From positions 5,941 to 69,940 of the forward strand of contig CAYJRE010000001.1 of NCBI GenBank assembly GCA_964372665.1: a DNA stretch of 64,000 nt, in the 5' to 3' direction. This document shows positions 1-64,000 of this stretch, piece after piece. Positions within the stretch are counted from its first letter, which is position 1, and each line of letters opens with the position of its first letter. Source of the DNA: an uncultured archaeon (GTDB taxonomy: Archaea; Iainarchaeota; Iainarchaeia; Iainarchaeales; VGJJ01). A program made the translations under genes and the position numbers. The notes beneath the pieces are model-generated. The model was not told where the DNA came from and searched no databases. It worked only from the letters and a program-made list of their open reading frames with translations.

Positions 1-1206
1 GGGTATTTTTTGGGGCAATTCTCCTTCGTTGGGTGTTAAAATTCCGGCGAGTGTTTTCACGAATGTGGTTTTTCCGATGCCATTGGGTCCTAAAATTCCA
101 ATGCTTTGGTTGGTTTGCAGGCTTCCGACCTCCACATTCAAGGTAAAATCGCCTTGTTGGATGGTAAACTTTGGCCAATGCAGCAAGGGGGCTTGTTTTT
201 TCACGTCGCGCGCGGATTTCTCCATGAAAGTGATGGGGTGGTCACGAAAGCGAAAGTTTTCGTCTTTCGCATATCCCTCCAAATACGAATTGATTCCTTC
301 CCGCGTGTTGTGCACGGAAGAAACGACTCCGTACACGCTGGGTTCTCCAAACAGCATGTGGATGTTATCTGACAAGTAGTCCAATAGAATCAAATCATGT
401 TCCACCACCAGCACTTTTTTTTGGTCCGAAACCATGTTTCGAATGAATCCGGCCGCGCGTAATCGTTCCTTGATGTCCAAGTGGGAGGATGGTTCGTCGA
501 TGAAATAGGTTTGGGCTTCCTTTAATGCGCACGCTGCGATCGCCACTTTTTGGAGTTCTCCTCCGGAGAGTTTCTCGAGTTCGCGGTGGGCTATTTTTTC
601 CAAACCCAATTCGTGCAACACCGTGTTCGTTTTTTCTGAGTTCACCTGGTGCAATAGTTCTTTGACGCTTCCCTTGAACGCTTTGGGTATTTTTTCAACA
701 AACTGGGGTTTGACGGAAATAAAATATTTTTTTTGGGCGAGTTGGGAAAACACGTTGTATAACTCTCTCCCCCGAAAGGCTGTCACTACTTTTTGGTACG
801 CTCCTTTTTCGTCGTATTTTCCTAAGTTGGGAACGATTTGTCCGGATAAAATGGATACGGCCGTTGTTTTTCCTGTACCATTTCTTCCCACGATTCCGGT
901 TACTTTCCCCGATTGGGGGATGGGCAATTTGTACAAGCGGAATGCGTTTTTTCCGTACGAATGGATGGGTTCCCCGAAATCCACGTCTAAATTAATGATG
1001 GTGATGGCGCCAAATGGACAAATGCGTGGGCATATCCCGCAGCCCGTACATAGTTCTTCCGATATGACGGCCTTGAACTTGCTCAAGTCTTGTGTGATGC
1101 ATTCGCTGCCGCTTCGATTTACTGGGCATTTTCGTTGGCAGAGCCAATTGCACTTGTCGGGGTAGCATTTGGAGTGGTCGATGACGGCGATGCGTTTGAG
1201 GCTCAT
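1..1206 (-). CDS. abcE1: ABCE1 / RNase L inhibitor (RLI) ribosome-recycling ABC ATPase, 5' ~two-thirds (3' end runs off window start)
   Basis: Reverse translation from ~1206 gives MSLKRIAVIDHSKCYPDKCNWLCQRKCPVNRSGSECITQ...CTGCGICP, the diagnostic N-terminal 4Fe-4S ferredoxin domain of ABCE1. ABC signature and Walker motifs follow further down. There is no in-window stop, so it is absent from the ORF track. Confidence 0.7.
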   Translation of the reverse strand, partial: MSLKRIAVIDHSKCYPDKCNWLCQRKCPVNRSGSECITQDLSKFKAVISEELCTGCGICPRICPFGAITIINLDVDFGEPIHSYGKNAFRLYKLPIPQSGKVTGIVGRNGTGKTTAVSILSGQIVPNLGKYDEKGAYQKVVTAFRGRELYNVFSQLAQKKYFISVKPQFVEKIPKAFKGSVKELLHQVNSEKTNTVLHELGLEKIAHRELEKLSGGELQKVAIAACALKEAQTYFIDEPSSHLDIKERLRAAGFIRNMVSDQKKVLVVEHDLILLDYLSDNIHMLFGEPSVYGVVSSVHNTREGINSYLEGYAKDENFRFRDHPITFMEKSARDVKKQAPLLHWPKFTIQQGDFTLNVEVGSLQTNQSIGILGPNGIGKTTFVKTLAGILTPNEGELPQKIP

Positions 1207-1217
1207 ACGATTCCGTA

Positions 1218-1427
1218 CTATTCTACGCGTGACGCGTTCAAAAAGAGTAATGCCATGAGAATAATAAATAGCCCCAGCCAAAAGATACCGCCCCAAAAAG
1301 CGGCTGCCATCATCCGTAAAATGGCGGAAAGGGGATTTTCGATTCCTTGGTAGTGCCAGAACACGAAGAAAAGGCCGGCGATTCCTATGAGTAGGCAAAA
1401 CCACCCAATTTTGGAGAGCGTGGCCAT
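1218..1427 (-). CDS. small hydrophobic membrane protein (hypothetical)
   Basis: 69-aa ORF with two predicted TM helices, immediately upstream of abcE1 on the same strand. Confidence 0.25.
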   Translation of the reverse strand: MATLSKIGWFCLLIGIAGLFFVFWHYQGIENPLSAILRMMAAAFWGGIFWLGLFIILMALLFLNASRVE

Positions 1428-1486
1428 ATAGCTTATTTTCGATGGGTGCGTGTTTTAAATAAACCCCAATGCCCTGCTCTTTCGTT

Positions 1487-2536
1487 ATGAAAATTTTTTT
1501 CATTAAACCCTTGGAGAATACGTTTAAGGTGGAGTGTCATTCAGCCGAAGACATTTCGTTCATTTCTACCTTTATTCAGTCAGGGGATTTGGTTTCTGGC
1601 GAAACGGATCGAAACATTAAACCGAAGGAAGCGGGGCAGAAACCGTTTCGCCTCAAAATGTTTCTCTCAGTGAAAGCCTCTTCAATCGAAGTCGATGAAA
1701 CAATGCCCTGCTTGCACATTTCTGGAACCATGGAAGGGGGTTCTCCCGTCGAGTTTGTGGAGTTGCACGCTCAGCATTCGTTGGTTTTCAATCTGTTTCA
1801 ACCCATTCAAGTCCAGAAACAAAAATTGTTTGACCATGAGATTGGCCGCTTGCGCGAGTATGAAAAAGAAAGCAAAAAACCCTTGTATTTGGGGGTAGTA
1901 TTAGACGATGAGGAAGCGCACCTGATTCAAATTTCTTCTTCCGGATTAAAAGAGATAGGAAAAATAAATGCCCAAAAATCAGGAAAGCAATTCAAAACCG
2001 AAAACAAGGAAGGTCACTATTTTTCAAAATTGTCGGAAATCATTTTTGCTAGCCCATTGAACACGATTATTATTGCTGGACCCGGTTTTACGCGCGAGGG
2101 TTTGATTGGATTTTTGAAGGAACACAGTCCGAAAGGGAACACCAAACAATTTTTATCGGTTCCAACGAACAACATGGGCGAAAAAGGAATCCGGGAGGCG
2201 TTATCCAATGCTTCCATTTCAAAAGCGTTAGGCGAATCAAAGCTCGTGAAGGAAGAAGAGCTTATGCGAGAAGTGCTGAAGCAGTTGGGGAAAAATTCGG
2301 GCTTGGCCACGTATGGCTTTTCAGAAGTGGAGAGAGCCACGAATGCCGGAGCTGCTCACACCGTGCTCATTTCATCTTCAATTTATACGAGCCAGCGGGA
2401 AAGAGTGAATCAGTTGTTGGGGTTGTGCAAGCAAATGGGGGTCTTTTTTCACATTTTGGATGAAAAGTTTGATCCCGGAAAACAATTAGCGGGGTTAGGA
2501 GGAATTGCGGCCTTACTCCGTTATCGTTTCGAATGA
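1487..2536 (+). CDS. pelA: Pelota / Dom34-like mRNA surveillance protein (aRF1 family)
   Basis: MKIFFIKPLEN...SGDLVSGETDR N-terminal domain and central IIIAGPGFTREGL motif typical of Pelota. Start moved to the second Met of the track ORF 1469..2536. Confidence 0.7.
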   Translation: MKIFFIKPLENTFKVECHSAEDISFISTFIQSGDLVSGETDRNIKPKEAGQKPFRLKMFLSVKASSIEVDETMPCLHISGTMEGGSPVEFVELHAQHSLVFNLFQPIQVQKQKLFDHEIGRLREYEKESKKPLYLGVVLDDEEAHLIQISSSGLKEIGKINAQKSGKQFKTENKEGHYFSKLSEIIFASPLNTIIIAGPGFTREGLIGFLKEHSPKGNTKQFLSVPTNNMGEKGIREALSNASISKALGESKLVKEEELMREVLKQLGKNSGLATYGFSEVERATNAGAAHTVLISSSIYTSQRERVNQLLGLCKQMGVFFHILDEKFDPGKQLAGLGGIAALLRYRFE

Positions 2537-2540
2537 TTTT

Positions 2541-2909
2541 TCATTCATCTTCCTTGATTTTGAATTCAGCCCATTTGACTTTTTTATTTTCCACTAGCCA
2601 TTTGATGTTTTCCTGCGTGGGGGAAAGTTTTCCATTTCCGGCTTTGAATTCGCAGAACACTATTTTGTCATCCAGAAACGTGATGCCATCGATGGGATTT
2701 CCCAAAAATCGAAAGCGCGTTTTGTCATACGGAAATTTTTCCGACAAGGGAATCCAGTGCTCAGACATTTTTCCATACTTAACGGATTGGGACTGCTTGG
2801 AAAACGAAAGATCGTTGATGTATGAGCTGAGTTCTTGGATTCGACGGTAAAAGAAAAAGGCGAGGAAACCAAATACGATAATTACTCCAACCAATACCCA
2901 TTCGAGCAT
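2541..2909 (-). CDS. membrane-anchored PD-(D/E)xK-like (restriction-endonuclease fold) protein, hypothetical
   Basis: N-terminal TM helix, then IDGITFLDDKIVFCEFKAGNGK, a candidate D...ExK motif. No family assigned. Confidence 0.35.
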   Translation of the reverse strand: MLEWVLVGVIIVFGFLAFFFYRRIQELSSYINDLSFSKQSQSVKYGKMSEHWIPLSEKFPYDKTRFRFLGNPIDGITFLDDKIVFCEFKAGNGKLSPTQENIKWLVENKKVKWAEFKIKEDE

Positions 2910-2936
2910 GCCAGAGTAGACGTGCTCCTTGTTTTA

Positions 2937-3929
2937 ATGCCAATGTTTATTTATCCGAAATATCTGATTAAAGTGTATATGGTTCGGCGTCCCAGAGGGT
3001 GGTCTCGGAAATCGCCCATTCATTCCGACACCCGCTTTCAAAACAAAACGATTTCATTGGCTCTTTCAGCCGCCAGGAAGGGGAATTTATTGGTGCGGGG
3101 ACGTGACCGCTCCATACCAGGCCTTCGAACCAAGGTCCGTCTTTATCCGGTAGAGCCAGAGGATTTGCAAAAGGGGATAAAAGGGAATGAGGAGGGGGGT
3201 CGTCCCTTGTATATTCATTTCTGGGGAAAGCGGCGTCGCTTTCAAACAGTCGCTGAACGAATCCTTTCTCTGCGTCGTTGGTTGCATCTGAAAATGGCTC
3301 CCCTACAAAAGGAAGGGCACGTGTTGGAAACCCAGCTCTCCCAGGAACGCCGATTCAAGAAGAGGATGCGGTTGAACGCGGTGGAAGACATGGAGCATGT
3401 TATTCCCATTCTGTGGGGGTATGCATCTATTCGAGTGAAGCTAATTCAAAAGCGAATTGAGAAACTGGGGCTACAGCTAAAATTTTTGAGCAATTATCAA
3501 GATTTGACGCAAGACAAATTCGAACAAGTTGATCGGATTCGTGAACGTATTCATCAAATGAACCACTCCCTGAAGAGAGCTGAAGATAGGGCTCAACTAC
3601 TTGAGCGGAGCGGTTCGGAGTTAAGTGAATACCGTCGGATTCGCAATCAAAGCGCTGTTTTTCGGAAGAATTTCTTAACTCGTCAGCGCGAAATGGCTCG
3701 GTACCGCGACAAGTCGGGAATTCCGGAAAACCTGACTCAAAAGTGGGCATCGGCCGGTTTCAATTATTATGTGTGCGAAGTGGATCGGTTGACGCGTGAA
3801 TTGATTATTTTACGGCTGTTGGGTTTGCATTTTCAAGGGCGAAATAAACGAAGCATCCGTGCGGATATGAAAAAGGCTCATAAAGGAAAGCGGAAGTTCA
3901 AGAGACTAATGGAAGAGTACGAAGATTGA
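2937..3929 (+). CDS. hypothetical basic coiled-coil protein
   Basis: Long ORF (track 2835..3929), Arg/Lys/Glu-rich. Start moved to the first Met after the convergent gene end. No recognisable domain. Confidence 0.4.
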   Translation: MPMFIYPKYLIKVYMVRRPRGWSRKSPIHSDTRFQNKTISLALSAARKGNLLVRGRDRSIPGLRTKVRLYPVEPEDLQKGIKGNEEGGRPLYIHFWGKRRRFQTVAERILSLRRWLHLKMAPLQKEGHVLETQLSQERRFKKRMRLNAVEDMEHVIPILWGYASIRVKLIQKRIEKLGLQLKFLSNYQDLTQDKFEQVDRIRERIHQMNHSLKRAEDRAQLLERSGSELSEYRRIRNQSAVFRKNFLTRQREMARYRDKSGIPENLTQKWASAGFNYYVCEVDRLTRELIILRLLGLHFQGRNKRSIRADMKKAHKGKRKFKRLMEEYED

Positions 3930-3939
3930 TCCTTTTTTG

Positions 3940-5541
3940 TTACAGTTTCTTTTGCACGAACGCCCCATTCTGTTCATACCCTACCTTTTTGTAGTATTCT
4001 CTTACTCCTATTCCTGCGATGATGTTTATTTTTTCGAAACCAAACTCGTTTTTGGCTATTTGTTCGGCTTCGCTCAACAATTTTTTTCCCCATCCTTTGT
4101 GTTGGCCTGATTTTTCCATTTTTTCGCCGAGGGGGACGCTTTGTCCATACACGTGCAACTCTCGGATGTAGGCGGAATCTTGTAATTCGGGAAGCACATA
4201 GTCATGCGGGATGCGCAAGCGGATGAATCCAACCAGAATGTTCTGCTCCACATCTTCTGCAGACGCGAAGATTTCCTTTCCGTGCGAGGCTTCGTAATCC
4301 CTTCTTACCAATTCTATTTTTGCGGGTGAAATGCCTTCTTTCACGCGTTTGAATCCCATTTCTCGGCACCGAATACATCGGCATTTCTGTCCATTTTCTT
4401 TCATTCGTTCTTCGACCATTTGTCGCAAATTGGTTTTTTTGACTCCTGCTGAAATATTTTGGGTGGGAATGTCGCGTTGCACGCGCATGATTCGAACCCA
4501 TTCCGGGATTTGGGGTTTGAGTTGAGCGTAGAACTCCACGGCTTCCTCTTGCGTCATTTCCTGATATTCTCCTTTTTCCCACATTTTGTACAATGCCGTG
4601 TTTTTCACTACTGCGACGGGATAGAATTTCACCATATCTGGCGCAAAATCAGGGTTTTGGAATATTTCCAAGTGCGCGTTCATATCTCGTTTCAAATTCG
4701 AATACGGGAGCTTGCTCATCATGTGATAACCGACTTTCAAGCACGAATCTTTCAGTCGTTGCGTGGCATCAATGGTGGTTTGAATCGTGTGTTGCCGGTT
4801 GAGTTTTTCTAAAATATCATCATACACGCTTTGCACCCCTAACTCTACGCGTGTCGTGCCCCATTCGAGCATGCGTGTAATATCGCTCTTTTTGGCGACG
4901 TCCGGCCTTGTTTCCATCGTGATACCAATAACCCTATTCTCACTGGACTCGCATGCCGTTACACTTTGTCCAAAATTTTCCTGTTTTTTTCCTGCGATTC
5001 CATCCAAACACCCTTGCATGAATGCATATTGGTAATCGATTGGCATGGAGAGGAATGTTCCCCCCATGATGATGAGCTCGCATTTGTTTGTGCTTTGTCC
5101 CGTGGCTTGCAATTGTTTGATGCGGGAAGTGATTTGCTTGAATGGATCGAATTCGTTTCGGTATCCGCGTTGGGCGGCGGGTTCGTCTCCCGTATAAGCG
5201 GGTGGAGCGGGGTGATTTAGTCCTTTCGGGCAGTAGATGCATGTTCCGTGCGGGCAAAGGTGGGGTTTCACCATCGCCGCCAACACGGCCACTCCCGAAA
5301 TGTTTCGCACGGGTTTGATGGAGAATAATCCGCGTTGCTCGTCCGTGAGTCCTTCCGAAAGTAATGGTAACAAATCCGGATTCGTTGGAAGATGGGAGAG
5401 ATTCAGTCCGTCCGCCAGTGCTCGCTTGGCGGCATCCAACTGTTTTTTGGTCGTTATTTTTTCGGATTTTATTCCGTCACGGATTCGTTGGGCTAACCGG
5501 TGGTGCGGTTTTTCGACTTCTTGAATGTTTTTTTCGGCCAT
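3940..5541 (-). CDS. elp3: Elp3-type tRNA uridine(34) carboxymethyl-modification enzyme (radical SAM + GNAT)
   Basis: 533 aa. The radical-SAM Cys cluster CPHGTCIYCP, a radical SAM core and a C-terminal GNAT acetyltransferase domain match archaeal Elp3 end to end. Confidence 0.85.
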   Translation of the reverse strand: MAEKNIQEVEKPHHRLAQRIRDGIKSEKITTKKQLDAAKRALADGLNLSHLPTNPDLLPLLSEGLTDEQRGLFSIKPVRNISGVAVLAAMVKPHLCPHGTCIYCPKGLNHPAPPAYTGDEPAAQRGYRNEFDPFKQITSRIKQLQATGQSTNKCELIIMGGTFLSMPIDYQYAFMQGCLDGIAGKKQENFGQSVTACESSENRVIGITMETRPDVAKKSDITRMLEWGTTRVELGVQSVYDDILEKLNRQHTIQTTIDATQRLKDSCLKVGYHMMSKLPYSNLKRDMNAHLEIFQNPDFAPDMVKFYPVAVVKNTALYKMWEKGEYQEMTQEEAVEFYAQLKPQIPEWVRIMRVQRDIPTQNISAGVKKTNLRQMVEERMKENGQKCRCIRCREMGFKRVKEGISPAKIELVRRDYEASHGKEIFASAEDVEQNILVGFIRLRIPHDYVLPELQDSAYIRELHVYGQSVPLGEKMEKSGQHKGWGKKLLSEAEQIAKNEFGFEKINIIAGIGVREYYKKVGYEQNGAFVQKKL

Positions 5542-5599
5542 GGGTAAAGAGAAAATCCCCCAAACACCTAAAAATGAGCCGGGTTGGGATAACTATTTT

Positions 5600-6466
5600 T
5601 TAGAGCAGGTAAGAGAAAAACGCGTTCGTCAAATAGTCCGCCACCAATGAGATGGTGAAGAAGGGAAACCCATATAATCCGGCTGAATACCGGTCGGCCA
5701 GGTTGGGGTTTGCCACGAGTATTCCTTCGAGTTGGTCAACGGTTATCCCATTATCGGTTCGGATGATTTTGATGTCAAAGGTTTTGGGTCCGGCAAAACG
5801 AGGAGTTACATTGATTTTCATTTCTTCAAAAGTGTGGGGTTTCAGTTCCATATTTTTTCCTTGAGTCCATGTGAAGGGGAGGTTGGGTTCGACTCGAATC
5901 GGGACTTTGGTCGATGAATCATTCACGAGCAAAATCGTGTAAATCAAGGGTTCGTTCACTTTTCCCGTGATATGGCTGGCAGCCAGGCTTCCACTCACCA
6001 GTCTTTTTTTTATGCCGAGTTTGATGGTATATGTTTCGTTTTGAAGTAATGTTTGGTTCCCGCTCATCGTGAGGGGGATTCCGTAAATTCCTTCCGGGGT
6101 TAATGCAGAGGTTTGGACGCTTGTGATGAGGGATTTGGTTTCATATTGTGAGCTACTAACTTGGATTCCGCTTGGGGTGGGTTGTCCGAGTTCGGCCTGC
6201 AGCCAAGGGGCTTCCTTTCCATATCCGGAATCCGTGTTGAAGATGATTTCGAGTTTTTCGCCGGGAGAAATATTTCCCACGTTCAATACGGAGCCGGCTT
6301 TGGCTTTTTGGACAACGGGATCGACCAGGAAGACGTCGCCTTGGACTGGGGGAGCCAGGCTCCAGAGTAGAATCATTGCCCCAATGAGAAAAATTTTTCC
6401 CCGCATACGAGGGTAAAGGCTTTCTCTCATTAAAAATGTGGTTGTTGGGAAGCTTTTTTTCCACAT
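5600..6466 (-). CDS. secreted/surface protein with Sec signal peptide and C-terminal hydrophobic anchor (hypothetical)
   Basis: MRGKIFLIGAMILLWSLAPPVQG signal-like N-terminus, Thr/Ser/Asn-rich body, and a C-terminal ...YGFPFFTISLVADYL hydrophobic tail. Sits 4 nt downstream of the pilus-type ATPase on the same strand. Confidence 0.5.
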   Translation of the reverse strand: MWKKSFPTTTFLMRESLYPRMRGKIFLIGAMILLWSLAPPVQGDVFLVDPVVQKAKAGSVLNVGNISPGEKLEIIFNTDSGYGKEAPWLQAELGQPTPSGIQVSSSQYETKSLITSVQTSALTPEGIYGIPLTMSGNQTLLQNETYTIKLGIKKRLVSGSLAASHITGKVNEPLIYTILLVNDSSTKVPIRVEPNLPFTWTQGKNMELKPHTFEEMKINVTPRFAGPKTFDIKIIRTDNGITVDQLEGILVANPNLADRYSAGLYGFPFFTISLVADYLTNAFFSYLL

Positions 6467-6470
6467 TTCT

Positions 6471-8036
6471 TCATAATTCCTTGTTCACTTGTTCCAATAC
6501 CGAGTTGGGGTCGAAATAGTATTGTTGGATGATTTTTTCAACTGACACGGAATCCCTAATGTTGCGTTTGAGCATCCATTCCAGTATTTTTTCTCGAACA
6601 ACGAGTTCTTGGTTGATTCGATTTTTGGGTTTTCCAGAGGTGTCGGACAAGAGTTGGATGAGGTGGGAGGGGGTGTCTGTTCGCATAATCAAATCGGTTT
6701 GCGGGCTTCGTTCAAAGAGGTTGGATAGCAACACGTTTTGGTCGATGTGGGATACTTCGGCCACTTGCATGACCCGACGTTTCATTCCTTCCTTGTAATC
6801 TTGGACTTTCTGCAAAACGATGATCATATCCAATAGATGCACGATGCTTTGGGGCACGTTCATGGGTTCGGTGGTCAATCGCACGAGCATCTCTCGCGCT
6901 GTGTTCGAGTGGAGCGTTCCCAAGCATCCTTGGTGACCGGTATCCATGGCCACGAACAGGGTTTGGGCTTCTTCTCCGCGCACTTCTCCCAGGACAAGTC
7001 GGTCCGGTCGCATACGCAGCGCGTTTTTGAGCAAATCATTCATGCTTACGCCTGGGCTACTTCCTATCGCGGGTCGCGATTCCAATGATATCCAATTGTC
7101 TCGCTCCAAAAACTGGAGTTCGGTTGTATCCTCGATCGTGATGATTCGTTCGCGGTAACGTATGACGGTAGCAAGCGCGTTCAACAGGGTTGTTTTTCCG
7201 CAACCTGAACCGCCAGTAATGATGATGTTCATGGGGACCGCGTTCATTCCTTCGGTCATGAGCCATAGGAAGGCTGCCAATTCGGTGGAAAGCGTTCCAA
7301 TGGAGATGAGTTCGACTAGGGAAAGTGTCCTGGTTTGGAATTTTCGAATCGTGAGCGTGTGTCCGAAGGGAGCCACCGTTTCAAAGGTAGCGTTTAGTCG
7401 TGAACCGTCCGGGAGCCGGGCATCCAATAGTGGTTCGTGTTCGTGAAATTGTCTCCCCGCAAACTTGGCGGCTTTGGAAATGAGTCGGAGGAGGTTCATG
7501 TCATGTAAGGGGATGAACACATTGGTCTTGCACATCCCGTGTTTGTGGTGGAAAACAAAAACGTTTCGCAGGGTTCCGTTTACCATGATTTCTTCTAAGT
7601 CTTGGTCGCGCATGAGCGTACCTAAATACGAGTAACCCACCCCCTCATCCAACACTTTTTGGATGAAAGACTTTTTTCCTTTTCCGGGCGTGTTGAATTC
7701 TTCGAGCAAATTCGAAAACATTTGGCTCAATCGTTCCATGTCTTCTGGGCTGGGGAGTTTTTCGATGATTTCGGCGGCTTCGGCGTACGTGACAACGCGT
7801 GTTTTGTAGGCGGTGGAAAACCCCTTGGATAGTCCGCTGGGAAGTTTGGAGGTCCATTCTTCCGAGTGAAGGCTTCGGTTTAAACCACCGGCGAGTGCCT
7901 CCGCAAACGCAAGTTCATCCTCGTTCAAGTCGGGGGATTTTATTTCATATTGATTGTAGGGAAATCCCTCATAAAGCGTGCGGTGCTCATTTTTTTCTAA
8001 TACAACCCCTCGAACCGGGGTAATTCCTTCGCTCAT
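6471..8036 (-). CDS. type II/IV secretion family ATPase (FlaI/TadA/VirB11-like), intein-free paralog
   Basis: Walker A GGSGCGKTT, Asp box, His box TGHQGCLGTLHSNTA. 521 aa. Confidence 0.8.
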   Translation of the reverse strand: MSEGITPVRGVVLEKNEHRTLYEGFPYNQYEIKSPDLNEDELAFAEALAGGLNRSLHSEEWTSKLPSGLSKGFSTAYKTRVVTYAEAAEIIEKLPSPEDMERLSQMFSNLLEEFNTPGKGKKSFIQKVLDEGVGYSYLGTLMRDQDLEEIMVNGTLRNVFVFHHKHGMCKTNVFIPLHDMNLLRLISKAAKFAGRQFHEHEPLLDARLPDGSRLNATFETVAPFGHTLTIRKFQTRTLSLVELISIGTLSTELAAFLWLMTEGMNAVPMNIIITGGSGCGKTTLLNALATVIRYRERIITIEDTTELQFLERDNWISLESRPAIGSSPGVSMNDLLKNALRMRPDRLVLGEVRGEEAQTLFVAMDTGHQGCLGTLHSNTAREMLVRLTTEPMNVPQSIVHLLDMIIVLQKVQDYKEGMKRRVMQVAEVSHIDQNVLLSNLFERSPQTDLIMRTDTPSHLIQLLSDTSGKPKNRINQELVVREKILEWMLKRNIRDSVSVEKIIQQYYFDPNSVLEQVNKEL

Positions 8037-8096
8037 TTGGATTAAGGGAAAAGCGATGGATTATATTAAGGCGATTGCTTCCCTCTCGTTGAAAAT

Positions 8097-9476
8097 ATGC
8101 TCTCGGTGTTAACCAAGAAAGTACTGCGGGAGGTCGTTCCCACTCCGGAAGAGCGAAAGGTCGAACAACGAATGGCCCGTTTTTTGTTGCAACAAATTAA
8201 GAAAACCAAAGGCCTCCATATCGGCGTTGTTTTGGCGGGCTCGCTGGCCCGTGATACGCATTTGCGGGGAGACCGCGATTTGGATATTTTCGTTTTTTAT
8301 CCTCCGAGCTTGCCACGCGAAAAATTTGAGTCCGAGGGGCTAAAGTTAGGTCACTCCATTTTTGGTCACCATTTTCATGAAGAAGCATTTTCCGAGCACC
8401 CGTATGTGCGCGGCGTGATCGATGGATTCAATGTAGAAATCGTTCCAACGTACAAAGTGGACAAGGCCCATGAAAAGATTTCGGCCGTGGATCGAACCCC
8501 GTTTCATGCCCAATACATGAAAAAGGGGCTTTCTCCAAAACAATGCAATGAAGTCCGTTTGCTCAAGCAATTTTTCAAGGGCATCCGCGTGTATGGAGCG
8601 GACGTTCGCTTCCAAGGAGTGCCCGGATATTTGGTGGAAACCCTAGTTTTGAAGTATGAAAATTTTGAAAAATCAGTCAAAGCCATTTCGAAGTGGAGGG
8701 ATCAAACCGTTATTGATATTGAGTCCTCTTTTGCTTCGGAAAAAGAAGCCTTGCTTCACTTCAAGCACCCCTTCTTGGTGGTGGTCGACCCAACCGATTC
8801 CAATCGGAACGTGGCGGCAGCCCTATCCTATAACCAGTTTGCTCGAATGGTTCTCGCCTGCCGCGCTTTCTTAAAGAAACCAACCCTAGAGTTCTTTTTC
8901 AGTCATCGCGAGCAAGTCTTATCTGTTTCCCGAATCAAAAAATTCTTTGCAGCCGAAGAACTGATGGGGATTCATTTTCCGTATCCAAAAGAAACCTTGT
9001 CGGATGTCATGTGGGGGCAGCTCAATCGCTTAACCCAAAAACTGAGCCACGCGCTGCAACAGCACTCCTTTTCCGTCACTCGAGCCTTTTTTTGGACGGA
9101 TGGGCAAAGCAACAATTTCATCATTTTCAATGTGGAAAATCCTCGTTTGCCCCAAATCAAAACCCGCACGGGCCCGAAGGTAGTGGAAGAGAATCATACC
9201 GAGCAATTCTTGGCCGCGCATCCTCATCCCATTTCCGGTCCAAGAGTTGAAAATGGACGCGTAGTGTTGGAAGTAGAGCGAAAGATTTGGAAGTTTTACG
9301 ATGCATTGAAAATTGAAACCCAAAAAATGTCCCAAACCGAAAAAGACGATTTGAAAAGAGTCCTTTCCAAAGCTGATTTGGTGAGCGAAGAGAGATTGCT
9401 TTCCATTGTCAAAAAGGATTCTGATTTTGCGAGAGAATTGAGCGTGTTTTTAAAAGGAAGAGAACCTTTTCTCTGA
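8097..9476 (+). CDS. cca: archaeal class I CCA-adding tRNA nucleotidyltransferase
   Basis: GSLARDTHLRGDRDLDIFVFYP nucleotidyltransferase motif and an archaeal CCA architecture of 459 aa. Confidence 0.8.
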   Translation: MLSVLTKKVLREVVPTPEERKVEQRMARFLLQQIKKTKGLHIGVVLAGSLARDTHLRGDRDLDIFVFYPPSLPREKFESEGLKLGHSIFGHHFHEEAFSEHPYVRGVIDGFNVEIVPTYKVDKAHEKISAVDRTPFHAQYMKKGLSPKQCNEVRLLKQFFKGIRVYGADVRFQGVPGYLVETLVLKYENFEKSVKAISKWRDQTVIDIESSFASEKEALLHFKHPFLVVVDPTDSNRNVAAALSYNQFARMVLACRAFLKKPTLEFFFSHREQVLSVSRIKKFFAAEELMGIHFPYPKETLSDVMWGQLNRLTQKLSHALQQHSFSVTRAFFWTDGQSNNFIIFNVENPRLPQIKTRTGPKVVEENHTEQFLAAHPHPISGPRVENGRVVLEVERKIWKFYDALKIETQKMSQTEKDDLKRVLSKADLVSEERLLSIVKKDSDFARELSVFLKGREPFL

Positions 9477-9488
9477 AAAAAAGGAAAG

Positions 9489-10841
9489 ATGAAAGGTATG
9501 TCAGGAAAAACAACGCCACTTTCATTCGTGAAACGGCGGATCATCATCATGGGGGCCGCTGGACGGGATTTTTTTGATTTTTATCGAGTCTATCGAAACA
9601 ATCCCTTTTACGACGTGGTTTGTTTCACCGCTACCCAAATTCCAGGAATTGAAGGGCGAAAGTTTCCGGCGAAGCTGGCGGGAAAATTGTATCCGAGAGG
9701 AATTCCCATTTTTCCCGAGGAAAAATTAGCCGAGTTGATTCAAAAATATCGCGTGGACGAAGTCATTTTTGCCTATTCTGATGTTTCGCATGAGTATGTC
9801 ATGCACAAAGCTTCGGAATGTTTAGCCGCCGGAACCAATTTTCGGTTGCTGGGCCCCCATTCCACCATGTTGCAGTCCACCAAACCCGTGATTGCCGTGT
9901 GTGCGGTTCGCACCGGCTCTGGGAAGAGTCAAACCACGCGGAAGATTGGCCAACTGTTGAAAAAAAGGGGGAAAAAAGCGGTTGTCATTCGTCACCCCAT
10001 GCCCTATGGAAACTTGGTCAAGCAAGAAGTGCAGCGGTATGGAAAATTGTCCGATTTGAAAAAATATCGGGCGACCATTGAAGAACGGGAAGAGTATGAA
10101 ACGCATTTACGGGAAGGTTTGATTATATATGCGGGCGTTGACTATGAAAAGATTCTCCGCACCGCGGAAAAGGAAGCCGATATCATCATTTGGGATGGAG
10201 GAAACAACGACTTTTCTTTCATCAAACCCGATTTGCTGTTTGTGGTCGTGGACCCCCTGCGTGCGGGGGACGAAATGCATTATCATCCTGGGGAAACAAA
10301 CCTGCGAATGGCGGATGTGGTGATTATAAATAAGGAAAATTCGGCTCATCCCGCCCAAATCCGGGCCACGGTAAAAAATGTCACGCATTTTAATCCTGGC
10401 GCGAAAATCATTCATGCGGATTCCGTGTTGAGCAGTGAAACAAAACTAGATTTGAAAGGGAAAAGAGTGGTGTGCGTGGAAGACGGCCCCACGGTCACTC
10501 ATGGGGGAATGCCGTTTGGCGCAGGAATGGTTTTTGCCAAGCAAAAAGGCGCGTTCCTCGTGGATCCTCGCCCCTTTGCAGTGGGTTCGATCAAAAAGGC
10601 CTATGAAAAATATCACCAGTTGGAAACCGTTATTCCCGCATTGGGATACTCTCCCGAACAGGTGAAAGAATTGGAAAAGACCCTCAACGCATGCGCGTGC
10701 GATTACATCGTTTCCGGAACGCCCATCAACCTGAACAGCGCGGTAAAAGTCAACAAGCCCATTGTTCAAGTCAATTATGCTTTGAAGGAGAAAGGAAAAC
10801 TCGATTTGAGGAAAATTTTGAAGAAAAAGGGATTCTTGTAG
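9489..10841 (+). CDS. P-loop NTPase, cyclic 2,3-diphosphoglycerate synthetase-like / predicted GTPase family (tentative)
   Basis: 450 aa. N-terminal Rossmann-like IIIMGAAGRDFFDF, then P-loop CAVRTGSGKSQTT. The length and layout resemble cDPGS-family proteins. The assignment is from memory only. Confidence 0.4.
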   Translation: MKGMSGKTTPLSFVKRRIIIMGAAGRDFFDFYRVYRNNPFYDVVCFTATQIPGIEGRKFPAKLAGKLYPRGIPIFPEEKLAELIQKYRVDEVIFAYSDVSHEYVMHKASECLAAGTNFRLLGPHSTMLQSTKPVIAVCAVRTGSGKSQTTRKIGQLLKKRGKKAVVIRHPMPYGNLVKQEVQRYGKLSDLKKYRATIEEREEYETHLREGLIIYAGVDYEKILRTAEKEADIIIWDGGNNDFSFIKPDLLFVVVDPLRAGDEMHYHPGETNLRMADVVIINKENSAHPAQIRATVKNVTHFNPGAKIIHADSVLSSETKLDLKGKRVVCVEDGPTVTHGGMPFGAGMVFAKQKGAFLVDPRPFAVGSIKKAYEKYHQLETVIPALGYSPEQVKELEKTLNACACDYIVSGTPINLNSAVKVNKPIVQVNYALKEKGKLDLRKILKKKGFL

Positions 10842-10873
10842 TATTTTTCTCGGCAGTTTACCCTCAAAACGAA

Positions 10874-10895
10874 TATATATGGTAATCCATATATA
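10874..10895. promoter_or_regulatory. perfect 9-bp inverted repeat TATATATGG-TAAT-CCATATATA upstream of vapB (putative autoregulatory operator / TATA region)
   Basis: Seen directly in the sequence ~25 bp upstream of the vapB start. Confidence 0.45.
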
Positions 10896-10919
10896 CCTCC
10901 TTGCCCCATTGAATGATAT

Positions 10920-11171
10920 ATGGGCCAGATTTTACTATCTTTGAGCGAGGTGGCGGAAAACCGTTTAAGGAGACTGGCAATGATGCGCGGAGGGAAAAAA
11001 GGGGCTTTATCACAAACCGTTGAAGAAAGCCTCAGAGTGTTAGAGAAAGAAATGGCGCGCGAGTATGCGTGGCAGCGCCTGAAAGCATTTGCAGACCAAG
11101 ATATTGATTTGGGGATTGGTAAATTTGATCGAAATGAACTCTACAAAGGAAAGCGTTTTGGTAGACACTAA
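10920..11171 (+). CDS. vapB: antitoxin (VapB-like, small DNA-binding)
   Basis: 83-aa charged protein immediately upstream of, and overlapping, a PIN-domain gene. Confidence 0.5.
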   Translation: MGQILLSLSEVAENRLRRLAMMRGGKKGALSQTVEESLRVLEKEMAREYAWQRLKAFADQDIDLGIGKFDRNELYKGKRFGRH

Positions 11172-11586
11172 CATTTTGGTTTATCTTGTTGACAATAAGG
11201 ATGCTCTGAAGCATGCTTCAGCCAAACGGATTTTGGGTTTTGTGCGGCTAAATCCCGGGCAGTTCGTGCTCTCCACCCAAAATATTCGCGAGTTTGCCAA
11301 TGTTTTAGTGAACGAGCCAAGCGTTTCAATGAACATCATTCAAGACCGGATAGCAGAGTTTAGAGTTCTATTTGGCATAATAGCCGACTCCCCCGAAGAC
11401 GCAGGCGAAGCAGCCCATTTATCCCGAGCAGAAAAAGTCCCATTTTGGGATGCTTTACTCGCTTCCACAGCCAATCGTCACGGTGTTCATACGATTTACA
11501 CCGAAAACACGAAAGATTTTGCACGAATCCCTAGTGTTAAAGCAATTAATCCATTAATTGCGTATTCAAAACATCCTGCGGAATAA
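11134..11586 (+). CDS. vapC: PIN-domain ribonuclease toxin VapC
   Basis: VLVDTNILVYL with N-terminal acidic Asp and FWDALLASTA-type PIN motifs. Start placed at the internal Met of track ORF 11089..11586. Confidence 0.7.
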   Translation: MNSTKESVLVDTNILVYLVDNKDALKHASAKRILGFVRLNPGQFVLSTQNIREFANVLVNEPSVSMNIIQDRIAEFRVLFGIIADSPEDAGEAAHLSRAEKVPFWDALLASTANRHGVHTIYTENTKDFARIPSVKAINPLIAYSKHPAE

Positions 11587-11848
11587 AGTCGACTTTTACT
11601 TTAGCTTGATTTGCTCTTTCTTTAGCCGTTCGAATAGCGTTTTCTGAAATATCTACGGCAGTAACCGTACACCCTTTCTTGGCAAGCGCGATTGCCTCAT
11701 TTCCACGTCCACAACCAATGTCCAATAAACTACATGGTTCGGTGATAGTTTGCATAACGAATGGCTCAGCCGTTTGAGCATCCCACGGTGTCTGTTTGTT
11801 TTTGTAAATAGCTTCCCATTCTTCCTTAGTGCGGTGCATGATTTTCAC
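11546..11848 (-). pseudogene. truncated class I SAM-dependent methyltransferase (N-terminal ~100 aa only)
   Basis: LDIGCGRGNEA (motif I) and VDFIPQD (motif II) are present, but the ORF stops after ~100 aa. Its last codons overlap the vapC 3' end. Confidence 0.4.
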
Positions 11849-12597
11849 TTTTTCTTCTGGATGATGCTGACCCCGCCATATGTTTGAGATACTGGCATGA
11901 TTTCGATGTTATCGATGTTTACGTGAGCGGGTCTTTCGATGATCCACTGGATGGTTTCCGCGATGTCTTGGGCGGTTAATGAGCGCGTTCCTTCGTAAAC
12001 AGCATCCGCTTTCGCCCTATCTCCTTTGTAACGCACGATGGAGAATTCGGTTTCAGCCATGCCGGGCTCGATGTTGGTTACTCGAATGTTGTCTTCGGCG
12101 GTTTCGGCGCGAAGGTTTCGTGAAAAGTGTTGGACGAATGCTTTCGTGGCGCCGTATACGTTGCCACCCTTGTAGGGGACATGGCCTGCGACCGAACCCA
12201 TGTTGATGATGTGCCCTGAATTTCTTTTTTTCATTTGGGGCAATATTTCGCGCGTGAAATACAGCAACCCCTTGATGTTGGTGTCGATCATGGTTTCCCA
12301 ATCGTCGAGGTTGGATTGGTCCACTAATTCTCTTCCCAGGGCCAGTCCGGCATTGTTGATGAGAACATCTATCGGGCGGAATTCATTGGGTATCCCTTCT
12401 ATGAATTTTTCGACTTTTTTCCTGTTTCGCACGTCCACTATTCCGATGTGGTGGGGCACCTTCAGTTCGTTGGCGAGCTTTTCGAGTCTTTCTTTTCTTC
12501 GTGCGACTAGGACGAGCTTGTACTTGTGCTTGGCCAGCAATCGAGCCGTTGCCTCTCCGAATCCGGAGCTCGCGCCCGTGATCAAAACGGTTTTCAT
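11845..12597 (-). CDS. short-chain dehydrogenase/reductase (SDR family, YdfG-like)
   Basis: TGASSGFG cofactor motif, NNAG, and the YxxxK catalytic motif (YGATK). Confidence 0.8.
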   Translation of the reverse strand: MKTVLITGASSGFGEATARLLAKHKYKLVLVARRKERLEKLANELKVPHHIGIVDVRNRKKVEKFIEGIPNEFRPIDVLINNAGLALGRELVDQSNLDDWETMIDTNIKGLLYFTREILPQMKKRNSGHIINMGSVAGHVPYKGGNVYGATKAFVQHFSRNLRAETAEDNIRVTNIEPGMAETEFSIVRYKGDRAKADAVYEGTRSLTAQDIAETIQWIIERPAHVNIDNIEIMPVSQTYGGVSIIQKKK

Positions 12598-12629
12598 GGG
12601 TTATCCTCTTTCTCTTTTATTTTAAGGAG

Positions 12630-12704
12630 CGACCCCGGAGGGATTTGAACCCTCGACCTCCGGGTCCGAAGCCCGGCACTCTATCCAGACTAAGCTACGG
12701 GGCC
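12630..12704 (-). tRNA. tRNA-Arg (anticodon UCG), CCA not encoded
   Basis: Reverse complement folds as a cloverleaf: acceptor stem GGCCCCG/CGGGGTC, anticodon loop CUUCGGA, T-arm GGGTTCAAATCCC. Confidence 0.8.
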
Positions 12705-12737
12705 AACCCTGATACTATATTTGATTTATCGAGGGGT

Positions 12738-12891
12738 TGAAAACCCCTCTGCATAAGCCTTCGCAGTGGCCCGCCGAAACGGGCCAGCTACTGGGCCGTA
12801 GCACCTATTTTTCAGTTGGCGTATGTAGGGTTGCAAACCCTACGATAGTCTCTCGCAGTGGCCCGCCGAAACGGGCCAGCTACTGGGCCAA
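12738..12891. repeat. two tandem units, each a short GC hairpin followed by a conserved 37-nt element TCGCAGTGGCCCGCCGAAACGGGCCAGCTACTGGGCC
   Basis: Unit hairpins are GAGGGGTTGAAAACCCCTC and GTAGGGTTGCAAACCCTAC. The 37-mer is an exact repeat with an internal GGCCCG-CCGAAA-CGGGCC hairpin. It lies immediately 3' of the tRNA-Arg locus. Confidence 0.5.
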
Positions 12892-13017
12892 AGTTTGTTA
12901 TTCTAATGAAAATGGAAGGACAAAGGGTAATAAAATAACCCATAAAATGGGCAAAATTGGGCATTTTGCGGATGTTTACGCGTTCTTTTTTATAGGTTTG
13001 CCAGGGCTTTTTCTTCT

Positions 13018-13182
13018 ATGAAAGTCTGTTCTTCCTGCAACAAGCACGTTATTTCCGATTTTGTTGAATTCCCTTGTCCGGGTAATTTGAAAGTCAAGAT
13101 TGTGCGCTGCTCGCATTGCCGGGAGTCCGGGAAGACTTATACCTGTGTCACGGAAGATGGTTCTGTTTTCGTTGGCCCATAA
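13018..13182 (+). CDS. small Zn-ribbon protein (COG2888-like, translation-associated) upstream of aEF-1beta
   Basis: MKVCSSCNKH...CPGNLKVKIVRCSHCRESGKTYTC has two CxxC pairs. Conserved archaeal neighbour of the EF-1beta gene. 54 aa, below the track's length cutoff. Confidence 0.5.
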   Translation: MKVCSSCNKHVISDFVEFPCPGNLKVKIVRCSHCRESGKTYTCVTEDGSVFVGP

Positions 13183-13204
13183 TCCTTGCTTGAGTCGATT
13201 TTCG

Positions 13205-13465
13205 ATGGGAAAAACCTTCGTCATTTTCAAAGTGAATGCGAAGGATATGGAAAACCTCGAAGCCACCGAGCAAGAGCTTCGCGCGTGCAAGAATGGCGAG
13301 TGCAAAGACGTTCAACGTGCTCCCCTCGGTTTTGGCATTGTCGTGCTGAAAGCCGGTTTTTTGATTCCGGAGAAGAAAGACGATGCCTTGGATTTGTTGA
13401 CGAAAGAGATTGAAGCCTTGCCTTCCGTGGAAAGCGTGGAAATCGAGGGGATGACGCTCGTCTAG
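13205..13465 (+). CDS. ef1b: translation elongation factor aEF-1 beta
   Basis: MGKTFVIFKVNAKD...LGFGIVVLKAGFLIPEKKDDALDLLTKEIEALPSVESVEIEGMTLV matches the aEF-1beta pattern. Internal Met of track ORF 13100..13465. Confidence 0.6.
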   Translation: MGKTFVIFKVNAKDMENLEATEQELRACKNGECKDVQRAPLGFGIVVLKAGFLIPEKKDDALDLLTKEIEALPSVESVEIEGMTLV

Positions 13466-13526
13466 TTTTTTCTATTTTTTGACCCAGTTCTTTTATTCCA
13501 CATGGGGGTAATAGTATCGGCTTTGC

Positions 13527-15884
13527 ATGATTGAATCCATCACCTTAGAGAATTGGAAGACCCACAAACAGTCCACGCTGCACTTTGGGAAAGGCACGAA
13601 TGTGCTGGTAGGAGTCATTGGTTCGGGAAAGTCGAGTGTGATGGACGGGCTATGTTATGGGTTGTTTGGCACGTTTCCAGCGGTGCAAAATAGAAGAGTG
13701 GGCATTTCAGACTTGCTCATGCGCAAACCCGTGCAGGCGGACACCGCGAAAGTAAACGTGCAGTTTTCAGTTGGAGAGAAAAAGTTTCGTGTGGAACGCA
13801 TTTTGAAACGGAATGGCATCAATGAAGGGCGATTGTGGCTGAACAACACGCTCATTGCAGGACCCAAACCCAACCAAGTCACGGAACGAATCGAAAAGGA
13901 ATTGCAAGTCACATACGAATTGTTCACGCGCGCGGTTTATTCGGAACAGAACAACGTGGATTATTTTCTGAAACTCAATCCCGGCGATAGAAAAAAGAAG
14001 TTCGATGAACTGTTGGAATTGCAAAAGTACGAAGTTGTGCGCGCGAATGCGATGCAAGTCATTAACCAATTCAAGAAAATGGAAGAAACGCACGCCCAAT
14101 CCCTCTCTCAGCTGGATGCGTTGTTAGCGAATCAGGATTTGAACGAGCTCCGGTTAAAGTCGGCCCAGCAAAAGGAAAAGATTTTGAGATTACGGAATGA
14201 AAAAATCCGGTTGGAGGAAGAAGTTCGTTTGCTGAATCAAAAATCATTGGAATTGGAACAAAAACTCGCTACTTATTTGAAAGGGAAGGAGGGGCTTCAG
14301 AAGAAGGAATCCCAACGCGAAGCCCTGCATGCTCGCGTCGCCAAATTGGTGGAGCAATTTCCGTTGGAAATGAAAAAAAATTCTACTGAAATCCATGCGG
14401 AGAAAGAGAAAGTTTTTTCATTGTTGAGTGAATCATTAGCCAAGCAGGAATTGTTCCGTCAAAAAGAAGCAATCCAACAAAAGCTATCGGAAAGGCTCAA
14501 GTTGCTGGAGAAGAGGAGAGAGGAGCTTTCCAAGGTCTTGGGAGAAAAATCGCCCGAGTTGGTGGAAAAGGAATTGCGGGATTTGTTGGCGAAGCGCACG
14601 CACGCGGAGGGCGTTCGTTCCACGCTGCAGAAGAGTTTTCGAGACCTGCATGCTAAATTACAAGTATTGGCCGAAAAAGAAAAAATGCTGGCGGAAGAAG
14701 AGAAATCGTTGGAATCTTTGCACGCCAACTGCCCAACATGCAAGCAACAGATTTCTCCGGAGCACAAAATAAAGCTTCAATTCCAAATAGGGGGGAAAAA
14801 GGCTTCGTTGAGTAATGAGATAAAAGAGGGGCAAAAGGATTTTGTGAATGGTCAAAGCGATTTGGTGGAAACGGAAAATCTGTGCAAGGACTTTGACAAA
14901 AAGATTCTGGAAGCGGAGTTAAAGATGTCAAAGGCCGTTGAACTGAAAACCATTTTGTTTGATGTGGTGTCAGCGGAGAATGCGATTGCGTTGTGTAACG
15001 CCGAAATTTTTCAGATGGGAAAACCCATAACATTAATGGATTTGGAAAGACTTCAATCCCGTGTTCACGTGCTGGATCAGTGTTTAGAGACCCATTCTTT
15101 GCTGGAAGAAGAGAAGGTCTTACTGATGCAGATTGAAAAGGAAAAATGGGGCTTGGAGGGGCACGCGGTTACGCACGAAGAGGTTTTGTCAGCCACTCGT
15201 TTGTTTTCAGAAAAGCAATCGTATGTTTCATCGTTGAAGAAAGAAATGGAGTTGGAGGAGACGATTCAAGCCGAATGGGTGGAGCGCATCCGTTCGATTG
15301 AGCAAATTTTGGGTAAACGGACTGAAGTTCATCAGCGACAAGCACGCAGTCGTGCGATTCAAGAGTCGTTATCTGTTTTTTCAAACGTGTTGGTGGAGAC
15401 GCAGGAGCAATTGCGCGAGACCGTGGTGGAGGCTATTAATGCGGCCTTGGAGGAGCTGTGGCCGTCGGTTTACCCCTATACGGATTTTGTTTTGGCCAAG
15501 ATTTTGATTCAGGACACGGATTATGTGTTGACGGTTCAGGAAAAGAATGGGGACTGGATTTCGGCCGAATCCTCTCTTTCAGGTGGAGAGCGGAGTGCGG
15601 CGGCTTTAGCGTTGCGTATGGCGATTGCTTTTGTTTTGACTCGCCAGCTTTCGTGGATTATTTTGGATGAGCCCACGCATAATTTGGATGCTAAATCCAT
15701 CAGCATGCTTTCTTCCATGCTCAGGAACCGGTTACCCGGTTTAGTGGATCAAGTCTTCGTGATTACGCATTCTCTGGAGATAGAAAAGGCAGCCACGGGT
15801 TCGTTATACGTGTTGCAGCGGGAGAAGAATGAGGATGGGATCACGATTCCGCTGAGCAAGAAAGCGTTGCTCGAAGTGCAATGA
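13527..15884 (+). CDS. rad50: Rad50-like SMC ATPase (double-strand-break repair)
   Basis: Walker A GVIGSGKSS, a long coiled coil with the CPTCKQ zinc hook, and the signature LSGGERSAAALALR with D-loop ILDEPTHNLD. Confidence 0.8.
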   Translation: MIESITLENWKTHKQSTLHFGKGTNVLVGVIGSGKSSVMDGLCYGLFGTFPAVQNRRVGISDLLMRKPVQADTAKVNVQFSVGEKKFRVERILKRNGINEGRLWLNNTLIAGPKPNQVTERIEKELQVTYELFTRAVYSEQNNVDYFLKLNPGDRKKKFDELLELQKYEVVRANAMQVINQFKKMEETHAQSLSQLDALLANQDLNELRLKSAQQKEKILRLRNEKIRLEEEVRLLNQKSLELEQKLATYLKGKEGLQKKESQREALHARVAKLVEQFPLEMKKNSTEIHAEKEKVFSLLSESLAKQELFRQKEAIQQKLSERLKLLEKRREELSKVLGEKSPELVEKELRDLLAKRTHAEGVRSTLQKSFRDLHAKLQVLAEKEKMLAEEEKSLESLHANCPTCKQQISPEHKIKLQFQIGGKKASLSNEIKEGQKDFVNGQSDLVETENLCKDFDKKILEAELKMSKAVELKTILFDVVSAENAIALCNAEIFQMGKPITLMDLERLQSRVHVLDQCLETHSLLEEEKVLLMQIEKEKWGLEGHAVTHEEVLSATRLFSEKQSYVSSLKKEMELEETIQAEWVERIRSIEQILGKRTEVHQRQARSRAIQESLSVFSNVLVETQEQLRETVVEAINAALEELWPSVYPYTDFVLAKILIQDTDYVLTVQEKNGDWISAESSLSGGERSAAALALRMAIAFVLTRQLSWIILDEPTHNLDAKSISMLSSMLRNRLPGLVDQVFVITHSLEIEKAATGSLYVLQREKNEDGITIPLSKKALLEVQ

Positions 15885-15886
15885 GC

Positions 15887-16489
15887 TTACTTGTTCGACT
15901 TGGTTCGCAATCCTTTAATTCGCCTTCGCCGGTCGCGGATACGGTTCCTGCGTAGCAAGTATAGGCCGATTTTTCCTAATCTTCTGTGCGGGTTTTTTGG
16001 TTTATCCAACCAGGTGACGGCAGCGGGCCTTATCCCTGTTTCCAACAAAAATCCCGTTACGTGGTCCGGATGAAGAACTACGACGTCATTTTTTCCCATT
16101 TTATTTTTTCTTGTTTTGCGCGCCCAATCTTTTTCTCGTAGGTTCATCAAAACATATTTTGTCAAGCGCCAGTTTTTCCAATTCTTCCTGCCCCAATATT
16201 CAGGCTCTTGTGGGATTTTTTTCAATATTTGAATAGCCGGTCGCCGATCTAAGTAAACGATCCTCCAACCCATCTGCTTGGCCAGTCTTAAGGCAAAGGA
16301 AAATGGTTCGAATTCGTAGTCTTGGGTCTGTATAGAATCGTGCCAGCTTTTGCTGCCTTCTATGAACAATGTTCGCTCTGATGAAGCTTTACTTTTCATG
16401 GCCTTTTCGATGGCTTTTGTTTTTTGTTCGGACCACTCATTATGCCGGACGGCGAGAACAAGAGGGTCAGACTCAGCGCTATGGGGCAT
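15887..16489 (-). CDS. hypothetical basic protein
   Basis: 200-aa ORF convergent with rad50. No recognised motifs. Confidence 0.35.
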   Translation of the reverse strand: MPHSAESDPLVLAVRHNEWSEQKTKAIEKAMKSKASSERTLFIEGSKSWHDSIQTQDYEFEPFSFALRLAKQMGWRIVYLDRRPAIQILKKIPQEPEYWGRKNWKNWRLTKYVLMNLREKDWARKTRKNKMGKNDVVVLHPDHVTGFLLETGIRPAAVTWLDKPKNPHRRLGKIGLYLLRRNRIRDRRRRIKGLRTKSNK

Positions 16490-16528
16490 AGCCTTTCTGA
16501 ACGCTCATTGGATATTAACTTGCAGTAT

Positions 16529-16894
16529 TTATGCGGTTTCGGTTGGCAGATTGGTGGCGGTGAGTGTTTCGGTAACAGCGGTGCCCTCCGCCGTTTTTTC
16601 TTCTTTTTTGGTTCGCGTCCGGATTTTTCTTTCCTTGCCCATTTCTTCGGGTTTTTTCATCGCGATTTCGCGCTTGGCTTTGGCTTCTTCTTTCTTCTTT
16701 TCGGCTTTTTTTATTTTTTTGTGGTGTCGGGTCATGAATCCCGCCATGACGTTAGTGGTCCATTTGGAAAAGGGTAGTTTTAGTTCCTTGATTTTTGTTT
16801 TATTATTTTCGAATGTGTCATTGAATGATTCGGGCATCTCTTTCAGTATGATGTTGGCTTTGCTTTTGATTCCTTTTGGAACGCTTTTTCCCAT
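16529..16894 (-). CDS. rps17e: 30S ribosomal protein S17e with Lys-rich C-terminal extension
   Basis: GKSVPKGIKSKANIILKEMPESFNDTFENNKTKIKEL...AGFMTRH matches the S17e N-terminal domain. Confidence 0.65.
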   Translation of the reverse strand: MGKSVPKGIKSKANIILKEMPESFNDTFENNKTKIKELKLPFSKWTTNVMAGFMTRHHKKIKKAEKKKEEAKAKREIAMKKPEEMGKERKIRTRTKKEEKTAEGTAVTETLTATNLPTETA

Positions 16895-16912
16895 GTTTTT
16901 TTCTTCCTATTA

Positions 16913-17119
16913 TTAGTTGACTTCGATGCGAATCTGTTGCCCATTGGGTAACACGCGTATAACGGATAATGGGATCACTTTTTCTTCGAACTCGTTTTTA
17001 GCTATGAGATAGGGTTCGAGTGTTTTTTTGGTGTCCACGAGAGGGGGTGCTCCAAACGCCAGTTGCAAGGCTCTGGCTCCGATCAGTCGCGCGCGTTCAA
17101 ACCTCGTTAATTCGGTCAT
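16913..17119 (-). CDS. rpoK: DNA-directed RNA polymerase subunit K (Rpb6/omega homolog)
   Basis: MTELTRFERARLIGARALQLAFGAPPLV is the conserved RpoK core. It is the C-terminal 68 codons of track ORF 16913..17473. Confidence 0.7.
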   Translation of the reverse strand: MTELTRFERARLIGARALQLAFGAPPLVDTKKTLEPYLIAKNEFEEKVIPLSVIRVLPNGQQIRIEVN

Positions 17120-17193
17120 GGTAAGCAAAGGTCGAAAAGAAAGCATTAAAAAAGAGCCCCTCGGGGGGTGGAGATAGTGATCCTTTCGTTGGT

Positions 17194-18486
17194 TTATCCC
17201 GCGAGAAGCGTTGTGAAAGAGGTGTTTCTCCACGCCGTGGTTCCAGCCAATAACTGGTTGGGCAGCTCTTCTTTCCAAATCGAGACCTGTTTTTGGGCTG
17301 TTTCGTGGAGACGGATGGGGGCTTGGTGTTGGGCGTGAATCGTGTAAGCCAATTGATAGCGATTCAGGTAGGGTTGAACGAGCATCGCGTGGATTTGGGC
17401 ATGTTCGTGCTCGCGTTTTTCGAGCGCGGTAAATAATTTTTGGGTTTCGTTTTCGGTATGGTGACAGTTCCACGTGAGTTGGCTTGTTTCGTAGGAAATG
17501 GTTACTATTTTTTGTTTTTGGGCCTGTAGAGCCTCTTCGAGTGGTAGTTCTATTTTTTTGTTTCGGTGTAAGGGTCCGATTGGCAAATTTGGGAGCCCGA
17601 ATTCTCGGGCGCGTTCGATTCGGTTCTCTTGGTTAGGATTGTTTTCATGGTAGGTTCGACTCCTTTTCTCGTTTTGGGTTGGTAAATAGATTCCGTCCAT
17701 GGTGGGGGTGATTGTCACTACGCTTCCGGGGTGGATGTGTTTTTCCAAGATGGTTTGGGGGATGCAACACGAACAATTTTTGGTTTGGGTGAGCGGAGTT
17801 TCTTGGACCCTTTTTTTTGTTTTCTCTCTTTTTTCGAATGTCCAGTTTTCCATGGAAATGGGGTTTCCCTTTTGTATGGGTAATGGTGTTTGGCGAGAGA
17901 AAAAGTGGTTGTTCATCCACGTTTCCAGTTGTTGGCTCGTGTTCAATGGAACATCGTGGTACGGGAGGAATAGTTCGTGGCTGAGGGCAACCCGTTGCCG
18001 CCATTGTTTTTCGATGCCGGGGTTGTGGTTGGCGAGTCCGTTGAGCGTGACGTGCAGGTTTTCTATCAGTCCTTCGATTTTGGTTTCGGCAAAGGCTTCT
18101 TTGGTCGGGTTGAGTTTTTCATCAAACGTTTGGAAGTATCGCCAGTTTTGGGTGAGGAGGAATTGTCGCTCGGGTTCGATGAGCAACGGAAAATAATTTG
18201 TTTGCGAATGGATTCGTAACGCGATTTTTTTTAGCTCGATCCAATTCGGGGCGATGACTTGGATCGTGTCGGGATGGTGCACGAGTTGGATTTTTTCATT
18301 TGTCTGGGACACTAATTCCTCGAATAGGGTAGTGGAAGTGTGGGGGAGGTAAAGGGAAGGGAAAAAGGAATACGATTTCGTGACCTTTTTGCTCGTATTC
18401 GCGAACGTGACATCCACCTTTCCCTTTTCGGGCCGAGTGCAAACTGACACGAGACTGTACGCATTGGGATGCATTCCAAAGTCCAC
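17194..18486 (-). CDS. hypothetical 430-aa protein (Gln/Asn/Thr/His-rich)
   Basis: Long ORF in an operon-like arrangement with rpoK and rps17e. No confident motif. A weak PolB-N-terminal-like pattern is discussed in findings. Confidence 0.45.
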   Translation of the reverse strand: MDFGMHPNAYSLVSVCTRPEKGKVDVTFANTSKKVTKSYSFFPSLYLPHTSTTLFEELVSQTNEKIQLVHHPDTIQVIAPNWIELKKIALRIHSQTNYFPLLIEPERQFLLTQNWRYFQTFDEKLNPTKEAFAETKIEGLIENLHVTLNGLANHNPGIEKQWRQRVALSHELFLPYHDVPLNTSQQLETWMNNHFFSRQTPLPIQKGNPISMENWTFEKREKTKKRVQETPLTQTKNCSCCIPQTILEKHIHPGSVVTITPTMDGIYLPTQNEKRSRTYHENNPNQENRIERAREFGLPNLPIGPLHRNKKIELPLEEALQAQKQKIVTISYETSQLTWNCHHTENETQKLFTALEKREHEHAQIHAMLVQPYLNRYQLAYTIHAQHQAPIRLHETAQKQVSIWKEELPNQLLAGTTAWRNTSFTTLLAG

Positions 18487-18736
18487 GAAAAGTCGTTATA
18501 TAACGCGTTGGGAACCCCAAACCGCCGTAGGTTCCGCATCCTTTTTTTAGGTCAGGATTCATGGTTGCGGGATGCGGAAACAGTTTCCTTCACCTCGGCG
18601 TATCCGGTTAGCTGTTTCCCGGTGGATTCACCTCCAGATGAAACAGCGAATTTTCCATCGCCGGTGGAGGGGCGTATCGTTCCGAATCGAGGATGCGGGG
18701 GAATTTCGGGGAATTTTTCGCCCCGGGGAAAAGGTG

Positions 18737-19033
18737 ATGGAATTGCATTTTTTTTCGGCGGATCCTCGTTCGCTTGTGTTGTCGATGCGCGAGACCCTGG
18801 ACGCGATTCCGCGGTTGCGGGGGAAGGGATTCGTGGGTTTTTACGGCGACACCCCCAATGAGGCGATCATTCGGTTTTGGCGGCGTCACGGGGCGGAAAT
18901 CACGGAATCGCCCGCGCATTCGCGGCGTGCGGCGAGGCGTTTTTATGAGTCGATGATGAAGGAAGAGGGGTTCTCTCCCAAATACGCCGACACTGCTATT
19001 CGGAGAATCCTCTTTCGCTTTCCTGGAGCGTGA
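18737..19033 (+). CDS. hypothetical protein
   Basis: Internal Met of track ORF 18572..19033. Arg-rich. No motif. Confidence 0.3.
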   Translation: MELHFFSADPRSLVLSMRETLDAIPRLRGKGFVGFYGDTPNEAIIRFWRRHGAEITESPAHSRRAARRFYESMMKEEGFSPKYADTAIRRILFRFPGA

Positions 19034-19068
19034 AACGAGCGTATCAATCCTTGAATCAAGCGATGTTC

Positions 19069-19225
19069 ATTCGAACTTTTTAGAAAAAAGTTCGATCAAA
19101 AAGGTCTGATACCTCGCCCTTTAGGGCGACATTCGTCGCCCATTGTTTGGCGAGCGAGCACGCGAGCAAGTGTCGTTCATGCCCAATTGGATACCGTGGC
19201 CTTTAGGCCACGGAGGAGGTCATTC
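19069..19225. repeat. ~157-bp hairpin-rich repeat, family C, copy 1
   Basis: Identical to 30659..30816 as read by eye (no alignment was run). Contains hairpins TTCGAACTTTTTAGAAAAAAGTTCGA, CGCCCTTTAGGGCG and GTGGCCTTTAGGCCAC. Confidence 0.75.
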
Positions 19226-19648
19226 GTGTGTGCGCGGGGAAAGTTGGCGTACCAATTCTCCCACTTTTTTCTTGATTTGGTCTTTCGTCTCTTCCAACAC
19301 GTTCCCGTATCCGTGTTCCGGGTCGCGTATTTTCCAATAAATGGTTTTACCTGAATTTTCAACGAAATCCGGAACATTCTCTTTATCCGTCATCACCACT
19401 ATTTTGTCCGCGGCATGGACCATTTCTTTCGTGACCTGCTTCATTTTGTTTTTCGACAAATCGCATCCTTCTTTTTTCATCATTTCCACGATTCGGGAAG
19501 GGATTTTTTCTCCTTCGAAATACCCCACATGCGTCCCCGCGCTTGTGGCGGAATTGTTTTTGCTCATTTTGTTGAACAAGGCTTCCGCGATCTGCGAGCG
19601 CCGCATGTTCGCGCGACAGATGAACTGGATTTTTGTTTGCTGAGCCAT
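19220..19648 (-). CDS. low-molecular-weight protein-tyrosine phosphatase / ArsC-type arsenate reductase family
   Basis: CRANMRRSQ P-loop (CX5R-S) near the N-terminus. 142 aa. Confidence 0.7.
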   Translation of the reverse strand: MAQQTKIQFICRANMRRSQIAEALFNKMSKNNSATSAGTHVGYFEGEKIPSRIVEMMKKEGCDLSKNKMKQVTKEMVHAADKIVVMTDKENVPDFVENSGKTIYWKIRDPEHGYGNVLEETKDQIKKKVGELVRQLSPRTHE

Positions 19649-19649
19649 T

Positions 19650-20828
19650 TTAAATCAGCTTTCCCTTTCCGGTGCTCACAATTAGTACGCGTTTGCCTTT
19701 GGGGATATCTTTCTTGTGTTGCAATAGCCAAGCCAATCCGGCCAATGCCGAGGGTTCAAAGCGCATTCGCTGATTTAAGGCGATGTTGGCAGCGCGGAGG
19801 ATCCACTCGTCGTGTATCTCGTGGATGCCGGATTTTTCTCCTAACACACCGGCGCGTCTCATTTGGCTAATAACATGACTTTTTTGAGTTTGAGTTTCCT
19901 CTTTTACGGATTCAGGTAAGTGTGGAGCTGATAGCATGGAAGCGATGCTTCCGATAGGGGATGTGACCCCGATTAGGTTCACGCCTGATTGCAGCGTACG
20001 CGGATTTCGCAGACGTGGGTCTAATTGTCTGACTCGCTGGAGTTGATCGTAGTAATGCTCAAATAAATTATTGAATAACTGTCCAGAACCATATGGCACA
20101 ATGATGTAATCTGGTTTTGTGTTCAGTACTTCAAACGTCATCCAGTCATAGAATGTTCGGCCTAACTCGTTTGCCATTCTTCCCCGCGTTAAATCGATTC
20201 CATTCGGGTTGCGTGTCCGTTCAAGTATTTCGTCGGAAGTCAGCGCCCTTTTGGCTAAATCGGTTTCATATACATCCACATGATGTTTTCGAAGTTCGAC
20301 GATGATCTCTTCTGGGGTCCGGGTTGAAACCAAAATATGGGGTTTGGGTAATCCAAAAGCATGCATCATTTCTCCCAGTGCGATGGCAGCGTTCCCACTT
20401 GAAACCAACGAAACCGCCGGCAGTCGTCCATTGATTTTCCCTTCGGCTTTGGCTTCGAGCATTCTCCCGTACATGCGCGCGATTTCCCATGCCATTCGGT
20501 CTTTGTGAGTACCTGTGGGGTTGAGAGACTCATCCTTGACTAAGATTTCAACCCCTCGAAATTCAGGAAGCCTTAATCGTTTCGCTGGGGTTGCCGGAAA
20601 TTTGGGCCGTGCAGGTGGAAATTCAGGTCGCCGAGGGTTGAAATCGGAGTGGGTGCGTTGGACCCATTTGAGTAGTGCTCGCGCGCCTTCTTCATTGGGG
20701 GTAAGTTCGCCTTTGGGCCGTCCCATGGCTGCGCTTCGGTATCGTTCGAATCGGCGGAACTCCCGTGTCGTCATCCAAAAGGGTTTTGGTAGGGTTGCTC
20801 GACGTATTCTGCGGTGAATCGAAACCAT
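19650..20828 (-). CDS. PLP-dependent beta-family enzyme, threonine synthase-like
   Basis: ESLNPTGTHKDRMA contains the PLP-binding lysine in the tryptophan-synthase-beta / ThrC-type context. 392 aa. Confidence 0.6.
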   Translation of the reverse strand: MVSIHRRIRRATLPKPFWMTTREFRRFERYRSAAMGRPKGELTPNEEGARALLKWVQRTHSDFNPRRPEFPPARPKFPATPAKRLRLPEFRGVEILVKDESLNPTGTHKDRMAWEIARMYGRMLEAKAEGKINGRLPAVSLVSSGNAAIALGEMMHAFGLPKPHILVSTRTPEEIIVELRKHHVDVYETDLAKRALTSDEILERTRNPNGIDLTRGRMANELGRTFYDWMTFEVLNTKPDYIIVPYGSGQLFNNLFEHYYDQLQRVRQLDPRLRNPRTLQSGVNLIGVTSPIGSIASMLSAPHLPESVKEETQTQKSHVISQMRRAGVLGEKSGIHEIHDEWILRAANIALNQRMRFEPSALAGLAWLLQHKKDIPKGKRVLIVSTGKGKLI

Positions 20829-20857
20829 GGTTGGAATAATTCGTTGAGGTTAATAAG

Positions 20858-20981
20858 CCATTTTCACTGACACTCTCGCGTCCGAAGCCCCTGCCTTTCA
20901 GGCAAGGGTAAAGGCGTAGCCGTTTGTCAATCGCGCTTTCTCCAACGCCATTTCAACAGGAGCCCACGCCTTTAGGCGTGG
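20858..20981. mobile_element. MITE-like element, family A, copy 1 (~124 bp, imperfect TIR CTGACACTC...GAGTGTCAC)
   Basis: Near-identical (about one difference in ~124 bp) to 53067..53190. Internal hairpins CCCCTGCCTTTCAGGCAAGGG and CCCACGCCTTTAGGCGTGGG. Confidence 0.75.
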
Positions 20982-20991
20982 GAGTGTCACG

Positions 20992-22563
20992 TTACAGCAA
21001 GTCTTCCGTCTCTTTCCTGTTTTTCTCTTGGTTTTCTTCGAATTCGAGGCCGGCCTTTTCGAGGCTTCCTTCGTGCTTGGATGGTTGCGAGTAGCGTTGC
21101 CTGACTTTGAAGAACGTGGGAAAATTAACGGCTTCTCCCACAATCAACCCTTCTCCCACTTTCAAGGAGGTAATCATCTGCAGCGCATCGCTGGATATTC
21201 CTTCCGCGCTTTCCCCGATGTGTTTCAGGTCATTGGGGTTCGTGATGCGTAATAGAAAATGGGTGTTGCACTGTGAGAGTGTGGTCGTGTCCAAGTGCGT
21301 GGGTCGCTGGGACACGAGGCATAAGCTCACTCCGAATTTTCGTCCTTCGCGTGCGATCGTGCGCATGATGCTTTTGGTGGCGCTTTCTTCCTTGCTCGAG
21401 TATTGCGGAATGAAGTTGTGCGCTTCTTCCAAAATGATGGCGGTGGGGGGAGTTTTTTTTTCTCTTCGCGAGTAAAAGATGCGATGTGCCAAATATGCCA
21501 CAATCACTTGTTTTTTTTTCTGGTGTATGATGTCGCTTAAATCCACGATCGTTAGTGTTCCAGGTTGCACCAAATCCAAAATGGAAGGATTATCCGTTTT
21601 TCCGAAGAGTTCTAATTCGTCCAGTTCGTGCATCCAGCCGATGAGTGCTTGTATCGTGGAATCTTTCATTTTTTCTTTTTCCATTCCGGATTCGAGCAAG
21701 TGTTGTTTGATATCGTTCAAATCATAGGGTCCGTGTCCCTCTCTCATTTTGTTTTTCAGTGTGGTAATGATTTTGGCTAATTCCCTTCGCTGGGGTGCGG
21801 AAGAGTGGGGGAGTAATGCCCCGAACATCGCGCTTGTTATTTTGGGCACACCAATACGCAAATCGCGTGCCCGGATTAAGCGTGTTTTTCCGGAGAAGTC
21901 CTTGTATTTGTCGTTTGCGGGGGGCTCGGCAAAGCTCGTGTATTCTCCGTGCACATCGAATACGACGATTCCGATTCTGCCGTTTTTTTTTTGGCGTTGC
22001 AATAGTTCTTCGATTAAGCAGGAAATAAAATAGGATTTTCCCGTGCCGGACATTGCGAGGGTCGCGCAATGCTTTTGCAGCAATCGCGTCATATTCAGTT
22101 TTACTTTCACGGGATGGAATTCCAGTTCCCCCAATTCCAGTCCTTTTTCTTCGTCAAACCCGAGGAATTGGATGATGTGTTCGGGTTTGGCGTTCAATAC
22201 TTTGCTTCCTGGGGAAGGGGGAAACGTGGTTCGTTTGATTTTGTTTTCATCCGCGAATATTCCAAGCGGATTGGTTTGTGCGAGCGTGTATTCCCAGTCA
22301 TTCACGGGGAATTGTTCGAACAATTTCGTCCCTTGCGCTTCGAACTCTTTCACCGCGTCCGCGCGCTCAAAATACTTGTTTGTTTTGAGCACATTCGTGA
22401 CCATCCCGATGAGCGTTCCTTCTCCATACGGTATTTCCACGAATTGCCCGCGATGCACTTTTCCGTTGGTGATAACGAAATCCACTTGGGTGGGGGAGGG
22501 TCCTTCGGGATTCGAGACAACTGTTCCAATTTCCACTTCTTTTTCAGGCATATCGTTTATCAC
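20992..22563 (-). CDS. herA: HerA helicase (FtsK/HerA-family ATPase)
   Basis: Walker A ATLAMSGTGKS, Walker B and HerA architecture. Directly downstream of nurA. Confidence 0.8.
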   Translation of the reverse strand: MINDMPEKEVEIGTVVSNPEGPSPTQVDFVITNGKVHRGQFVEIPYGEGTLIGMVTNVLKTNKYFERADAVKEFEAQGTKLFEQFPVNDWEYTLAQTNPLGIFADENKIKRTTFPPSPGSKVLNAKPEHIIQFLGFDEEKGLELGELEFHPVKVKLNMTRLLQKHCATLAMSGTGKSYFISCLIEELLQRQKKNGRIGIVVFDVHGEYTSFAEPPANDKYKDFSGKTRLIRARDLRIGVPKITSAMFGALLPHSSAPQRRELAKIITTLKNKMREGHGPYDLNDIKQHLLESGMEKEKMKDSTIQALIGWMHELDELELFGKTDNPSILDLVQPGTLTIVDLSDIIHQKKKQVIVAYLAHRIFYSRREKKTPPTAIILEEAHNFIPQYSSKEESATKSIMRTIAREGRKFGVSLCLVSQRPTHLDTTTLSQCNTHFLLRITNPNDLKHIGESAEGISSDALQMITSLKVGEGLIVGEAVNFPTFFKVRQRYSQPSKHEGSLEKAGLEFEENQEKNRKETEDLL

Positions 22564-22615
22564 TCATGTTTTGTATTGTTTTAAGGGTTTGTTTGGGAGG
22601 GGTTTCATTTGTGGA

Positions 22616-23758
22616 TTAGAACGGTCTCCGATTCCTTCTCCGCAAGTGGACGCTGTGTCTCCCTATCTTGGAGAATATTTTGTCCGCGACAAGCTCGACT
22701 TCTTCCTGTTTCAGTCCCGCACGCAGGTCTGCTTCGATGAGCACGGAGGGGAAGGCATACTCCTTGTGCAAGTTGCTTTGCGCGTACGCGTACTTGCTTG
22801 CAGTATTCGCATTTTCTGAAATGTTTTTTCGATCCGAAAGGAATTCGATGCGTAGGGGATAATCCCATTGCGAGGGTTTCAAATAGCACGCGTGGATTTT
22901 GGTTGCCCATTCGGAAGGAAAATCCGCTAGGATGGGGTGTTTTCCTGGGTTTTCCGCGTATGGAAAGGCCATGCTGCGTTCTCCCGCGCTCAGCACGTTG
23001 TCCAATAATGGGGCGTCGTGCAATACCTCCTTTTTTTCTTTGTATTCCAGCACGTTTTCATGAATCCATTCGCTCAATCGTGTGGAGCGACTGTCTTCAA
23101 TCGCCCCAATCAGCAGGCAATCGTTTTTTTCGGCCGTTTTGTACAATTGTACAAACTCCTGAATCGTTTTTTCGTATTCTTTTTTGAGTTTGGAGTCGTT
23201 GCTCGGTTTGTCCATGGGGTGTAAGATTAGGCTCCCGTCCAAGAATAGGGCTGTTGGTTTTGTTTTTTGGATTAGCTCTATGGCATTTTGGGTTTCCGCT
23301 TGTAGGCGTGTGAGGGAAACGAATTTGTGGAACTCTTCGCGTTCCAATCCGCTCGTGTTCACAATGGGATCCGGCAGGGAAAAGCTCTCGGGGACATACT
23401 GTGTTTTCACCATTTTTCCTTTTTCGTATGTGAAGCAAACGCCGCACGAGCGGAGCATCATCAAGTCGAGTGCATAAAAGCTCTGGGAAACGAATCCAGA
23501 GTCGACTCCGGCTATTTTTTCGTTGAGCACGTGTTTTTGGATGGGGCATGAGAGCTTTTTTTCTTTCATTTCTCCATTTCCATTGTTCGCGAATTCTTTT
23601 CCGGCTTTCTCTCGGATGGCTTTCCCCATCTGGAGGTGCCTTTTCTGCGTGTTCTGGATGTGAGAAACCACATTCTCGAGTAATTGGAGGAAACCCATGC
23701 TTTCCTCATTGTTTTTGGGGGGTTTAAAACCCAACCGACGGGTCTCCGCCGCATTCAC
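22616..23758 (-). CDS. nurA: NurA 5'-3' nuclease
   Basis: IAGVDSG, ALFLDGSL and LIGAIEDS are NurA-type catalytic Asp/Glu motifs. Operon with herA. Confidence 0.7.
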   Translation of the reverse strand: MNAAETRRLGFKPPKNNEESMGFLQLLENVVSHIQNTQKRHLQMGKAIREKAGKEFANNGNGEMKEKKLSCPIQKHVLNEKIAGVDSGFVSQSFYALDLMMLRSCGVCFTYEKGKMVKTQYVPESFSLPDPIVNTSGLEREEFHKFVSLTRLQAETQNAIELIQKTKPTALFLDGSLILHPMDKPSNDSKLKKEYEKTIQEFVQLYKTAEKNDCLLIGAIEDSRSTRLSEWIHENVLEYKEKKEVLHDAPLLDNVLSAGERSMAFPYAENPGKHPILADFPSEWATKIHACYLKPSQWDYPLRIEFLSDRKNISENANTASKYAYAQSNLHKEYAFPSVLIEADLRAGLKQEEVELVADKIFSKIGRHSVHLRRRNRRPF

Positions 23759-23823
23759 ACAGCCTTAAATATGGAAAACGCATAATTCTCTCATTCAAAA
23801 ATTTTTTTGGGGATTGATTCGGT

Positions 23824-24213
23824 ATGGAAGCCATTATTGAGGTCGAAGAGTTGCGTCAGGACTGGAAGCCTCCTTTTGCCAAGAAGAGGGAAACCAAGTC
23901 TTTTACGTTGAAAGAGGGGGAAACGTTTGAAACCCTGCGGGATGGGGCTCCTTTATTCACGCTTCAATCGATTCAGGGGGACAAAGTACTGGTCCAATAT
24001 AGCCGTCATTATTCGTTGAAAGGGTTCGAGCACCCTACTGAAAGAAAGATTTGGTTGAACATTCATGACCCCAAGAAATTTTCCTCGTTGTGGGAGGATA
24101 ACGGGGTGACTAAAACGGTTACATTGAGGCAAGTCAATGGCGTTCATTCCGACCCTGCCCAATCACCGGAAAACAGAGACGTGACCGAAAACACTGAAAT
24201 CTATCGTCCCTAG
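23824..24213 (+). CDS. hypothetical protein
   Basis: 129-aa ORF with no motif. Confidence 0.35.
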   Translation: MEAIIEVEELRQDWKPPFAKKRETKSFTLKEGETFETLRDGAPLFTLQSIQGDKVLVQYSRHYSLKGFEHPTERKIWLNIHDPKKFSSLWEDNGVTKTVTLRQVNGVHSDPAQSPENRDVTENTEIYRP

Positions 24214-24597
24214 TGCTCAGCTTTAAGCAACTGTTTATTATTCATCATTCGGTCTTTATCGGCATGTATATGGCTTCTCGTCATTCTCGACTAGGGGGGC
24301 GTCGTCTTCTTTCTCCTGAGAATGTGGCTCGCACTCGATTCAGTTTGACGCAACATATTCGTGCGATTAGTCGCTCGGGATTGAAAGCAAGGGATGCGCA
24401 GCAAGCGAGAGAAAAGTCGCTCACCCTCGCAGACTGTTTTAAGGGAATATTAACGCGCTCCAGTCGTTCGCTTTCCCCTGAAAGGAAAAAAATCTACTGC
24501 ACTATTTCGAAAATTTTCGTCTCAGGTCAGAGCAGTTCGTTCGGCTTATGCGCGTACCCAACAAGCTAGCGAGGGAAAGTCGGAATATGCGGCCCAA

Positions 24598-25386
24598 TTG
24601 GTTTTTGCCCAATTTGAAAACAATGTTGTTTCGGAATTTGGCCCAGCAAGGGGGAGAAAATTGTTGGAAATTTGTTATTTTGATAAGTGGCTCGAGCGTT
24701 GGTATGCGAATCCTTCCCCCGACAAAAGCTTTTTCGTGAGCGCCCGAGAAATACTCGAAGTGCTTCATCGGAATAGGCGTCTGATTGGAAAAATCCTCAA
24801 GCGGTATCACGTGCCAGAAGAGAAATGGCAGTATTACTTGGATGAGATTCCATTAATGATGCTTAAGGATATGAAAACATACAATCCAGAAAAGGGGCGA
24901 TCTCTCACCTCTTACATTTACGAGCGGTCCCTCTTTCAATTTTTTGCTCTCCATCGGAGAGAGCGGCGGTCCAGAGAAACGGTTATTCGTGCCACACGCG
25001 TGGAAGAGGATATGAGCGTCCGTGAAGATGTGGTAACCCCTTCCATCGCCGAATTGGTGTCGAGTGCTCGCGATAGTCGACGAGTCCGTCGTGTTTTACT
25101 AGCGCTTCCAGAGCGAGAGCAATTAATCATACGGAGGATTTACTACGATGACCTCGATAACGTCACTGAAACTCCCACGCCCGAAGCCCCTGCCTTGAAG
25201 GCAGGGGTAAAGGCGTCGCAATGATTATTGCGTTTTTTCAAAGCAATCCCGGAAGAAGCCCACGCCTTTAGGCGTGGGAGTTTCACACTCTCACGGGAAA
25301 TGGGTATATCCCGTGAGCGCGTTCGGCAACTTCGAAATAACGCGGAACACCATTTTTTGGAAGCGTGGCGTAGGCAACAAGAGTAG
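24598..25386 (+). pseudogene. sigma-70-family (ECF-like) factor gene interrupted by MITE B1. Region 2-like and 4-like blocks are both present.
   Basis: YNPEKGRSLTSYIYERSLFQFF resembles sigma region 2.2-2.3, and LPEREQLIIRRIYYDDL resembles region 4.1. The ORF stops at a TGA inside the repeat (25224). In the same frame, 3' of the repeat, comes MGISRERVRQLRNNAEHHFLEAWRRQQE*, a region 4.2-like HTH, ending at 25386. Confidence 0.55.
25164..25286. mobile_element. MITE-like element, family B, copy 1 (~123 bp, TIR CTGAAACTCCCACGCC...GGCGTGGGAGTTTCAC)
   Basis: Identical to 55532..55654 as read by eye (no alignment was run). Related to family A through the shared core CCCGAAGCCCCTGCCTT-AAGGCAGGGGTAAAGGCGT...CCCACGCCTTTAGGCGTGGG. 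Confidence 0.75.
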
Positions 25387-25439
25387 CGTCTTTCGACTTG
25401 GCTCACTATTTTATAGGCGCTGTTGTTCCAGTTATCCCT

Positions 25440-25793
25440 ATGGTTTACACGCAAGTCATCGTGGTTCGCAAAGATTTGGACATGAAGAAAGGAAAAATAG
25501 GGGCCCAGTGCGCGCACGCTTCTCTTTCTTCTTTTTTGAAATCGCAAGAAAAAAAGTGGGGTTCGGGTTGGCAGGAGTGGTTGGATGAGGGCATGCAAAA
25601 AATAGTTTTGAAAGCCAAAGATGAGAATGAGCTCCTGCAGCTCTATAACGAAATCAAAAACAAATTTCCGTGCACACTCATTACCGATGCGGGCCACACG
25701 CAGGTTTCTCCCGGAACCAAAACGTGCATCGGCATCGGTCCAGCGAAGGAAAGCGAATTGAAGAAATACACGGGTCATTTAAAGCTGCTGTAG
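25440..25793 (+). CDS. pth2: peptidyl-tRNA hydrolase, archaeal type (Pth2)
   Basis: KMKKGKIGAQCAHA and downstream Pth2 pattern. Internal Met of track ORF 25398..25793. Confidence 0.75.
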   Translation: MVYTQVIVVRKDLDMKKGKIGAQCAHASLSSFLKSQEKKWGSGWQEWLDEGMQKIVLKAKDENELLQLYNEIKNKFPCTLITDAGHTQVSPGTKTCIGIGPAKESELKKYTGHLKLL

Positions 25794-25799
25794 CAAATC

Positions 25800-26570
25800 T
25801 TGCTTGCTATGTCCTCCTTTGCTCGTCATGCTTTTTCTGCCATCAATGAAGCCAATTTGGTTTTGGAAGTGGTGGATGCTCGTTTTGCTTCCGAGATGCG
25901 GAACGAGGATTTGGAAGCGATGTTGTTAGCCAAAAAAATCCCGTTTATTTTGGTGTTGAATAAAATGGATTTGGTGCGCAATAGAAATCTCGAGTGGGGG
26001 GAAGTAAAAGGAGAGAGAATCCCCATTGTTTCTATTTCGTGCACTCCTAAGAAAAATATTAATCGGTTGCGCGGCCTCATTTTTTCCAAGCTGAAAGAGG
26101 GGGGAAAGATTGCGGTGGTGGGGTACCCGAATACGGGGAAGTCCTCGGTGATTAATGCGTTGGCGGGGAGGCACGCCACTCCCACTTCCAAGCAAGCCGG
26201 CTTCACGCGGGGACGATCATTAATCCGTTTGAAGGAAGACGTGTATGTGATTGATACTCCGGGCATTTTTCCGTATGATGAGCATAATCATTTCAATCTC
26301 CTTTTGTTTAACGCCAAGTCCCCCAACCAGTTAAAAGATGTTGAAATCCTCGCCATGCAATTGTTGGAGTGGCTGCCTCTGCAGAAGGTTTGGAAGGACT
26401 GGGTTTTCCGTACCTATGGGATTTCGTTGAGCGGGGATGGCGAGGAACAATTGGGGCAGTTGGCCTTGCATTTGAATGTTCGCAAGAAAGGGGGGTTGCC
26501 GGACGTGCATACGATGTCCATCCGTTTGATTCATGATTGGCAATCCGGTTTGAAAAGCAAGAAAGGGTAA
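25800..26570 (+). CDS. circularly permuted GTPase (YlqF/RbgA/Nug1-like ribosome-biogenesis GTPase)
   Basis: G4 LNKMDL precedes G1 GYPNTGKSS and G3 DTPG, which is the cpGTPase order. Confidence 0.65.
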   Translation: MLAMSSFARHAFSAINEANLVLEVVDARFASEMRNEDLEAMLLAKKIPFILVLNKMDLVRNRNLEWGEVKGERIPIVSISCTPKKNINRLRGLIFSKLKEGGKIAVVGYPNTGKSSVINALAGRHATPTSKQAGFTRGRSLIRLKEDVYVIDTPGIFPYDEHNHFNLLLFNAKSPNQLKDVEILAMQLLEWLPLQKVWKDWVFRTYGISLSGDGEEQLGQLALHLNVRKKGGLPDVHTMSIRLIHDWQSGLKSKKG

Positions 26571-26597
26571 TAAACTCAACTCTTTTTCTCTTTTTTC

Positions 26598-27296
26598 ATG
26601 TTGGAGCCTCGTCGCGAGAAGGCATTGCGTGCCATGGTGGGCGTCTTGTTTGTTTTTGGGAGTGCGTTGATTTATTTTCTCTTCTTTAATTCCGGGTTGG
26701 AACTTTACCAGCATCCTACGTTGCCAGACGAGAAAGTGATTGTTTCCAATGTTTCGGTGCATGCGATTCGCGACATCGTGGTTTCCTACGTGAAGAACAA
26801 CGAGAAGGTTGATTTTTTTCGAATATCTGTGTTGGCTCCCGGTCAGCTAGAAGAGGTTTCCCTTTCCCCCGAGTTTGTTTGGGGTGCCAAATTCGTTATC
26901 CAGGCTTCAGCCCCTTTTCATTTGGGAAAGCAGATCGTGATGGATGCCCGGAGGTGGGATCCTGCTCGCGCCAACCTGACTTTCTCATTCAGGTATCCGG
27001 AGAAAGGGTTTGTGGGCAATCCGGTGGAGAGCGTAATCGAAGCCTGTAATCAAGATAATTTTTTGATTCAATTGGTGGCCGATGTCCAGATTGAGGATTC
27101 TTCTTTTGCGAATAATCCTCCTTCCCAAGAGTGGGTTGTTCCTCCTTTTTCGTGCCAATCGGTGAGCATTTCGTTTGTTCCAAAGCAGGCGAGTTCGACC
27201 CTCTCATTTAAAATACGCGTCTTTACTCCATCGAGCGTGATTTCGGAGAGAACCTTTTCCATTCCGATTCAAAATGCGAGTGAGGGGGGTGAGTGA
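26598..27296 (+). CDS. membrane-anchored extracytoplasmic protein (hypothetical)
   Basis: N-terminal TM helix followed by a ~200-aa domain. 4-nt overlap with the next gene. Confidence 0.4.
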   Translation: MLEPRREKALRAMVGVLFVFGSALIYFLFFNSGLELYQHPTLPDEKVIVSNVSVHAIRDIVVSYVKNNEKVDFFRISVLAPGQLEEVSLSPEFVWGAKFVIQASAPFHLGKQIVMDARRWDPARANLTFSFRYPEKGFVGNPVESVIEACNQDNFLIQLVADVQIEDSSFANNPPSQEWVVPPFSCQSVSISFVPKQASSTLSFKIRVFTPSSVISERTFSIPIQNASEGGE

Positions 27297-27976
27297 GCAT
27301 GCCTCCCCTGACTAAGAACGATTCTTCCGAGGCGGAGCCGAGCATCATTGAAATCATCCAAAACATGGTGCGAGAGGGTGAGTCGGAGGAAAATATTTTA
27401 CAAACGTTGAATCAGTTGGGGGTAGACCCCAAGAAGGCGCAGCGTTTGTTGTTGCTGGCCCAGGCAGACACGTTTGCTTTGTTGCAGAGCGAGATTTCCA
27501 AAATAGTGAGGCAGGATTTGGAGCAAGAGAAAAAAGAGTTGACTCCTTTCATCCAAAAGCAAGCCGAGGAAGCGGTAAAGTCTGCGAAAGAGGAGTTGGA
27601 AGAAGAGATGAAAAAGGAAATGAAGGGGTACGAAACAACACTTTCCAAGGAAGAAAAGACTTTTTCCGAGAAAACCTTTGATACGGTTCAAAAGTTCACG
27701 GACTTATCTGAGAGAATGCGCATTCGTTTGAACGAATTAGGAAAAGACATGGCTCAGATTAAGGTGGATCAAGATGAACTCAAATTGAGGGGCGTTTCCA
27801 CGCACAATCGGACCATTTCGCTCATACTGTTGGCGTTTGGTGTTCTGTTTGTGTTGGCGGACTTGATTTTATTCGTGACCAACTTTGGCTTGGTGTTGAC
27901 GATTGATTCCATGATTATTTTCATTGTCATTGCGTTAATCGGAGTAACGATGATGTTTGTCGCGACACTGGTGTGA
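27293..27976 (+). CDS. coiled-coil protein with C-terminal double TM anchor (hypothetical)
   Basis: Glu/Lys-rich coiled-coil body and a hydrophobic C-terminus. Confidence 0.4.
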   Translation: MSMPPLTKNDSSEAEPSIIEIIQNMVREGESEENILQTLNQLGVDPKKAQRLLLLAQADTFALLQSEISKIVRQDLEQEKKELTPFIQKQAEEAVKSAKEELEEEMKKEMKGYETTLSKEEKTFSEKTFDTVQKFTDLSERMRIRLNELGKDMAQIKVDQDELKLRGVSTHNRTISLILLAFGVLFVLADLILFVTNFGLVLTIDSMIIFIVIALIGVTMMFVATLV

Positions 27977-28083
27977 CCCCGGCATTGGCCTAATTTTTTG
28001 AAAGTAATCCTGAGAAAAAGGGCCGGGAGGTTGACGGTAGGAAACCTCCCTACGTTCGGCGCGTCCGGACGAAAACGGCCTGC

Positions 28084-28248
28084 TATTGTTTCTTGCTTCG
28101 GTTCACCACGTCTTCGTTCATTTCGATATCATGGAATTTCTTCAAATTATCGATTGCCCATTCCAAATACACGCGGGCGCGATAGGAGGGTTGTTTTTCT
28201 CGGAGTTGTTCGAGTTCTTGGATCGTGATTTCCAGTGGTTGCATACGT
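28084..28248 (-). CDS. small acidic protein (hypothetical, 53 aa)
   Basis: Reverse-strand ORF MQPLEITIQELEQLREKQPSYRARVYLEWAIDNLKKFHDIEMNEDVVNRSKKQ directly downstream of hjc. Below the track's length cutoff. Confidence 0.2.
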
Positions 28249-28268
28249 GTTTTTCCTCGGAAATGGTT

Positions 28269-28700
28269 TTAATCCTTGGGATTGAATGACAAGGCTTCGG
28301 GTAGTTTAGCATGGGTAAAGTACTCTATTTTTTTTCCTATTTCGAAGGCTCTTTTCTTGGATATGGCAAACGCTTTTCCGGTCGTGTGTAAATCCTCTTT
28401 TCGTAAAAATAACCACCCTCTGTTGGGAACCTTCCACGCAATCAACAATTCCGCGCCGGCCATTCGGCACCATTTTTCCAGATCGTTCATCTGCAATTGC
28501 GAAATGTTCAGGTTTTTGGCTTTCCAGGCCTTGCATTCGAATGCGTAAATCTTTCCATTGCGCAACGCGATCGCGTCCGGCGTGGGGATCGTGTTTTTTC
28601 CTTTTCCGCTGCCAGCGGCGCGACAGACGGCCATTCCATTCATGTATAACAATGCCAACAGTTCCCGTTCCGCGCTCGCCCCCTTGTTGTAGTGTGTCAT
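28269..28700 (-). CDS. hjc: Holliday junction resolvase Hjc
   Basis: ERELLALLYMNGMAVCRAAGSGK...DAIALRNGKIYAFECKA is the Hjc fold pattern with catalytic Asp and ExK. The track ORF extends to 28844. Start set at the internal Met. Confidence 0.65.
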   Translation of the reverse strand: MTHYNKGASAERELLALLYMNGMAVCRAAGSGKGKNTIPTPDAIALRNGKIYAFECKAWKAKNLNISQLQMNDLEKWCRMAGAELLIAWKVPNRGWLFLRKEDLHTTGKAFAISKKRAFEIGKKIEYFTHAKLPEALSFNPKD

Positions 28701-28875
28701 GCTTCCCAAGACCCGCAAAAACCACGAAAAGGGCCTATTTAATCCTGTTTTTTTTCTGCGTTTGCCGTTGGTTTGAGCTTTTGATTTATAAAAGAGTCGG
28801 CTCATAATAGGTTTGAAGAGTCCGTTTTTCGGGCTTTTGTTCAAGATTTCACGCTTAAACTTTTGGTGAATAGGA

Positions 28876-30618
28876 ATGCGGGATTCTCCTCCTTTGCGGA
28901 TGGAAATCGCCGTTCATCCGCGCAAACCATTCTTTGGTTTCACGAAAAAAGACGCGAATGGATTATGGCACCTGAACGTGCGTTCCTCGCCTCACCAAAA
29001 CAAAGCCAATGCGGAAATTGAAACGGAATGCAAACGCCTATTCAGGGCAGATGTAAAACTAATCAAGGGGCATTCCTCTTCCAAAGAAGTGTTGGAAGCC
29101 GCATTGGATCGTGAAACGCTTGAGCAACTGATTCTCGAAAACGTCGATTCGTTCAAAAAACAAAAACAAATGCAAAAGCAAATGCAAATATTGCATTGCA
29201 AAAACAAAAAAGAGTTGATACGAAATATGGCAAAGACATATGTGGACGCGGTCAAATACATGATTCGCATTCATTTTGAGATCAAAGGAATCGTAGACAA
29301 GCCCGATATTGTGGGAGCGGTGTTTGGTCAGTCGGAAGGGCTGCTTGGAGAAGAGATGGATTTGCGCGAGCTTCAAAAGAAAGGTCGCGTGGGTCGCATT
29401 GAAGTGAATGTGCGACAAGAAGGGGGAAATACGGTGGGAGAAATAATGGTTCCCACTTCCATGGATATGGCTGAAACGAGTGTATTGGCCGCCGCGATTG
29501 AAACCGTGGATAAGGTGGGTCCGTGCGAGTCCCGGTTTACTACGAAAAGCATTGAGGATGTGCGCCAAAACAAGCGCGCTGAGATTGCGAAACGGGCAAA
29601 AGAGCTTCTCGCGCGCTTGAAGATGGAGCAGAGCCCCGAAATAGACACGCTCACGGAAGAGATTCGGGCAGATGTGCGGGCGGGAAACCTGATCGAGTAC
29701 GGTCGTGATCATTTGCCCGCGGGTCCGGAAGTGGATTCCTCGGATGAAGTGATTGTTGTGGAAGGGAGGGCGGATGTTGTCAACCTCCTCAAGCATGGCA
29801 TCAAGAATGTGATTGGAATGGGCGGTTCCCGAATTTCAGGGGACATCATCAACTTGTCACGGAGGAAAACAATCGTGTTATTCGTTGATGGCGATCGGGG
29901 TGGAGAATTGAATGCGCGCAAATTGCATCAGATTGCTAACGTGCAATTCGTAGCGGTTGCGCCCGATGGAAAAGAGGTGGAAGAGCTTCCCCAAAAGGAA
30001 ATCATTCAATCCTTGCGGCGAAGGGTTCCTGTTCCGGAATTTCTTTCCTCGATTGGCGTTTCCGAACAGGAGTCGGGGAGAGGGATGCGTTTTCGTGCCG
30101 CTCGAGTGGGAATGCCTCGACCGTTTGAGCGTTCCCCACAAGGCATGCTCTCGTTTGGTCGGGGTCGGGGTCCTCGCCTGCCGCGCGAGGCCTTTTCGAG
30201 CATGACTGGAAACAGGGACCGCGGAATGATGATTCATAAGCGATTTGGGGTGGGGGGTGCTCCGGGTCGCATTTCTCCGTTTGGGGATAAAGCCTTGCCC
30301 ACGTTTGAGGCGCCGGTCGAGACCGCTGTTTTGGATTCACCCGAAAATGCCTCTGAATACGCTTCGTTTTTGGAGCGAGTGAAAGGAAAGAAGCAGGCCT
30401 TGTTTTTGGATGCCGATAAGAAGGAGATTGACCTTGTTCCAGTCAAGGATATGGTTTCTAAATTAAAGGACGCCAAGTCTGTTCATACGATTGTATGCGA
30501 TGGCATTATTACGAAGCGTTTGATTGATGCCGCTGCCAAGGCCGATGTGCAACTGGTCGTGGGAATCAAGCGGGGAAAGACTGGAGAAAGTAAAGTAAAA
30601 ACGTTGGTGGTGGGGTGA
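28876..30618 (+). CDS. dnaG: DUF167 (YggU/UPF0235)-like N-terminal domain fused in frame to an archaeal DnaG-type TOPRIM primase
   Basis: Residues ~9-90, MEIAVHPRKPFFGF...PHQNKANAEIETECKRLFRADVKLIKGHSSSKEV, match the DUF167 pattern. It continues without a stop into YMIRIHFEIKGIVDKPDIVGAVFGQSEGLLGEEMDLRELQK and the TOPRIM block VIVVEGRADVVNLLKHG...VDGDRGGE. An RG-rich C-terminal tail follows. Confidence 0.7.
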   Translation: MRDSPPLRMEIAVHPRKPFFGFTKKDANGLWHLNVRSSPHQNKANAEIETECKRLFRADVKLIKGHSSSKEVLEAALDRETLEQLILENVDSFKKQKQMQKQMQILHCKNKKELIRNMAKTYVDAVKYMIRIHFEIKGIVDKPDIVGAVFGQSEGLLGEEMDLRELQKKGRVGRIEVNVRQEGGNTVGEIMVPTSMDMAETSVLAAAIETVDKVGPCESRFTTKSIEDVRQNKRAEIAKRAKELLARLKMEQSPEIDTLTEEIRADVRAGNLIEYGRDHLPAGPEVDSSDEVIVVEGRADVVNLLKHGIKNVIGMGGSRISGDIINLSRRKTIVLFVDGDRGGELNARKLHQIANVQFVAVAPDGKEVEELPQKEIIQSLRRRVPVPEFLSSIGVSEQESGRGMRFRAARVGMPRPFERSPQGMLSFGRGRGPRLPREAFSSMTGNRDRGMMIHKRFGVGGAPGRISPFGDKALPTFEAPVETAVLDSPENASEYASFLERVKGKKQALFLDADKKEIDLVPVKDMVSKLKDAKSVHTIVCDGIITKRLIDAAAKADVQLVVGIKRGKTGESKVKTLVVG

Positions 30619-30658
30619 AGAATTCGCCCAACCTCCTTTTTTTTGTTTTAACTTTTTT

Positions 30659-30816
30659 GATTCGAACTTTTTAGAAAAAAGTTCGATCAAAAAGGTCTGA
30701 TACCTCGCCCTTTAGGGCGACATTCGTCGCCCATTGTTTGGCGAGCGAGCACGCGAGCAAGTGTCGTTCATGCCCAATTGGATACCGTGGCCTTTAGGCC
30801 ACGGAGGAGGTCATTC
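30659..30816. repeat. ~157-bp hairpin-rich repeat, family C, copy 2
   Basis: Same sequence and orientation as 19069..19225. Confidence 0.75.
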
Positions 30817-30856
30817 TTTTTTTCTAAATTTTCTTTCCTTGCCATTTCTATTTTTT

Positions 30857-31279
30857 TTATCTTTTCCGTTTCCATTTTGGGCTTTTGATGTTTAGTATGC
30901 TTTCTTCGATGGGGACCATGATTCGCCAGCTTCGGTATAATACCATTCCTACGATGAAGGTGCAGACCCAGAAGAACACCATGGCGATTTTTGGGACGAG
31001 TCCGGAAACGATTTGCAAATCGGTTAACCGGTATTGGTTAGCGTGGAGCAATACGCCAAACGCGTAGTAGGCTTGGGTTTGGCAGTCTTGTATTCGTACG
31101 GTTCCGGAATTGGATGCATCGATGCAGGCGTGGACCGCTTTCACATTTTCCCATGAGTCGAGCATGCTGGTGAGGCTTTGCACGAGCATGAGTAATGCGG
31201 CGATCATCAGGAATGCGCCGAATAGCTTGGGCAAGTGAACGTCTCGAGAGCCCAGCCGAAATAACAACACGCGTCGCAT
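30857..31279 (-). CDS. small membrane protein (hypothetical)
   Basis: 140 aa with two or three predicted TM helices. Confidence 0.35.
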   Translation of the reverse strand: MRRVLLFRLGSRDVHLPKLFGAFLMIAALLMLVQSLTSMLDSWENVKAVHACIDASNSGTVRIQDCQTQAYYAFGVLLHANQYRLTDLQIVSGLVPKIAMVFFWVCTFIVGMVLYRSWRIMVPIEESILNIKSPKWKRKR

Positions 31280-31416
31280 ACCTTTTCTCCTTGCGTGGAT
31301 GCAAAAACTCTTTCTATTTAAATCTCGTGGTGATTTGGGCGGTAAATCGGGCCTTTTTTTGAGTCTTTTTCGTTTTTCCCAAAAGGGGGCTTTATAAGGG
31401 AAAAATCGGCAGTGAA

Positions 31417-34400
31417 GTGGGTTATTGCATGGCCAAAGAGGATAGTTCCAAGTCGACGAATCGGGGTCGTGTTTCCAGGTTGGCAGAGGAGATTCCGGCC
31501 CCTTCTCCGAATGAGGATTTGTCCGAGCTCATGCGAAAGATCAATGCGCTGCAGTCCGGCACCGGTTCTTCCTCCCCTAACTTGGATGTCGAAAAGTTGG
31601 CTCATTATGAAATGCGGAAGGAGCCCCTTCCTCCGGAAACCCCTGAGCTTGTTCCAATCGGAGGAAAGGAGGGATTGTCTCCCCCTCCTTCGAGTAAAAC
31701 CCCTCCCTTGGCCACTGAGGAAGCGTATTCGTATTCGCAAGTGGTCCAAGATCTCCAGAAGGTGGGAACTGAAGCCAATGTTTCGACGTTTGAGTCGCGT
31801 ATCGCGGACAAGCCCAAGAAGTTGATTGAAGAATATGGCCAAACTCGGATTTACAAAGTGCAAGGCGAGATTTTATTGTATTACTGGGTTCCCGTCGCCC
31901 GCCCCACGGTTTCCGAGCGTGTCGTCATCAACACCCTAAAGGAAGCTACGACTCGGCTCATCAGCATAACCCCCTATCGCATTCGGGATCCGGAGCAAAA
32001 GAGGAATGTGTACGCGCAACAGGTCTTGGAGATTTTGCGGGCTTCTCCCGAGTTGAAAGTGCCTTCGAGCAAGTTTGGTTTCTATGCGACTGCGGTTGTG
32101 ACCGAGATGGTGGGGTATGGATTGGTGGACTCGTTGATTAAGGACGATAATTTAGAAGAAGTCATGATCATTGGTCCCAATGTCCCGGTGTATGTTTTTC
32201 ACCGCAAATACGATATGATGACTACCAACGTCGAGTTTACGGCGGATAATGAAATTCAGGATTTGATTAATCGGATTGCCCGTGAGATTGGAAGGAGGGT
32301 GGATATTTCTTCTCCTATGTTGGATGCGCGTCTCCCCGATGGTTCGCGTGTGAATGCCACTATCCCCCCCGCTTCCGTTTCAGGCTCCACGCTCACGGTT
32401 CGAAAGTTTCGTGCCGAACCTTTTTCGGTGGTGGATTTGATTCTGAACAAGACGATGAGTGCGGAGGTTGCGGCCTTTTTGTGGTTGTGCGTGGATGGGT
32501 TGTTGGCGCAACCGGCCAACTTATTGATTTCGGGGGGCACTAGCTCTGGAAAAACCACGCTGTTGAACGTGTTGTGTTCCTTTATTCCGCCGATGGAGCG
32601 CGTGATTTCGATTGAAGATACTTCCGAGCTCAATTTGCCGTTGAAGCACTGGATTCGGTTGGAAGGAAGGCCGCCGGGTTTGGAAGGGAAGGGAGAAATT
32701 ACGCTCGATATTCTCACCAAAAACTCGTTGCGGATGCGGCCGGATCGAATCATTGTGGGGGAAGTCCGCCACGATGAGGCCTTTTCGTTGTTCACGGCGA
32801 TGAACACGGGACACGATGGTATGGCTGCGCCGGAAACACTCGTGCAATTCGATGACGGTTCGATCAAACCGATGGGTGCGTTTTGCGAGGACTATTTTTC
32901 AGCGCTCCCCATTATCTCGAAAGGGGATATGGAAGCAGTATACTTACCTGATGATGCGCCGAGCGTGGTGGCGGTAAATAAATTCAATTTGAAGCAGGAA
33001 AAGGCAAAAGTCAAAGCAATTTGGAGAAGAAAGTGCCATAAGTCGTATCGGGTGGTGTTATCTTCGGGTCGGGAGATTAAACTCTCGCACGACCATCCTG
33101 TTTTCCGTTTGAAGGATGGTTTTCTCCAGCAAGTGCAGGCCCGCGAGGTCCGATTAGGCGATTATTTGGGAGCGATCGGTGAATTCGTTATTTCGGGGCA
33201 AGATGCGGACGAACATGCTTCCTATTTCGTGGGGTTGGTGCTGGGAGGCGGCCACCTGCGGAAAGATGTGGTGAGTTTCACGAATAGGAATGAGCGCTTG
33301 CATCGATTGTTTTTGGATTCTGCGAATAAGGCCTTTGGTGTGGTCGGGAAGACCTACCCACGAAAGAACGAGATTTCCGTGTCAATGATTAATTCTGCCT
33401 CTTTTGCAAAGAGTATTCATGAGCATTTTGGTATCCCCTTTGGAAATAAAACCAAGATTTTTGATGTTCCACTAGAAATTGAAAAGTCATCACTCAACTG
33501 TGTTGGTTTCTTTCTCCGGGGAATGTTCGATACCGGTGGGAGCGTTTCTTCGATCCGGAAAAGCATTTGTTTGTCCACCGCAAACCCAAACGTGTTGAGG
33601 AAGGTTCCGTTATTGCTCAAGCTTTTCGGAGTTGAGTCTAGGATTAATGTGCAGCAAAGAGACGGCAGAGGGAATGCGGGCCCTTATTATCGTATTTTCA
33701 TTACGGGAGAGAAAAATTTGCAGGCTTATCATGAAAACATTGGATTTGGTCATTCTGAAAAGCGGGCCAAACTGGTCTCCATTTTAGGAGTAAAATCGAA
33801 TACCAACGTGGACTTGGTACCAGATGTTGGATTGGTCATCCAAAAGGCCCGGAAAGGGTTGGACTTTACCCAAAAAGAGTTGTCGATGAAAGCGGGTCTG
33901 GGCAAAAGCCGATCGATGTTGAATGCGTATGAAGCGGGGTCGCGAAGTCCTTCGCGTGAAACACTAAGGAAGGTGGTGCGGGTTTTGATTGACCGCTTTA
34001 ATGATAAAGCGAGGGAGTTTGGTAGGTACGATTATGGCTTGGCTGATGCCAAGGAATCGGAAGGTCTAAAATCGATTCGTTCGTTGATTACCCACCTTAA
34101 CGCCCTTTCGAATGGTCATATCATATGGGATAGAGTGAAAACGATTACCGTTAATGACGAGGATTCTCTTTATTACGATTTGACGCTTGATACTATCCAC
34201 ACCTTTACCGCGAATGGAGTCGTGATTTCAAATTGTATGGGCACCATTCATGCGAATTCAGCAGAGGAAACGTTGACACGTGTTACCAATCCTCCTATGA
34301 ACGTGCCCGGAGTCATGCTTTCGGGATTGAATTTTGTGATTATCGAAAACCTTTTTCATTCCGCGACCAGGGGTTCTTATAGACGAGTCACGGAGATTGC

Positions 34401-34659
34401 AGAAGTCACCGGTGTTTTAGAAGGAAAGGCGCATACTCAACCTATTTTTTCGTGGGACGCTGTGAAGGATGAATTGGTGCGAAACAATACCCCTATCAAG
34501 TATTTGGATCGGGTGTCCGCTCTTTCGGGGAGAAGTGTTTCGGAAATCGAGATGGAATTTAAAAGGAGAGAGCGATTTTTACAGGGGTTGGTGGACCGCA
34601 ATGTGCGCAGCCTTAAGACCGTTTCCATGTTAGCTGAAGAGTTTGTGGGAGGAGAATGA
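31417..34659 (+). CDS. type IV pilus assembly ATPase (FlaI/TadA family) containing an intein
   Basis: S/P-rich N-terminus, Walker [11 protein letters not shown], Asp box [11 protein letters not shown]. The His box NTGHDG...[11 protein letters not shown] is split by a ~471-aa insertion with LAGLIDADG-like motifs. Confidence 0.8.
32821..34233 (+). mobile_element. intein with LAGLIDADG homing-endonuclease domain inside the pilus ATPase. Position 1 is Met, not the usual nucleophile (Cys/Ser/Thr)
   Basis: Block A-like [23 protein letters not shown] blocks [12 protein letters not shown] and [15 protein letters not shown]. Block [22 protein letters not shown] followed by +1 Cys. The host junction aligns with the intein-free paralog, TGHQG/CLGT. 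Confidence 0.65.
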
Positions 34660-35864
34660 TGCCGGCAGAAGATTTCTCGAGTATTAAATCTCGGATTGAA
34701 GAGAAGAAGCCCACGGACCGGAATGTTTCCTCCGCGAATTCGATGCCGGAGAAGCCTGTTGATCTGTCGGATAAGCAGATTGATTTGATTGTAGAGCGGA
34801 TGAAGCATAAGTACAAGCAGGAGGGGCTAGAGTTTAATGAAGTGGAAGGGCAATTGGGCGAGCTCAAGGATATTATTTCGGGAACCGGTCAGAAAGGCGT
34901 GGAAGTCGGAGTCGATGCCTTGCGGGAGGGGAAAAATGCGTTCATTCGTATTCTGGGTCATTTGTATTTTTCGTTGCATGGTTTTTTTGAGTGGGTGAGC
35001 AAGCGAATCGAGACGTTTCCCCAGATGAAGACCTTGAACTATTATTTGTATTCGGCGAACATGTCGTATTCGTCCAAGCAGTGGGTCGCGATTGTTTCGG
35101 TGGTTTCTGTTCTCGTTTTTATTGCTGTTTTTTCGTTTGGTGAACTTGCTTTTCTTCTGCTTCGTTTCTTTGGTCAGCAACGGGGTCTGACATTGAGCCC
35201 TTTGGTGGTTACTCTTTCGTATGTTCTTCCGGTGATCGTCGCCTTGTTTTTTTCGGTAGCGGCGGTTGTGGTGGGGTTGTTGGTTCCAAAAATGAACGCC
35301 GAGAGGCGCGGGGACGAATGCTCGACCGAGTTGCCTTTTGCATTGCGGCACATGGCCACCGAGTTGCGCGCGGGAATTGGTTTGTATAAGACGATTCAGA
35401 CGATTGCCAAAGCGGATTACGGGGTGTTGTCGGAGGAGTTTACTCGTGCGATTTCAGAGATTGAAGAGGGCACCGACACGAAGGATGCGCTGCGCCACTT
35501 TGCGGCGCGCACGCAGTCTCGCCCCCTCGCAAACGCGTTGCGGCACATTATTCGGGCGTTGCGCACAGGAGGAAATTTGTCAGAGATCATGGGCAGCATC
35601 GCAAGCGATGTGAGTTTTGATTTGCGGATGAAAGTACGCGAATACTCGGAAAAGCTTAACTTTTTCGGTGTCATTTTCATTTTTATGGGAATTGTGGCTC
35701 CTGTTTTTGTGGGGGTGATGGGCGCCATCGTGAATGGGGGGTTGCCGCTGGGTTTTTCCATTCCATTGACTCCCCCCGTGATTATGATTTTTTACTTTCT
35801 GATTATGCCCACACTCTTGGGGGGGTTGGCGTATTATTTGTATGTCACGCAACCCCGGGTGTGA
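34656..35864 (+). CDS. pilus membrane platform protein, single T2SS-F domain (TadB/TadC/FlaJ-like) #1
   Basis: About eight predicted TM segments and a central cytoplasmic T2SSF-type domain ([20 protein letters not shown]...[12 protein letters not shown]). Confidence 0.65.
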
Positions 35865-35886
35865 AGACGATGAAAAGGTGAAAAAT

Positions 35887-36822
35887 ATGGTGGTGTACGA
35901 AAAGAAAACCCTGCTCGAGCAGTACGCATACTACATGCAGCAGGCCAACCTGGACGTTCCCGCATTGTTGTGGGTGACGGGTTCCTTCGTGGCTGCATTG
36001 GCCGTTGGCTTGCTGGTCTTTTTTGGGTTGGTATTGTTGAAGGTCAATGAGCCTTTGCTCGCTTTCCTTGGTTTTGCTATCGTGTTGGATATGATGATCG
36101 GGTATCCCTACATAAAGGGGAAATCGCGTATTGATGCGATCGAGGCAAGTTTGCCGGACGCGTTGAAACAGATGGCGGACACCCTGAAAACGGGTTCCAC
36201 GTACGAGTACGCGTTGCGCGAGGTCGCGTCATCGCAATACGGTCCACTTTCGGACGAAATGAAGAAGGTATTGCGAAAGTTGGAAGAGGGGGAAAATTTT
36301 GAGAACTCGTTAGCATCATTATCCAAGTCGGTTGAATCCAAATTGATTCGGAGAGTGGTTACTATTGTCATTGACACGGTTCGCGCCGGCGCCGCATTAG
36401 CGGACATTTTGGATGACATATCTCAAGATGTTCGGGAGATGAATCGTATTGCCGCGGAACGGAGGACCAAGACTATTTTGCAGGTGATTTTCATGGTGGC
36501 AGCCGGTGTTTTCGTGGCGCCCTTCATTTTTGGCTTGGTCTCAGTCGTCGTTGAGTTTTTGATTAACACCTCTACAAAGACGGGGGCGATTTCGGGGGCA
36601 AGTGCTCAAGCCATTCAGAATGCGCGGGATTTGATTATTTTTTCGGTGAAGGGTTATTTGTTTATTCTAGCCGTGGCCACCGGCGTGATTATGGGTGCCA
36701 TGCGCGACGGTAAGCTATCCAAAAGCCTTTTATATATCCCTTTGCTGCTATTGCTCGCTTATGCGGTGTTCTTCATTTCGCAAGTGTTGGTAGGATCGCT
36801 TGTGGGGTCTGGTAGCCTATGA
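35887..36822 (+). CDS. pilus membrane platform protein, single T2SS-F domain #2
   Basis: Second T2SSF-like domain (ALKQMADTLKTGSTYEYALREVAS...) plus TM segments. Start at the internal Met preceded by GGTGA. Confidence 0.65.
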   Translation: MVVYEKKTLLEQYAYYMQQANLDVPALLWVTGSFVAALAVGLLVFFGLVLLKVNEPLLAFLGFAIVLDMMIGYPYIKGKSRIDAIEASLPDALKQMADTLKTGSTYEYALREVASSQYGPLSDEMKKVLRKLEEGENFENSLASLSKSVESKLIRRVVTIVIDTVRAGAALADILDDISQDVREMNRIAAERRTKTILQVIFMVAAGVFVAPFIFGLVSVVVEFLINTSTKTGAISGASAQAIQNARDLIIFSVKGYLFILAVATGVIMGAMRDGKLSKSLLYIPLLLLLAYAVFFISQVLVGSLVGSGSL

Positions 36823-36986
36823 TGGTAGAAGATAATCACGGCCAAGGTTCCATCGACTTGTTGTTGGTGGTTGGCATCGTGATTGTGCTTGCCACGGTTG
36901 CGGGCTTGATTCTCAAGGGGTTGACTAACACGCTGCAAGGGAATGCGGCGAATTTGACGAACACGCTCATAAATAAAACGAACTAA
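36819..36986 (+). CDS. Flp/DUF361-type type IV pilin (class III signal peptide), 55 aa
   Basis: MMVEDNHGQGSIDLLLVVGIVIVLATVAGLIL. ATGA overlap with the preceding gene. Below the track's length cutoff. Confidence 0.6.
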   Translation: MMVEDNHGQGSIDLLLVVGIVIVLATVAGLILKGLTNTLQGNAANLTNTLINKTN

Positions 36987-37006
36987 CTGTTCGAAGGAGG
37001 GAACGT

Positions 37007-37177
37007 ATGGATAACCGAGGACAAGGAGCCCTGGAGTATTTGTTGTTGATTGGTGGTGCAGTGCTCATTGCCACGATCGTGTTGTTGATCATCATTGGCT
37101 CGTCTCAGACAACCAACGGAATCATCAACCAAAACCTCAACACCTATGTGCACAAGCTCGGCAACAATGTCCCATAA
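37007..37177 (+). CDS. Flp/DUF361-type type IV pilin, 56 aa
   Basis: MDNRGQGALEYLLLIGGAVLIATIVLLIII, a G-x-x-x-E-Y Flp-like motif. GGAGG Shine-Dalgarno-like sequence 6 nt upstream. Confidence 0.65.
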   Translation: MDNRGQGALEYLLLIGGAVLIATIVLLIIIGSSQTTNGIINQNLNTYVHKLGNNVP

Positions 37178-37206
37178 CGGAATCTCTACATTTGATTGGG
37201 ATTATT

Positions 37207-37380
37207 ATGGAGACGCGGGCCCAGGTAGGTTTGGAGTACTTGTTGACAGTGGCGTTTGGAGTGATTCTTGCCACTGTCGCGGCATTGTTAGCCTTGCAAG
37301 TCGTGGGCATTGCGCAGGTTGCGGAGAAAAACATTGAGCAGTATCGCCAGGAAACGGTTTTGAGCTTTTTGGGAGACTAG
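37207..37380 (+). CDS. Flp/DUF361-type type IV pilin, 57 aa
   Basis: METRAQVGLEYLLTVAFGVILATVAALLAL. Internal ATG of track ORF 37192..37380. Confidence 0.6.
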   Translation: METRAQVGLEYLLTVAFGVILATVAALLALQVVGIAQVAEKNIEQYRQETVLSFLGD

Positions 37381-37388
37381 TCTATTCC

Positions 37389-38522
37389 ATGATGTTCCCC
37401 CTGGCCTCTTTCCTTTTTTCATTCGTTGGGCTCGTTTTAGCCACGTATACGGATTTCAGGGACCGCACGATTCCTAATTGGATTTCGGTTGGATTAGGAG
37501 TCATGGGGTTGGGGTTGGCCGCCTTTGAGTACGTACAAACCCAAAATCTATCCAATTTGGTTTTGGTGGTGGGGGTGACGCTCGTTACATATATTGTGGC
37601 GTATTTGTTTTGGCGGTTGGGCGCGTGGTCGGGAGGAGATGTTAAATTGTTCGCGGGTTTGGGAGCGTTGAATCCCGTGAATCCGTTTGTGTTGGGTTCG
37701 TTCTTTTCGGTTTCGTGGATTTGGGGCAATCAGGAATTGTTTCGTCCGAGCATGTTGCCTTTTTTCATGCTGAATTTGTTTATTCTTTCGGTAATCATGC
37801 TTTTGCCCTATACGGCTTTTCTTTCTGTTTCGGTATTGAGAAACAACGAAAGAAGGAACGAGTTCTTCTCAATAACCAAGAAAAGTGTAGTTGAATCGTT
37901 TGCCTACGGCCTCTTGGTTTTGCTTTTCACTCGATTGGTGGAGGGGGTGGGGCTTCCCATTTGGATGATTGTTTTGTTGATGGTCGTTTCCGCGTTTCTT
38001 CCGCGAATGGCACGGATTTTTTTGGTTCTTCTCACTGTCTTGCTTGGTTTTTTTTCCATTGTTTCATTTTCCTCGTTTCCTTTTTTGTTTGCTACCTTTC
38101 TCATTATTGGTCTTATTTTTTCCTGGTACAAGTTTGCGCAGCGTCACGTTTTAACGCGGATAAAAAAAATTTCGGATTTGCAGGAAGGAGACATTGTGGG
38201 AGAGATTTTTCGTGTCCGGGGGGATAAAATCGTGCGCGAGGAACCCGTTTCGTTCAAAAACATTATTAAGGCCGGGCTCCAGCGGGATGTACCGGGGTTG
38301 ATGTCCGTGTTCCATGCCCAAAATGATATCGTCGCGTCACCTCGTCAGGCGGCGGGGTTGTATTCCGAGCAAGTTGCGCGATTGCAGGGGGAAGTGAAAA
38401 AAGGGAGTTTGGAGGACAGGGTGGTGGTGAAGGCCTCCTCCCCCTTTGCGCCGGCCGTATTATTGGCCTATGGGGTATTGAATTTGGTGGGGGATATTCC
38501 TCTCGTGTGGTGGTTTGGGTGA
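37389..38522 (+). CDS. A24-family prepilin peptidase (PibD/FlaK/TadV-like) with long C-terminal extension
   Basis: First catalytic Asp in TYTDFRDRTIPN and second in the conserved GGGDVKLFAGLGA block. About six TM segments plus a ~140-aa soluble C-terminal region. Confidence 0.7.
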   Translation: MMFPLASFLFSFVGLVLATYTDFRDRTIPNWISVGLGVMGLGLAAFEYVQTQNLSNLVLVVGVTLVTYIVAYLFWRLGAWSGGDVKLFAGLGALNPVNPFVLGSFFSVSWIWGNQELFRPSMLPFFMLNLFILSVIMLLPYTAFLSVSVLRNNERRNEFFSITKKSVVESFAYGLLVLLFTRLVEGVGLPIWMIVLLMVVSAFLPRMARIFLVLLTVLLGFFSIVSFSSFPFLFATFLIIGLIFSWYKFAQRHVLTRIKKISDLQEGDIVGEIFRVRGDKIVREEPVSFKNIIKAGLQRDVPGLMSVFHAQNDIVASPRQAAGLYSEQVARLQGEVKKGSLEDRVVVKASSPFAPAVLLAYGVLNLVGDIPLVWWFG

Positions 38523-39076
38523 ATAAGTTTTTTTCTTGTGAGTCGGGACAGGCAAGCATTGAGTTTATCTTAGTCCTCATTTTCATGTTGATTGTAGTCA
38601 CGGGGATTATATTGCCTTTAGGTCAGCGTCTCCAAATGGCGTTGGACGATGTTTCTAAAATTGGTTCGGTTTCGACTGGGTTGAAACGATTGTCTGGAAA
38701 TTTTGATGCGGCTCTGGCAACGAATGGGGATTCGAAACAGTTTTTGGATTTTTTCTTGCCGAAAGGGACGAGTTTGACGTGCGACCCGGTCGCGAAAACC
38801 GTTTCAGTCGATGTTCCAATCCATACTCCCGTGTATAATTTGGATGGAACCGAGATAAGCGAGTGCCAGCCTTATAATACCCCGCCCGCGGATCCGGCCA
38901 TGATTTGTACCAAAACGTATGCGGTTCCAACTAGCGTCACATTCAAATGCCAAGGAAGTTTGCAGAATTCATTTGCGCTTGAGGCGGGCGCGGCAGGTTT
39001 TTCGCAACGTCTCCGGGTCACCGCGAATTACGGCGGTAGCCCCCCCACGTACACAATCAATTTTTCGACGGTCTGA
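38519..39076 (+). CDS. minor pilin / pseudopilin (TadE- or DUF361-like)
   Basis: (GTG)MNKFFSCESGQASIEFILVLIFMLIVVTGIIL is a class III signal peptide. A Cys-containing globular domain follows. Confidence 0.55.
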   Translation: MNKFFSCESGQASIEFILVLIFMLIVVTGIILPLGQRLQMALDDVSKIGSVSTGLKRLSGNFDAALATNGDSKQFLDFFLPKGTSLTCDPVAKTVSVDVPIHTPVYNLDGTEISECQPYNTPPADPAMICTKTYAVPTSVTFKCQGSLQNSFALEAGAAGFSQRLRVTANYGGSPPTYTINFSTV

Positions 39077-39519
39077 TGGTCATGTTCTCGCGTGGACAAA
39101 CCAGCTTGGAGGTTTTGTTGGTGGTGGCTTTTTCTATTTTGCTTTCGCTCGTGATTGGTTTGCCGTATCTGGAAGCGCAGGCCAAGACGAATGCCTCGGT
39201 TAATACCAAACTAGCGATTCTCGTGCTCTTGGAGAATGGACAGAAATTGGGGAAAATTACTCAAATTCAACCAGAAGTTACCTTTTCAGGGGGTTCCCTG
39301 GACTTGAAAATGCTCGTTCACACCAAAGGGGTTTTGGATGGGAATATTGTGAGCACCCCCTCCTGCTTTGAAGTTTGTGACCAAATAGACCCCACCGATT
39401 TTTATGGCACTGTCACCCTGGATTGGACGCACACCCCGACTGGTTTGGGAACCCCCGGGGTAGTGATTTATGACCCATGCGACCCTAATAACTTGGGGAT
39501 ACTCCTTTCGTGCACCTAA
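39076..39519 (+). CDS. minor pilin / pseudopilin
   Basis: MVMFSRGQTSLEVLLVVAFSILLSLVIGL. TGATG overlap with the previous gene. Confidence 0.55.
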   Translation: MVMFSRGQTSLEVLLVVAFSILLSLVIGLPYLEAQAKTNASVNTKLAILVLLENGQKLGKITQIQPEVTFSGGSLDLKMLVHTKGVLDGNIVSTPSCFEVCDQIDPTDFYGTVTLDWTHTPTGLGTPGVVIYDPCDPNNLGILLSCT

Positions 39520-39545
39520 TTTTTTTCCCTAGGTTTTAACCCTTT

Positions 39546-39929
39546 TTGGTGGGGCTTTCCTCCCTTACTATGGTTTTGGATTCGTTTACCCTTAGCCGGA
39601 TTTTTTTTATTTTGATTTTAGGTTTTTTTCTGGAGTGGTATTCAAGTGAAAGTGTTCAGGTGGTTTCATCCGTTCTCGAACTGCGTTCGTTTTCTTCATT
39701 GCCTGTTGCATTTGAGCTAGTGGGTATTGTTTCGAATGTTCATTATTCGGGGGGTGCCCTCGTATTCGAGTTGGAGAAAGAGGGGGTATTGACATGCTAT
39801 TTTCGCCATCCCCCGTCCAACTTGTTTGTTTTCAACCAGGAAATCTTTTTGGTTCGGGGTAGGTTGGAGCAAACTCCCAAGGGGCTGCTCTGCATTGTCG
39901 AGAAGATGGTTTTTTTTCCAGAGGAATAA
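39546..39929 (+). CDS. membrane-anchored OB-fold protein (hypothetical, possibly nucleic-acid binding)
   Basis: N-terminal TM helix, then VGIVSNVHYSGGALVFELEKEGVLTCYF...EIFLVRGRLEQTPKGLLCIVEKM, the alternating-strand pattern of an anticodon-binding-type OB fold. Confidence 0.4.
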   Translation: MVGLSSLTMVLDSFTLSRIFFILILGFFLEWYSSESVQVVSSVLELRSFSSLPVAFELVGIVSNVHYSGGALVFELEKEGVLTCYFRHPPSNLFVFNQEIFLVRGRLEQTPKGLLCIVEKMVFFPEE

Positions 39930-39934
39930 TCCTG

Positions 39935-40903
39935 ATGTTAGCAGCAGTTTTGGTTGGCGGGTTTTTCTCTTTTTTGTTGTTTAAGTCAGGTTTACCGAAT
40001 CTTGTTCCTGTCTTGTTATGGGTTCCCGTTCTTTCTTTTTTGGATGATGGTGGAATCCTTTTGGGAATGATTGGAGGATCGCTTTTTTTTCTTGTGAATC
40101 AAGATCAATCGCCTGGCCCTTTTTCTTTTTTGGATTTGGTGATGGGTTTTGCGGCGGGCTTTGGTGGCCTATTCGTTTTTTCTTTTTTTCCCTTTTCAGG
40201 AGTTTTAGATGCTGTTATTTTCCCTCTTCTAGTGCTCTCTTTTCTTTGGTTGGTTTATTCGACTCGCCACTCTCTTTTAGCATTTTTGGGGGGGAGCGCG
40301 CTCTGTTTGTTGATTGGGTGGTTTGCCTTGCACGTTTGGGTTATTCCGCTCGCGTTGCCAGCCTTGTTGGGTGGTTTTTTCCTTTCCGCAAACGCGGAGT
40401 TTTCCATTTATCGGCCCACTCGTCTTTGGGATCGAGCTCGCGATTCGATTATTGGCGTTTTTTCAGGAGTTTTGCCTGGTTTGGGTCCTGGTCTTGTTGG
40501 TTTGTTTTGGTTTTCTTCTCGGGCGTCTCCTTCGCTTTTGATTGCCAACCTCGTTTTCACGACTGGTTTTGTTTCGTTGTCGGGTCGCATTCGCAGTTTT
40601 GCGGCTGCGGCATTAAATTATCAATCTCTTCCGGATTGGCCGTATGTGCTAGCTTGGCTATTTTTTTCGGTTTTGGTTTCATTTACGTTAAACCAGTTTT
40701 TTTCTAAGCCGTTGGCCATTCTCCCATTGGAAGGGTGGGTGCTTTTGCATGCGTTTTCATTCGTTTGGCTGGGGGGTCATTCTACTCTTTTGTTGTTTTG
40801 CCTTTCGTTTTGCAGCCGTTCGCTCTTGGTCCACCACCAGTTGCCTCTTTCGTTGGGTTTGTTAACGCTTTTTCTTCCTATTTTGTGGTTTTATGGAGGC
40901 TGA
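39935..40903 (+). CDS. polytopic integral membrane protein (~9 TM, Gly/Phe/Leu-rich), unknown function
   Basis: 322 aa, almost entirely hydrophobic. Embedded in the pilus locus. Confidence 0.5.
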   Translation: MLAAVLVGGFFSFLLFKSGLPNLVPVLLWVPVLSFLDDGGILLGMIGGSLFFLVNQDQSPGPFSFLDLVMGFAAGFGGLFVFSFFPFSGVLDAVIFPLLVLSFLWLVYSTRHSLLAFLGGSALCLLIGWFALHVWVIPLALPALLGGFFLSANAEFSIYRPTRLWDRARDSIIGVFSGVLPGLGPGLVGLFWFSSRASPSLLIANLVFTTGFVSLSGRIRSFAAAALNYQSLPDWPYVLAWLFFSVLVSFTLNQFFSKPLAILPLEGWVLLHAFSFVWLGGHSTLLLFCLSFCSRSLLVHHQLPLSLGLLTLFLPILWFYGG

Positions 40904-40917
40904 CTTATATTTTTTCT

Positions 40918-41316
40918 ATGGTTTTATTGAAGCGCATGCCCGATTCTTGGAAAATCAAGCGGAGTCTTTTGTCGGATTTGATGAGCGCGGCTCGAAAAGT
41001 TTATCCGGATGAGTTTATTGCGATGCTGGGGGTTTCCACCCCCCTATCCATGGTGTTGTCAGAGATGGTTGTTTTTCCAGCTGAGTTCGGGAAGACACAC
41101 TCTCAATTGCGATGGGACTTGGTGCCGTTTGATCCATTGATTGTTGGGAGTGTTCATTCGCATCCTTCGCATTCGGCTTCTCCTTCTTCAGCCGATTTGA
41201 ATGCTTTTTCTCGAATGGGGAAAATTCATTTGATTCTGGCTTACCCTTTTTCGTTAGCGAGTTTTCGTGCGTATTCCGTGAGAGGAAAGTTGGTTTCTAT
41301 TGAAATCGTGCCTTGA
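40918..41316 (+). CDS. JAMM/MPN+ metalloprotease
   Basis: E...HSHPSHSASPSSAD is an HxHx7Sx2D JAMM motif. Internal Met of track ORF 40735..41316. Confidence 0.6.
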   Translation: MVLLKRMPDSWKIKRSLLSDLMSAARKVYPDEFIAMLGVSTPLSMVLSEMVVFPAEFGKTHSQLRWDLVPFDPLIVGSVHSHPSHSASPSSADLNAFSRMGKIHLILAYPFSLASFRAYSVRGKLVSIEIVP

Positions 41317-41640
41317 TTTGGTTTGTTTTTACGCAGCAATTAAAAACGATGAATGGGTGGCCATACCATGCGTTTACCTTTTGAAAACAAAGGCCTATTT
41401 GGGGATTCGCGGAGTGAACCCCCACGCATAGTCCGCCCGGCCGGCCGCAGGTTCAGCGGCCGAGGGCAGTCGGCCAACCTTTTTCAGGGAAAAAGCTTGA
41501 CCAAAAAGCCCTACTTTGGGATTTGTTTTGGGCAAATCCCCGATAGTAGTGCCGCGCAGCGGTCCGCGAACCTTTTGGGAAAAGGTTCATCAAAAACCGG
41601 TGCGGCCGGACTGAACCGGCCCGAAACTGGCCGAGGGCAG

Positions 41641-42150
41641 ATGGCGATTGATTTGGTTTTCGCGTTGATTTTGATTCTTTTGGCTTTGCAGGGTTTTTCG
41701 AGCGTGATGACTCACTTTCAGGATGTGCAAAAAGAGATTAGCCTTCGTCAACAACTCCGGGAAAACACGCGTGTGAGCGCTATTTTTATTCAGGTTTCCA
41801 ACCTCTATTTTCATCGTCCTTTCGATTACATTACTGAATATCTTACTCAGAACCCTGCCTCTGACGGTAAGCGCCTTTCGATTCAAACAGGCTGGTTTTC
41901 CAGGGCGACGGGAACGATTCCCTTGAATCCAGTTCGCTTTGTGGAAACCCCTCAAGGGTTTGATTGCAACATTTGGTCGGATTTGCAAGATGCGAATCTG
42001 CTTTTCTTCACTATTTTTTCTAGCGATTCTGGCCTTAGCAAGGATGTGAATGTGTCGCGTCGATTGACGGTGGTTTCCAATTACGATGATAATCACCTGG
42101 TTTTGTTTGATTCGTGCGGCGGCCCCTTTCACATTCGGGGGAAACCATGA
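41641..42150 (+). CDS. pilin-like protein. The true start probably lies upstream (no ATG/GTG/TTG in frame).
   Basis: ...TGRGQMAIDLVFALILILLALQGF. The RGQ + hydrophobic helix is a class III signal but sits 5' of the first in-frame Met. Track ORF begins at 41353. Confidence 0.45.
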   Translation: MAIDLVFALILILLALQGFSSVMTHFQDVQKEISLRQQLRENTRVSAIFIQVSNLYFHRPFDYITEYLTQNPASDGKRLSIQTGWFSRATGTIPLNPVRFVETPQGFDCNIWSDLQDANLLFFTIFSSDSGLSKDVNVSRRLTVVSNYDDNHLVLFDSCGGPFHIRGKP

Positions 42151-42845
42151 TGGATGCGAGGGGCCAATTGTGGTCGTTAGATGTGGTGCTCGCGGCTGTT
42201 GTTTTTACGTTGGCGATTGGTCTCATTATTAGCCAATCGGAATTGGCCACGTATTATGGTCAGCAAGACCGCTCGACTCGCGCGCTATGGATTTATGCTT
42301 TGTTGGCCTCGAATGGGGTGACGAGCAAGGCCGAGATTACGATACCTCAAATTTACCCGTTGTGCGTGGCGGACATTAATCAGGTGGGCGGGGGGCCGTT
42401 TGTATCCGTTGCTTGTCCGTTTGTCCAAGGTTCCCCGACGATCGTTACGGTGGCGGAAAACGTACGTTGCGGCCCCAATCAAGAGCATATTGTCGAAACA
42501 CAGCCAGTTGTGGTAACATTTCTTCGTCCGTGGGGTTGGTCGTTCGATAATGAGCTTTCGTGGATGGAGAATTGCATTATTAGTCGAGAGTCTCGTCCCC
42601 GCCCGCAGGTTTTTGGAATAACGGATGATTTTGGTTTAGATATGAATGCGGAAATTTATCCGAGTGGGTGGCTTCGCCTTGTTGGGTTTCCTCCGCCAAT
42701 CGGCAAGCAGTATTTTTCGTTTACGCGCAAGATGATTGTGTTCGCGGACCATAATTGGACAGGGGCCTGGATTTATCGTCAATGCATGGATGGGAATTGT
42801 GGTCTTTATTTGACGGATATGAATGTCACCGTGTGGAGGCCATGA
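42147..42845 (+). CDS. pilin-like protein (class III signal peptide)
   Basis: MMDARGQLWSLDVVLAAVVFTLAIGLII. ATGA overlap with the upstream gene. Confidence 0.55.
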   Translation: MMDARGQLWSLDVVLAAVVFTLAIGLIISQSELATYYGQQDRSTRALWIYALLASNGVTSKAEITIPQIYPLCVADINQVGGGPFVSVACPFVQGSPTIVTVAENVRCGPNQEHIVETQPVVVTFLRPWGWSFDNELSWMENCIISRESRPRPQVFGITDDFGLDMNAEIYPSGWLRLVGFPPPIGKQYFSFTRKMIVFADHNWTGAWIYRQCMDGNCGLYLTDMNVTVWRP

Positions 42846-42846
42846 G

Positions 42847-43185
42847 ATGCGCGGGTTTGTTTTTACCATCGATATGCTTTACGGTGCTCTCGCCGCGCTG
42901 TTGCTACTGTCTCTTTTTTCGCAGGCGTTTCAACACCCCCCCATTTCAAAGTATACCCTGTTGCAAATCCAAGCCAAGGACAAAGTCATCGAGTGGTTTT
43001 ACACGAGTCCGACAACCGTTTCTCTTCCCCAATGCGAGCAACCCAATCCGCCCGCCCCTCCTATTTGCCCGGATAAGGCGTTTTCGTGCGATTTTGGTTT
43101 TCGTCCCAAAGTAACAACGACTTTTCTTGATCCGACTCTTTCAAGCAGTTGGGTATACCAGGTCCAATGTGCGGTGGAACCATGA
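42847..43185 (+). CDS. pilin-like protein
   Basis: MRGFVFTIDMLYGALAALLLLSLF. A Cys-rich C-terminal domain. Confidence 0.5.
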   Translation: MRGFVFTIDMLYGALAALLLLSLFSQAFQHPPISKYTLLQIQAKDKVIEWFYTSPTTVSLPQCEQPNPPAPPICPDKAFSCDFGFRPKVTTTFLDPTLSSSWVYQVQCAVEP

Positions 43186-43823
43186 ATCGCGGATTTTTTT
43201 CTGTTTTTGTGGCGACGTTCGCCATTGTTTTCCTTATTGGGTTAACGTACACGCAGTCCTCTCGTTTTCCCACTGAATCCACGGAGGAGCGAATATTGGT
43301 TTTGCAGCAACAGTTGTCGAAAGAGTGGTTTATGGCGCGCAATGCGTATGTTAATTTTTCTTCGGATGCCATTTTCGAACAGGTGGCCTCCAATAATCCG
43401 AACAGCTCGGGAGATGCGGATTGTGATCCTGCATGGGTTGATCCTGCGGTTGATTTTGGTCCTTCGGTCCAATCGTACTGGGACTCAGTGTATGGTTACC
43501 TCCGGACTAATTATGGGGTGGATTGTCGAGCGGTCTTGGATGTGGATGTGCACAACAAACTCGAATCCACCAATCTTTCGGGGCCAGAGACAGTGACGAA
43601 TGGGTCTCGTGCGTATGCTCGGTTAACCTGCTTGAAGAATGGGGGGGGCATCGATTTGAATTTGACGCACCCCTTCGTGATCAAAAAGAAAATGGAAATA
43701 TCTTTGAATACTGGCGTTCAATGCGATGTCAACGTTTTCGATATAATGGGGGATATTCCTCAATTAGGTGTTTTTCCTCCGGTTCCCTATAAGGAATTGG
43801 ATGTGAATCAGGCATTCCCGTAA
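43182..43823 (+). CDS. pilin-like protein
   Basis: MNRGFFSVFVATFAIVFLIGL. ATGA overlap with the upstream gene. Confidence 0.5.
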   Translation: MNRGFFSVFVATFAIVFLIGLTYTQSSRFPTESTEERILVLQQQLSKEWFMARNAYVNFSSDAIFEQVASNNPNSSGDADCDPAWVDPAVDFGPSVQSYWDSVYGYLRTNYGVDCRAVLDVDVHNKLESTNLSGPETVTNGSRAYARLTCLKNGGGIDLNLTHPFVIKKKMEISLNTGVQCDVNVFDIMGDIPQLGVFPPVPYKELDVNQAFP

Positions 43824-44619
43824 AGCTTTTCACGATTTTTGCCACACCGCTCCCGTACTGCATGGCTTTTTTGGGGGCTTGGATGATTTCCTTATCAACG
43901 CGCATTTTTTCACCCAACGTGCGTAAGGCCGCTTTTCGGAGGTGGCCATATTTTCCTTGCAAGTTTTGGATGGCTGGGATTTGGAGGGCGCGTCGGCTAA
44001 ACTCAGGGTTCAAATAAGGGGCTTGGAGGGTGATTCCATAGTATTTTCCGCATTTTTTTTCTCGCTTAACATCGTGTTCTTCCACATTTTCCACTTTTTT
44101 GGCGCGCAATCGTTCGCATTCGATTGGTTTGTCGCGACATTTCTCGAATGAGGCGTACCCGCAAAACAATTCATCGGCCCCTGACCCAACAAACACGGTT
44201 TTGATTCCGTTTTCCTTGGCTAGTTTTGCCACGGCCAAATTAACCACTCCAATCGTTTGTTGCAAATGGTCCTTTGTTTTCAATATTTTTCCGGCGGTTT
44301 CGTAGTTTGAAACGATTTCGTTTTCCTTCAACTCTTTTTTGAGTATTTTCATTTTCCATTTTTTGGCAAGATGAATGGCGCGATCGAAATCCGTGCTTCC
44401 CGGGACTCCTACCACTAATAAGGCCGCTTTAGGAGAATATTTTTTGGTGCTGAAGGCCAATATGCCGGAATCCAATCCTCCGGAGAATGCAATCCCTATG
44501 CCCTGATTTTCTGGGATGGCCTTTCGAACAGCTCCCTCAAGACTCTCTTGAAGCCCCCTGTAGTCTATTTTTCGTTCTGCTTCCCCTTCCGATTGGGAAA
44601 CCCTTGTAATGGAACCCAT
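43729..44619 (-). CDS. asparagine-synthetase-type PP-loop ATP pyrophosphatase (synthetase domain only)
   Basis: PP-loop AFSGGLDSG and GSGADELFCGY (AsnB C-domain motif). No glutaminase domain. Confidence 0.65.
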   Translation of the reverse strand: MGSITRVSQSEGEAERKIDYRGLQESLEGAVRKAIPENQGIGIAFSGGLDSGILAFSTKKYSPKAALLVVGVPGSTDFDRAIHLAKKWKMKILKKELKENEIVSNYETAGKILKTKDHLQQTIGVVNLAVAKLAKENGIKTVFVGSGADELFCGYASFEKCRDKPIECERLRAKKVENVEEHDVKREKKCGKYYGITLQAPYLNPEFSRRALQIPAIQNLQGKYGHLRKAALRTLGEKMRVDKEIIQAPKKAMQYGSGVAKIVKSFTGMPDSHPIPYREPEEKHLIEEYPPLYRKR

Positions 44620-44762
44620 ATTCCATTGTTGTAATGGGTTAATTTTTTTATTGAGAGCTCGGCCTACTGCGGGACTGCGAAGCAGGCCCCGTCAACGTAG
44701 TCCCTCGTTGCCGCGGCGCGAAACCCGCGGTTTGGAATCCGAACCATTTTTATAGGGGGGTT

Positions 44763-45248
44763 GTGATAGTGTTGGCCATGGTGTCCTTGGATCGCGTGGA
44801 TTTGTTGTTGCTTCGTCGGTTGCTTGAAGATGGAAGGGCTTCTTTTTCTCAATTGGCGCGTGAAACGAATTTGACGGATGTGGCCATCAAGAAGCGGTTT
44901 GAGCGGTTAAAGAGACAAGGGGTTATTCATTCGGTTACGGCAGATTTGAATCTGGATGTGTTGGGTTTTTCGAAACCCGTGTATGTGTTGATGAAAACAG
45001 ACCCGGGAAAAAATAAGCAGATTTCCAAGCGTTTGGGGGAGATGGAGCATGTGGTCGAGTTTCATGAATTGATGGGCGAGCACAATTTTTTGCTCAAAAT
45101 GATTTCTCCTGATTTAGGTCATACGAAGCAGTATTTGGATGACTTGGGTTTTATTGATGGCGTGAGGGAAATCCGTTCGCTGCCCGTGCTTTCAGAGATC
45201 AAGAAGACGAATGCGTTGCCTCCCACCCCTTTTCAGAAGCGGTTTTAG
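44763..45248 (+). CDS. lrp: Lrp/AsnC-family transcriptional regulator
   Basis: N-terminal HTH (DLLLLRRLLEDGRASFSQLARETNLTDVAIKKRFERL) plus a C-terminal RAM domain. Confidence 0.7.
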   Translation: MIVLAMVSLDRVDLLLLRRLLEDGRASFSQLARETNLTDVAIKKRFERLKRQGVIHSVTADLNLDVLGFSKPVYVLMKTDPGKNKQISKRLGEMEHVVEFHELMGEHNFLLKMISPDLGHTKQYLDDLGFIDGVREIRSLPVLSEIKKTNALPPTPFQKRF

Positions 45249-45308
45249 TTTTTTTATCCTACCGCCCCCCTTAAATTTCGTTCACTCTTCATGGGTGGTT
45301 AGTCGTAT

Positions 45309-47480
45309 ATGATTCTCATCATTGCCGAAAAAAACCTTGCCGGGGAACGGATTGCGTATATTTTGGGTGGGAAGAGTGTTAAACTCCAATCGCGCGGAAC
45401 CTCCAAATATTACTCATTCTCCCGCAATGGGAAAGAACACACCGTTGTTCCCCTGCGCGGGCACATCGTGGAAGTCGATTTTCCCAAGGAATATAGTTAT
45501 TGGAAAGGTACCGATTTGAAACAACTCGTGACTGCGCCCATTCTGTATAATCCAAGCGAACCTGGGATTGCTCATTTATTGAGGGAAATTGGGAAACTAG
45601 CAACGCAAGTAATCATTGCCACGGATGCGGATCGAGAGGGGGAAAGCATTGGTGTGGAGGCCTTGCGGATTATTCAGGAGGCAAACCCCCATGTCCCGAC
45701 TTCGCGTTCGTATTTTTCGGCTATGACTCCTAAGGAAATAGTGAAAAGCTTTGATGAACTTGTTAAAGTGGATTACAATTTGTCCGATTCCGCGGATTCG
45801 CGAAGAGAAATAGATTTGATTTGGGGAGCGGTGCTCACGCGCTATGTTTCCTTGATGGCCAACCGCATGGGAAAAGAATTCATCTCCGTGGGGCGTGTTC
45901 AAACACCCGTTCTGAGATTGATCGTTGACAAAGAAAAGGAGCGCTTGGCTTTCGTGGTGAAACCCTATTGGGAAATAATCGCGGATTGTGAGAAAGACAA
46001 GAAAAGATTCGAGGCATTTCATAAGGGCGGGAAAATTTTCGAGGAAAAGAAAGCGAAGGAAATTTTTGAAAAAGTGAAAGATGAAAAGAAAGCCATCGTA
46101 AAAAAGGTCTCCACGCGAAAAAAAAATATTGCGCGACCGATTCCATTTGATACCACTTCCCTGTTGCGTGCCGCTTCCGCATTGGGTCTTACCGCTAGTC
46201 AAGCCATGAATGTGGCAGAAAGTTTGTATATGGCGGGTTACATTTCGTATCCCCGCACCGACAACCAGACCTACCCCTCGAGCATGAACCTTTCCGAGCA
46301 GTTGGAAGAACTCAAAAACGATTCGGATTATGCTCCATTTGTCGATCCTATTTTGTCCAAGCCCCTGAATCCTTCTCGGGGCGGAAAGAATACGACGGAT
46401 CACCCTCCCGTACACCCAACAAAGGTTCCAGACCGCAAGAAAATCGATTCCAAAGAATGGAAATTGTTCGATTTGGTCGCGCGTCGCTTTTTGGCCACTT
46501 TTATGCCCGACGCGCAAACCGAAAACGTAAATGTGGAACTTGAAATAAAGAAAGAGCCTTTCATCGCGACCGGGCAAACCATCCTATCTGCAGGATGGAA
46601 AGCGGTTTACCCCTTTTCCGCGCTGCAAGAATTCATTTTGCCGAAGTTGAAAGAAGGAGAGTACGTGGACGTGAAAAAAATAACCATTCCGAGGAAGGAG
46701 ACGCAGCCTCCCAGTCGTTATTCACAGAGCGCGTTGCTGAAAGTCATGCAAGACTTGAATCTCGGTACGAAAGCCACACGTGCGGATACAATCCAAAAGC
46801 TCTATGCTCGAAAATACATTTCGGGAATAAAGTCTATCGTGCCCAACCAAATTGCATTCGCGGTGATCGAATCACTCGAAAAGCACTGTGCGATTGTAAC
46901 GGAGTCCAAGATGACGGCCGAGTTGGAGTTGGAAATGGATGAGGTGGCTGCAGGAAAGAAAGAGAAACCAACAGTTGTAAATGATTCCCGGGAAATGCTG
47001 AGGGGGGTATTGGACCAATTGCTCGTCCATAAGAATGTGGTTTCCCTCGAACTCAAAAAAGCCTTAATTCATCAAGAAGTGATGGGGATTTGTCCGAATG
47101 ACAATGGAAACCTGGTGATGCGAAAAGCCGGTGCGACTGGAAAGCGATTTTTGGGTTGTTCTAATTATCCCAATTGTAAAACTACGTTTCCACTGCCTCA
47201 AAAGGGAACGTTGCATGCGACCAATCAAATATGCTCGGTATGCCATGCCGCTCCGCTCATCACGCTTTTAGGTCAACGCTATAAGATGGAGATTTGCGTG
47301 AACTATAATTGTCCGTCCAAGGATGTGTGGAAGAGGGAGCAGGAGGAGAAGGCTAAAGCGGCTGCTGCCTCGTTCGCGACCAACCAATCGATAATGCCTT
47401 CTCGGCAACCTGCTTTGTCAACCGAAAAGCCAAAGCCCTCTAAAAAATCCGCTTTGGTAAAGAGGGAGAGTCTCTCATGA
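45309..47480 (+). CDS. topA: DNA topoisomerase I (type IA) with C-terminal Zn ribbons
   Basis: TOPRIM N-terminus (IIAEKNLAGERIA, DADREGE), catalytic GYISYPRTDN Tyr motif, and C4 zinc-ribbon repeats at the C-terminus. Confidence 0.85.
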   Translation: MILIIAEKNLAGERIAYILGGKSVKLQSRGTSKYYSFSRNGKEHTVVPLRGHIVEVDFPKEYSYWKGTDLKQLVTAPILYNPSEPGIAHLLREIGKLATQVIIATDADREGESIGVEALRIIQEANPHVPTSRSYFSAMTPKEIVKSFDELVKVDYNLSDSADSRREIDLIWGAVLTRYVSLMANRMGKEFISVGRVQTPVLRLIVDKEKERLAFVVKPYWEIIADCEKDKKRFEAFHKGGKIFEEKKAKEIFEKVKDEKKAIVKKVSTRKKNIARPIPFDTTSLLRAASALGLTASQAMNVAESLYMAGYISYPRTDNQTYPSSMNLSEQLEELKNDSDYAPFVDPILSKPLNPSRGGKNTTDHPPVHPTKVPDRKKIDSKEWKLFDLVARRFLATFMPDAQTENVNVELEIKKEPFIATGQTILSAGWKAVYPFSALQEFILPKLKEGEYVDVKKITIPRKETQPPSRYSQSALLKVMQDLNLGTKATRADTIQKLYARKYISGIKSIVPNQIAFAVIESLEKHCAIVTESKMTAELELEMDEVAAGKKEKPTVVNDSREMLRGVLDQLLVHKNVVSLELKKALIHQEVMGICPNDNGNLVMRKAGATGKRFLGCSNYPNCKTTFPLPQKGTLHATNQICSVCHAAPLITLLGQRYKMEICVNYNCPSKDVWKREQEEKAKAAAASFATNQSIMPSRQPALSTEKPKPSKKSALVKRESLS

Positions 47481-48292
47481 ATCTCGTTCTGGATACCCGT
47501 AAGACCGCGCAACAGAATGCCCAGCACTTTTTTGATGAAGCCAAAAAGCTCAAGCAGAAAGTAAAGGGGGCTGAGCAAGGCATGAAGGATGTCCAAGCCA
47601 AAATAGAAAAACTGGAAAAACAATCCACTCTTGAAACCACAAAGGTTACGCGGCCGACTCCCAGGCGCTCCAAAGAATGGTTCGAAAGGTTTCGCTGGTG
47701 CCTGACTCGGAATGGATTGGTGGTGGTGGGGGGCAAGGATGCTCATTCGAACGAGGCTCTTGTAAAAAGGTATTTGGAGGAGAAGGACTGGTATTTCCAT
47801 GCCGATTTGTATGGAGCGCCGCACTGTATTCTGAGAGAGGGAAAAACAAAAGCGCGTAGAGAAGATTTGGAGGACGCGGCGAGCTTTGCGGGGTTGTTCT
47901 CAAGTGTTTGGAAGAAAGGTCTGTTTTCCGTGCGAGTTTACAAGGTTTCGCATGAGCAAGTTTCCAAAAAAGCCCCTTCGGGTGAAAGTTTAGGTCGAGG
48001 GGCATTCATGATTTATGGGCAACGAGAATGGTTCGAGCCCCGTTTGAAATTAGGGTGGGGGATCCAAGAAACCAAGGGCGGTTTTCGCATCATGTGCGGT
48101 CCGCTGGCCTGCGTGGAAGAACATTGTTTCCACGCGATGGAACTTTTTCCCGGTGAAAAATCCAAAACCGATGTGGCCAAATCCTATCTTCGTTATCTCC
48201 AAAGGCAACCCCGCCCCATTTCTATTTCGTTAGACGAGTTGGTGGCCTCCCTCCCGAGCGGAAAATTTTCCATGAAACCAATTGTTTCTTGA
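47477..48292 (+). CDS. NFACT-R (DUF814) domain protein, Rqc2/FbpA C-terminal-half-only homolog
   Basis: Coiled coil followed by RFRWCLTRNGLVVVGGKDAHSNEALVKRYLEEKDWYFHADLYGAPHCIL, the NFACT-R core. ATGA overlap with the topA stop. Confidence 0.55.
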   Translation: MNLVLDTRKTAQQNAQHFFDEAKKLKQKVKGAEQGMKDVQAKIEKLEKQSTLETTKVTRPTPRRSKEWFERFRWCLTRNGLVVVGGKDAHSNEALVKRYLEEKDWYFHADLYGAPHCILREGKTKARREDLEDAASFAGLFSSVWKKGLFSVRVYKVSHEQVSKKAPSGESLGRGAFMIYGQREWFEPRLKLGWGIQETKGGFRIMCGPLACVEEHCFHAMELFPGEKSKTDVAKSYLRYLQRQPRPISISLDELVASLPSGKFSMKPIVS

Positions 48293-48349
48293 TGAAAAAA
48301 GGCCTCCTTTTTGAAGGGTTTATAAAATTAGTTTGTTCTGATAATACGT

Positions 48350-51300
48350 ATGGCTCCCCTTCCCAATCCATCCCCGAGTCAGAATGCCAGTTCTGTGCCG
48401 GGCCCCAAACGATCCGTCGTGTTAAAGGTCCAGGAGCCTTCTCCTACCCACGTGGGAAGAAACATTGTCACGTTGGATCGAAAGTCCAAGCAATTGTTGG
48501 GGATTACTTCCGGGGACATTGTTGAGATTGAAGGATCAAAAAAAACAGCCGCGATTGTGTGGCCGGCTCGTACGGAGGATGAGGGGAAGGACACGATTCG
48601 CATGGACAACTTAATCCGTCACAATGCGGGGATAAACTTAGGTGAAAAGGTTTCAGTGAGACCAGCAGTGTTCAAAGAGGCCCAGAAAGTGGTGCTAGCT
48701 CCCACACAGGACGTGCATATTATTGCATCCGGGTATGAGCGGATTCTCAAAAAAACATTTATTGGAAGGCCGTTGACGCGGGGAGACAATGTTTGGATTA
48801 CTGTTTTTGGTTCGGGTTTCATTTACCGTGTGGTGGAAGCCAATCCGCGCGGCATTGTTAAAGTCACGGATTTTACTCAATTCATCCTCAAGGACGAACC
48901 AATCAAGGGAGAATTGGAAGGGGTTCCTCGAATCGCCTACGAAGATGTGGGTGGATTGGGTTCCCAAGTTCAAAAAGTTCGCGAAATGATTGAACTGCCC
49001 ATGCGTCATCCCGAATTGTTCCGAAAACTGGGAATCGAGCCTCCCAAAGGAGTATTGTTGCACGGTCCTCCGGGAACCGGAAAAACGTTGCTCGCGAAAG
49101 CGGTCGCGAATGAGACGCAAGCGCACTTCATTTCGGTTTCCGCGCCGAGCATCATGTGTGTAGGAGAAGACACTCCCATTTTGACGAATCCGAGGGGGGC
49201 TAAAACAGCTAAACTGTTGTTTGATGAAGCTAAATCGAAAGGAAAAGTTGTTCAAGATGGAAGATATGAAGTGGTGGAGTTGCAGGAGCCTTTGTCCGTA
49301 TTCGGTCTAGATGCTGACCTGAAAATAAAGAAGGGGCGCATTACTCACCTCACAAAACTCAAAGCACCTGCTTTGCGCGTGCGAAATAATTTAGGAGATG
49401 AAATCGTTGTTTCGAGCAACCAGCCCTTTGCCATGCTGGACGCATTCGGAAATTTGTCATGGAAAACGGCAGGGAACATGGTGGAAGGGGAATACGTTGC
49501 GTGCGCGAGCGAACTTCCGGGAGGAAAATCGCATTCATTTGATTTAGGGGGCATAGAAAATAATCCGAAGGCAAGCGTGAAGCGAACAGGAGACGGTTAT
49601 TCCGTGAGAATTTTTGGTGGGCAGCCCGTTCATAATGCGGGTTTTGTATCTTTTCCTGTTTCCACTTCTCCCCAATTCATGCGTGTGATGGGATTAATGT
49701 ATTCGAAAGGGTGTCTTTCGAAGGATGGGCTCGATTTTTCAAACCAAGATTTGGTACTCAAAAAAGAGTTTAATGTCCTTGTAAAGCAACTCTTTGGACT
49801 TGAAGGGGTCATCAAGAAAGACAGGGTTGCGGTTTATTCACGAACATTGCGTGAGCTGTTTGTTAGAGTATTGGGATACCCCGTGGGCCCGAAGAAAAAC
49901 TATCATTTACCTTTATGGATGTTTGGTTTAACGAAAAAGGAAACGGCTGGTTTTATTCAGGGCTATTTTGAGGGAGATGGAACAGTTGGGTTGTCAGGTA
50001 ATGAGTATCCGACCATCCGTTTGTATGCAAAAGCAAAAACAGCGCTGGGAGATATTAATATTTTACTCCGAAAGATGGGGCTTATAGCCAAGCTCGTCCC
50101 GTGGAAGACTCCATTAGGATTGATGCACTGCCTGGAGCTTTTAGGCAGCCAATCGCGGGAGCTTTTTGCTCAACAAATGGATTCTACCACTCCAAAGTTC
50201 GCTCGCTTGAAAAAGTGGTTGAACCAAAGGAAGAAATCGGGGGATGACTTGCATATCCCCTCAATTGGGCCACTTCTGCAATCAGTCAAGAAAGCAAAAG
50301 GTCTTATTTACGGTAAAACCCTTCCAGAAGGTCCGACTGAAAGATATATTTCGGGCAGAGACCCTTTGACGTATCGAAAGCTCGAAGAAATAGATGGATT
50401 GATGGGGCACGATCCTGCCTTACAAAAGATAATGCGCGCCAATATTCGTTGGGCCCGGATTGAATCGATTCAAGATGAAGGAGAAAAAGAGCTATACGAT
50501 TTAACCGTTGAACCTTTCAGCAATTTTTTAGGCGGATCAAGCCTGATGGTGCTTCACAATTCCAAATTCGTTGGGGAGGCCGAAGAAAGAGTTCGGCAAA
50601 TTTTTAAGGAGGCTGAAGAGAATGCCCCGAGCATTATTTTCATCGATGAGATTGATGCGATTGCCCCGAAGAGGGAAGAAGTGATTGGAGAAGTCGAGCG
50701 TAGAGTCGTGGCGCAATTGCTTTCCTTGATGGATGGAATGGAAGCGCGGGGAAATACTATTGTGATTGCGGCCACGAACCGCGTGAATTCTATTGATGAG
50801 GCATTACGGAGGCCGGGACGATTCGATCGCGAAATTGAGATTGGCGTTCCGGATAAGGAGGGTCGGAAAGAGATCCTGCAGATTCACACACGGGGAATGC
50901 CTCTGGGAAAGGTTGGGGATAGGACAGTGGATCTGGATTATTTTGCAGGTATTACTCATGGTTTTGTTGGTGCAGACTTGACTGCGCTGGCCAAAGAATC
51001 CGCCATGAAAGCCCTGCGGAGATATTTGCCTGAAATTAACTTACAGGAAGAGACTATTCCGGAAGAAGTCTTGGAGAAGATGGAAGTTACCCGATCAGAT
51101 TTTGAAGATGCATTAAAGGAAATTCAGCCATCTGCCTTGCGTGAGGTAACCGTGGAAATTCCAAACGTGAAGTGGGAAGACATTGGGGCATTAGAAGATG
51201 TCAAAGCCCAGTTGCGGCAGGCCGTTGAGTGGCCACTGAAAAATCCAGGGATGTTTAAGGAGATGGGTGTCCGGCCCACGCGAGGAATTCTATTATATGG

Positions 51301-51997
51301 CCCCCCCGGCACGGGGAAAACACTTTTAGCTAAGGCAATTGCCACTGAAAGTCAAGCTAATTTCATTTCAATTAAAGGGCCGGAGTTATTCAGCAAGTGG
51401 GTGGGGGATAGCGAAAAGGGTATTAGACAAGTGTTCAAACGCGCGCGTCAGGTTGCCCCGTGTATCGTTTTCTTTGATGAATTCGATTCCATTGCTTCAT
51501 ATCGTGGAAGCAGCGCTGACTTTGGAGTGGGGGAGAGAGTGGTTAATCAATTATTGACGGAGTTGGACGGGATTGAGTCATTGAAAGATGTTGTGTTTGT
51601 CGCGGCTACGAATCGTCCGGATTTGATCGATCCCGGATTGTTGCGTCCGGGTCGGATCGACAAACAGGTTGAAGTAAAGATGCCAGATGAGAAAGCTCGA
51701 TTAAAGATTTTGGATATCCAGACACGTGGTGTCAGAATGGAAAAAGGCATCTCCCTGAATGAATTAGCCAAACGAACGCCAAACTTTTCAGGGGCCGATT
51801 TATCATGTTTAGTGCGCGAAGCTGCCATGTTTGCATTGGAGAAAAATAAACTTAAACCAACCCCCATCACGATGAAACATTTTGAGGAAGTGTTGGAACG
51901 CATGATTGGCAGTGTTAGCCCGGAAGCCGTCGAATCGTTCGCAGAATATCGTAAAAGCAAAACATCCGAAGGGTTCAAGCCCAATTATGTGCGCTGA
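48350..51997 (+). CDS. cdc48: Cdc48/VCP AAA+ ATPase (two AAA domains) containing an intein in D1
   Basis: N-domain, then D1 Walker [16 protein letters not shown]. The host sequence [10 protein letters not shown] / [15 protein letters not shown] is interrupted. A complete D2 follows ([15 protein letters not shown] ... SIAS ...). Confidence 0.9.
49157..50560 (+). mobile_element. canonical intein with LAGLIDADG endonuclease domain in Cdc48 D1 (468 aa)
   Basis: Starts with Cys ([10 protein letters not shown]). LAGLIDADG block [15 protein letters not shown]. Ends SSLMVLHN, followed by +1 Ser. Confidence 0.8.
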
Positions 51998-52001
51998 GCT
52001 A

Positions 52002-52388
52002 TCACTGCATCGCACGCTTTTCTTTTTCTTGGCCGTTTCGGCCACGAACGAATTTGGACATTTCCTTTCTCGCGGCATCGGTGTGGTATTCTAATGCCAA
52101 TCGTGCCTCTACTTTTTCGATTCGTTTGAGCTCATTTCCCACGTTTAAATAGTGCAAAACCGCCAAGCTTGCTAAAATGATTCCACCAAAAACAAAACCC
52201 GATTCCACGATTCGGAACGGAAGGGCAGTATCATCAAACACTTTTAATAGAGTGAATCCCGTGGCGAACAGCCCGAGCCCGATGCCCGCAGTGCTGAGTT
52301 GGGTACGCTGTTCCGCCAAAAGCGTTCGTTCTTTGGCGAGAATGGTGCGCATGTCCACCGAATAGTCTTCCAGGTCCCCCCGAATCAT
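52002..52388 (-). CDS. DUF202 (YidH-like) small membrane protein
   Basis: ILAKERTLLAEQRTQLSTAGI motif plus two TM helices. Confidence 0.6.
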   Translation of the reverse strand: MIRGDLEDYSVDMRTILAKERTLLAEQRTQLSTAGIGLGLFATGFTLLKVFDDTALPFRIVESGFVFGGIILASLAVLHYLNVGNELKRIEKVEARLALEYHTDAARKEMSKFVRGRNGQEKEKRAMQ

Positions 52389-52430
52389 GCAAGGGGTAAT
52401 GTTTTTAGGATTTTTAAGGTTGGTGATTTT

Positions 52431-53003
52431 TTAGATTATGAAAAGGATGAGAAACAAAGGGATGAACATAATAGCCCAAATCCCTTTGTTCCAAGCAAAA
52501 ACTTTGCTTCCGTCCAAAATGAAAAAGGGCAATAGATTGAATAAGGCTAAATACAAGTTAATGGTTCCAACGATTCCCGCGGCTTGTCCAATGTAGGAGG
52601 TTTGGTAAAGCAATGCCACCCCCATCGCCAACAATCCAATCACGATATTCATGAGCGGCCCGGCCGCAGAAATGATCCCGTTCTCTGTCAAGGAAACGCG
52701 TTTTCCGTAAATATAAACCGCTCCCGGCGCCGCAAAGATGAAGCGAAAAAAGAAGGCGACCGCCAACGCAAAAATCAACCCCAAATTCCATGCCCGGTAT
52801 TCGGCCTTGGCACCGAAATAAATCGCCACATATTTATGGGCCAATTCATGTAATAGGAACCCGGTCCCCACCGCCAACGCGGCAATGGCGAGGGCGTTTG
52901 AAAATCCAGTCACGTTTGCCCCTCGTTCGGAGAAGACGAAGGCAAAGGCGGCTGACAACGATATCCAACTGATTAACAAATCGGTTAGCTCTTGGTTGTT
53001 CAT
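52431..53003 (-). CDS. M50/site-2-protease-family membrane zinc metalloprotease (short form)
   Basis: HELAH zinc site in TM context and LDGS (second metal-ligand motif). Confidence 0.6.
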   Translation of the reverse strand: MNNQELTDLLISWISLSAAFAFVFSERGANVTGFSNALAIAALAVGTGFLLHELAHKYVAIYFGAKAEYRAWNLGLIFALAVAFFFRFIFAAPGAVYIYGKRVSLTENGIISAAGPLMNIVIGLLAMGVALLYQTSYIGQAAGIVGTINLYLALFNLLPFFILDGSKVFAWNKGIWAIMFIPLFLILFII

Positions 53004-53066
53004 CCACCAATCAACCAGGAAGCGTTATTTAAGGGTATTATCCTCCGAAAGCGTTCTACATACTTT

Positions 53067-53190
53067 ACTGACACTCTCGCGCCCGAAGCCCCTGCCTTTC
53101 AGGCAAGGGTAAAGGCGTAGCCGTTTGTCAATCGCGCTTTCTCCAACGCCATTTCAACAGGAGCCCACGCCTTTAGGCGTGGGAGTGTCA
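53067..53190. mobile_element. MITE-like element, family A, copy 2
   Basis: Same sequence and orientation as 20858..20981. Confidence 0.75.
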
Positions 53191-53249
53191 CCTGAAAATT
53201 TTACCTAGTTTTAATTGTTTTTCGGTTACCTTGTGAAGCAGGTGAGAAC

Positions 53250-53432
53250 ATGCGTTGGCATCTAGAAGAATCCCGTGCCCAAATTTCGATTGAAATGATT
53301 TTGGTCATGGCTGCGGTCGTGGCAGTTGTTTTGTTATTGGTCACGCAGCTCCAATCCTCGAGCGAGAAGGGCGTCAACAAACTCAAGCAGAAAACCGATG
53401 ACATTTTTCGCGAAATCGAGGAAATCGATTGA
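53250..53432 (+). CDS. DUF361-type pilin (class III signal peptide), 60 aa
   Basis: MRWHLEESRAQISIEMILVMAAVVAVVLLLV. Confidence 0.55.
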   Translation: MRWHLEESRAQISIEMILVMAAVVAVVLLLVTQLQSSSEKGVNKLKQKTDDIFREIEEID

Positions 53433-53444
53433 GGGATAATAAAA

Positions 53445-53846
53445 ATGAATTCATCCGGTCAAATATCGCTCGAAGCTTTGCTTTTATGGGCCGGTTTGGC
53501 TAGTTCGATGGCCTTCTTTCTACCTATCTTTTCACAAGTAATGCACGCTCAAGCCTTGCTGGTTCACGTTCGCATGGTTGATTCTCTCGGAGCGGAGGTT
53601 TCGCATTCCATCAACGAGCTCTCTTTTTTAGCGGAAGGGAGCGTTCGTATAGTAAAAATTCCTTCTATTACGAATGCAAGCATCGAGATTTTTCCTCAAG
53701 GGATGGTTTTGTTTTTGGAGGATGATTCCTTTTTGCTTCCGAAAGAATGGAGAATTGAAAGTCCAGTTCCATTAGAGGGGAATCCTTCCTTCAACAAGAA
53801 GGAATGGGTTTTTACTCGAACGGAAAATGGGATTGGGGTTCAATAA
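53445..53846 (+). CDS. DUF361-type pilin-like protein
   Basis: MNSSGQISLEALLLWAGLASSMAFFL. Confidence 0.5.
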   Translation: MNSSGQISLEALLLWAGLASSMAFFLPIFSQVMHAQALLVHVRMVDSLGAEVSHSINELSFLAEGSVRIVKIPSITNASIEIFPQGMVLFLEDDSFLLPKEWRIESPVPLEGNPSFNKKEWVFTRTENGIGVQ

Positions 53847-54147
53847 TAATACTAATTTCCTCTAGTTTGTTTTTTTTGATTCGCTGAGCGTGGCATGTGA
53901 CGCTATTTTTTTCGTGCGAATGTGTTTCGTCCCCCCACCGTATTTTTGCTATGTTTCCAGAAACAGCAACAATTTCATCCATTTCGTTTCCATATGTCCA
54001 GACTCCTGCCAAATTGTGACAAAGATCACGAGCTAACTCTATTTGATTTTTTACCGATTGACCAAAATTTGTTTCCTGAACCAGGGTGGATGTGATAAGG
54101 AGTCCAATCAGCAATTCGAATAGGAAAAAGAATCCTCTAGGCTTCAC
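53812..54147 (-). CDS. pilin-like protein (KG/RG-F type class III signal)
   Basis: MKPRGFFFLFELLIGLLITSTLV. The 3' end overlaps the convergent gene by ~35 nt. Confidence 0.45.
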   Translation of the reverse strand: MKPRGFFFLFELLIGLLITSTLVQETNFGQSVKNQIELARDLCHNLAGVWTYGNEMDEIVAVSGNIAKIRWGDETHSHEKNSVTCHAQRIKKNKLEEISIIIEPQSHFPFE

Positions 54148-54601
54148 AGGTCGTCACCTCTAATCGAGCGATTGTTTGGGTTTCCTCCAATATGACTATT
54201 TTTTCTATTCCCGAGCATATGGCGTCCGCAACGATGGGTTTTTCCCACAATATCTTCTTTTCGCTTGGAGTCAGCATGGCCACCCGATAAACAAAATTCG
54301 ATGGATCGTATTGGGACAATTTTTCCAAGCAGGTTTGGCTCACCACATACTCTTTCACGCGTCTTTTCTCAGGTGAATAAACTGCACATCCAAACCAAGG
54401 GTTGGCGTGATGCTGTCGAACAAGGGTTTCGCTTTGGATTAAACTTAGTCCAAGAGTCTTCTGGTTTTTCCATTGCATGTTTTTTTCGTGGGCGATTTGT
54501 TGACTCACTTGCCAGACGAGGAGTAGAATGAATAGCCATGCAGTGAAAACGAGCAGTGTTTCGAGCGAGAAAATGAACCCTTTAGTCATAGTGGTTGGCA
54601 T
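54137..54601 (-). CDS. pilin-like protein
   Basis: MPTTMTKGFIFSLETLLVFTAWLFILLLV. Confidence 0.45.
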   Translation of the reverse strand: MPTTMTKGFIFSLETLLVFTAWLFILLLVWQVSQQIAHEKNMQWKNQKTLGLSLIQSETLVRQHHANPWFGCAVYSPEKRRVKEYVVSQTCLEKLSQYDPSNFVYRVAMLTPSEKKILWEKPIVADAICSGIEKIVILEETQTIARLEVTTCEA

Positions 54602-54860
54602 CCATCCCTACGTATAGCTCAAACGGGCCCGTAGGCGAATGAATCGCATACGGATAAAAAAAACAATCTTGGGCAGTGATGCGCGCATAGTGGGTCAGTG
54701 CCTTTTCGTGGCGGATGCTGCAATCCAATCCGTGTTGTTTCTCGGTCCATGTTAGGATGCTTTTTTGGATTTGCTGGATGTGTTCTTGAATGGGAGTCGA
54801 GAGGATCAATAGGCAGGTCAAAAGCGCGGAATACACGAGCATCCATTCGAAGGTTTGCAT
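54582..54860 (-). CDS. small hydrophobic N-terminus protein, possibly pilin-related
   Basis: MQTFEWMLVYSALLTCLLIL. Internal Met of track ORF 54582..55073. The upstream part overlaps the next gene. Confidence 0.35.
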   Translation of the reverse strand: MQTFEWMLVYSALLTCLLILSTPIQEHIQQIQKSILTWTEKQHGLDCSIRHEKALTHYARITAQDCFFYPYAIHSPTGPFELYVGMDANHYD

Positions 54861-54865
54861 CTTTT

Positions 54866-55450
54866 TTACTCCTTTTTTTGGAATTGGCAGGGCATTTTTC
54901 CAGTAATCGTAGTCGCGCACGCGTGATATCCGATTGGTAGCGCGAATAAGGTTTGGGTTCGAGGAGCATGGATTTTGGAGAGGAAAACCGTGCTTCCAAA
55001 TGCGCAGCCGGTGTACGTGTATTCGCCGTACCAATTTGTTCCGTCGATAGGCAAAACGAGCACGTGCGAACACTCATTGAGATAAGAAAGCGAAACCGGA
55101 ATCGTATTCGTATCTAAGAGTGCCAAATACTGGGTCTGTTGGAGCAGAGAAAAACCGGTTTGGTAAACGATGGGGGTGTTTTGTTTTCGGGTTAGGTCAT
55201 CAATGATTCCGATGATGCGGGAATTGATTCTGTTTTTGATTAGCTCGGGTTTCTCATGCAGTATCAGTCCCTCATGCAATCCCGAATCAATCACTTCATC
55301 TACCAAATTTTCCATTTCGAGTCGCTTGAGGGAAATAGCACTGGAATGGATGCTGTCTTCGAATCCGGGCAATGTTTGGAACTGATGGATAGTAACGAGG
55401 AGTTGCCCCACGAGAAAAAGAAAGAGGAAACTTGAAAACCCTTTAGTCAT
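54866..55450 (-). CDS. pilin-like protein
   Basis: MTKGFSSFLFLFLVGQLLV. Confidence 0.45.
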   Translation of the reverse strand: MTKGFSSFLFLFLVGQLLVTIHQFQTLPGFEDSIHSSAISLKRLEMENLVDEVIDSGLHEGLILHEKPELIKNRINSRIIGIIDDLTRKQNTPIVYQTGFSLLQQTQYLALLDTNTIPVSLSYLNECSHVLVLPIDGTNWYGEYTYTGCAFGSTVFLSKIHAPRTQTLFALPIGYHACATTITGKMPCQFQKKE

Positions 55451-55531
55451 GCCCGAGTTTGTTTTTTGGAAGAGGTTAAAAAGCTAGGCAAAATTTTTTG
55501 GGGTGAGGGAGGGGGTGATGATTTTTTTTTT

Positions 55532-55654
55532 CACTGAAACTCCCACGCCCGAAGCCCCTGCCTTGAAGGCAGGGGTAAAGGCGTCGCAATGATTATTGCG
55601 TTTTTTCAAAGCAATCCCGGAAGAAGCCCACGCCTTTAGGCGTGGGAGTTTCAC
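55532..55654. mobile_element. MITE-like element, family B, copy 2
   Basis: Same sequence and orientation as 25164..25286. Confidence 0.75.
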
Positions 55655-55689
55655 CACCCCCGCTAGAGGGGAAGCCAATGCTGCAAGGG

Positions 55690-55902
55690 TCAAGCGACCA
55701 TGGGGACGCCGTGTTTGAATGGCGTTTCATTCAATATCCCGCGCTCCTCGTGTTCGATGCGGGACAATAGTTTGTATAATTCGGCCCGCGCCGCGTGAAA
55801 ATCAGGCGTGCGGGGGAGCGTTTGAAACAATTTTTCTTTTTTTTCTTTCAACAGGATTATTTTTCGTGTTTCCATCCAATTTTCCAAACTCATTCCTTTC
55901 AC
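55690..55902 (-). CDS. small hypothetical protein
   Basis: 70-aa ORF with no motif. Confidence 0.25.
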   Translation of the reverse strand: MKGMSLENWMETRKIILLKEKKEKLFQTLPRTPDFHAARAELYKLLSRIEHEERGILNETPFKHGVPMVA

Positions 55903-55984
55903 CCTCCTTTTTTGAGAAAGAAAGTGGAGAAACCGAGGCTATTAACATTTGGAAAGGGGGTGAACCGCCGAGAAAAAAGAGTGG

Positions 55985-56008
55985 GAAAGGGGATTTTATC
56001 CCCTTTCC
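55985..56008 (-). terminator. hairpin GGAAAGGGGAT-TTT-ATCCCCTTTCC followed on the minus strand by a T-run, just 3' of the large secreted-protein gene
   Basis: Perfect 11-bp stem seen in the sequence. The minus strand reads ...CTCTTTTTTTC after the stem. Confidence 0.45.
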
Positions 56009-56014
56009 TTAAAA

Positions 56015-58225
56015 TTATGTTTCGATTTCGGCTGCAGCGGCTGTTTCGATTTCGGCTTTGGTCGCGGCTCCACCTAGGATTCCGCCCGCACTTTGGGCGG
56101 TTTCATCCACTTTTTTTTCTAATTCTTCGGCTCGTTCCTCGAGTTCTTGGGCTTGTTTTTCTATTTCGGCTTGGGCTTGTCGGTCTTGGGTTCCCTTTCC
56201 GGCTTCCCGCAATAGTCGAGCGGTTCGGTCGAGTTTGTGGGCCGCATGCCTCCATTTGGCAATGTTTTGGACTTCTTGTCCCTTATTGAATCCGAGGACT
56301 TTTCCAATTCCGTAGAAGAAATCATTCTTTTTCTCTTCTTCAAATTGGTCTGCCGCTTGGGCTTTTTCAGCCGCCGTGACTAATTCATCGGTCGCCGTGC
56401 CCACGATGGCCACTCCTTCTGCATCCTCCAAATAGTCGGATAACCTGGAAATGTCATCGATGGCATCTACTTCGATCGCTTGTTTTCGGGCTTTGCTGAG
56501 CTTGTCTTTCACCACTTCGAGCCGGCACACCCGTTCCACGTGTTCCGTAATGTGTTCTCGGATTTTTTCTCCGGTTGTTTGGCTTTGGCATTGGCTCCAT
56601 TGGCGCCGCGCAAACTTGAGGGTGCGCTCCGCGTGCTCGGAACATTGATTCTGTCCCTCTTCCATTTGTTCGCAAATCTGTTCGAATTGGTCTAATTGGA
56701 ATTGGGCTTGTAATTCGCACATCGTGCTCACTTTTTCTTCGATGTCTTCGAACGGATTGAACTCGGATTGTTGGCTTTGGCAATCGCTTTTGTATTTGGT
56801 TGAGTCAAAGGAGCCGGTTTCGCGGTCGCAATAATCCATGGGTTCCAAGTGTCCCCCGCCTCCAAATCCGGGCCCTCCCCCAAATCCTCCTCCGAACCCA
56901 CCGGGTCCGCCGGGAAATCCGCCGGGTCCCCCACCGTATTGTTCAGGTCTCCCCCCTCCGAAACCACTGGGTCCACTTGGATAGGGTTGGGGTCCTTCAT
57001 ACGGTCCAGGTCCAAATCCTGGGGGGGGATATTGTTGCTGACCTGGGTAAGGTTGAGGTCCGCTTGGATATTGTCCGGGTTGCGATACCCCTGGGAATCC
57101 TCCACTCGGATAATTGGGGTCGTAGGTTTGGTAAATCGTCACGCCTCCTGTTCCCGGGCTTCCTCCGCTTCCTCCATCGGGCGGAGGCTCTCCGCCACCG
57201 CCGCTTCCTCCTTCGGGCGGGTAATAAGGGCGTTGGGGATAATTGTTCTGCCAGTCTTGTTGATTCCATTGTTGGTTTTGTTCCCATTGTTTTTTTTCCC
57301 ATTCTTTTCGTTGCGCCTCGTTTTTGACTTCGCGCTCGCAGATGCGCTGCGCGTCATCGATTCGGTTATTGCACTGGTTGCTCATTTGTTTTTCGAATCG
57401 TTCTTTTTCCTTTCCCAATTGCTCTTGGGCGCGTTCCTTACATAATGCAATCACGTTCTCTTCGGAGGGCGGACAGCTGAATGGGGCATCCTTGGGTTTG
57501 AATCTACCAAAGAGCTCAGGCAGCTTTCCACAGAATTCCTTCACTTTTTCTGCCCGCGAAACCATTTTCTCGAAGCGCTTGCACACTTTCGAGAAGTTCA
57601 CGTTGGTTCCAATCCGCGAAAAGATGTCCTGAACAATCTCGTCCTCTTGGTTATCTAAGCATTTTTGGGTGTATCCGGATAATGTCTCGGGTTCGATCTC
57701 GCTGAACATGGCGCTTCCCACTTGTCCGCGAATGCTGGCGTTGATTACATCATCTTCCCTCAAACCAAAATCGCTGAAGGTAATACTGTTTTCTCTCGGC
57801 AATTCCACTCCCAAATCGCGCTCGTTAAATCCGCCGATTTCTTCAAACGGGTCTTGTCCAAATCCCGGTCCTCCAAATGGGTCTCCGCCAAATCCGGGTC
57901 CCCTGCCAAAACCACCAGGTCCAAAGTCTTGGGGTCCGCCGAATCCGCCGGGCCCGCTTGGGCCAAATCCTTGTCCGCCTTGTCCAGAATCATTCGGTCC
58001 TCCGAATGGTTGTTCTTGCGGGGGAAATCCCCCTTGTTGATTCGGGTCGCTCGGGAAACCGAAGGGGCTTCCCGCGGTTTGCAAACCAGTCGCGGGACTT
58101 TTTCCTTTGTACCAACCAAAGTCGGCAAAGGCAATGGGGATGGCGCTCGCTAATACAGCAAAAACAATCGCCAGCGAAGAGATCTTTTGGAAAGAGTATT
58201 GGGGGTGTTTCATGAGCAAACGCAA
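56015..58225 (-). CDS. large secreted protein with Gly/Phe/Pro/Gln-rich repeats, Cys-rich modules and C-terminal coiled coil (unknown function)
   Basis: Sec-type signal peptide (ISSLAIVFAVLASAIPIAFA). Repeated GGFGGPGFG / GPGGFGGG tracts. More than 20 Cys in paired patterns. Glu/Lys/Ala-rich tail. 736 aa. Confidence 0.6.
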   Translation of the reverse strand: MRLLMKHPQYSFQKISSLAIVFAVLASAIPIAFADFGWYKGKSPATGLQTAGSPFGFPSDPNQQGGFPPQEQPFGGPNDSGQGGQGFGPSGPGGFGGPQDFGPGGFGRGPGFGGDPFGGPGFGQDPFEEIGGFNERDLGVELPRENSITFSDFGLREDDVINASIRGQVGSAMFSEIEPETLSGYTQKCLDNQEDEIVQDIFSRIGTNVNFSKVCKRFEKMVSRAEKVKEFCGKLPELFGRFKPKDAPFSCPPSEENVIALCKERAQEQLGKEKERFEKQMSNQCNNRIDDAQRICEREVKNEAQRKEWEKKQWEQNQQWNQQDWQNNYPQRPYYPPEGGSGGGGEPPPDGGSGGSPGTGGVTIYQTYDPNYPSGGFPGVSQPGQYPSGPQPYPGQQQYPPPGFGPGPYEGPQPYPSGPSGFGGGRPEQYGGGPGGFPGGPGGFGGGFGGGPGFGGGGHLEPMDYCDRETGSFDSTKYKSDCQSQQSEFNPFEDIEEKVSTMCELQAQFQLDQFEQICEQMEEGQNQCSEHAERTLKFARRQWSQCQSQTTGEKIREHITEHVERVCRLEVVKDKLSKARKQAIEVDAIDDISRLSDYLEDAEGVAIVGTATDELVTAAEKAQAADQFEEEKKNDFFYGIGKVLGFNKGQEVQNIAKWRHAAHKLDRTARLLREAGKGTQDRQAQAEIEKQAQELEERAEELEKKVDETAQSAGGILGGAATKAEIETAAAAEIET

Positions 58226-58331
58226 CTTTTCCCCTATATATAAGATTTTTTGTTTGGATTTTGAAGAGAGCCCCCCTCGCCGCCGAGAAAAAAGAGGTAT
58301 TATAACCTATGGAGGCCATTTTTTGGTGGGT

Positions 58332-59444
58332 ATGGCTCTCGAGAACGTTTTTGCCCGTATTGCGCGGGACCAAGGCATCTTCAAGGATGAGCGCGTATTG
58401 TCTCCCGAGTATGTTCCAGACGTATTGCCGCATCGTGAGAATCAGATAAATTCGCTCGTGTATGCATTACGCCCGCTCGCGGATGGAGGAAAAGCGAGCA
58501 ACGTGTTTGTTTTTGGTCCGCCCGGAACAGGAAAAACGGTGACGTTGAAGTATGTCGTAGACCAATTGAAGGAGTATTCGTCGCGCGTCAAACCGGTTTA
58601 CTTGAATTGTTTTGCGTACAACTCGCGGCAAGCGGTTTTGTCGGAATTAACGCGAGTCGTTGAGCGTCCGGTTCCGGGAAGGGGGATGAGCACGCATGAG
58701 TTGTATGAGAAAGTGTTGGAGGGATTGAAGTTTGCCAAGTTTGTTCCCGTACTCGTGTTCGACGAGTTTGACCAGTTGATGGACCATGATGGCAACGAAT
58801 TGTTGTATGATATTCTTCGCATTCCCGAACAGGGAAGGCCCTTTGTTCCTGTGATTCTCATTTCGAATGATTCTACTATCCTTTCGCAATTGGATGGTCG
58901 CGTGCGCAGTTCGTTTTCTCACGAGCTCGCGGAATTCCAACCCTACACTCCACACCAATTGAAGGGCATTCTCAAAGATCGGGCGAATTTGTCCTTGTTT
59001 CCAAATGTGTTATCGGCCGACACCTTGGGATTGATTGCCGCTCACGCCTCCAAACGGGGAGGCGATGCCCGCGTGGCGATCGAAACCCTTCGAAAGGCCG
59101 CTCGGAACGCGGAGAAGCACAATTCGCATGAGATTTTGCCCGAGCATGCACGCGAAGCCTTTGAAGATAATGAAACTTCGGCAGTATTGAAAGCGGTCCC
59201 CTATTTGTCGGACTCGCACAAGCAAGTCCTAAACGCTCTCTTTTCACTCGGCGGAAAAAATATTCCATCGTTGGACTTGTACTCTCGTTTAGCGTCGCAA
59301 GGCGTGAACATGAGCGACCGGAGAGTACGGGAAATAATCACCGAGCTCGAAAAGAAAAAAGCCATCGCCACGCTCACGGATGCGACCGGAAGAGGGAGGA
59401 CCAAGCGCATTACTGTCAATTTTTCCCAAGAGGCGATGAAATGA
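58332..59444 (+). CDS. cdc6: Orc1/Cdc6 replication initiator
   Basis: LSPEYVPDVLPHRENQINSLV, Walker A GPPGTGKT, Walker B VLVFDEFD, and a C-terminal winged helix. Start at the internal Met of track ORF 58107..59444. Confidence 0.8.
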   Translation: MALENVFARIARDQGIFKDERVLSPEYVPDVLPHRENQINSLVYALRPLADGGKASNVFVFGPPGTGKTVTLKYVVDQLKEYSSRVKPVYLNCFAYNSRQAVLSELTRVVERPVPGRGMSTHELYEKVLEGLKFAKFVPVLVFDEFDQLMDHDGNELLYDILRIPEQGRPFVPVILISNDSTILSQLDGRVRSSFSHELAEFQPYTPHQLKGILKDRANLSLFPNVLSADTLGLIAAHASKRGGDARVAIETLRKAARNAEKHNSHEILPEHAREAFEDNETSAVLKAVPYLSDSHKQVLNALFSLGGKNIPSLDLYSRLASQGVNMSDRRVREIITELEKKKAIATLTDATGRGRTKRITVNFSQEAMK

Positions 59445-59770
59445 AAACAAAAAATACTTTAATCGACATTTACATCACCAACCCTTCCAAAGCGGGGGCT
59501 AAGCGAATCGCCACACATTTGTTAAAGAAAAAGCTCATCGCGTGCGCCAACATTTTTGACAACGTGAACAGCTTGTATAAGTGGAAAGGAAAAGTAGTGG
59601 ATGAAAACGAAACGATTCTCGTCGCCAAAACAGTCGAAAGCAAATGGAGCAAAGTCAAATCCGAGGTCGAGAAGATTCACCCGTATTCGATTCCGTGCAT
59701 CATCAAAATTTCCGTGGAAAGCAACAAAAAGTATTTTGATTGGGTCAAACGCGAAGTGAGGACAAAATAG
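59441..59770 (+). CDS. cutA: CutA1 divalent-cation tolerance protein
   Basis: Length and LIACANIF...YKWKGKV...E pattern of the CutA family. Confidence 0.7.
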   Translation: MKTKNTLIDIYITNPSKAGAKRIATHLLKKKLIACANIFDNVNSLYKWKGKVVDENETILVAKTVESKWSKVKSEVEKIHPYSIPCIIKISVESNKKYFDWVKREVRTK

Positions 59771-60398
59771 TTTCATCCAGTTGTTCGAATTCGGCAATAT
59801 CTTTGGGTGAGTTGAGCGCTTTCCAAAACCCTTCGTGTTTGTGCACGCGCAGCTTTATTTTTGGGAAAACATCGTATTCCAGGCTTCCTTTTTTTGGGAG
59901 TTTTTCCAACAACTCTCGTCGGTTGAAGACATACCATCCACAGGAGACCCATTCATCCAGAACGGGCTTTTCCACGAATGTGGCGTATCCTTTTTTTTCT
60001 TTGATTAACCCGAAAGGCAATCGCGGATGAGCGACAAAAATCGTGTGCTCTTTTTTTTCTTGCATGGCAGAAAAAGGGATGTCGGTGATGTCGTCGCCGT
60101 TCAGGGCTAAAACAAATTCCGAGCTTGTTTTTTTCATGGCCAGCTTCAATCCCCCTGCTGTTCCCAATGGGTCTTTTTCCACGGCAAATTCTATTTTTTT
60201 GTTTCCGTATTTTTGGTTCACGTGCGTGATGATTTCGTTGGCACCATAACCAATGGACAGAATGATTTTGTCCGCGTGAGGAATGAAATAGTCGAGTTGC
60301 CAATCCAAGATGGGTTTTCCTCGTGCTAGCACAAGGGGTTTAGGGAGCGGATTTTCCATGCGTTGCCCTTTTCCGCCGATGAGAAGGATGGCGTCCAT
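59745..60398 (-). CDS. sugar-phosphate nucleotidyltransferase (NTP_transferase family)
   Basis: LLIGGKGQRM (G-x-G-T/Q-R-L-type loop), LKLAMKK, and an NGDDI active-site region. Confidence 0.7.
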   Translation of the reverse strand: MDAILLIGGKGQRMENPLPKPLVLARGKPILDWQLDYFIPHADKIILSIGYGANEIITHVNQKYGNKKIEFAVEKDPLGTAGGLKLAMKKTSSEFVLALNGDDITDIPFSAMQEKKEHTIFVAHPRLPFGLIKEKKGYATFVEKPVLDEWVSCGWYVFNRRELLEKLPKKGSLEYDVFPKIKLRVHKHEGFWKALNSPKDIAEFEQLDETILSSLRV

Positions 60399-60756
60399 TT
60401 TGTTAGGGCGTGTTTTGGTTATTAACGTGTTTTTGGTTCATTGCTCGGGTTGTTTTTCTGCCTTTTTTGATCCGAATAGTCGTCGAGCCCGTGCCCGGAA
60501 CGTTTTTTTTGCTTCTTTTTGAATCGGCCAGTCGTCTCATTTCCTCCCGGTGTCTTTCTCGACCTTCCGGGAATCGCTAAAAATCGATGTCCGGTTGCCG
60601 CCGGCGTGCGGCTTCTTTGAAACCGTGCCCTCTCCTTCGCTGCTCGGCTACGAAGGTCTGGCAGGGCGTACGTCTGCTTGAGGCGGGCATGTTTTCGTTC
60701 AAGGAGGCCGGCTTTAAATAATGTCATCAGGGGTTTCCGCGTTGTCCTCAGATAAC

Positions 60757-60876
60757 TCAGAACAAGTCGCTGCAATCCATTTTTCTCCCGCAGTTGGGGC
60801 AGATGGTTTTGCATTTGTTTTCGTGCATTTTTGTTCCGCAAGTCAGGCACGTATGAGTGGTTTCGTTTCGAATCAT
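60757..60876 (-). CDS. small Zn-ribbon protein (39 aa)
   Basis: MIRNETTHTCLTCGTKMHENKCKTICPNCGEKMDCSDLF has two CxxC pairs. Its start overlaps the purD stop by 4 nt. Below the track's length cutoff. Confidence 0.35.
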   Translation of the reverse strand: MIRNETTHTCLTCGTKMHENKCKTICPNCGRKMDCSDLF

Positions 60877-62195
60877 TTTTTTACCCGATTCAAGTCTCTC
60901 CACCCGATGTCGGTGCGGTAGTGCAAATTGTTTCCTTCGATGTGGATGAGGGAAATGGCGGCATACGCATTTTGGCGTGCTTCCTGAACATTTTTTCCTG
61001 CTCCCACGATATTGAACAATCTTCCTCCATTCGCAAAAAATTTTTCTTCTTTTATTGAAATGCCTGCTCCATAAATAGTCACATTTTTCATTTCGTTGGC
61101 TTCATCCAATCCAAAAATCTGTTTTCCTTTCGCAAGAGAATAGTCTCCGGGGTATCCGCGCGAAGCCCCCACGACGCAAACCCGGTGAACATCATCCAAT
61201 TTTAATTCTGCATTTTCTAATTTTCCTTCCATGCATTTCAAAATGAGTTCCGCGTAATCGTTTTGGATTTTGGGCAAAACGACTTGGCATTCGGGGTCGC
61301 CCCATCGTGAGTTGTATTCGATTGTGCTTATTCCACTTTGCGTGACGATTCCTCCCACGTAAATGATTCCCCGATAGGGGTTTCCTTCCTTCTTCATTCC
61401 TTCGGTGACGGGTTTGATTTGTTGGTTTTCTATTTCTTCTTCGTATCCTTTTGTGATTTGTACTGGCGAAACGGTTCCCATTCCTCCGGTTTGGTTTCCT
61501 TCATCAAAGTTGTTGGCTGTTTTGTGGTCTTGGGCGGAGGAAACGATTTGGTGGGTTTTTCCATCGCTGATCGCGTAATGGGAGTATTCTTCTCCGATTA
61601 ATCCTTCTTCGATCAAAAACTCTTTTCCCGCTTCGCCAAAATTTTTCATGAATTCAATGTTGGTGTGGGCTTGGTTCACGCTCGTGGTTTTGAGTGCTCC
61701 TTTTCCCGCGCACAAGCCCGTGGCTTTGACAAAAAGCAATTGATTGGGGTTTTGTTGGTAAAGTTGAGTCGCGTACTCTTTTCCTTTTTCGATTGAATCA
61801 AAATACCGGTATTCCGGCGTTGGAATCCTGTTTCGGGTCATGAATTCGCGGGACCATCTTTTGTCCCATTCTAATCGCGCCGCGTTGCGTGTGGGTCCGA
61901 ACGCCATGAATCCGTTTTTTTGAAGCAAATCAACCGTTCCTGCCGCGAGCGCATCATCCTGGGCCACGTCGATTATGTCCGGTCGGTGTTTTTGGGCGAT
62001 GCGAAGGAGGCTTTCGGCATCGTTTAATTTGCTTTCTTTTTCAATTACGATTTCTTTCTTCCGATTCCATTTCATGAAATCGTTTCCGGGCGTGACAATT
62101 ATTTTTTGGATGCGCGAGCTTTTCTCGTATGCCGTGGAGAGTGCGTGTTCTCTTCCCCCGGATCCGATGATCATGACGCTCAAACTTTCGCTCAT
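60873..62195 (-). CDS. purD: phosphoribosylamine--glycine ligase (GAR synthetase)
   Basis: MIIGSGGREHAL N-terminus and an ATP-grasp core. Confidence 0.85.
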   Translation of the reverse strand: MSESLSVMIIGSGGREHALSTAYEKSSRIQKIIVTPGNDFMKWNRKKEIVIEKESKLNDAESLLRIAQKHRPDIIDVAQDDALAAGTVDLLQKNGFMAFGPTRNAARLEWDKRWSREFMTRNRIPTPEYRYFDSIEKGKEYATQLYQQNPNQLLFVKATGLCAGKGALKTTSVNQAHTNIEFMKNFGEAGKEFLIEEGLIGEEYSHYAISDGKTHQIVSSAQDHKTANNFDEGNQTGGMGTVSPVQITKGYEEEIENQQIKPVTEGMKKEGNPYRGIIYVGGIVTQSGISTIEYNSRWGDPECQVVLPKIQNDYAELILKCMEGKLENAELKLDDVHRVCVVGASRGYPGDYSLAKGKQIFGLDEANEMKNVTIYGAGISIKEEKFFANGGRLFNIVGAGKNVQEARQNAYAAISLIHIEGNNLHYRTDIGWRDLNRVKK

Positions 62196-62277
62196 TTCTA
62201 AAGTATAGGAATGGGGCTATTAAAGCCGTCTCGCACGCATTGGTTTAAAAGTATCGGATTTCGTTATTCGGTGTTAG

Positions 62278-62790
62278 GTGGGTAGAATGGTGGCTAAAAA
62301 GAGAGCAAAGAAAGGGCCCGGGAATATTGCGGGAAAGCAGATTCGGAAGCAGGTCAAAGGGGCCAAGACTGAATCGAAGCCAGTAAAGAAGGAAAAGGTT
62401 TCAGTATCGGCTTTCAACCCCAAACCCCAATCGTCTCTGCGGGGAATCATGAAAGAATTACAATCATTAAAAACGGAAGTTTCGGATTTGGAAAAGGAGG
62501 CAGCGCCTATGGCGAAAGGAAGTATGCGAAAACCAATGGAAATGGAGAATGGTGATTCTCTAGCTCCAGAGGAAGTGGCGGTAAGACTGACGCGTTTGTA
62601 TTTTGAGGAAATCGCTCGCTTGGGTTTCAAGCGGAGATTGGATTTCGATGCCATTATCAACGCATATTATTATTGCTTGCAGCGCTTGCAGAACAAGGAA
62701 AAGGAACTGGAAATCATGCGTAAAGTAGTCGAGCGGGAAGAAAACAAGTTGTCAGGCGAGAGCAAGACGCAATTGTTTCCCGAAATGTAA
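62278..62790 (+). CDS. hypothetical protein with Lys-rich N-terminal tail
   Basis: 170 aa with a basic N-terminus (KKRAKKGPGNIAGKQIRKQVKGAK). Confidence 0.4.
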   Translation: MGRMVAKKRAKKGPGNIAGKQIRKQVKGAKTESKPVKKEKVSVSAFNPKPQSSLRGIMKELQSLKTEVSDLEKEAAPMAKGSMRKPMEMENGDSLAPEEVAVRLTRLYFEEIARLGFKRRLDFDAIINAYYYCLQRLQNKEKELEIMRKVVEREENKLSGESKTQLFPEM

Positions 62791-62811
62791 TGTAGAGTAG
62801 CGGTCGCAAAG

Positions 62812-63084
62812 GTGAAACTATTTATGCAACTCAAGTATTGTCCGCAATGCGGTAACATGGATTTCGTGTCGGCTGCCAATGGATTGGTCTGCACCCTTTG
62901 TCATTTTGGGGGGCCGATGGCCGAGGGCCCGATGGACAAAATCAATGAGGTTCGAAAAAAGGCCCGGTCCAACCTCCAAAATATACCCAAACTCATTCCC
63001 TCGACGAGCCAATCCATGAAGGAATTGGCTGAAAAACTAAAGTCTTTAAAGGGAAAATCCTCCGAGGATGCAGAATTCTTGTGA
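62812..63084 (+). CDS. Zn-ribbon protein (hypothetical)
   Basis: CPQCG...CTLCHFGG is a four-Cys ribbon. Confidence 0.4.
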   Translation: MKLFMQLKYCPQCGNMDFVSAANGLVCTLCHFGGPMAEGPMDKINEVRKKARSNLQNIPKLIPSTSQSMKELAEKLKSLKGKSSEDAEFL

Positions 63085-63100
63085 GCGGGGAAGGGAAGGC

Positions 63101-63505
63101 ATGAAAAAAGAATTGGCGGACTGGTTAATGGTCGGACTCATTTTCCTTGTTTTGATCGGGTTGTTCATGTTTGTTCAAGCCCGTTCTCCCATCGTTACTG
63201 GGAGGGTTTTGGATTATTCTTTTTTTGAGCAAACCCCTTGTGTCTCGTATTCGGAAGGAAAACCCGTTGCCGTGAATGGTCGCACCCTCAATTTGTGTGG
63301 CAATCAAACCCACTCCGTGGATTATTTTGAACTCTTTTCGAACGAGACCACTATTCGGTGCAACGGTTCCACTATTTCAGGGAATGGGGGCGCGTTGTTT
63401 GTGGCACGAATTCCAAATCCAAAAGTTAGCCTCCAAAATTGTGTAGTCGAAAATTTTGATGGGTTCTACCAAAACAAAAACCCCGTGGATGTGCGAATCG
63501 AGTAG
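63101..63505 (+). CDS. membrane-anchored secreted protein (hypothetical)
   Basis: MKKELADWLMVGLIFLVLIGLFMFV TM anchor, then a Cys-containing domain. Confidence 0.35.
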   Translation: MKKELADWLMVGLIFLVLIGLFMFVQARSPIVTGRVLDYSFFEQTPCVSYSEGKPVAVNGRTLNLCGNQTHSVDYFELFSNETTIRCNGSTISGNGGALFVARIPNPKVSLQNCVVENFDGFYQNKNPVDVRIE

Positions 63506-63507
63506 CG

Positions 63508-63921
63508 TCACGAGGCGAGCAGCAAATCTGTTAATGTCTGGAAAGCGGATTGCCCGGTTTCGTGGAAAAGAACTTTGACGGCTTCTGGGTTCGTGGTCAG
63601 ATTGGCAGCGAGGATGACGGACCAATCCCTTTTTCTTCCAACCCTTTTTCGTAAGGATTCGTATTGTTCCAGATTTAAGCGCATGTTCCGCCGCGCGCCT
63701 GTTCGGGTTTGGGTGATGGTGAGATACACCCATTCTTTTTTGGTTCCCACCTTGTGGAAATGGCGAACGGTTATTTCATACGGTTTCTGAGGCGTGGGTC
63801 GGATGCGGGCGGAGCGCACCAAGCGAATGGCAGTGCGCGGCACTGCTTTCGTAGATATGCGTCCCGGTCTGCGGACCAGTCGCCTGCTTACTCGGGGTCG
63901 TTCTCGCATTGCGGAGGCCAT
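63508..63921 (-). CDS. hypothetical basic protein
   Basis: 137 aa, Arg-rich. No motif recognised. Confidence 0.35.
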   Translation of the reverse strand: MASAMRERPRVSRRLVRRPGRISTKAVPRTAIRLVRSARIRPTPQKPYEITVRHFHKVGTKKEWVYLTITQTRTGARRNMRLNLEQYESLRKRVGRKRDWSVILAANLTTNPEAVKVLFHETGQSAFQTLTDLLLAS

Positions 63922-64000
63922 ACCCTCTTTTATGGTTCTCGGCTTTTAATTCTTGCATATGTGGTTGGAAAGGTATGCCCCCAAGTCCTTGTCTGAATTG

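Follow-up and report, generated by a model that had tools for sequence, protein, structure and literature searches.

Three families of short non-coding repeats in an archaeal contig as probable ends-only relatives of IS200/IS605 elements

PATEs (palindrome-associated transposable elements) are the fused ends of IS605-type elements, with near-terminal palindromes, no target duplication, no coding capacity and no inverted terminal repeats (PMC3119063). Expression as RNA is documented in Halobacterium, where PATE RNAs such as VNG_R0052 influence growth, and a tetraloop resembling that of the right end is present in HgcC RNAs (PMC4615843). PATEs also often encode omega RNAs that TnpB uses in trans (PMC10055086). 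IS608-type elements have imperfect palindromes near both ends, with the guide tetranucleotide placed at the 5′ hairpin foot and a linker of 19 nt on the left, and they insert directly after a tetra- or pentanucleotide, on its 3′ side (PMC3597680, PMC7290912). For the IS200/IS605 family, insertion is described as going into the lagging-strand template (PMC3597680).

We analysed a stretch of 64 kb from an uncultured archaeon, referred to here as the window, in which two related families of short repeats, A and B, had been proposed from the sequence alone. The window is archaeal by its genes, which include eRF1, Orc1/Cdc6, HerA-NurA, an A24 prepilin peptidase of archaeal type, a T2SSF-family (type II secretion/type IV pilus platform) protein and an archaeal CCA-adding enzyme, and its primase-like gene shares 49% amino-acid identity with one on an Aenigmatarchaeota contig. 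Our data make it very probable that families A and B, together with a third family, D1, are ends-only derivatives of IS200/IS605 elements, that is, PATEs.

Reading of the intervals and a repeat search both recovered four copies of the two families, all on the + strand. We placed the boundaries where identity starts and stops in an alignment of the copies plus their flanks; identity starts directly 3′ of a flanking TCAC (A1, B1 and B2) or TTAC (A2), and stops directly after a TCAC that is internal to the element. The first copy of family A (A1) thus occupies 20868–20990 (+ strand, 123 nt), which moves the interval first given for it, 20858–20981, by about 10 nt. Its left flank TCAC lies at 20864–20867, the left hairpin, with one C–A mismatch, at 20888–20908, the right hairpin at 20963–20982 and the terminal TCAC at 20987–20990. 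The second copy (A2; 53069–53191, + strand, 123 nt) follows TTAC, not TCAC, at 53065–53068, and has its right hairpin at 53164–53183 and its terminal TCAC at 53188–53191. The two copies had been read as near-identical with one difference, and they do match at 122 of 123 positions in the element alignment (98% identity over 128 nt in the repeat search). The first copy of family B (B1; 25167–25286, + strand, 120 nt) is inside a coding sequence. It comprises a left flank TCAC at 25163–25166, a guide GAAG at 25183–25186 and the left hairpin at 25187–25207, a central hairpin at 25217–25232, and then a second guide GAAG at 25255–25258, the right hairpin at 25259–25278 and the terminal TCAC at 25283–25286. 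Copy B2 (55535–55654, + strand, 120 nt), with its left flank TCAC at 55531–55534 and hairpins at 55555–55575 (left) and 55627–55646 (right), is identical to B1, as had been claimed; the repeat search gives 100% identity over 124 nt. The two families are diverged relatives, also as first proposed, and their identity in the element alignment is 86% over the left 50 columns, falls to 54% in the middle and rises to 94% over the right end.

The hairpin common to A and B, CCCACGCCTTTAGGCGTGGG (CCCACGCC-TTTA-GGCGTGGG), occurs exactly four times on the + strand of the window, and a search of both strands with up to 3 mismatches gave 8 matches against 0.01 expected from shuffles. In a scan for all perfect hairpins with 4-nt loops across the 64-kb window, GC-rich hairpins with a TTTA loop were confined to families A, B and D1. 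The 120–123-nt A and B elements have no coding capacity: the reading frame of B1 has an in-frame stop, and the ORFs crossing the elements are artefacts, as the sequence-only reading had suspected; the tail ...PRLKAWAPVEMALEKARLTNGYAFTLA is the minus-strand translation of A1 in the ORF 20898–21143.

Removal of B1 restores a gene. An ORF containing a Sigma70_r4 domain (24598–25386, + strand) is split by the element and keeps the same frame on both sides; the frame of 24598–25224 resumes after B1 and runs up to a TAG at 25384–25386, and an in-frame TGA within B1 ends the annotated product at 25224. Deletion of exactly 25167–25286 (120 nt) gives ...DDLDNVTLSREMGISRERVRQL... and ...RRIYYDDLDNVTLSREMGISRERVRQL..., and the rejoined ORF matches Pfam Sigma70_r4 (E 1.4e-9, residues 167–209) across the junction at codon 190. 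The uninterrupted N-terminal ORF, searched alone, had no Pfam match. The sole close database relative, P0001, is a 186-aa NCBI protein, a singleton by its cluster data, that is encoded on a 73,543-nt contig and ends ...DNVTETPTPEAPALKAGVKASQ, inside B1; it is the deposited annotation of the same sigma-r4-type gene, cut short by the insertion. Distant sigma factors are uninterrupted at the corresponding position, and upon exact excision the flank 3′ of B1 is expected to rejoin as TCAC+ACTCTCACGG in the sigma-like gene. The loci that we compared yielded no empty site, the only matches being the elements themselves and one primase-like gene. Because the copies are 99–100% identical and the gene disruption has not decayed, the elements appear to have been moved recently by a transposase encoded elsewhere.

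A common layout underlies both families. On the + strand, a T(C/T)AC flank is followed by 16 nt of element, GAAG, the left hairpin, TAAAGGCGT and a variable middle; the right end consists of G(A/G)AG, the CCCACGCC-TTTA-GGCGTGGG hairpin, AGT(G/T) and the terminal TCAC. The two near-terminal palindromes resemble each other, as is typical of PATEs: the left arms, CCCCTGCC/GGCAGGGG, differ from the right arms, CCCACGCC/GGCGTGGG, by two compensated pairs, and both hairpins are in direct orientation with the same tetranucleotide, GAAG (G(A/G)AG on the right), before each. From this layout, 20 nt separate the putative left cleavage position from the left hairpin downstream of it. The terminal TCAC starts 4 nt past the right hairpin, which puts the putative right cleavage position 8 nt past the hairpin foot.

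The elements had also been described as bounded by terminal inverted repeats, and here PATEs, which lack them, differ from what we find. Complementarity of the termini is real and extends in B to 15 nt (TGAAACTCCCACGCC / GGCGTGGGAGTTTCA), as first read, but the outermost C...C of B is unpaired and A has only 8 perfect bases, beyond which pairing is limited to G–T; in the homologue type represented by locus L019 the complementarity is 11 nt. One compensatory difference separates A from B. The inverted repeat in fact goes further than the sequence-only reading had it: ACGCCTTTA, within the right hairpin, has its reverse complement, TAAAGGCGT, after the left one. Nucleotides 1–15 of B (TGAAACTCCCACGCC) and TAAAGGCGT together account for 24/24 nt of the reverse-complemented right end, and a 26-nt block (CGAAG plus the left hairpin) sits between the two halves of this inverted copy. 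The same split inverted copy is found at the left end of A and of the homologues. The apparent terminal inverted repeats are accounted for by a left end that consists of the right-end hairpin, inverted and split in two. Judged from the sequence, this is an atypical feature and a deviation in form from PATEs, and the other features appear to tie the mechanism to IS200/IS605 nonetheless.

The left–right pairings also shape the predicted single-strand folds, which are Y-shaped, compete with the right hairpin, and have minimum free energies of −41.4 kcal/mol for B (z = −8.2) and −28.6 kcal/mol for A (z = −4.2). We considered whether A and B could form a distinct subclass of PATEs, in which the Y-shaped fold or an RNA of the element is functional, either gating excision or serving as an omega-RNA-like guide, and B1 is a reversible switch. 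In such a subclass, the split inverted left end would produce a REPIN-like Y-shaped fold in competition with the TnpA-binding hairpin, and a stand-alone omega-RNA-like guide would let a TnpB encoded elsewhere re-cut the empty TCAC site, so that the element is retained. As excision of such elements is exact, B1 could reversibly switch a regulator of the sigma-r4 type in this archaeon with a small genome. We regard this elaboration as unlikely.

The link to known transposons lies in the right end. Its 23-nt core recurs exactly in 17 stretches of a genome set with one genome per species and in 8 contigs from metagenomes, in unrelated bacterial and archaeal assemblies labelled Omnitrophota, Planctomycetaceae, Verrucomicrobia, Clostridium, Hadesarchaea, Aenigmatarchaeota, Micrarchaeia and Methanobacteriota. 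The core lies a few tens of nt 3′ of tnpB at L009 and L024, both of which carry tnpA and tnpB, and at L020, which carries tnpB only; it lies about 1 kb downstream of tnpB at L016 (tnpA and tnpB), and the C-terminus of tnpB is visible upstream of it at L002 and L014. The core-linked genes matched Pfam Y1_Tnp (2.4e-38 and 1.5e-35) and OrfB_IS605 with a Cas12f1-like TNB domain, and every protein-coding relative of the right end has Y1_Tnp or OrfB_IS605. At L020, the left end has a right-end-like hairpin after GAAAG, with TTAC about 18 nt further upstream. The homology of A and B to autonomous Y1 TnpA/TnpB elements is one of the right end, in which only the terminal ~35 nt are common to the tnpB-linked elements; our searches, which included metagenomes and plasmids, returned no full-length element with an A/B left end. 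No tnpA or tnpB was detected in the 64-kb window, either by tblastn (five TnpA/TnpB queries) or by HMMs run against the ORFs of all six frames. A metagenome scan with the specific left-end pattern gave 0 matches. In viral contigs the right-end core gave 0 matches and a degenerate left-end pattern 5, all of them chance matches without a hairpin. In the plasmid search only the right-end core was matched, in plasmids of Clostridium, Clostridioides and Halobaculum; the genes adjoining two of these matches had no Pfam match, and the locus on a C. difficile plasmid has a Y1 tnpA-like ORF (tblastn). Rfam gave no family at the tnpB-linked loci.

The inverted left end raises the question of REP- or REPIN-type elements, i.e. 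inverted pairs of palindromes mobilised by a domesticated RAYT and not by an IS-borne TnpA. The left end, as an inverted copy of the right hairpin, makes the elements partly inverted doublets, and solo 38-nt palindromes built on the same core occur in another assembly (L012, L017). In A and B, however, the left and right hairpins are distinct, are direct in orientation and are each preceded by a GAAG guide of their own, like the ends of IS608-type elements, and the core is located at the right ends of tnpA+tnpB elements. The window has no Y1 gene flanked by repeats, and the copy that disrupts a gene is unlike typical extragenic REPs. A REPIN-type origin is therefore very unlikely, and the data continue to point to PATEs.

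The relation between the right hairpin and the terminus bears on the target site. The base directly 5′ of the right hairpin is G in the 21 instances (~11 families) that end in TCAC, and C in the four independent instances that end in TCAG (L016, L022, L024 and the C. difficile plasmid locus L031). Guide and terminus thus pair as GAAG, GGAG, GAGG or GATG with TCAC and GAAC with TCAG, with 0 cases of G/C discordance; the exceptions to the guide rule are L003 (AAAG with TCAT), L006 and L008 (GAAA, without a TCAN terminus) and the solo palindromes L012 and L017. This complementarity at the fourth position is what the guide/cleavage-site rule of IS608 predicts. Full-length homologues of the miniature element were found at L007 (Micrarchaeia), L011 (uncultured archaeon), L018, L019, L021 and L023. 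They are 108–177 nt long and share 60–76% identity with the window elements in a MAFFT alignment (71–81% over the parts aligned by blastn); every one has TCAC both as left flank and as terminus, and the homologue at L011 has been hit by a tiny nested inverted-repeat element. We tested covariation in a seven-element alignment, taking as the structure the outer helix plus the two hairpins, left and right. In this structure 95% of the cells are paired, compared to 36–50% with the partners slid, and three pairs are changed on both sides, a number reached by 1 of 500 shuffles. Two of these are compensatory changes in the left hairpin, from C–G to G–C (L007) and from C–G to A–U (L023). Invariance of the right hairpin carries no information, because this hairpin served as the search pattern.

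These results decide against classical MITEs, which the sequence-only reading had favoured. Much of that reading stands, as the elements are short, non-coding, multi-copy, mobile and non-autonomous, with the transposase encoded elsewhere, and only the class changes from one defined by terminal inverted repeats and target-site duplication to the IS200/IS605 type. As MITEs, A and B would be moved by double-stranded cut-and-paste through a DDE transposase from an IS elsewhere, with a 4-bp TCAC target-site duplication. Real terminal complementarity (15 nt in B and 8 nt in A, with the compensatory A/B difference) fits such a scheme, as does TCAC on both sides of three of the four copies in the window. 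TCAC on both sides is in itself indistinguishable from a 4-bp duplication, and the distinction rests on copy A2, with TTAC on its left and TCAC on its right, and on the covariation. A terminal TCAC that is a target duplication makes no sense, because the terminus covaries with the base 5′ of the hairpin, which is internal to the element; moreover, the same right TCAC terminates full-length tnpA/tnpB elements. Nine of 10 copies, taken from different genomes, have TCAC as left flank and one (A2) has TTAC, and the terminus is always TCAC; a strict 4-bp target of this kind would be unusual for a DDE element, and is consistent with PATEs, which insert on the 3′ side of a defined tetra- or pentanucleotide and do not duplicate their target. 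Genes for Y1 (HUH) TnpA and TnpB, and not for a DDE transposase, are linked to the right end, and an IS of the DDE type with matching inverted repeats did not turn up in the genome, metagenome, viral and plasmid searches. The informative features are instead the two subterminal hairpins with GAAG before each, and the split inverted copy of the right hairpin explains the "TIR". We give MITEs a very small probability, and retain PATEs.

The third family, D1, has the design of A and B with a different sequence. Its copies span about 19066/19070–19225 (+ strand, 156 nt; left flank (C)ATTC) and about 30657/30661–30816 (+ strand; left flank (G)ATTC) and are 99% identical; the second lies between the convergent genes 28876–30618 (plus strand) and 30857–31279 (minus strand). 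The terminus is CATTC, and GATACC precedes both hairpins, TCGCCC-TTTA-GGGCGA and CCGTGGCC-TTTA-GGCCACGG. Rfam at gathering thresholds reported only a tRNA in the whole window. At E≤10, a search of 19000–25400 gave nothing for A or B and only a sub-threshold match to HgcC (RF00062) for D1 copy 1, at 19122–19233, with 27.7 bits against a gathering threshold of 50 and alignment over model positions 1–130. In HgcC RNA a 3′ GC hairpin, looped by UUUA, precedes GAGGAGGUCA, and D1 ends similarly in CCGUGGCC-UUUA-GGCCACGG-AGGAGGUCAUUC; unlike HgcC itself, D1 remains below threshold, and A and B have no match whatever.

This resemblance could mean that the elements are primarily RNA genes, i.e. omega-RNA-like or HgcC-like structured RNAs kept for the function of the RNA, with their spread as a secondary matter. 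Alignment of D1 across the whole HgcC model, the strong predicted folds of A and B, the expression and growth effects of PATE RNAs in Halobacterium (PMC4615843) and the omega RNAs often carried by PATEs (PMC10055086) would all suit this. Against it, A and B lack an Rfam match even at E≤10, only ~35 nt of the right end are common to tnpB-linked elements, no conserved promoter-like box is seen in the seven-element alignment, and B1 is within a coding sequence. We consider RNA genes highly improbable as the primary explanation. Transcription of the PATEs in an omega-RNA-like form may nevertheless occur, by analogy with the published cases.

With regard to gene context, one of the four A and B copies is intragenic, one is in a divergent promoter region and two are antisense between genes of the same direction. 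A1 sits 1 nt past the stop codon of a HerA-like gene (20992–22563, minus strand) and ~40 nt upstream of the start of a PALP-domain gene (20828, minus strand). A2 lies between a divergent M50 peptidase-like gene (52431–53003, minus strand) and a small pilin-like ORF starting at 53251, and B2 is intergenic, with 54866–55450 on one side and 56015–58225 on the other (both minus strand). A terminator- or REP-like role 3′ of genes, named earlier as the alternative to mobility, does not agree with this distribution, since all copies share a single strand while the neighbouring genes are placed differently around each. On the + strand, almost all of the window has positive GC skew, and all six elements of A, B and D1 have the + strand as their top strand; with replication direction judged by skew, and in an archaeon, this bias fits insertion into the lagging-strand template. 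The chance that the elements are intrinsic terminators or regulatory hairpins, or that B1 is an intron removed from the mRNA, is negligible: the hairpins are GC-rich, and A1 and both D1 copies are just 3′ of genes, but gene-relative positions and orientations are inconsistent, AGTKTCAC and not a T-run follows the top-strand right hairpin, the exon flanks of B1, by inspection, cannot form an archaeal bulge-helix-bulge helix, and the same element is also present in intergenic DNA. We rejected terminators, a bulge-helix-bulge intron and classical MITEs.

As PATEs, the elements would move as follows. A Y1 HUH transposase (TnpA) from elsewhere in the genome would bind both subterminal hairpins on the single-stranded top (+) strand, and the GAAG at the 5′ foot of each hairpin would pair with the cleavage tetranucleotide TCAC; one TCAC belongs to the left flank and precedes the left hairpin by 20 nt, and the other forms the final 4 nt of the element. 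The element would then be peeled out as a single-stranded circle, with the donor resealed exactly, and the circle would be pasted 3′ of another TCAC or TTAC in single-stranded DNA without target duplication. An autonomous relative is predicted to have the ends TCAC / ACTC...CGAAG-hairpin ... GAAG-CCCACGCC-TTTA-GGCGTGGG-AGTNTCAC, where the slash marks the boundary. Catalysis by TnpA in trans and the single-stranded intermediate are proposed here by analogy with the known family.

For annotation, the elements create false ORF tails and have cut short a real gene in the deposited record, which their recognition corrects. The near-identical copies and the fresh gene disruption point to recently active single-strand (TnpA-type) transposition in a DPANN-type archaeon, a group whose mobile elements are poorly catalogued, and tnpA, probably with tnpB, is predicted elsewhere in the genome. 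The 23-nt right-end core, for which Rfam currently has no family, provides, together with the guide/cleavage covariation, a simple handle for IS605-type ends in bacteria and archaea. As this type of element is already well known, the result mainly classifies and refines, and opens no new question.

Finally, we compared the elements with the described systems. Like haloarchaeal PATEs (Haloquadratum walsbyi HqIRS, PMC3119063), they would be fused IS200/IS605 ends, and they have similar near-terminal palindromes, a conserved terminal oligonucleotide, no target duplication and near-identical copies within the genome, and the nested insertion in the L011 homologue parallels the SMR-A elements in Haloquadratum PATEs. 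They differ from haloarchaeal PATEs in sequence and host, the window being DPANN-type in appearance and the homologues coming from Micrarchaeia and uncultured archaea, and from the PATE definition in the 8–15-nt terminal inverted repeat of A and B. With REPINs/RAYTs (Pseudomonas and others) they share the inverted doublet of a palindromic unit and, putatively, mobilisation in trans by a Y1 HUH enzyme; unlike these, the window has no RAYT, and the ends of A and B are IS608-like and linked to tnpA+tnpB elements. As in IS608 (Helicobacter pylori) and ISDra2 (PMC3597680, PMC7290912), insertion is 3′ of a tetranucleotide, there are subterminal hairpins at both ends with a 4-nt guide at the 5′ foot of each, and the putative cleavage positions precede the left hairpin by ~19–20 nt and follow the right one by a few nt. 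The A/B-type pairs TCAC/GAAG and TCAG/GAAC show the same fourth-position complementarity as the IS608 pairs, which are reportedly TTAC/AAAG at the left end and TCAA/GAAT at the right end. Unlike IS608 and ISDra2, A and B are without tnpA and tnpB, their target and terminal tetranucleotides are one and the same (TCAC) and they have the extra left–right complementarity. In summary, with two caveats, a left end as yet unlinked to any autonomous element and an unusual split inverted repeat, A, B and D1 match the published concept of PATEs.

The right-end core, an exact 23-nt hairpin sequence that closes the miniature elements of families A and B and also lies 3′ of tnpA/tnpB elsewhere, is 100% identical at loci (L001–L025) whose assemblies are assigned to eight or more phyla of bacteria and archaea. 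The genome and metagenome matches at these loci often lie at contig ends, a placement consistent with multi-copy repeats breaking assemblies. In the MAG JAFEGP01, labelled Verrucomicrobia, two loci (L012 and L017) are solo perfect palindromes of 38 nt, GTGACTACTCCCACGCC-TTTA-GGCGTGGGAGTAGTCAC, which are built on the same core as the miniature elements and have no adjacent tnpB; several tnpB-linked copies of the core occur in the same assembly. A different arrangement was seen in the Clostridioides difficile plasmid NZ_CP020426.2 (locus L031, 538–2534), where a Y1 tnpA-like ORF (538–882) is followed by a gene for a 479-aa protein (906–2345) that has no match in Pfam, and then by a right-end-like hairpin with the terminus TCAG. 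This locus may be an IS605-type element in which an uncharacterised passenger replaces TnpB.

The window also holds a third hairpin family, D1, with two copies of 156 nt (19070–19225 and 30661–30816, both on the plus strand) that are 99% identical. Each element carries two GC hairpins with a TTTA loop, both preceded by GATACC; its flank reads (C/G)ATTC and its own terminus is CATTC. Comparison with the Rfam family HgcC gave a full-length match to D1 at 27.7 bits, below the threshold of 50. The first copy adjoins the stop codon of an LMW phosphatase gene (19220–19648, minus strand), and this stop codon is kept because the TCATTC end of D1 itself re-creates the target.

Other features of the window were recorded alongside these elements. 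The gene interrupted by family B copy 1 (24598–25386, plus strand) encodes a bacterial-type Sigma70 region 4 domain, though the rest of the window is clearly archaeal; among 5.8 billion proteins, its product has no close homologue except its own truncated annotation. An exact 37-nt repeat, TCGCAGTGGCCCGCCGAAACGGGCCAGCTACTGGGCC, occurs in two plus-strand copies spaced 92 nt apart (12761–12797 and 12853–12889), each preceded by a small hairpin; the pair adjoins tRNA-Arg(TCG) (12629–12704, minus strand), and the repeat has no match in Rfam. Archaeal genes of type IV pilus-like kind form a large cluster at about 31400–54000, which includes a T2SSF-family protein (34656–35864) and an A24 prepilin peptidase whose C-domain is archaeal (37389–38522), as well as small ORFs whose N-termini resemble class III signal peptides, e.g. 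from 53251. GC skew is positive on either side of the Orc1/Cdc6 gene (58107–59444, plus strand), with a minimum of only about 0 at 54–60 kb, and no origin-marking skew switch was found across the whole window.

Finally, a homologue of the miniature elements in the uncultured archaeon contig CAZGDN010000023.1 (locus L011, 5442–5618) has itself received a 53-nt insertion, nested at GGTAAA|AGGCGT and bounded by terminal inverted repeats of about 15 nt (TAAAATTTTGTTGTA...TACAACAAAATTTTA), which recalls the small mobile repeats of Haloquadratum that target PATEs.

Follow-up and report, generated by a model that had tools for sequence, protein, structure and literature searches.

The window analysed here, a stretch of 64,000 nucleotides taken as a whole, carries a gene that resembles bacterial sigma-70 factors and whose reading frame is broken by a short repeat. 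This locus raises the question of what was inserted, what the insertion interrupted and whether the gene belongs to its host. An earlier note on the same DNA had called the repeat a 123-bp MITE and the gene horizontally acquired, viral or part of an integrated element. In the reading that we favor, to which we give a probability of close to 0.8, a DPANN archaeon of the Iainarchaeota/Diapherotrites type carries an accessory sigma-70-family gene that evolves fast and was recently knocked out by what is probably a 120-nt, non-autonomous element of the IS200/IS605 family. The features of the locus are listed in Table 1.

The split reading frame and the size of the insert

The sigma-like open reading frame (24598-25224, plus strand) starts with TTG, encodes 208 amino acids, including YNPEKGRSLTSYIYERSLFQFF and LPEREQLIIRRIYYDDL, and, as described before, runs into the repeat and stops at a TGA inside it. 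The 5' part encodes residues 1-189 and two bases of codon Thr190, and the truncated product consists of 190 native residues followed by an 18-residue tail, ETPTPEAPALKAGVKASQ, which is encoded by the element. A genetic code in which TGA is a sense codon was rejected: TGA is the commonest stop in the window and terminates 24 of its 43 long ORFs. The next ORF (25228-25386) has the C-terminal end MGISRERVRQLRNNAEHHFLEAWRRQQE followed by a stop. A downstream piece in a different frame had been named as grounds for abandoning the idea of a split gene; both ORFs start at 1 mod 3 and share one frame. The 3' remnant is the predicted region 4.2 helix-turn-helix.

The frame is repaired cleanly only by 120-bp deletions that retain one TCAC, and the net insertion is therefore 120 bp (25167-25286) rather than 123 bp. 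A second subfamily of the repeat in the window (B2) is 123 nt long, which may account for the earlier figure. The proposal that the length is a multiple of three stands in that 120 bp keeps the frame, but it is functionally irrelevant, as the element itself brings the in-frame TGA. Removal of the element in silico gave a protein of 222 amino acids, in line with the approximately 220 predicted for exact excision. The spacing between regions 4.1 and 4.2 in this repaired protein is that of other sigma factors, and its junction region aligns with remote homologues without a gap. The predicted empty site is GATAACGTCAC joined to ACTCTCACGG (in longer form, GATAACGTCAC joined to ACTCTCACGGG), and the predicted junction of the excised circle is GGGAGTTTCAC joined to TGAAACTCCC (in longer form, GGCGTGGGAGTTTCAC joined to TGAAACTCCCACGCC). 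The interrupted frame serves as an empty-site control: judged by it, the insertion measures exactly 120 nt and involved no duplication.

Table 1. Coordinates of the split gene, its neighbors and the repeat copies, numbered from the first letter of the window.
Feature	Position	Strand	Remarks
B2 copy	20868..20990	+	123 nt; intergenic, between PALP gene and HerA; left flank TCAC
orf129	23824..24213	+	conserved and syntenic, 54-64% identical in three relatives; left edge of variable slot
orf118	24213..24569	+	upstream and co-directional, overlap by start/stop codons; no detectable family
Sigma-70-like gene, 5' part	24598..25166	+	N-terminal helices, sigma2-like domain, linker, region 4.1 helices
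CL, target/left cleavage tetranucleotide	25163..25166	+	TCAC; part of sigma gene (codons GTC AC-)
Element B1	25167..25286	+	120 nt, non-autonomous, probably IS200/IS605-type and PATE-like; top strand is coding strand of gene
GL, putative left guide	25183..25186	+	GAAG; directly 5' of left hairpin; position as GL of IS608 (PMC3201880)
Left subterminal hairpin	25187..25207	+	CCCCTGCCTT-G-AAGGCAGGGG; foot 20 nt from left cleavage point
In-frame TGA	25222..25224	+	inside element; terminates truncated 208-aa product
GR, putative right guide	25255..25258	+	GAAG; directly precedes right hairpin
Right subterminal hairpin	25259..25278	+	CCCACGCC-TTTA-GGCGTGGG; 22-mer recurs after Y1_Tnp/TnpB genes
CR, right cleavage tetranucleotide	25283..25286	+	TCAC; last four bases of element; flanks diverge right after
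Sigma gene, 3' remnant	25287..25386	+	third base of codon Thr190, then LSREMGISRERVRQLRNNAEHHFLEAWRRQQE and stop
Pth2, peptidyl-tRNA hydrolase	25398..25793	+	archaeal/eukaryotic type, 139.5 bits; right edge of variable slot
B2 copy	53069..53191	+	123 nt; intergenic; left flank TTAC
Second B1 copy	55535..55654	+	intergenic; 100% identical; left flank TCAC at 55531-55534

Host, gene neighborhood and origin of the gene

The window encodes eRF1, an archaeal CCA-adding enzyme, Rad50/HerA/NurA, Pth2, Cdc48 and Orc1/Cdc6, and among the homologues that share 60-69% identity with its NurA are some named Ca. Diapherotrites or Iainarchaeum. The Orc1/Cdc6 gene (58107-59444) may mark the replication origin. 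Judged from these genes, the contig is unmistakably archaeal, and its host would be a DPANN organism of the Iainarchaeota/Diapherotrites type. The transcription system of the host is archaeal. The window showed no genes for a bacterial core RNA polymerase, and no recognizable anti-sigma partner lies next to the sigma-like gene. The gene order NurA, orf129, slot, Pth2, GTPase, orf232 and orf227 is kept in three relatives (L047-L049). Compared with these relatives, orf118 and the sigma-like gene occupy the slot between orf129 and Pth2 in the window only; nothing fills the slot in L048, and the genes found there in L047 are unrelated. In L049, a related Iainarchaeota genome, a divergent sigma-70-family gene of its own adjoins Pth2, and other proteins with sigma4-, GerE- or HTH_7-like domains adjoin HerA in the relatives. 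The data support the sigma-like gene being an accessory gene in a variable slot. Because the slot is variable and inactivation was tolerated, this copy of the gene is dispensable, which argues against an essential role in initiation.

A two-gene slot that is empty in one relative and filled with unrelated genes in another would also suit a gene that is not resident. The sigma-like gene and orf118 could then have come in as cargo when a virus or other mobile element integrated, or could have been acquired very recently from a bacterium or phage. The contigs of the five nearest remote homologues point the same way, since four of the five are phage-like or mobile-element-like; among the features of these four are a portal protein, HNH endonucleases, PcfJ and dense runs of ORFs that lack annotation. 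They give a weak hint that the nearest detectable relatives of the sigma protein (25-30% identity) may be sigma factors of phages or mobile elements. Weak PHROG sigma matches fit with non-residency as well. However, the G+C content of the segment with orf118 and the sigma-like gene (0.45-0.52) is the same as that of its surroundings, the insert specific to the window is just about 1.2 kb, and no integrase, flanking direct repeats or tRNA target were found in the segment, the tRNA being about 12 kb off. An integrated provirus was rejected on the native-like G+C, the distance to the tRNA and the lack of flanking repeats and integrase in the segment. Identity to anything known does not exceed 30%, which excludes a recent transfer from a sampled donor. 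Non-residency also sits poorly with the sigma-70-family gene beside Pth2 in L049 and with the recurrence of such genes in DPANN archaea, mainly Woesearchaeota (fam00359; Castelle et al., 2021, PMC8204110). We regard cargo or very recent transfer as unlikely. The argument of the earlier note that archaea lack sigma factors, so that the gene must be foreign or viral, was too strong given the DPANN genes, the native G+C content, the lack of an integrase or flanking repeats, the weakness of the PHROG matches and a protein of a complete Ca. Iainarchaeum genome that NCBI names "sigma-70 family RNA polymerase sigma factor" (P0191).

As with the sigma-70 genes already reported from DPANN archaea (PMC8204110; P0191), a bacterial-type protein with sigma2 and sigma4 domains is encoded here amid archaeal informational genes and lacks a recognizable anti-sigma partner. 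The present gene differs from them in being interrupted and in being a near-orphan, which shares about 23% identity with the Ca. Iainarchaeum protein and no more than 30% with any of the 1.84 billion representatives searched, and its genome is of the Iainarchaeota type whereas fam00359 is found mainly in Woesearchaeota. It adds a further, very divergent member to the puzzling set of sigma-70-like genes found in DPANN archaea.

Assignment of the repaired protein to the sigma-70 family

Searches of the repaired protein with profile HMMs, as the earlier note had proposed, bore out that this archaeal contig carries a gene of the sigma-70 family whose product has sigma2 and sigma4 domains, with region 2 of Pfam as the exception. 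Pfam Sigma70_r4 (PF04545) matched residues 167-209 at 37.8 bits (cut-off 24.1). The 3' remnant alone scored 18.9 bits, under the cut-off, and the 5' ORF as now encoded had no region 4 match in Pfam. The expected region 4.2 block does lie just 3' of the element. The best NCBIfam model was TIGR02937 (sigma70-ECF), whose score of 45.3 bits exceeds its cut-off of 42.9 by a narrow margin and whose alignment (residues 56-209 vs. model positions 7-157 of 165) spans both domains. Pfam Sigma70_r2 (PF04542) reached 13.3 bits over residues 58-124 (cut-off 24; E = 0.074). This stretch is in register with region 2 of the remote homologues, and the tryptophan pair of region 2.3 is missing from the repaired protein.

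Relatives of the repaired gene were sought with HMMER among 1.84 billion representative proteins, and the 68 matches at E ≤ 0.001 were all remote, the best at 25-30% identity. Their alignments extend from about residue 50 to about residue 210. Of the ten best matches, eight carry sigma region 4 in Pfam, six of these with region 2 as well. Nothing exceeded about 30% identity. A word-indexed protein search returned just the truncated protein of the window itself and two weak matches to sigma factors of bacterial type, the roughly 15 billion sequences of the protein collections that were searched included no intact allele or close orthologue, and the protein cluster of the truncated product has a single member.

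The AlphaFold model of the repaired protein had a mean pLDDT of 84.9, with about 86-96 over residues 51-130, and placed helices at 188-195 and 199-221 (region 4.2). Foldseek matched it to bacterial sigma factors in all of the top 50 PDB entries at probabilities of 0.96-1.0; the TM-scores were low (0.25-0.33), as the two domains are placed differently with respect to each other. In BFVD, the fold matches with names were phage sigma factors. The repaired protein is thus predicted to fold as sigma2 plus sigma4. This is a two-domain, ECF-like architecture (sigma2, linker, sigma4), and as in ECF (group 4) and phage minimal sigma factors it comprises about 200 residues without regions 1.1 and 3. The fold matches are of these types (SigL, SigE, SigK and phage RpoE-like proteins), and as for phage sigma factors the nearest remote matches lie on phage-like contigs. 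Compared with ECF and phage factors, the protein is extended at its N-terminus by a helical segment of about 50 residues and has a divergent region 2.3/2.4, its gene has no adjoining anti-sigma gene and its host has no bacterial core RNA polymerase. In our view, the intact protein was probably a transcription regulator that bound DNA and descended from bacteria or phages, rather than a general initiation factor.

The weak score for Sigma70_r2 could instead mean that the protein is a helix-turn-helix regulator with a sigma4-like domain, whose N-terminal half is unrelated to sigma2 and which has no sigma function. Archaea lack the bacterial core RNA polymerase that sigma2 would bind, and the relatives have other proteins with sigma4-, GerE- or HTH_7-like domains beside HerA. 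Both the TIGR02937 match and the remote HMMER alignments nevertheless extend over the two domains, the YNPEKG..S.TSY block corresponds to region 2.2-2.3 in the alignment, and the fold matches over the whole chain are full sigma factors. We hold a regulator unrelated to sigma2 to be distinctly unlikely, and the assignment of both domains to the sigma-70 family is retained below.

The inserted element and the reversibility of its insertion

The insert B1 is a short mobile repeat with an in-frame stop, as had been proposed: positions 25163-25286 and 55531-55654 are 100% identical. Two further stretches (20863-20990 and 53064-53191), the B2 copies, are about 78% identical to B1, so that the window holds four copies in two subfamilies, all in one orientation. 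The 15-nt end motif occurs six times in the window against 0.11 expected. TCAC flanks three of the four copies on the left and TTAC the fourth, with unrelated sequence further upstream; all four end in TCAC, immediately outside of which the flanks diverge, and the right flanks are unrelated. The reading frame of the sigma gene implies a single TCAC at the empty site and hence no target duplication. GAAG precedes both hairpins in B1; in B2, it precedes the left hairpin and GGAG the right one. As single-stranded DNA, B1 has a strong fold (-41.4 kcal/mol, z = -10). The Rfam scan of the window found tRNA-Arg alone, which means that the element belongs to no known RNA family.

Sequences related to the ends of the element were found in metagenomes. 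The 22-nt hairpin core was present at 45 loci in JGI metagenomes, and the 22-mer of the right hairpin lies 5-15 nt past the stop codons of Y1_Tnp and TnpB genes on contigs of other metagenomes. At seven loci the right-end hairpin follows the stops of ORFs of about 155-180 codons by 7-15 nt (L002, L006, L008, L011, L021/L024, L030 and L033); all five that were scanned (L002, L006, L008, L011 and L030) matched Y1_Tnp at 86-110 bits. It also lies just 3' of TnpB genes in L004 and L028. The whole right end (guide, hairpin, spacer and TCAC) is common to B1 and these elements, and at the metagenome loci relatives of B1 and left ends of the insertion sequences likewise sit 3' of TCAC. A 29-nt right-end pattern had no matches in JGI metagenomes and one in species-representative genomes, at the start of a 3.2-kb Methanobacteriota MAG contig with the right end only, and neither end of the element matched the viral contigs searched.

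The guides and cleavage sites covary. The fourth guide base and the fourth cleavage base form G:C in 24, A:T in 6 and C:G in 2 of 32 instances, a count that includes some duplicate contigs, leaves one further case as ambiguous and is informative at the fourth position alone. By sequence, GAAG occurs with TCAC 19 times, AAAG, GGAG and GATG with TCAC 5 times, GAAA with TCAT 6 times and GAAC with TCAG twice. This covariation and the geometry of B1 agree with the rule for IS608, where guide AAAG goes with cleavage site TTAC (PMC3201880). As in IS608, a 4-nt guide stands 5' of each hairpin with its last base pairing with the last base of the cleavage site, and the distances from cleavage site to hairpin foot are alike (20 nt left and 8 nt right in B1; TTAC 19 nt 5' and TCAA 10 nt 3' in IS608; PMC3201880). 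The locus thereby also yields the target (TCAC) and the guide rule of these mini-elements.

The evidence suggests the following course of events. A Y1 (HUH) TnpA would have excised the top strand of the element as a single-stranded circle, which would then have been pasted 3' of TCAC on the coding strand, within codon Thr190, without target duplication. The cleavage sites are not read by TnpA itself in this family; here, the flanking and terminal TCAC would base-pair with the GAAG that precedes each hairpin. Since tblastn and Pfam found neither tnpA nor tnpB in the 64-kb window, we infer the mobilizing enzyme, which would be supplied from elsewhere in the genome.

B1 shares several traits with known IS200/IS605 elements, such as IS608 of Helicobacter pylori and ISDra2, and with their transposase-free derivatives, the palindrome-associated transposable elements (PATEs) of Haloquadratum walsbyi (PMC3119063). 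Its insertion leaves no target duplication, it follows a fixed tetranucleotide on its 5' side (TCAC or TTAC here, TTAC for IS608), it ends in its own cleavage tetranucleotide as IS200/IS605 elements do and, like PATEs, it is too short to encode a protein. In contrast to known IS200/IS605 elements, its left and right hairpins differ by compensatory changes and no autonomous partner is seen on its contig. The host differs as well: we met no account of such elements in DPANN archaea, short of a dedicated literature search. PATEs as first defined have no terminal inverted repeats (PMC3119063), whereas B1 is a copy family whose terminal 15 nt are complementary at 15 of 15 positions (TGAAACTCCCACGCC and GGCGTGGGAGTTTCA), and for this reason we name it IS200/IS605-type and PATE-like, not a strict PATE.

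REPINs are paired REP palindromes mobilized by RAYTs, which are domesticated Y1 transposases. Like them, B1 is a short (about 100-120 nt), hairpin-rich, non-coding repeat that would depend on an HUH Y1 enzyme and can fold as one long single-stranded hairpin. Unlike in the REPIN/RAYT system, the matching ends flank multi-copy IS200-like tnpA and tnpB rather than a single-copy RAYT, left and right ends are distinct, and the two hairpins of B1 are direct and not inverted copies of each other.

The perfect terminal complementarity also speaks for a MITE, as the earlier note had labeled the insert, of the classical kind. Such an element would have terminal inverted repeats and owe its movement to a DDE transposase with a preference for TCAC, a 4-bp target that is duplicated on insertion; its likeness to IS200/IS605 would be secondary. 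The entire element does fold as one long hairpin, and TCAC flanks it on both sides like a 4-bp duplication, with just four local copies to judge from. However, this "duplication" is near-invariant (TTAC once, on the left only) and overlaps the inverted repeat; no variable target-site duplication, which is part of the definition of a classical MITE, was seen among the four copies in the window. Elements that encode a Y1 transposase or TnpB have this same right end, guides and cleavage sites covary in a way not expected from a DDE mechanism, and all four copies are co-oriented, as for strand-specific insertion (PMC5027513), although chance would give this in 1 of 8 cases. A classical MITE is thus quite improbable, and the label is better replaced by that of a probable IS200/IS605-type, single-strand "peel-and-paste" element. 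The duplication-free insertion of 120 nt therefore identifies an IS200/IS605-type mini-element family active in Iainarchaeota-like DPANN genomes.

The insertion is recent, as the twin of the element is 100% identical and the remnant is undecayed. The helix-turn-helix of region 4.2 is missing in full from the present 208-residue product, which retains sigma2 and region 4.1; the 3' remnant is undamaged and has kept its frame, with no evident means of expression. Because elements of the IS200/IS605 family excise seamlessly, the insertion would be exactly reversible in principle, and exact excision would be usual chemistry and not a lucky event. The interruption could then be a reversible genetic switch, with exact excision and re-insertion providing full-length sigma protein in a sub-population, so that the gene would be phase-variable and not a pseudogene. 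This fits with excision that reseals the donor with no bases gained or lost (PMC3201880), with an undamaged remnant whose repaired protein scores above family thresholds and with the very young insertion. Yet youth accounts equally well for the intact remnant, the window has no transposase, the other three copies are intergenic and give no sign that the sigma gene is targeted, and neither the protein collections nor the single-member cluster holds an empty-site allele. We give such a switch little credence and continue to favor a recent knockout. Very improbable is the broader notion that DPANN sigma-70-like proteins, including this orphan, engage the archaeal RNA polymerase, for which the routes would be the clamp coiled-coil (the TFE and Spt4/5 site) or promoter action independent of TBP/TFB, and that their genes are toggled by seamless IS200/IS605-type insertion and excision; if true, the split gene would capture, at one moment, the reversible regulation of a bacterial-type initiation module that works in an archaeon.

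Sigma-70 genes of DPANN archaea and IS200/IS605-type elements are both already known, and the locus adds one case of each. It also bears on annotation: NCBI starts the gene at TTG 24664, and what the public record lists as a 186-residue "hypothetical protein" corresponds to the 5' part of a sigma-70-family gene.

The split gene and its repaired product

The sigma gene of the window, a sigma-70-like ORF interrupted by a short mobile repeat, includes YNPEKGRSLTSYIYERSLFQFF and LPEREQLIIRRIYYDDL in its 5' ORF. Reading of 23700-25700 together with its ORF list bore out the claim of the earlier note that the gene continues in frame beyond the repeat, the 3' ORF ending in MGISRERVRQLRNNAEHHFLEAWRRQQE and a stop codon. 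When excision variants were compared, a clean frame was restored only by removal of 120 bp leaving one TCAC, so the insert (subfamily B1 of the repeat) measures 120 bp rather than the 123 bp of the earlier note, which is the length of the B2 subfamily. Removal of the 119-nt inverted-repeat unit disrupted the frame. The 222-aa repaired protein reads ...YYDDLDNVTLSREMGISRERVRQL... across the rejoined junction, and the insertion point lies behind base 2 of codon Thr190. TGA is the most frequent stop codon in the window, ending 24 of 43 long ORFs, so the TGA that the element carries is a true stop.

The repaired protein belongs to the sigma-70 superfamily, although region 2 is divergent and the margin to NCBIfam TIGR02937, the sigma70-ECF superfamily model, is narrow. 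The family identity proposed earlier held for Pfam Sigma70_r4 (37.8 bits; cut-off 24.1) and TIGR02937 (45.3 bits; cut-off 42.9; residues 56-209, model positions 7-157 of 165), but not for Pfam Sigma70_r2, whose threshold was not reached (13.3 bits). As now encoded, the 5' and 3' pieces each fell below thresholds in profile searches. When 1.84 billion representative proteins were scanned in full with HMMER, 68 matches reached E <= 0.001, usually spanning residues 50-55 to about 208, and the best matches other than the window's own protein had 25-30% identity and E values of about 1e-7. Pfam sigma region 4 was present in eight of the ten top matches, six of which also had region 2. In the multiple alignment, the junction of the repaired protein was gapless against the region 4.1 to 4.2 spacing of the remote homologues, providing independent support for the 120-bp boundary. 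An AlphaFold model based on the same alignment had a mean pLDDT of 84.9, with confident blocks at residues 51-130 and 151-222. The top 50 Foldseek matches in the PDB were all bacterial sigma factors (SigL, sigma32, sigma28, SigE, SigA, and others), and the named matches in a viral structure library were phage sigma factors; TM-scores were low because the relative placement of the two domains differs.

The interrupted gene encodes 190 native residues and an 18-residue tail (ETPTPEAPALKAGVKASQ), a product missing both helices (188-195 and 199-221 in the model) that form the region 4.2 helix-turn-helix. The only candidate start for the 3' remnant is a TTG within the element. In the public record, the 186-aa "hypothetical protein" calls for re-annotation as a disrupted gene of the sigma-70 family.

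Coordinates of features in the window and in related loci
Feature	Position	Remark
5' ORF of sigma gene	24598 to 25222-25224 (+)	TTG start, TGA stop; 208 aa
3' ORF of sigma gene	25228-25386	Same frame as 5' ORF
Insert	25167-25286
Flanking TCAC	25163-25166
GAAG, closing the 20 nt behind the flank	25183-25186
Left hairpin	25187-25207	CCCCTGCCTT-G-AAGGCAGGGG
Centre	25208-25254	47 nt
Second GAAG	25255-25258
Right hairpin	25259-25278	CCCACGCC-TTTA-GGCGTGGG
AGTT	25279-25282
Terminal TCAC	25283-25286
Twin copy	55531-55654	100% identity to 25163-25286
B2 copies	20863-20990; 53064-53191	98% identical to each other
160-bp repeat	19066-19225; 30657-30816	Copies 99% identical
LAGLIDADG inteins	31417-34659; 48350-51997
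~64-bp repeat pair	12734-12797; 12828-12889	Copies 84% identical
tRNA-Arg(TCG)	12629-12704
Window slot	24213-25386	Gap to Pth2, 24213-25397
L047 slot	2941-5455
L048 slot	5376-5443
L049 sigma-like gene	3314-4258 (-)	314 aa
L048 helix-turn-helix protein	9720-10667	~320 aa
L047 helix-turn-helix protein	10259-11242	~320 aa
L043 mini-element relative	about 1-160
L001 right end	1-80

The inserted repeat and its relatives

The B2 copies are ~78% identical to the inserted repeat, and all four copies in the window have the same orientation. The right terminus is TCAC in all four, with unrelated flanks directly outside, and the left flank is TCAC in three and TTAC in one. The window has six occurrences of the 15-nt end motif, vs. 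0.11 expected by chance. The left and right hairpins of the inserted copy are variants of each other with compensatory changes.

The flanking and terminal tetranucleotides, the subterminal hairpins and the 4 nt 5' of the hairpins make up the architecture of IS200/IS605 elements such as IS608. IS608 TnpA binds the subterminal hairpins. Its top-strand cleavage sites are 3' of a flanking TTAC and at a terminal TCAA; the TTAC lies 19 nt 5' of the foot of the left hairpin, and the TCAA 10 nt 3' of that of the right one. Both cleavage sites are read through 4-nt guides directly 5' of each hairpin (AAAG on the left), and insertion occurs 3' of TTAC (PMC3201880).

The 22-nt right hairpin was found at 45 loci when JGI metagenome contigs were scanned for it. 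At seven of these (L002, L006, L008, L011, L021/L024, L030, and L033), the hairpin stood 7-15 nt behind the stop codon of a ~155-180-codon ORF in which HUH and catalytic-tyrosine motifs were recognised; all five of these ORFs that were scanned matched Pfam Y1_Tnp (86-110 bits). At L004 and L028 it followed a TnpB gene (OrfB_IS605 and Cas12f1-like TNB domains). A left-end group (L010, L013, L018, L022, L029, L038, L039, L045, and L046) had the mirror arrangement of unrelated flank, TCAC, AGAATCCGTCGCAGGAAG (AGAATCCG(T/C)CGCAGGAAG), the same hairpin and then GAATGCGAC, in many cases right at the end of a contig, where a multi-copy IS that interrupts assemblies would be expected to lie. L009, L017, and L027 contain relatives of the window element that lack genes, have both ends and are preceded by TCAC. 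The relative in L043 has an AT-rich insertion apparently just behind the left hairpin, possibly a nested insertion. Only one match came from 185,579 species-representative genomes: a 3.2-kb contig of a Methanobacteriota MAG (L001, JAUWIL010000154.1) opens with a right end made up of a GATG guide, the hairpin and TTTCAC, the upstream part being off the contig.

Base 4 of the guide covaried with base 4 of the cleavage tetranucleotide over all instances: GAAG was paired with TCAC in 19, AAAG, GGAG, or GATG with TCAC in five, GAAA with TCAT in six and GAAC with TCAG in two, with one ambiguous pairing and some instances being duplicate contigs of a single locus. This covariation is what the IS608 rule would predict. 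The shared orientation of the window copies fits the strand-specific, lagging-strand-coupled insertion of IS200/IS605 elements (PMC5027513), but is only suggestive with four copies.

The original definition of PATEs rules out terminal inverted repeats (PMC3119063), whereas the outermost 15 nt of the window element are perfectly complementary. No tnpA or tnpB was detected within the window. On these two grounds the repeat is called an IS200/IS605-type, PATE-like element. A minor alternative that would also have complementary ends is a classical MITE with inverted repeats whose 4-bp duplication is site-specific. As the sigma reading frame shows, the unoccupied site has one TCAC, and target duplication in the usual sense is absent. 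The IS200/IS605-type element would have entered the sigma gene by single-strand "peel and paste" at a TCAC of the coding strand. We infer that the insertion was recent because the twin copy is identical and the remnant undamaged, and it would be exactly reversible if a cognate TnpA were present. A search of protein collections totalling about 15 billion sequences found no excised allele.

IS200/IS605 elements and transposase-free derivatives are already known in archaea, and transposon insertion into a gene is an ordinary event; the mini-element family, with its TCAC target and guide rule, is newly identified. A second dispersed repeat of the window, 160 bp long, has hairpins with TTTA loops (TCGCCC-TTTA-GGGCGA and CCGTGGCC-TTTA-GGCCACGG) and a terminus, GGAGGAGGTCATTC, resembling the TCAT-type right ends of L002 and L025. 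This second repeat probably represents a further mini-element family of the IS200/IS605 type.

The host, the variable slot, and other sigma-like genes

The window encodes an eRF1-like protein, an archaeal CCA-adding enzyme, Rad50, HerA, NurA, Pth2, intein-containing Cdc48, an intein-containing pilus ATPase, an archaeal prepilin peptidase, and Orc1/Cdc6. Proteins named Candidatus Diapherotrites or Iainarchaeum were among the NurA homologues at 60-69% identity, and by its sequence the host is assigned to the Diapherotrites/Iainarchaeum group of DPANN archaea. Both inteins are large; one, which also has an HTH_3 domain, splits the type IV pilus/secretion ATPase, and the other splits Cdc48. The ~64-bp repeat pair directly adjoins tRNA-Arg(TCG).

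Three related contigs (L047, L048, and L049, the last from the 1.05-Mb Ca. Iainarchaeum record CP064981.1) were reached via their NurA genes. They share the order NurA, orf129 (an ORF upstream of the sigma gene), slot, Pth2, GTPase, orf232, orf227, with 35-74% protein identity. In L048 the slot is empty and the orf129 homologue directly adjoins Pth2; in L047 it holds two unrelated genes (226 and 565 aa) without a Pfam family; the window has orf118 and the sigma gene there. This differing content makes the orf118-sigma pair accessory. The G+C content of the segment equals that of the surrounding DNA and its PHROG matches were weak; a search for flanking repeats found none, and no integrase gene was seen in the segment.

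L049 has a sigma-like gene of its own between Pth2 and the GTPase, whose product scored 23.8 bits against Sigma70_r2 and is named "sigma-70 family RNA polymerase sigma factor" at NCBI. It is nearly an orphan, with only two homologues among 5.8 billion clusters. L048 and L047 encode, downstream of HerA, proteins with Sigma70_r4_2- or GerE-type helix-turn-helix domains. Sigma-70-family genes of DPANN archaea are already known, both published and annotated; Castelle et al. (2021, PMC8204110) describe them as recurrent across DPANN genomes, excluded mis-binning, detected no anti-sigma factors and did not settle their function. New are the orphan status of the window's sigma-like protein and the position of its gene, a variable slot next to Pth2 in a genome of Iainarchaeota type.

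Four of the five contigs inspected for the nearest remote sigma matches consisted of co-directional ORFs, closely packed and for the most part unannotated. A phage portal gene, HNH endonucleases or PcfJ were also present in these four (of proteins P0009, P0010, P0011, and P0014; L050 and L052 are the DNA loci for two of them), which gives them the look of phages or other mobile elements, a weak hint that the sigma-like protein may have phage or mobile-element ancestry.

Follow-up and report, generated by a model that had tools for sequence, protein, structure and literature searches.

Two adjacent genes that each encode a single T2SSF domain, together with short pilins, are the hallmark of Epd-like pili (PMC6668835), and bacterial Tad has already been derived from pili of this kind (Denise et al. 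2019, PMC6668835). Two TadC-like genes were described in archaeal clades 1 and 2 (PMC4858521), and for DPANN both TadB/TadC islands (PMC6393860) and a 'system 1' with two platform genes (bioRxiv 10.64898/2026.04.22.720090) have been reported. A second ATPase of the FleN/MinD or FlaH type is frequent in Epd-like and system 1 loci, without being obligatory. The Epd pilus of Methanococcus maripaludis (EpdJ/EpdK/EpdL, EppA, EpdA-I; archaeal TFF 'system 1', clade 1 of Makarova) serves adhesion (PMC6668835; bioRxiv 10.64898/2026.04.22.720090). Its epd pilus genes are essential for natural transformation as well, and so is each gene of an adjacent pair encoding membrane proteins, MMJJ_13020 (single TM segment, OB fold) and MMJJ_13030 (TctA-like, 11 TM segments); a TctA-like homologue is also essential for transformation in Methanoculleus thermophilus, and the authors of the M. 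maripaludis study proposed the TctA-like protein as a DNA transporter (PMC10133366). These genes are dispersed in M. maripaludis: the 11-gene epd cluster, the genes for ATPase and platform, the gene for the major pilin and the OB/TctA pair each have a site of their own.

Gene content and class of the locus

The DNA that we analysed (the window, a stretch of 64,000 nucleotides) originates from an Iainarchaeota (Diapherotrites, DPANN) genome. Its pilus locus occupies 12.4 kb (31417..43823, + strand), with all genes co-directional. We counted 16 ORFs in this interval, not the 18 genes of the original prediction: an intein-bearing T2SSE ATPase gene, two T2SSF genes, three short pilin genes, an A24 peptidase gene, six more genes whose products have class III signals, and one gene each for an OB-like, a 9-TM and a JAMM protein (Table 1). 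All components named in that prediction were found on this strand, and per-ORF Pfam searches supported the T2SSE, T2SSF and A24 assignments. The packing is tight, with neighbouring genes overlapping at start and stop or separated by at most 36 nt throughout. Gene order is common to more than 30 related genomes, and the flanks (DnaG, Asn-synthase-like, AsnC and TopA genes) are also syntenic across relatives.

Table 1. Features of the pilus locus, in window coordinates
Feature	Coordinates	Strand	Remarks
Pilus assembly ATPase, T2SSE/TadA/FlaI family, intein-interrupted	31417..34659	+	likely start ATG 31429
KlbA-type intein, 471 aa, LAGLIDADG homing endonuclease and HTH_3	32821..34233	+	inserted GHDG|...SN|CMGTIHAN
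Platform protein 1, single T2SSF	34656..35864	+	N-terminal half of two-domain FlaJ/UpsF
Platform protein 2, single T2SSF	35887..36822	+	C-terminal half of FlaJ/UpsF; alternative start 35842
Short pilin 1, 55 aa, NHG|QGSIDLLL	36819..36986	+	class III-like N-terminus; conserved in relatives
Short pilin 2, 56 aa, NRG|QGALEYLLL	37007..37177	+	Class_IIIsignal 3.6e-8 (Pfam); GGAGG upstream
Short pilin 3, 57 aa, TRA|QVGLEYLL	37207..37380	+	motif scan; close relatives 82-86% identical
Prepilin peptidase, A24 with C-terminal Arc_PepC	37389..38522	+	Peptidase_A24 1.1e-12, Arc_PepC 3.1e-8 (Pfam)
Minor pilin-like protein, ESG|QASIEF	38519..39076	+	motif scan; position conserved in all relatives
Minor pilin-like protein, SRG|QTSLEV	39076..39519	+	motif scan; weak Class_IIIsignal, 0.066
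Single-TM protein, diverged OB fold, predicted extracellular	39570..39929	+	candidate DNA receptor
'9-TM' protein, diverged TctA family, N-terminally shortened, 322 aa	39935..40903	+	candidate DNA channel
JAMM/MPN+ metalloprotease, AfJAMM type	40918..41316	+	Prok-JAB 1.8e-11 (Pfam)
Class-III-signal protein, GRG|QMAIDL	41353..42150	+	start probably further downstream, e.g. TTG 41575
Class-III-signal protein, ARG|QLWSLD	42147..42845	+	motif scan, relatives
Class-III-signal-like protein, MRG|FVFTID	42847..43185	+	motif scan, relatives
Class-III-signal-like protein, NRG|FFSVFV	43182..43823	+	motif scan, relatives

[quoted passage not shown] Judged from its sequence, the locus is an operon-like type IV filament locus of this class, phylum-wide in Iainarchaeota and an archaeal relative of bacterial Tad. 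The predicted Epd/Tad-like type IV pilus locus is backed by Pfam matches to T2SSE, T2SSF, A24 and Class_IIIsignal, but its supposedly unusual architecture, as a newly seen counterpart or ancestor of Tad, is of a type already published (PMC6668835, PMC4858521, PMC6393860, bioRxiv 10.64898/2026.04.22.720090).

Several traits are common to the locus and M. maripaludis Epd: a platform encoded by two separate one-domain genes, a TadA-like ATPase, a probably dedicated A24 peptidase that ends in an archaeal domain, major pilins that are very short and have Q at +1, and a large number of minor pilin-like proteins. Unlike the dispersed M. maripaludis genes, those found here form one 12.4-kb string with the ATPase first. 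Also unlike that system, the locus has no MinD/FleN/FlaH-type ATPase (a domain search of the 16 locus genes and the other window ORFs scanned gave none) and no DUF2341 adhesin (Pfam, pilus locus). Bacterial Tad/Flp (Cpa) has the same succession of an ATPase and two one-domain T2SSF genes, and mature pilins of ~50 aa with the G/XXXXEY motif. It differs in that Pfam found no secretin RcpA, TadZ or TadD at the locus, no Flp_Fap match at E <= 0.1, and TadE only at 13.7 bits (cut-off 22.9); moreover, the peptidase is of the archaeal type with Arc_PepC.

The assembly ATPase and its intein

The ATPase ORF matched T2SSE (8e-38) as well as Intein_splicing, LAGLIDADG_3 and HTH_3 in Pfam, in line with the predicted intein-carrying ATPase. 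Against NCBIfam it reached 270 bits for FlaI and 222 bits for the TadA family, each under its own cut-off. When the spliced extein was compared with PDB, the ranking by score was CpaF (255.7 bits), afGspE (244.6 bits) and FlaI (200 bits), so that the closest solved structure by this ranking is the Tad ATPase CpaF.

Intein boundaries were set by alignment to intein-less homologues, and the junctions read GHDG|MAAPE...VISN|C, with Met as residue 1. On these residues the intein is of class 2 (KlbA-type), with no Cys, Ser or Thr at position 1, Cys at +1, a C-terminal Asn and a KlbA/Epd-type ATPase as host. Its top PDB match was the M. jannaschii MJ0781 (KlbA) intein 2JMZ (E 2e-10), with which it shares the host protein family, block B SHDHP, SN followed by Cys+1 at the C-terminus, and a position 1 without a nucleophile. 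KlbA inteins generally have Ala at position 1; the window intein differs in its Met and in its LAGLIDADG and HTH domains. Sister alleles within the phylum begin with Cys, Ser or Ala.

Two separate platform genes

Each platform gene encodes one T2SSF domain, as had been predicted: platform 1 matched Pfam T2SSF at 1.1e-20 in one stretch (residues 229-355), and platform 2 at 7.4e-19, also in one stretch. In NCBIfam comparisons platform 1 covered positions 55-245 of 484 in UpsF and 39-169 of 555 in FlaJ, while platform 2 covered 266-439 of UpsF and 274-554 of FlaJ. Which of the two corresponds to TadB and which to TadC is weakly resolved, with one bacterial example compared.

Since the genes are adjacent and in different reading frames, with a possible 23-nt overlap from the upstream ATG of platform 2, we considered whether a frameshift or sequencing error at the 35842..35886 junction had split a single gene in two, the case that the original prediction had named as fatal to it. 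Platform 1 stops with TGA at 35862-35864, and platform 2 probably starts at 35887, downstream of a GGTG, which would leave a 22-nt gap and no overlap. The platform sequence was identical in three independent assemblies, two separate ORFs were present in all 31 related genomes (identity 43-75%), a T2SSF domain and TM segments are encoded by each ORF separately, and such a split is the published norm for the Epd-like class (PMC6668835). Because gene order is also kept in the relatives, the split is genuine; a single broken gene, refuted by the assemblies and the 31 relatives, is hardly conceivable.

Pilins and prepilin peptidase

Both strands of the window were scanned for a pilin motif ([GA]|Q-x3-[ED] or [KR]G|F, ahead of a hydrophobic stretch). 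At the locus the matches were exactly the nine pilin-like ORFs, which agrees with the class III signals that had been expected and gives predicted cleavage sites. Elsewhere in the window the motif occurred in only five ORFs, of which four form a second cluster (53-55.5 kb) and the fifth stands alone at 61719. The short pilin precursors, of 55-57 aa, would be left with ~47-52 aa after the predicted cleavage, and they have no globular C-terminal domain. The supposed likeness of pilin N-termini to Flp stood as far as the motif goes (G|QGALEY and A|QVGLEY match Flp G/XXXXEY), but not in Pfam, given the missing Flp_Fap match. For the protein at 41353..42150, the alignment of homologues begins only at residue ~93.

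The peptidase aligned with the NCBIfam EppA model from end to end but weakly (35.7 bits, cut-off 450), and scored 45 bits for FlaK. The predicted A24 peptidase was recovered; its extension of ~140 aa corresponds to Arc_PepC, a domain already known from archaea.

The OB-fold and TctA-like genes

Neither the OB protein nor the 9-TM protein of the window has a Pfam match of its own, the latter thus lying under the PF01970 gathering score, and their identity rests on homologues in related loci. Syntenic OB homologues matched PF01336 (tRNA_anti-codon OB) at 3e-9 to 1e-6, and profile-profile comparison of the two clades of OB proteins gave 94.3% probability (E 1e-7), which ties the window copy to these homologues. 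Syntenic homologues of the 9-TM protein (~395 aa) matched PF01970 TctA at 4e-52 to 3e-38, and the window protein aligned with them in hhalign at 94.4% (E 9e-8, 253 columns). By this alignment the 9-TM protein is a diverged TctA homologue; it lacks ~75 N-terminal residues and the first GxxTGLxPGxHxN motif. Its AF2 model was all-helical (pLDDT 75).

Related loci counted as informative when their sequence continued for at least ~2.3 kb past the peptidase gene (n = 23). A TctA(-like) gene followed the minor pilin genes, ~2 kb downstream of the peptidase gene, in all 23, and the OB gene preceded it in 22; L024 and L028 are rearranged, yet the pair remained with the pilus genes in both. A TctA-family gene immediately preceded by a single-TM OB gene is, at the family level and in the same order, the arrangement of MMJJ_13020/13030, and the archaeal-type TctA proteins of the relatives (~400 aa, 9-12 TM) are of similar build. 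The pair here differs in being embedded in the pilus operon and in its divergence, with a TctA-like protein of 322 aa; we infer orthology to the M. maripaludis pair from the family-level likeness. The original prediction had rightly set the OB, 9-TM and JAMM proteins apart as non-standard pilus parts, and had missed the pairing of the first two with M. maripaludis transformation genes.

We tentatively read the locus as encoding a pilus that works with a module for binding and importing DNA, which would make it an archaeal competence machine. Another reading, which we consider improbable, gives the OB and TctA-like proteins an accessory role in pilus structure or biogenesis (e.g. as a membrane anchor or alignment complex) and takes the Methanococcus transformation phenotype to be indirect. 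The pair might be a biogenesis factor and not a channel because the M. maripaludis mutants were scored for transformation, not piliation (PMC10133366). Its genes also lie between minor pilin genes of the operon, and the window copies (35-43% identity in relatives, versus 72-75% for T2SSF) diverge at about the pace of the extracellular pilin-like proteins. The OB domain of the relatives, however, is of the nucleic-acid-binding PF01336 type, and TctA (arCOG04469) is not listed as a pilus component in the Makarova census of archaeal pilus loci.

The JAMM gene and other insertions

The predicted JAMM protease was confirmed by its Prok-JAB match and an intact zinc motif, E-x(n)-H-S/T-H-x7-S-x2-D (PDEF...HSHPSHSASPSSAD), which was invariant in the alignment. 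It matched AfJAMM (Archaeoglobus fulgidus AF2198; 1OI0) over the full length at E 5e-25; Archaeoglobus-type copies differ in following an aconitase-family gene. Loci L005 and L010 lack the gene, and in other archaea its neighbours are different; it is probably a passenger unrelated to the pilus. Relatives carry phosphoglycerate mutase (iPGM/GpmA) genes at the JAMM spot, most likely unrelated passengers too, and also glycosyltransferase genes and an NHL-repeat gene inserted in the string.

These insertions, the variable JAMM gene and the equally syntenic flanking housekeeping genes would fit an ordinary Epd-like adhesion pilus (e.g. one with which a DPANN cell attaches to a surface or a host), in which the OB, TctA-like and JAMM genes are passengers held by conserved gene order, and adhesion is the known role of M. 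maripaludis Epd. Such a pilus is a possible but unlikely explanation. The near-constant place of the OB/TctA pair in the informative loci and its movement with the pilus genes in L024 and L028 argue against it, as does the phenotype common to this pair and the Epd pilus in M. maripaludis (PMC10133366).

Discussion

In the competence reading that we favour, excision of the KlbA-type intein would yield an active TadA/CpaF-like ATPase, which would drive a platform of two one-domain T2SSF proteins, presumably derived from an ancient gene fission that separated the N-half from the C-half. The EppA-like A24 peptidase would cleave class III leaders after G or A, so that the +1 residue is Q or F. The three short pilins, each essentially a single helix when mature, would then form a thin Flp-like fibre, and the six larger pilin-like proteins may be minor or tip subunits. 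The membrane-anchored, outward-facing OB-fold protein and the polytopic TctA-like protein would bind DNA and move it across the membrane together with the pilus, in a role analogous to that of bacterial ComEA and ComEC. This likeness is one of function only (an outward DNA-binding module and a polytopic membrane protein working with a type IV pilus): the families are unrelated, with an OB fold instead of the ComEA HhH domain and TctA instead of the ComEC competence domain, and no nuclease domain was found.

Several points weigh against DNA import. All loci come from one phylum in which gene order is generally kept, so that the shared adjacency amounts in effect to a single evolutionary observation; the string also contains iPGM/GpmA housekeeping genes. 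Both the OB and the TctA-like protein of the window are strongly diverged, and their likeness to the MMJJ pair is at the family level. TctA in bacteria is a family of carboxylate transporters. The window carries purD, and nucleotide scavenging is therefore no obvious necessity. Altogether, the pilus type is one already described, and the sole feature of interest is that the operon also carries apparent counterparts of the membrane gene pair required for DNA uptake in Methanococcus.

Gene content of the pilus locus

On the forward strand of the locus we counted 16 tightly packed ORFs, not the 18 genes of the original prediction, in which neighbouring genes share 1-4 nt or lie at most 36 nt apart. 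Pfam searches and a motif scan recovered the pilus components that had been named, with small corrections only; the C-terminal extension of the peptidase, for instance, is present and corresponds to the known archaeal Arc_PepC domain. A six-frame scan of the 64-kb window for the class III motif identified exactly nine pilin-like ORFs inside the locus and only five matches outside it (four at 53-55.5 kb and one isolated match at 61719). The overlaps and gaps, the domain matches and the motif scan thus confirmed the observation, apart from these corrections, and an identical locus was found in three independent public assemblies.

Features of the pilus locus and of other parts of the window
Feature	Position	Strand	Properties
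Second T2SSE-family ATPase	6471-8036	-	Pfam T2SSE 4e-40; no intein
Protein downstream of second ATPase	5600-6466	-	288 aa; secreted or C-terminally anchored
Surrounding genes, including information-processing set	13527-15884, 20992-23758, 28269-30618, 45309-47480, 58107-59444, 60873-62195		
Membrane protein upstream of pilus ATPase	30857-31279	-	140 aa; divergent
Pilus locus	31417-43823	+	16 ORFs
ATPase		+	Pfam T2SSE 8e-38; inserted Intein_splicing, LAGLIDADG_3, HTH_3
ATPase intein	32821-34233	+	471 aa
T2SSF-1, platform membrane protein	34656-35864	+	exactly one T2SSF domain, 1.1e-20
T2SSF-2, platform membrane protein	35887-36822	+	exactly one T2SSF domain, 7.4e-19
Three short ORFs		+	55-57 aa; middle ORF matches Class_IIIsignal, 3.6e-8
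A24 peptidase		+	Peptidase_A24 1.1e-12; C-terminal Arc_PepC 3.1e-8
Two larger pilin-like ORFs		+	after peptidase gene
OB protein	39570-39929	+	119-127 aa; single TM
TctA-like ('9-TM') protein	39935-40903	+	322 aa; polytopic
JAMM protein	40918-41316	+	Prok-JAB 1.8e-11
Four further ORFs		+	3' end of locus; pilin-like N-termini
Asn_synthase-like gene	43729-44619	-	convergent
Cdc48/VCP-type AAA ATPase	48350-51997	+	Intein_splicing, LAGLIDADG_3
M50-family peptidase	52431-53003	-	short
Second class-III-signal cluster, member	53250-53432	+	
Second class-III-signal cluster, member	53445-53846	+	
Second class-III-signal cluster, member	53812-54147	-	
Second class-III-signal cluster, member	54137-54601	-	
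Second class-III-signal cluster, member	54866-55450	-	

The start of the first downstream pilin-like gene (ORF from 41353) is ambiguous, because the only in-frame starts near its class III motif are TTG 41575 and ATG 41641, the latter just past the predicted cleavage site. About 95 codons precede the motif (41353-41640), and alignments with homologues begin only at residue ~93. At its 3' end the last pilin-like gene shares 95 nt (43729-43823) with the convergent Asn_synthase-like gene, as was likewise called in the independent assembly L001. The divergent membrane protein upstream of the ATPase had no family match; close relatives keep it in the same position (67-75% identity).

A split platform of the Epd-like kind

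A scan with T2SSF-1, using one genome per species, yielded 31 related loci, and those named all belong to the Iainarchaeota/Diapherotrites (DPANN), including Ca. Iainarchaeum andersonii and AR10. Placing all window proteins on these loci by tblastn and HMM revealed a phylum-wide gene order: ATPase, T2SSF, T2SSF, two to four short pilins and A24 peptidase, followed by two minor pilins, a single-TM OB protein, a multi-TM protein, JAB and four pilin-like genes. Every related locus encodes the two platform proteins as separate ORFs (43-75% identity to the window), and in the window a TGA lies between the two ORFs and they occupy different frames, so that a frameshift, the concern attached to the original prediction, is excluded as the cause of the split. 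Inteins or insertions in T2SSF-1 had been suspected from over-long matches; these were an artefact, as the query also matched the paralogous T2SSF-2. NCBIfam models assigned T2SSF-1 to the N-terminal half and T2SSF-2 to the C-terminal half of the two-domain FlaJ/UpsF, just as gene fission predicts, and PDB searches with both platform proteins gave no match.

The view of the locus as architecturally unusual and as Tad's archaeal counterpart was right in family and direction, but its central claim is not new, since systems with two platform genes have been published. According to Denise et al. (2019, PMC6668835), fission gave both Epd-like archaeal pili and bacterial Tad a pair of contiguous platform genes, each with a single T2SSF domain; the pilins are unusually short in both, and Tad originated by transfer of an Epd-like system out of Archaea. 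Clade 1 and clade 2 loci with two TadC-like genes were described by Makarova et al. (2016, PMC4858521), as were DPANN islands with TadB/TadC and unrecognisable pilins (Makarova et al. 2019, PMC6393860), and a 2026 preprint (bioRxiv 10.64898/2026.04.22.720090) defines by its two platform genes a 'system 1' found in methanogens, Thermococcales and DPANN.

The likeness to Tad is evident in the spliced ATPase, for which the Tad ATPase CpaF was the top match among solved structures (255.7 bits, against 244.6 for afGspE and 200 for the archaellum ATPase FlaI), and in window pilins 2 and 3, whose G|QGALEY and A|QVGLEY fit the G/XXXXEY pattern of Flp. TadB and TadC profile scores were weak and referred to a single bacterial tad locus (79 for T2SSF-1 with TadB; 42 and 65 for T2SSF-2 with TadC and TadB, respectively). 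The peptidase matched the EppA model end to end with a score far under the cut-off. Among bacterial Tad markers, Pfam gave no Flp_Fap match at the locus and TadE stayed under threshold, and secretin, TadZ and TadD were absent from it. We conclude that the locus is an Epd-like system and not a member of bacterial Tad. Its split platform, short pilins and Tad resemblance are textbook Epd-like traits that add nothing to the story of Tad origin, and the pilus itself belongs to a known kind.

Inteins

Intein-less ATPase homologues read NTGH(D/Q/E/A)G-(S/C)-MGT(I/V)HAN at the insertion site, which places the ATPase intein after GHDG and before Cys+1. Among solved structures, the M. jannaschii MJ0781 (KlbA) intein is its closest match (E 2e-10); that intein is the model for class 2, the inteins that have no N-terminal nucleophile. 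Residue 1 is Met in the window, so that this intein, if it splices, would have to take the class 2 route. At the same site in eight related loci (L004, L010, L013, L016, L018, L021, L023 and L026) residue 1 is Cys in six, Ser in L026 and Ala in L018 (AR10); this variation looks like a natural series from class 1 to class 2 (KlbA-like) chemistry. Most relatives lack the pilus ATPase intein. A second intein is carried by the Cdc48/VCP-type AAA ATPase.

Identity and linkage of the OB and TctA-like genes

Neither the OB nor the TctA-like protein of the window had a Pfam match, homologue searches with the '9-TM' and JAMM proteins returned close relatives only, and NCBIfam holds no specific model for archaeal TctA-like or OB proteins. 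In distant Iainarchaeota loci, the '9-TM' slot is occupied by proteins of ~395 aa with 9-12 TM segments that match Pfam TctA (4e-52 to 3e-38), and the product of the preceding gene matches the nucleic-acid-binding OB domain PF01336 (3e-9 to 1e-6). The genes of both clades occupy identical syntenic slots, and independent profile-profile comparisons by hhalign connected them for both TctA-like (probability 94.4%, E 9e-8, 253 aligned columns) and OB proteins (94.3%, E 1e-7, 71 aligned columns). The window lies in a subclade in which both proteins diverged past Pfam detection. Some 75 residues are missing from the N-terminus of the window TctA-like protein, and with them the invariant GxxTGLxPGxHxN motif; a second motif, of the PGxGP type, and further invariant positions are retained. 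AF2 modelled this protein as an all-helical membrane bundle (pLDDT 75), for which no significant relative was found among solved structures; a single-sequence AF2 model of the OB protein was unusable (pLDDT 39). The OB domain is predicted to lie outside the cell, because K/R residues precede its TM helix and acidic residues follow.

A TctA(-like) gene was located ~2 kb downstream of the peptidase gene in all 23 related loci with enough sequence beyond the peptidase gene, and in 22 of these an OB gene precedes it. Rearrangement in L024 and L028 left the pair together with the peptidase gene, adjacent to the ATPase operon, and L005 and L010 kept both genes after losing JAMM. A DUF2101 membrane protein precedes the OB gene in L018 and L037.

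The JAMM gene as a probable passenger

The JAMM protein matches AfJAMM (AF2198) over its full length (E 5e-25) and has an intact zinc motif; the structure of AfJAMM has been solved, and no function or substrate is known for it (PMC300881). We considered JAMM as a TctA partner or core component and rejected this, since a metagenome scan of JAMM neighbourhoods, made with a JAMM alignment, revealed a TctA link only in Iainarchaeota-type loci. Some loci have JAMM with iPGM and four pilin-like genes, no TctA, and glycosyltransferase/flippase-like genes upstream; Archaeoglobus-type copies directly follow an aconitase-family gene. JAMM is therefore probably a passenger and not a pilus component. Many relatives also carry a phosphoglycerate mutase (iPGM, in some GpmA) downstream of JAB and ahead of the four pilin-like genes (L016, L018, L021, L023, L026, L035, L037, L046 and L047), and between TctA and JAB a PMT_2 glycosyltransferase (L033) or an NHL-repeat protein (L035). 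The window locus has none of these phosphoglycerate mutase, PMT_2, NHL-repeat or DUF2101 insertions.

Other genes in the window

The second T2SSE-family ATPase scored 228 bits against the locus ATPase profile and has no T2SSF gene beside it; it could serve the same platform as a further motor or belong to a different system. The protein encoded downstream of it had no Pfam match. The short M50-family peptidase adjoins the second class-III-signal cluster, and an M50 peptidase, MMJJ_13210, was also a hit in the M. maripaludis transformation screen. Archaeal information-processing genes surround the locus (Rad50, HerA, NurA, Hjc, a DnaG-like Toprim protein, a topoisomerase and Cdc6/Orc1), and the presence of PurD implies that the organism retains at least part of purine synthesis.

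A possible link to DNA uptake

To our knowledge, the route of DNA across the archaeal membrane in natural transformation is not known, and the only candidates for DNA translocation that we know of come from one Methanococcus genetic screen, in which their genes are unlinked to pilus genes. In that transposon screen of M. maripaludis, Fonseca and co-workers (PMC10133366) found adjacent genes for a single-TM OB-fold protein (MMJJ_13020) and a TctA-like protein (MMJJ_13030) to be essential for transformation; most other hits were epd pilus genes, and a TctA-like homologue was essential in Methanoculleus thermophilus too. Because archaea lack ComEC, these authors proposed that the TctA-like protein transports DNA in archaea. 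Whereas the M. maripaludis pair is unlinked to the pilus genes, the window has a like two-gene unit inside the pilus operon. We found no report of TctA-like genes in archaeal pilus loci; literature searches on this point or on a TctA/JAMM link returned only the M. maripaludis paper and its preprint. The operon-level joining is a variant of the locus for which we found no earlier description, and further work would best be directed at it.

Because the pair lies inside the pilus operon and the like pair of M. maripaludis is essential for transformation, we favour DNA uptake: the locus would encode an Epd-like pilus that works together with a module for binding and importing DNA, a reading that we consider possible and hold tentatively. 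More doubtful is the fuller version, in which the operon would be a self-contained archaeal competence machine in which the Epd/Tad-like pilus is encoded together with an outward-facing OB-fold protein as DNA receptor and a TctA-like protein as DNA channel. As caveats to DNA uptake, all loci belong to a single phylum in which gene order is strongly conserved, the string also contains housekeeping genes (iPGM/GpmA), and the OB and TctA-like copies of the window have diverged. We consider a plain adhesion pilus with passenger genes somewhat less likely than DNA uptake. The piliation of the Methanococcus OB/TctA mutants fell outside the scope of the published study, so that the pair could be a biogenesis partner and not a channel; we regard such an accessory role as rather improbable.

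What matters is that an OB/TctA-like pair is embedded in the pilus operon throughout an archaeal phylum. Operon linkage in an unrelated lineage makes directly testable the idea that the TctA-like protein is an archaeal DNA translocase or an obligatory pilus partner, and it suggests a DNA-uptake function for DPANN pili. If the fuller reading is true, such a competence machine would lend independent comparative-genomic support to the idea that TctA-like proteins are the ComEC equivalent long sought in archaea, and it would suggest that DNA uptake is central to what DPANN pili do.
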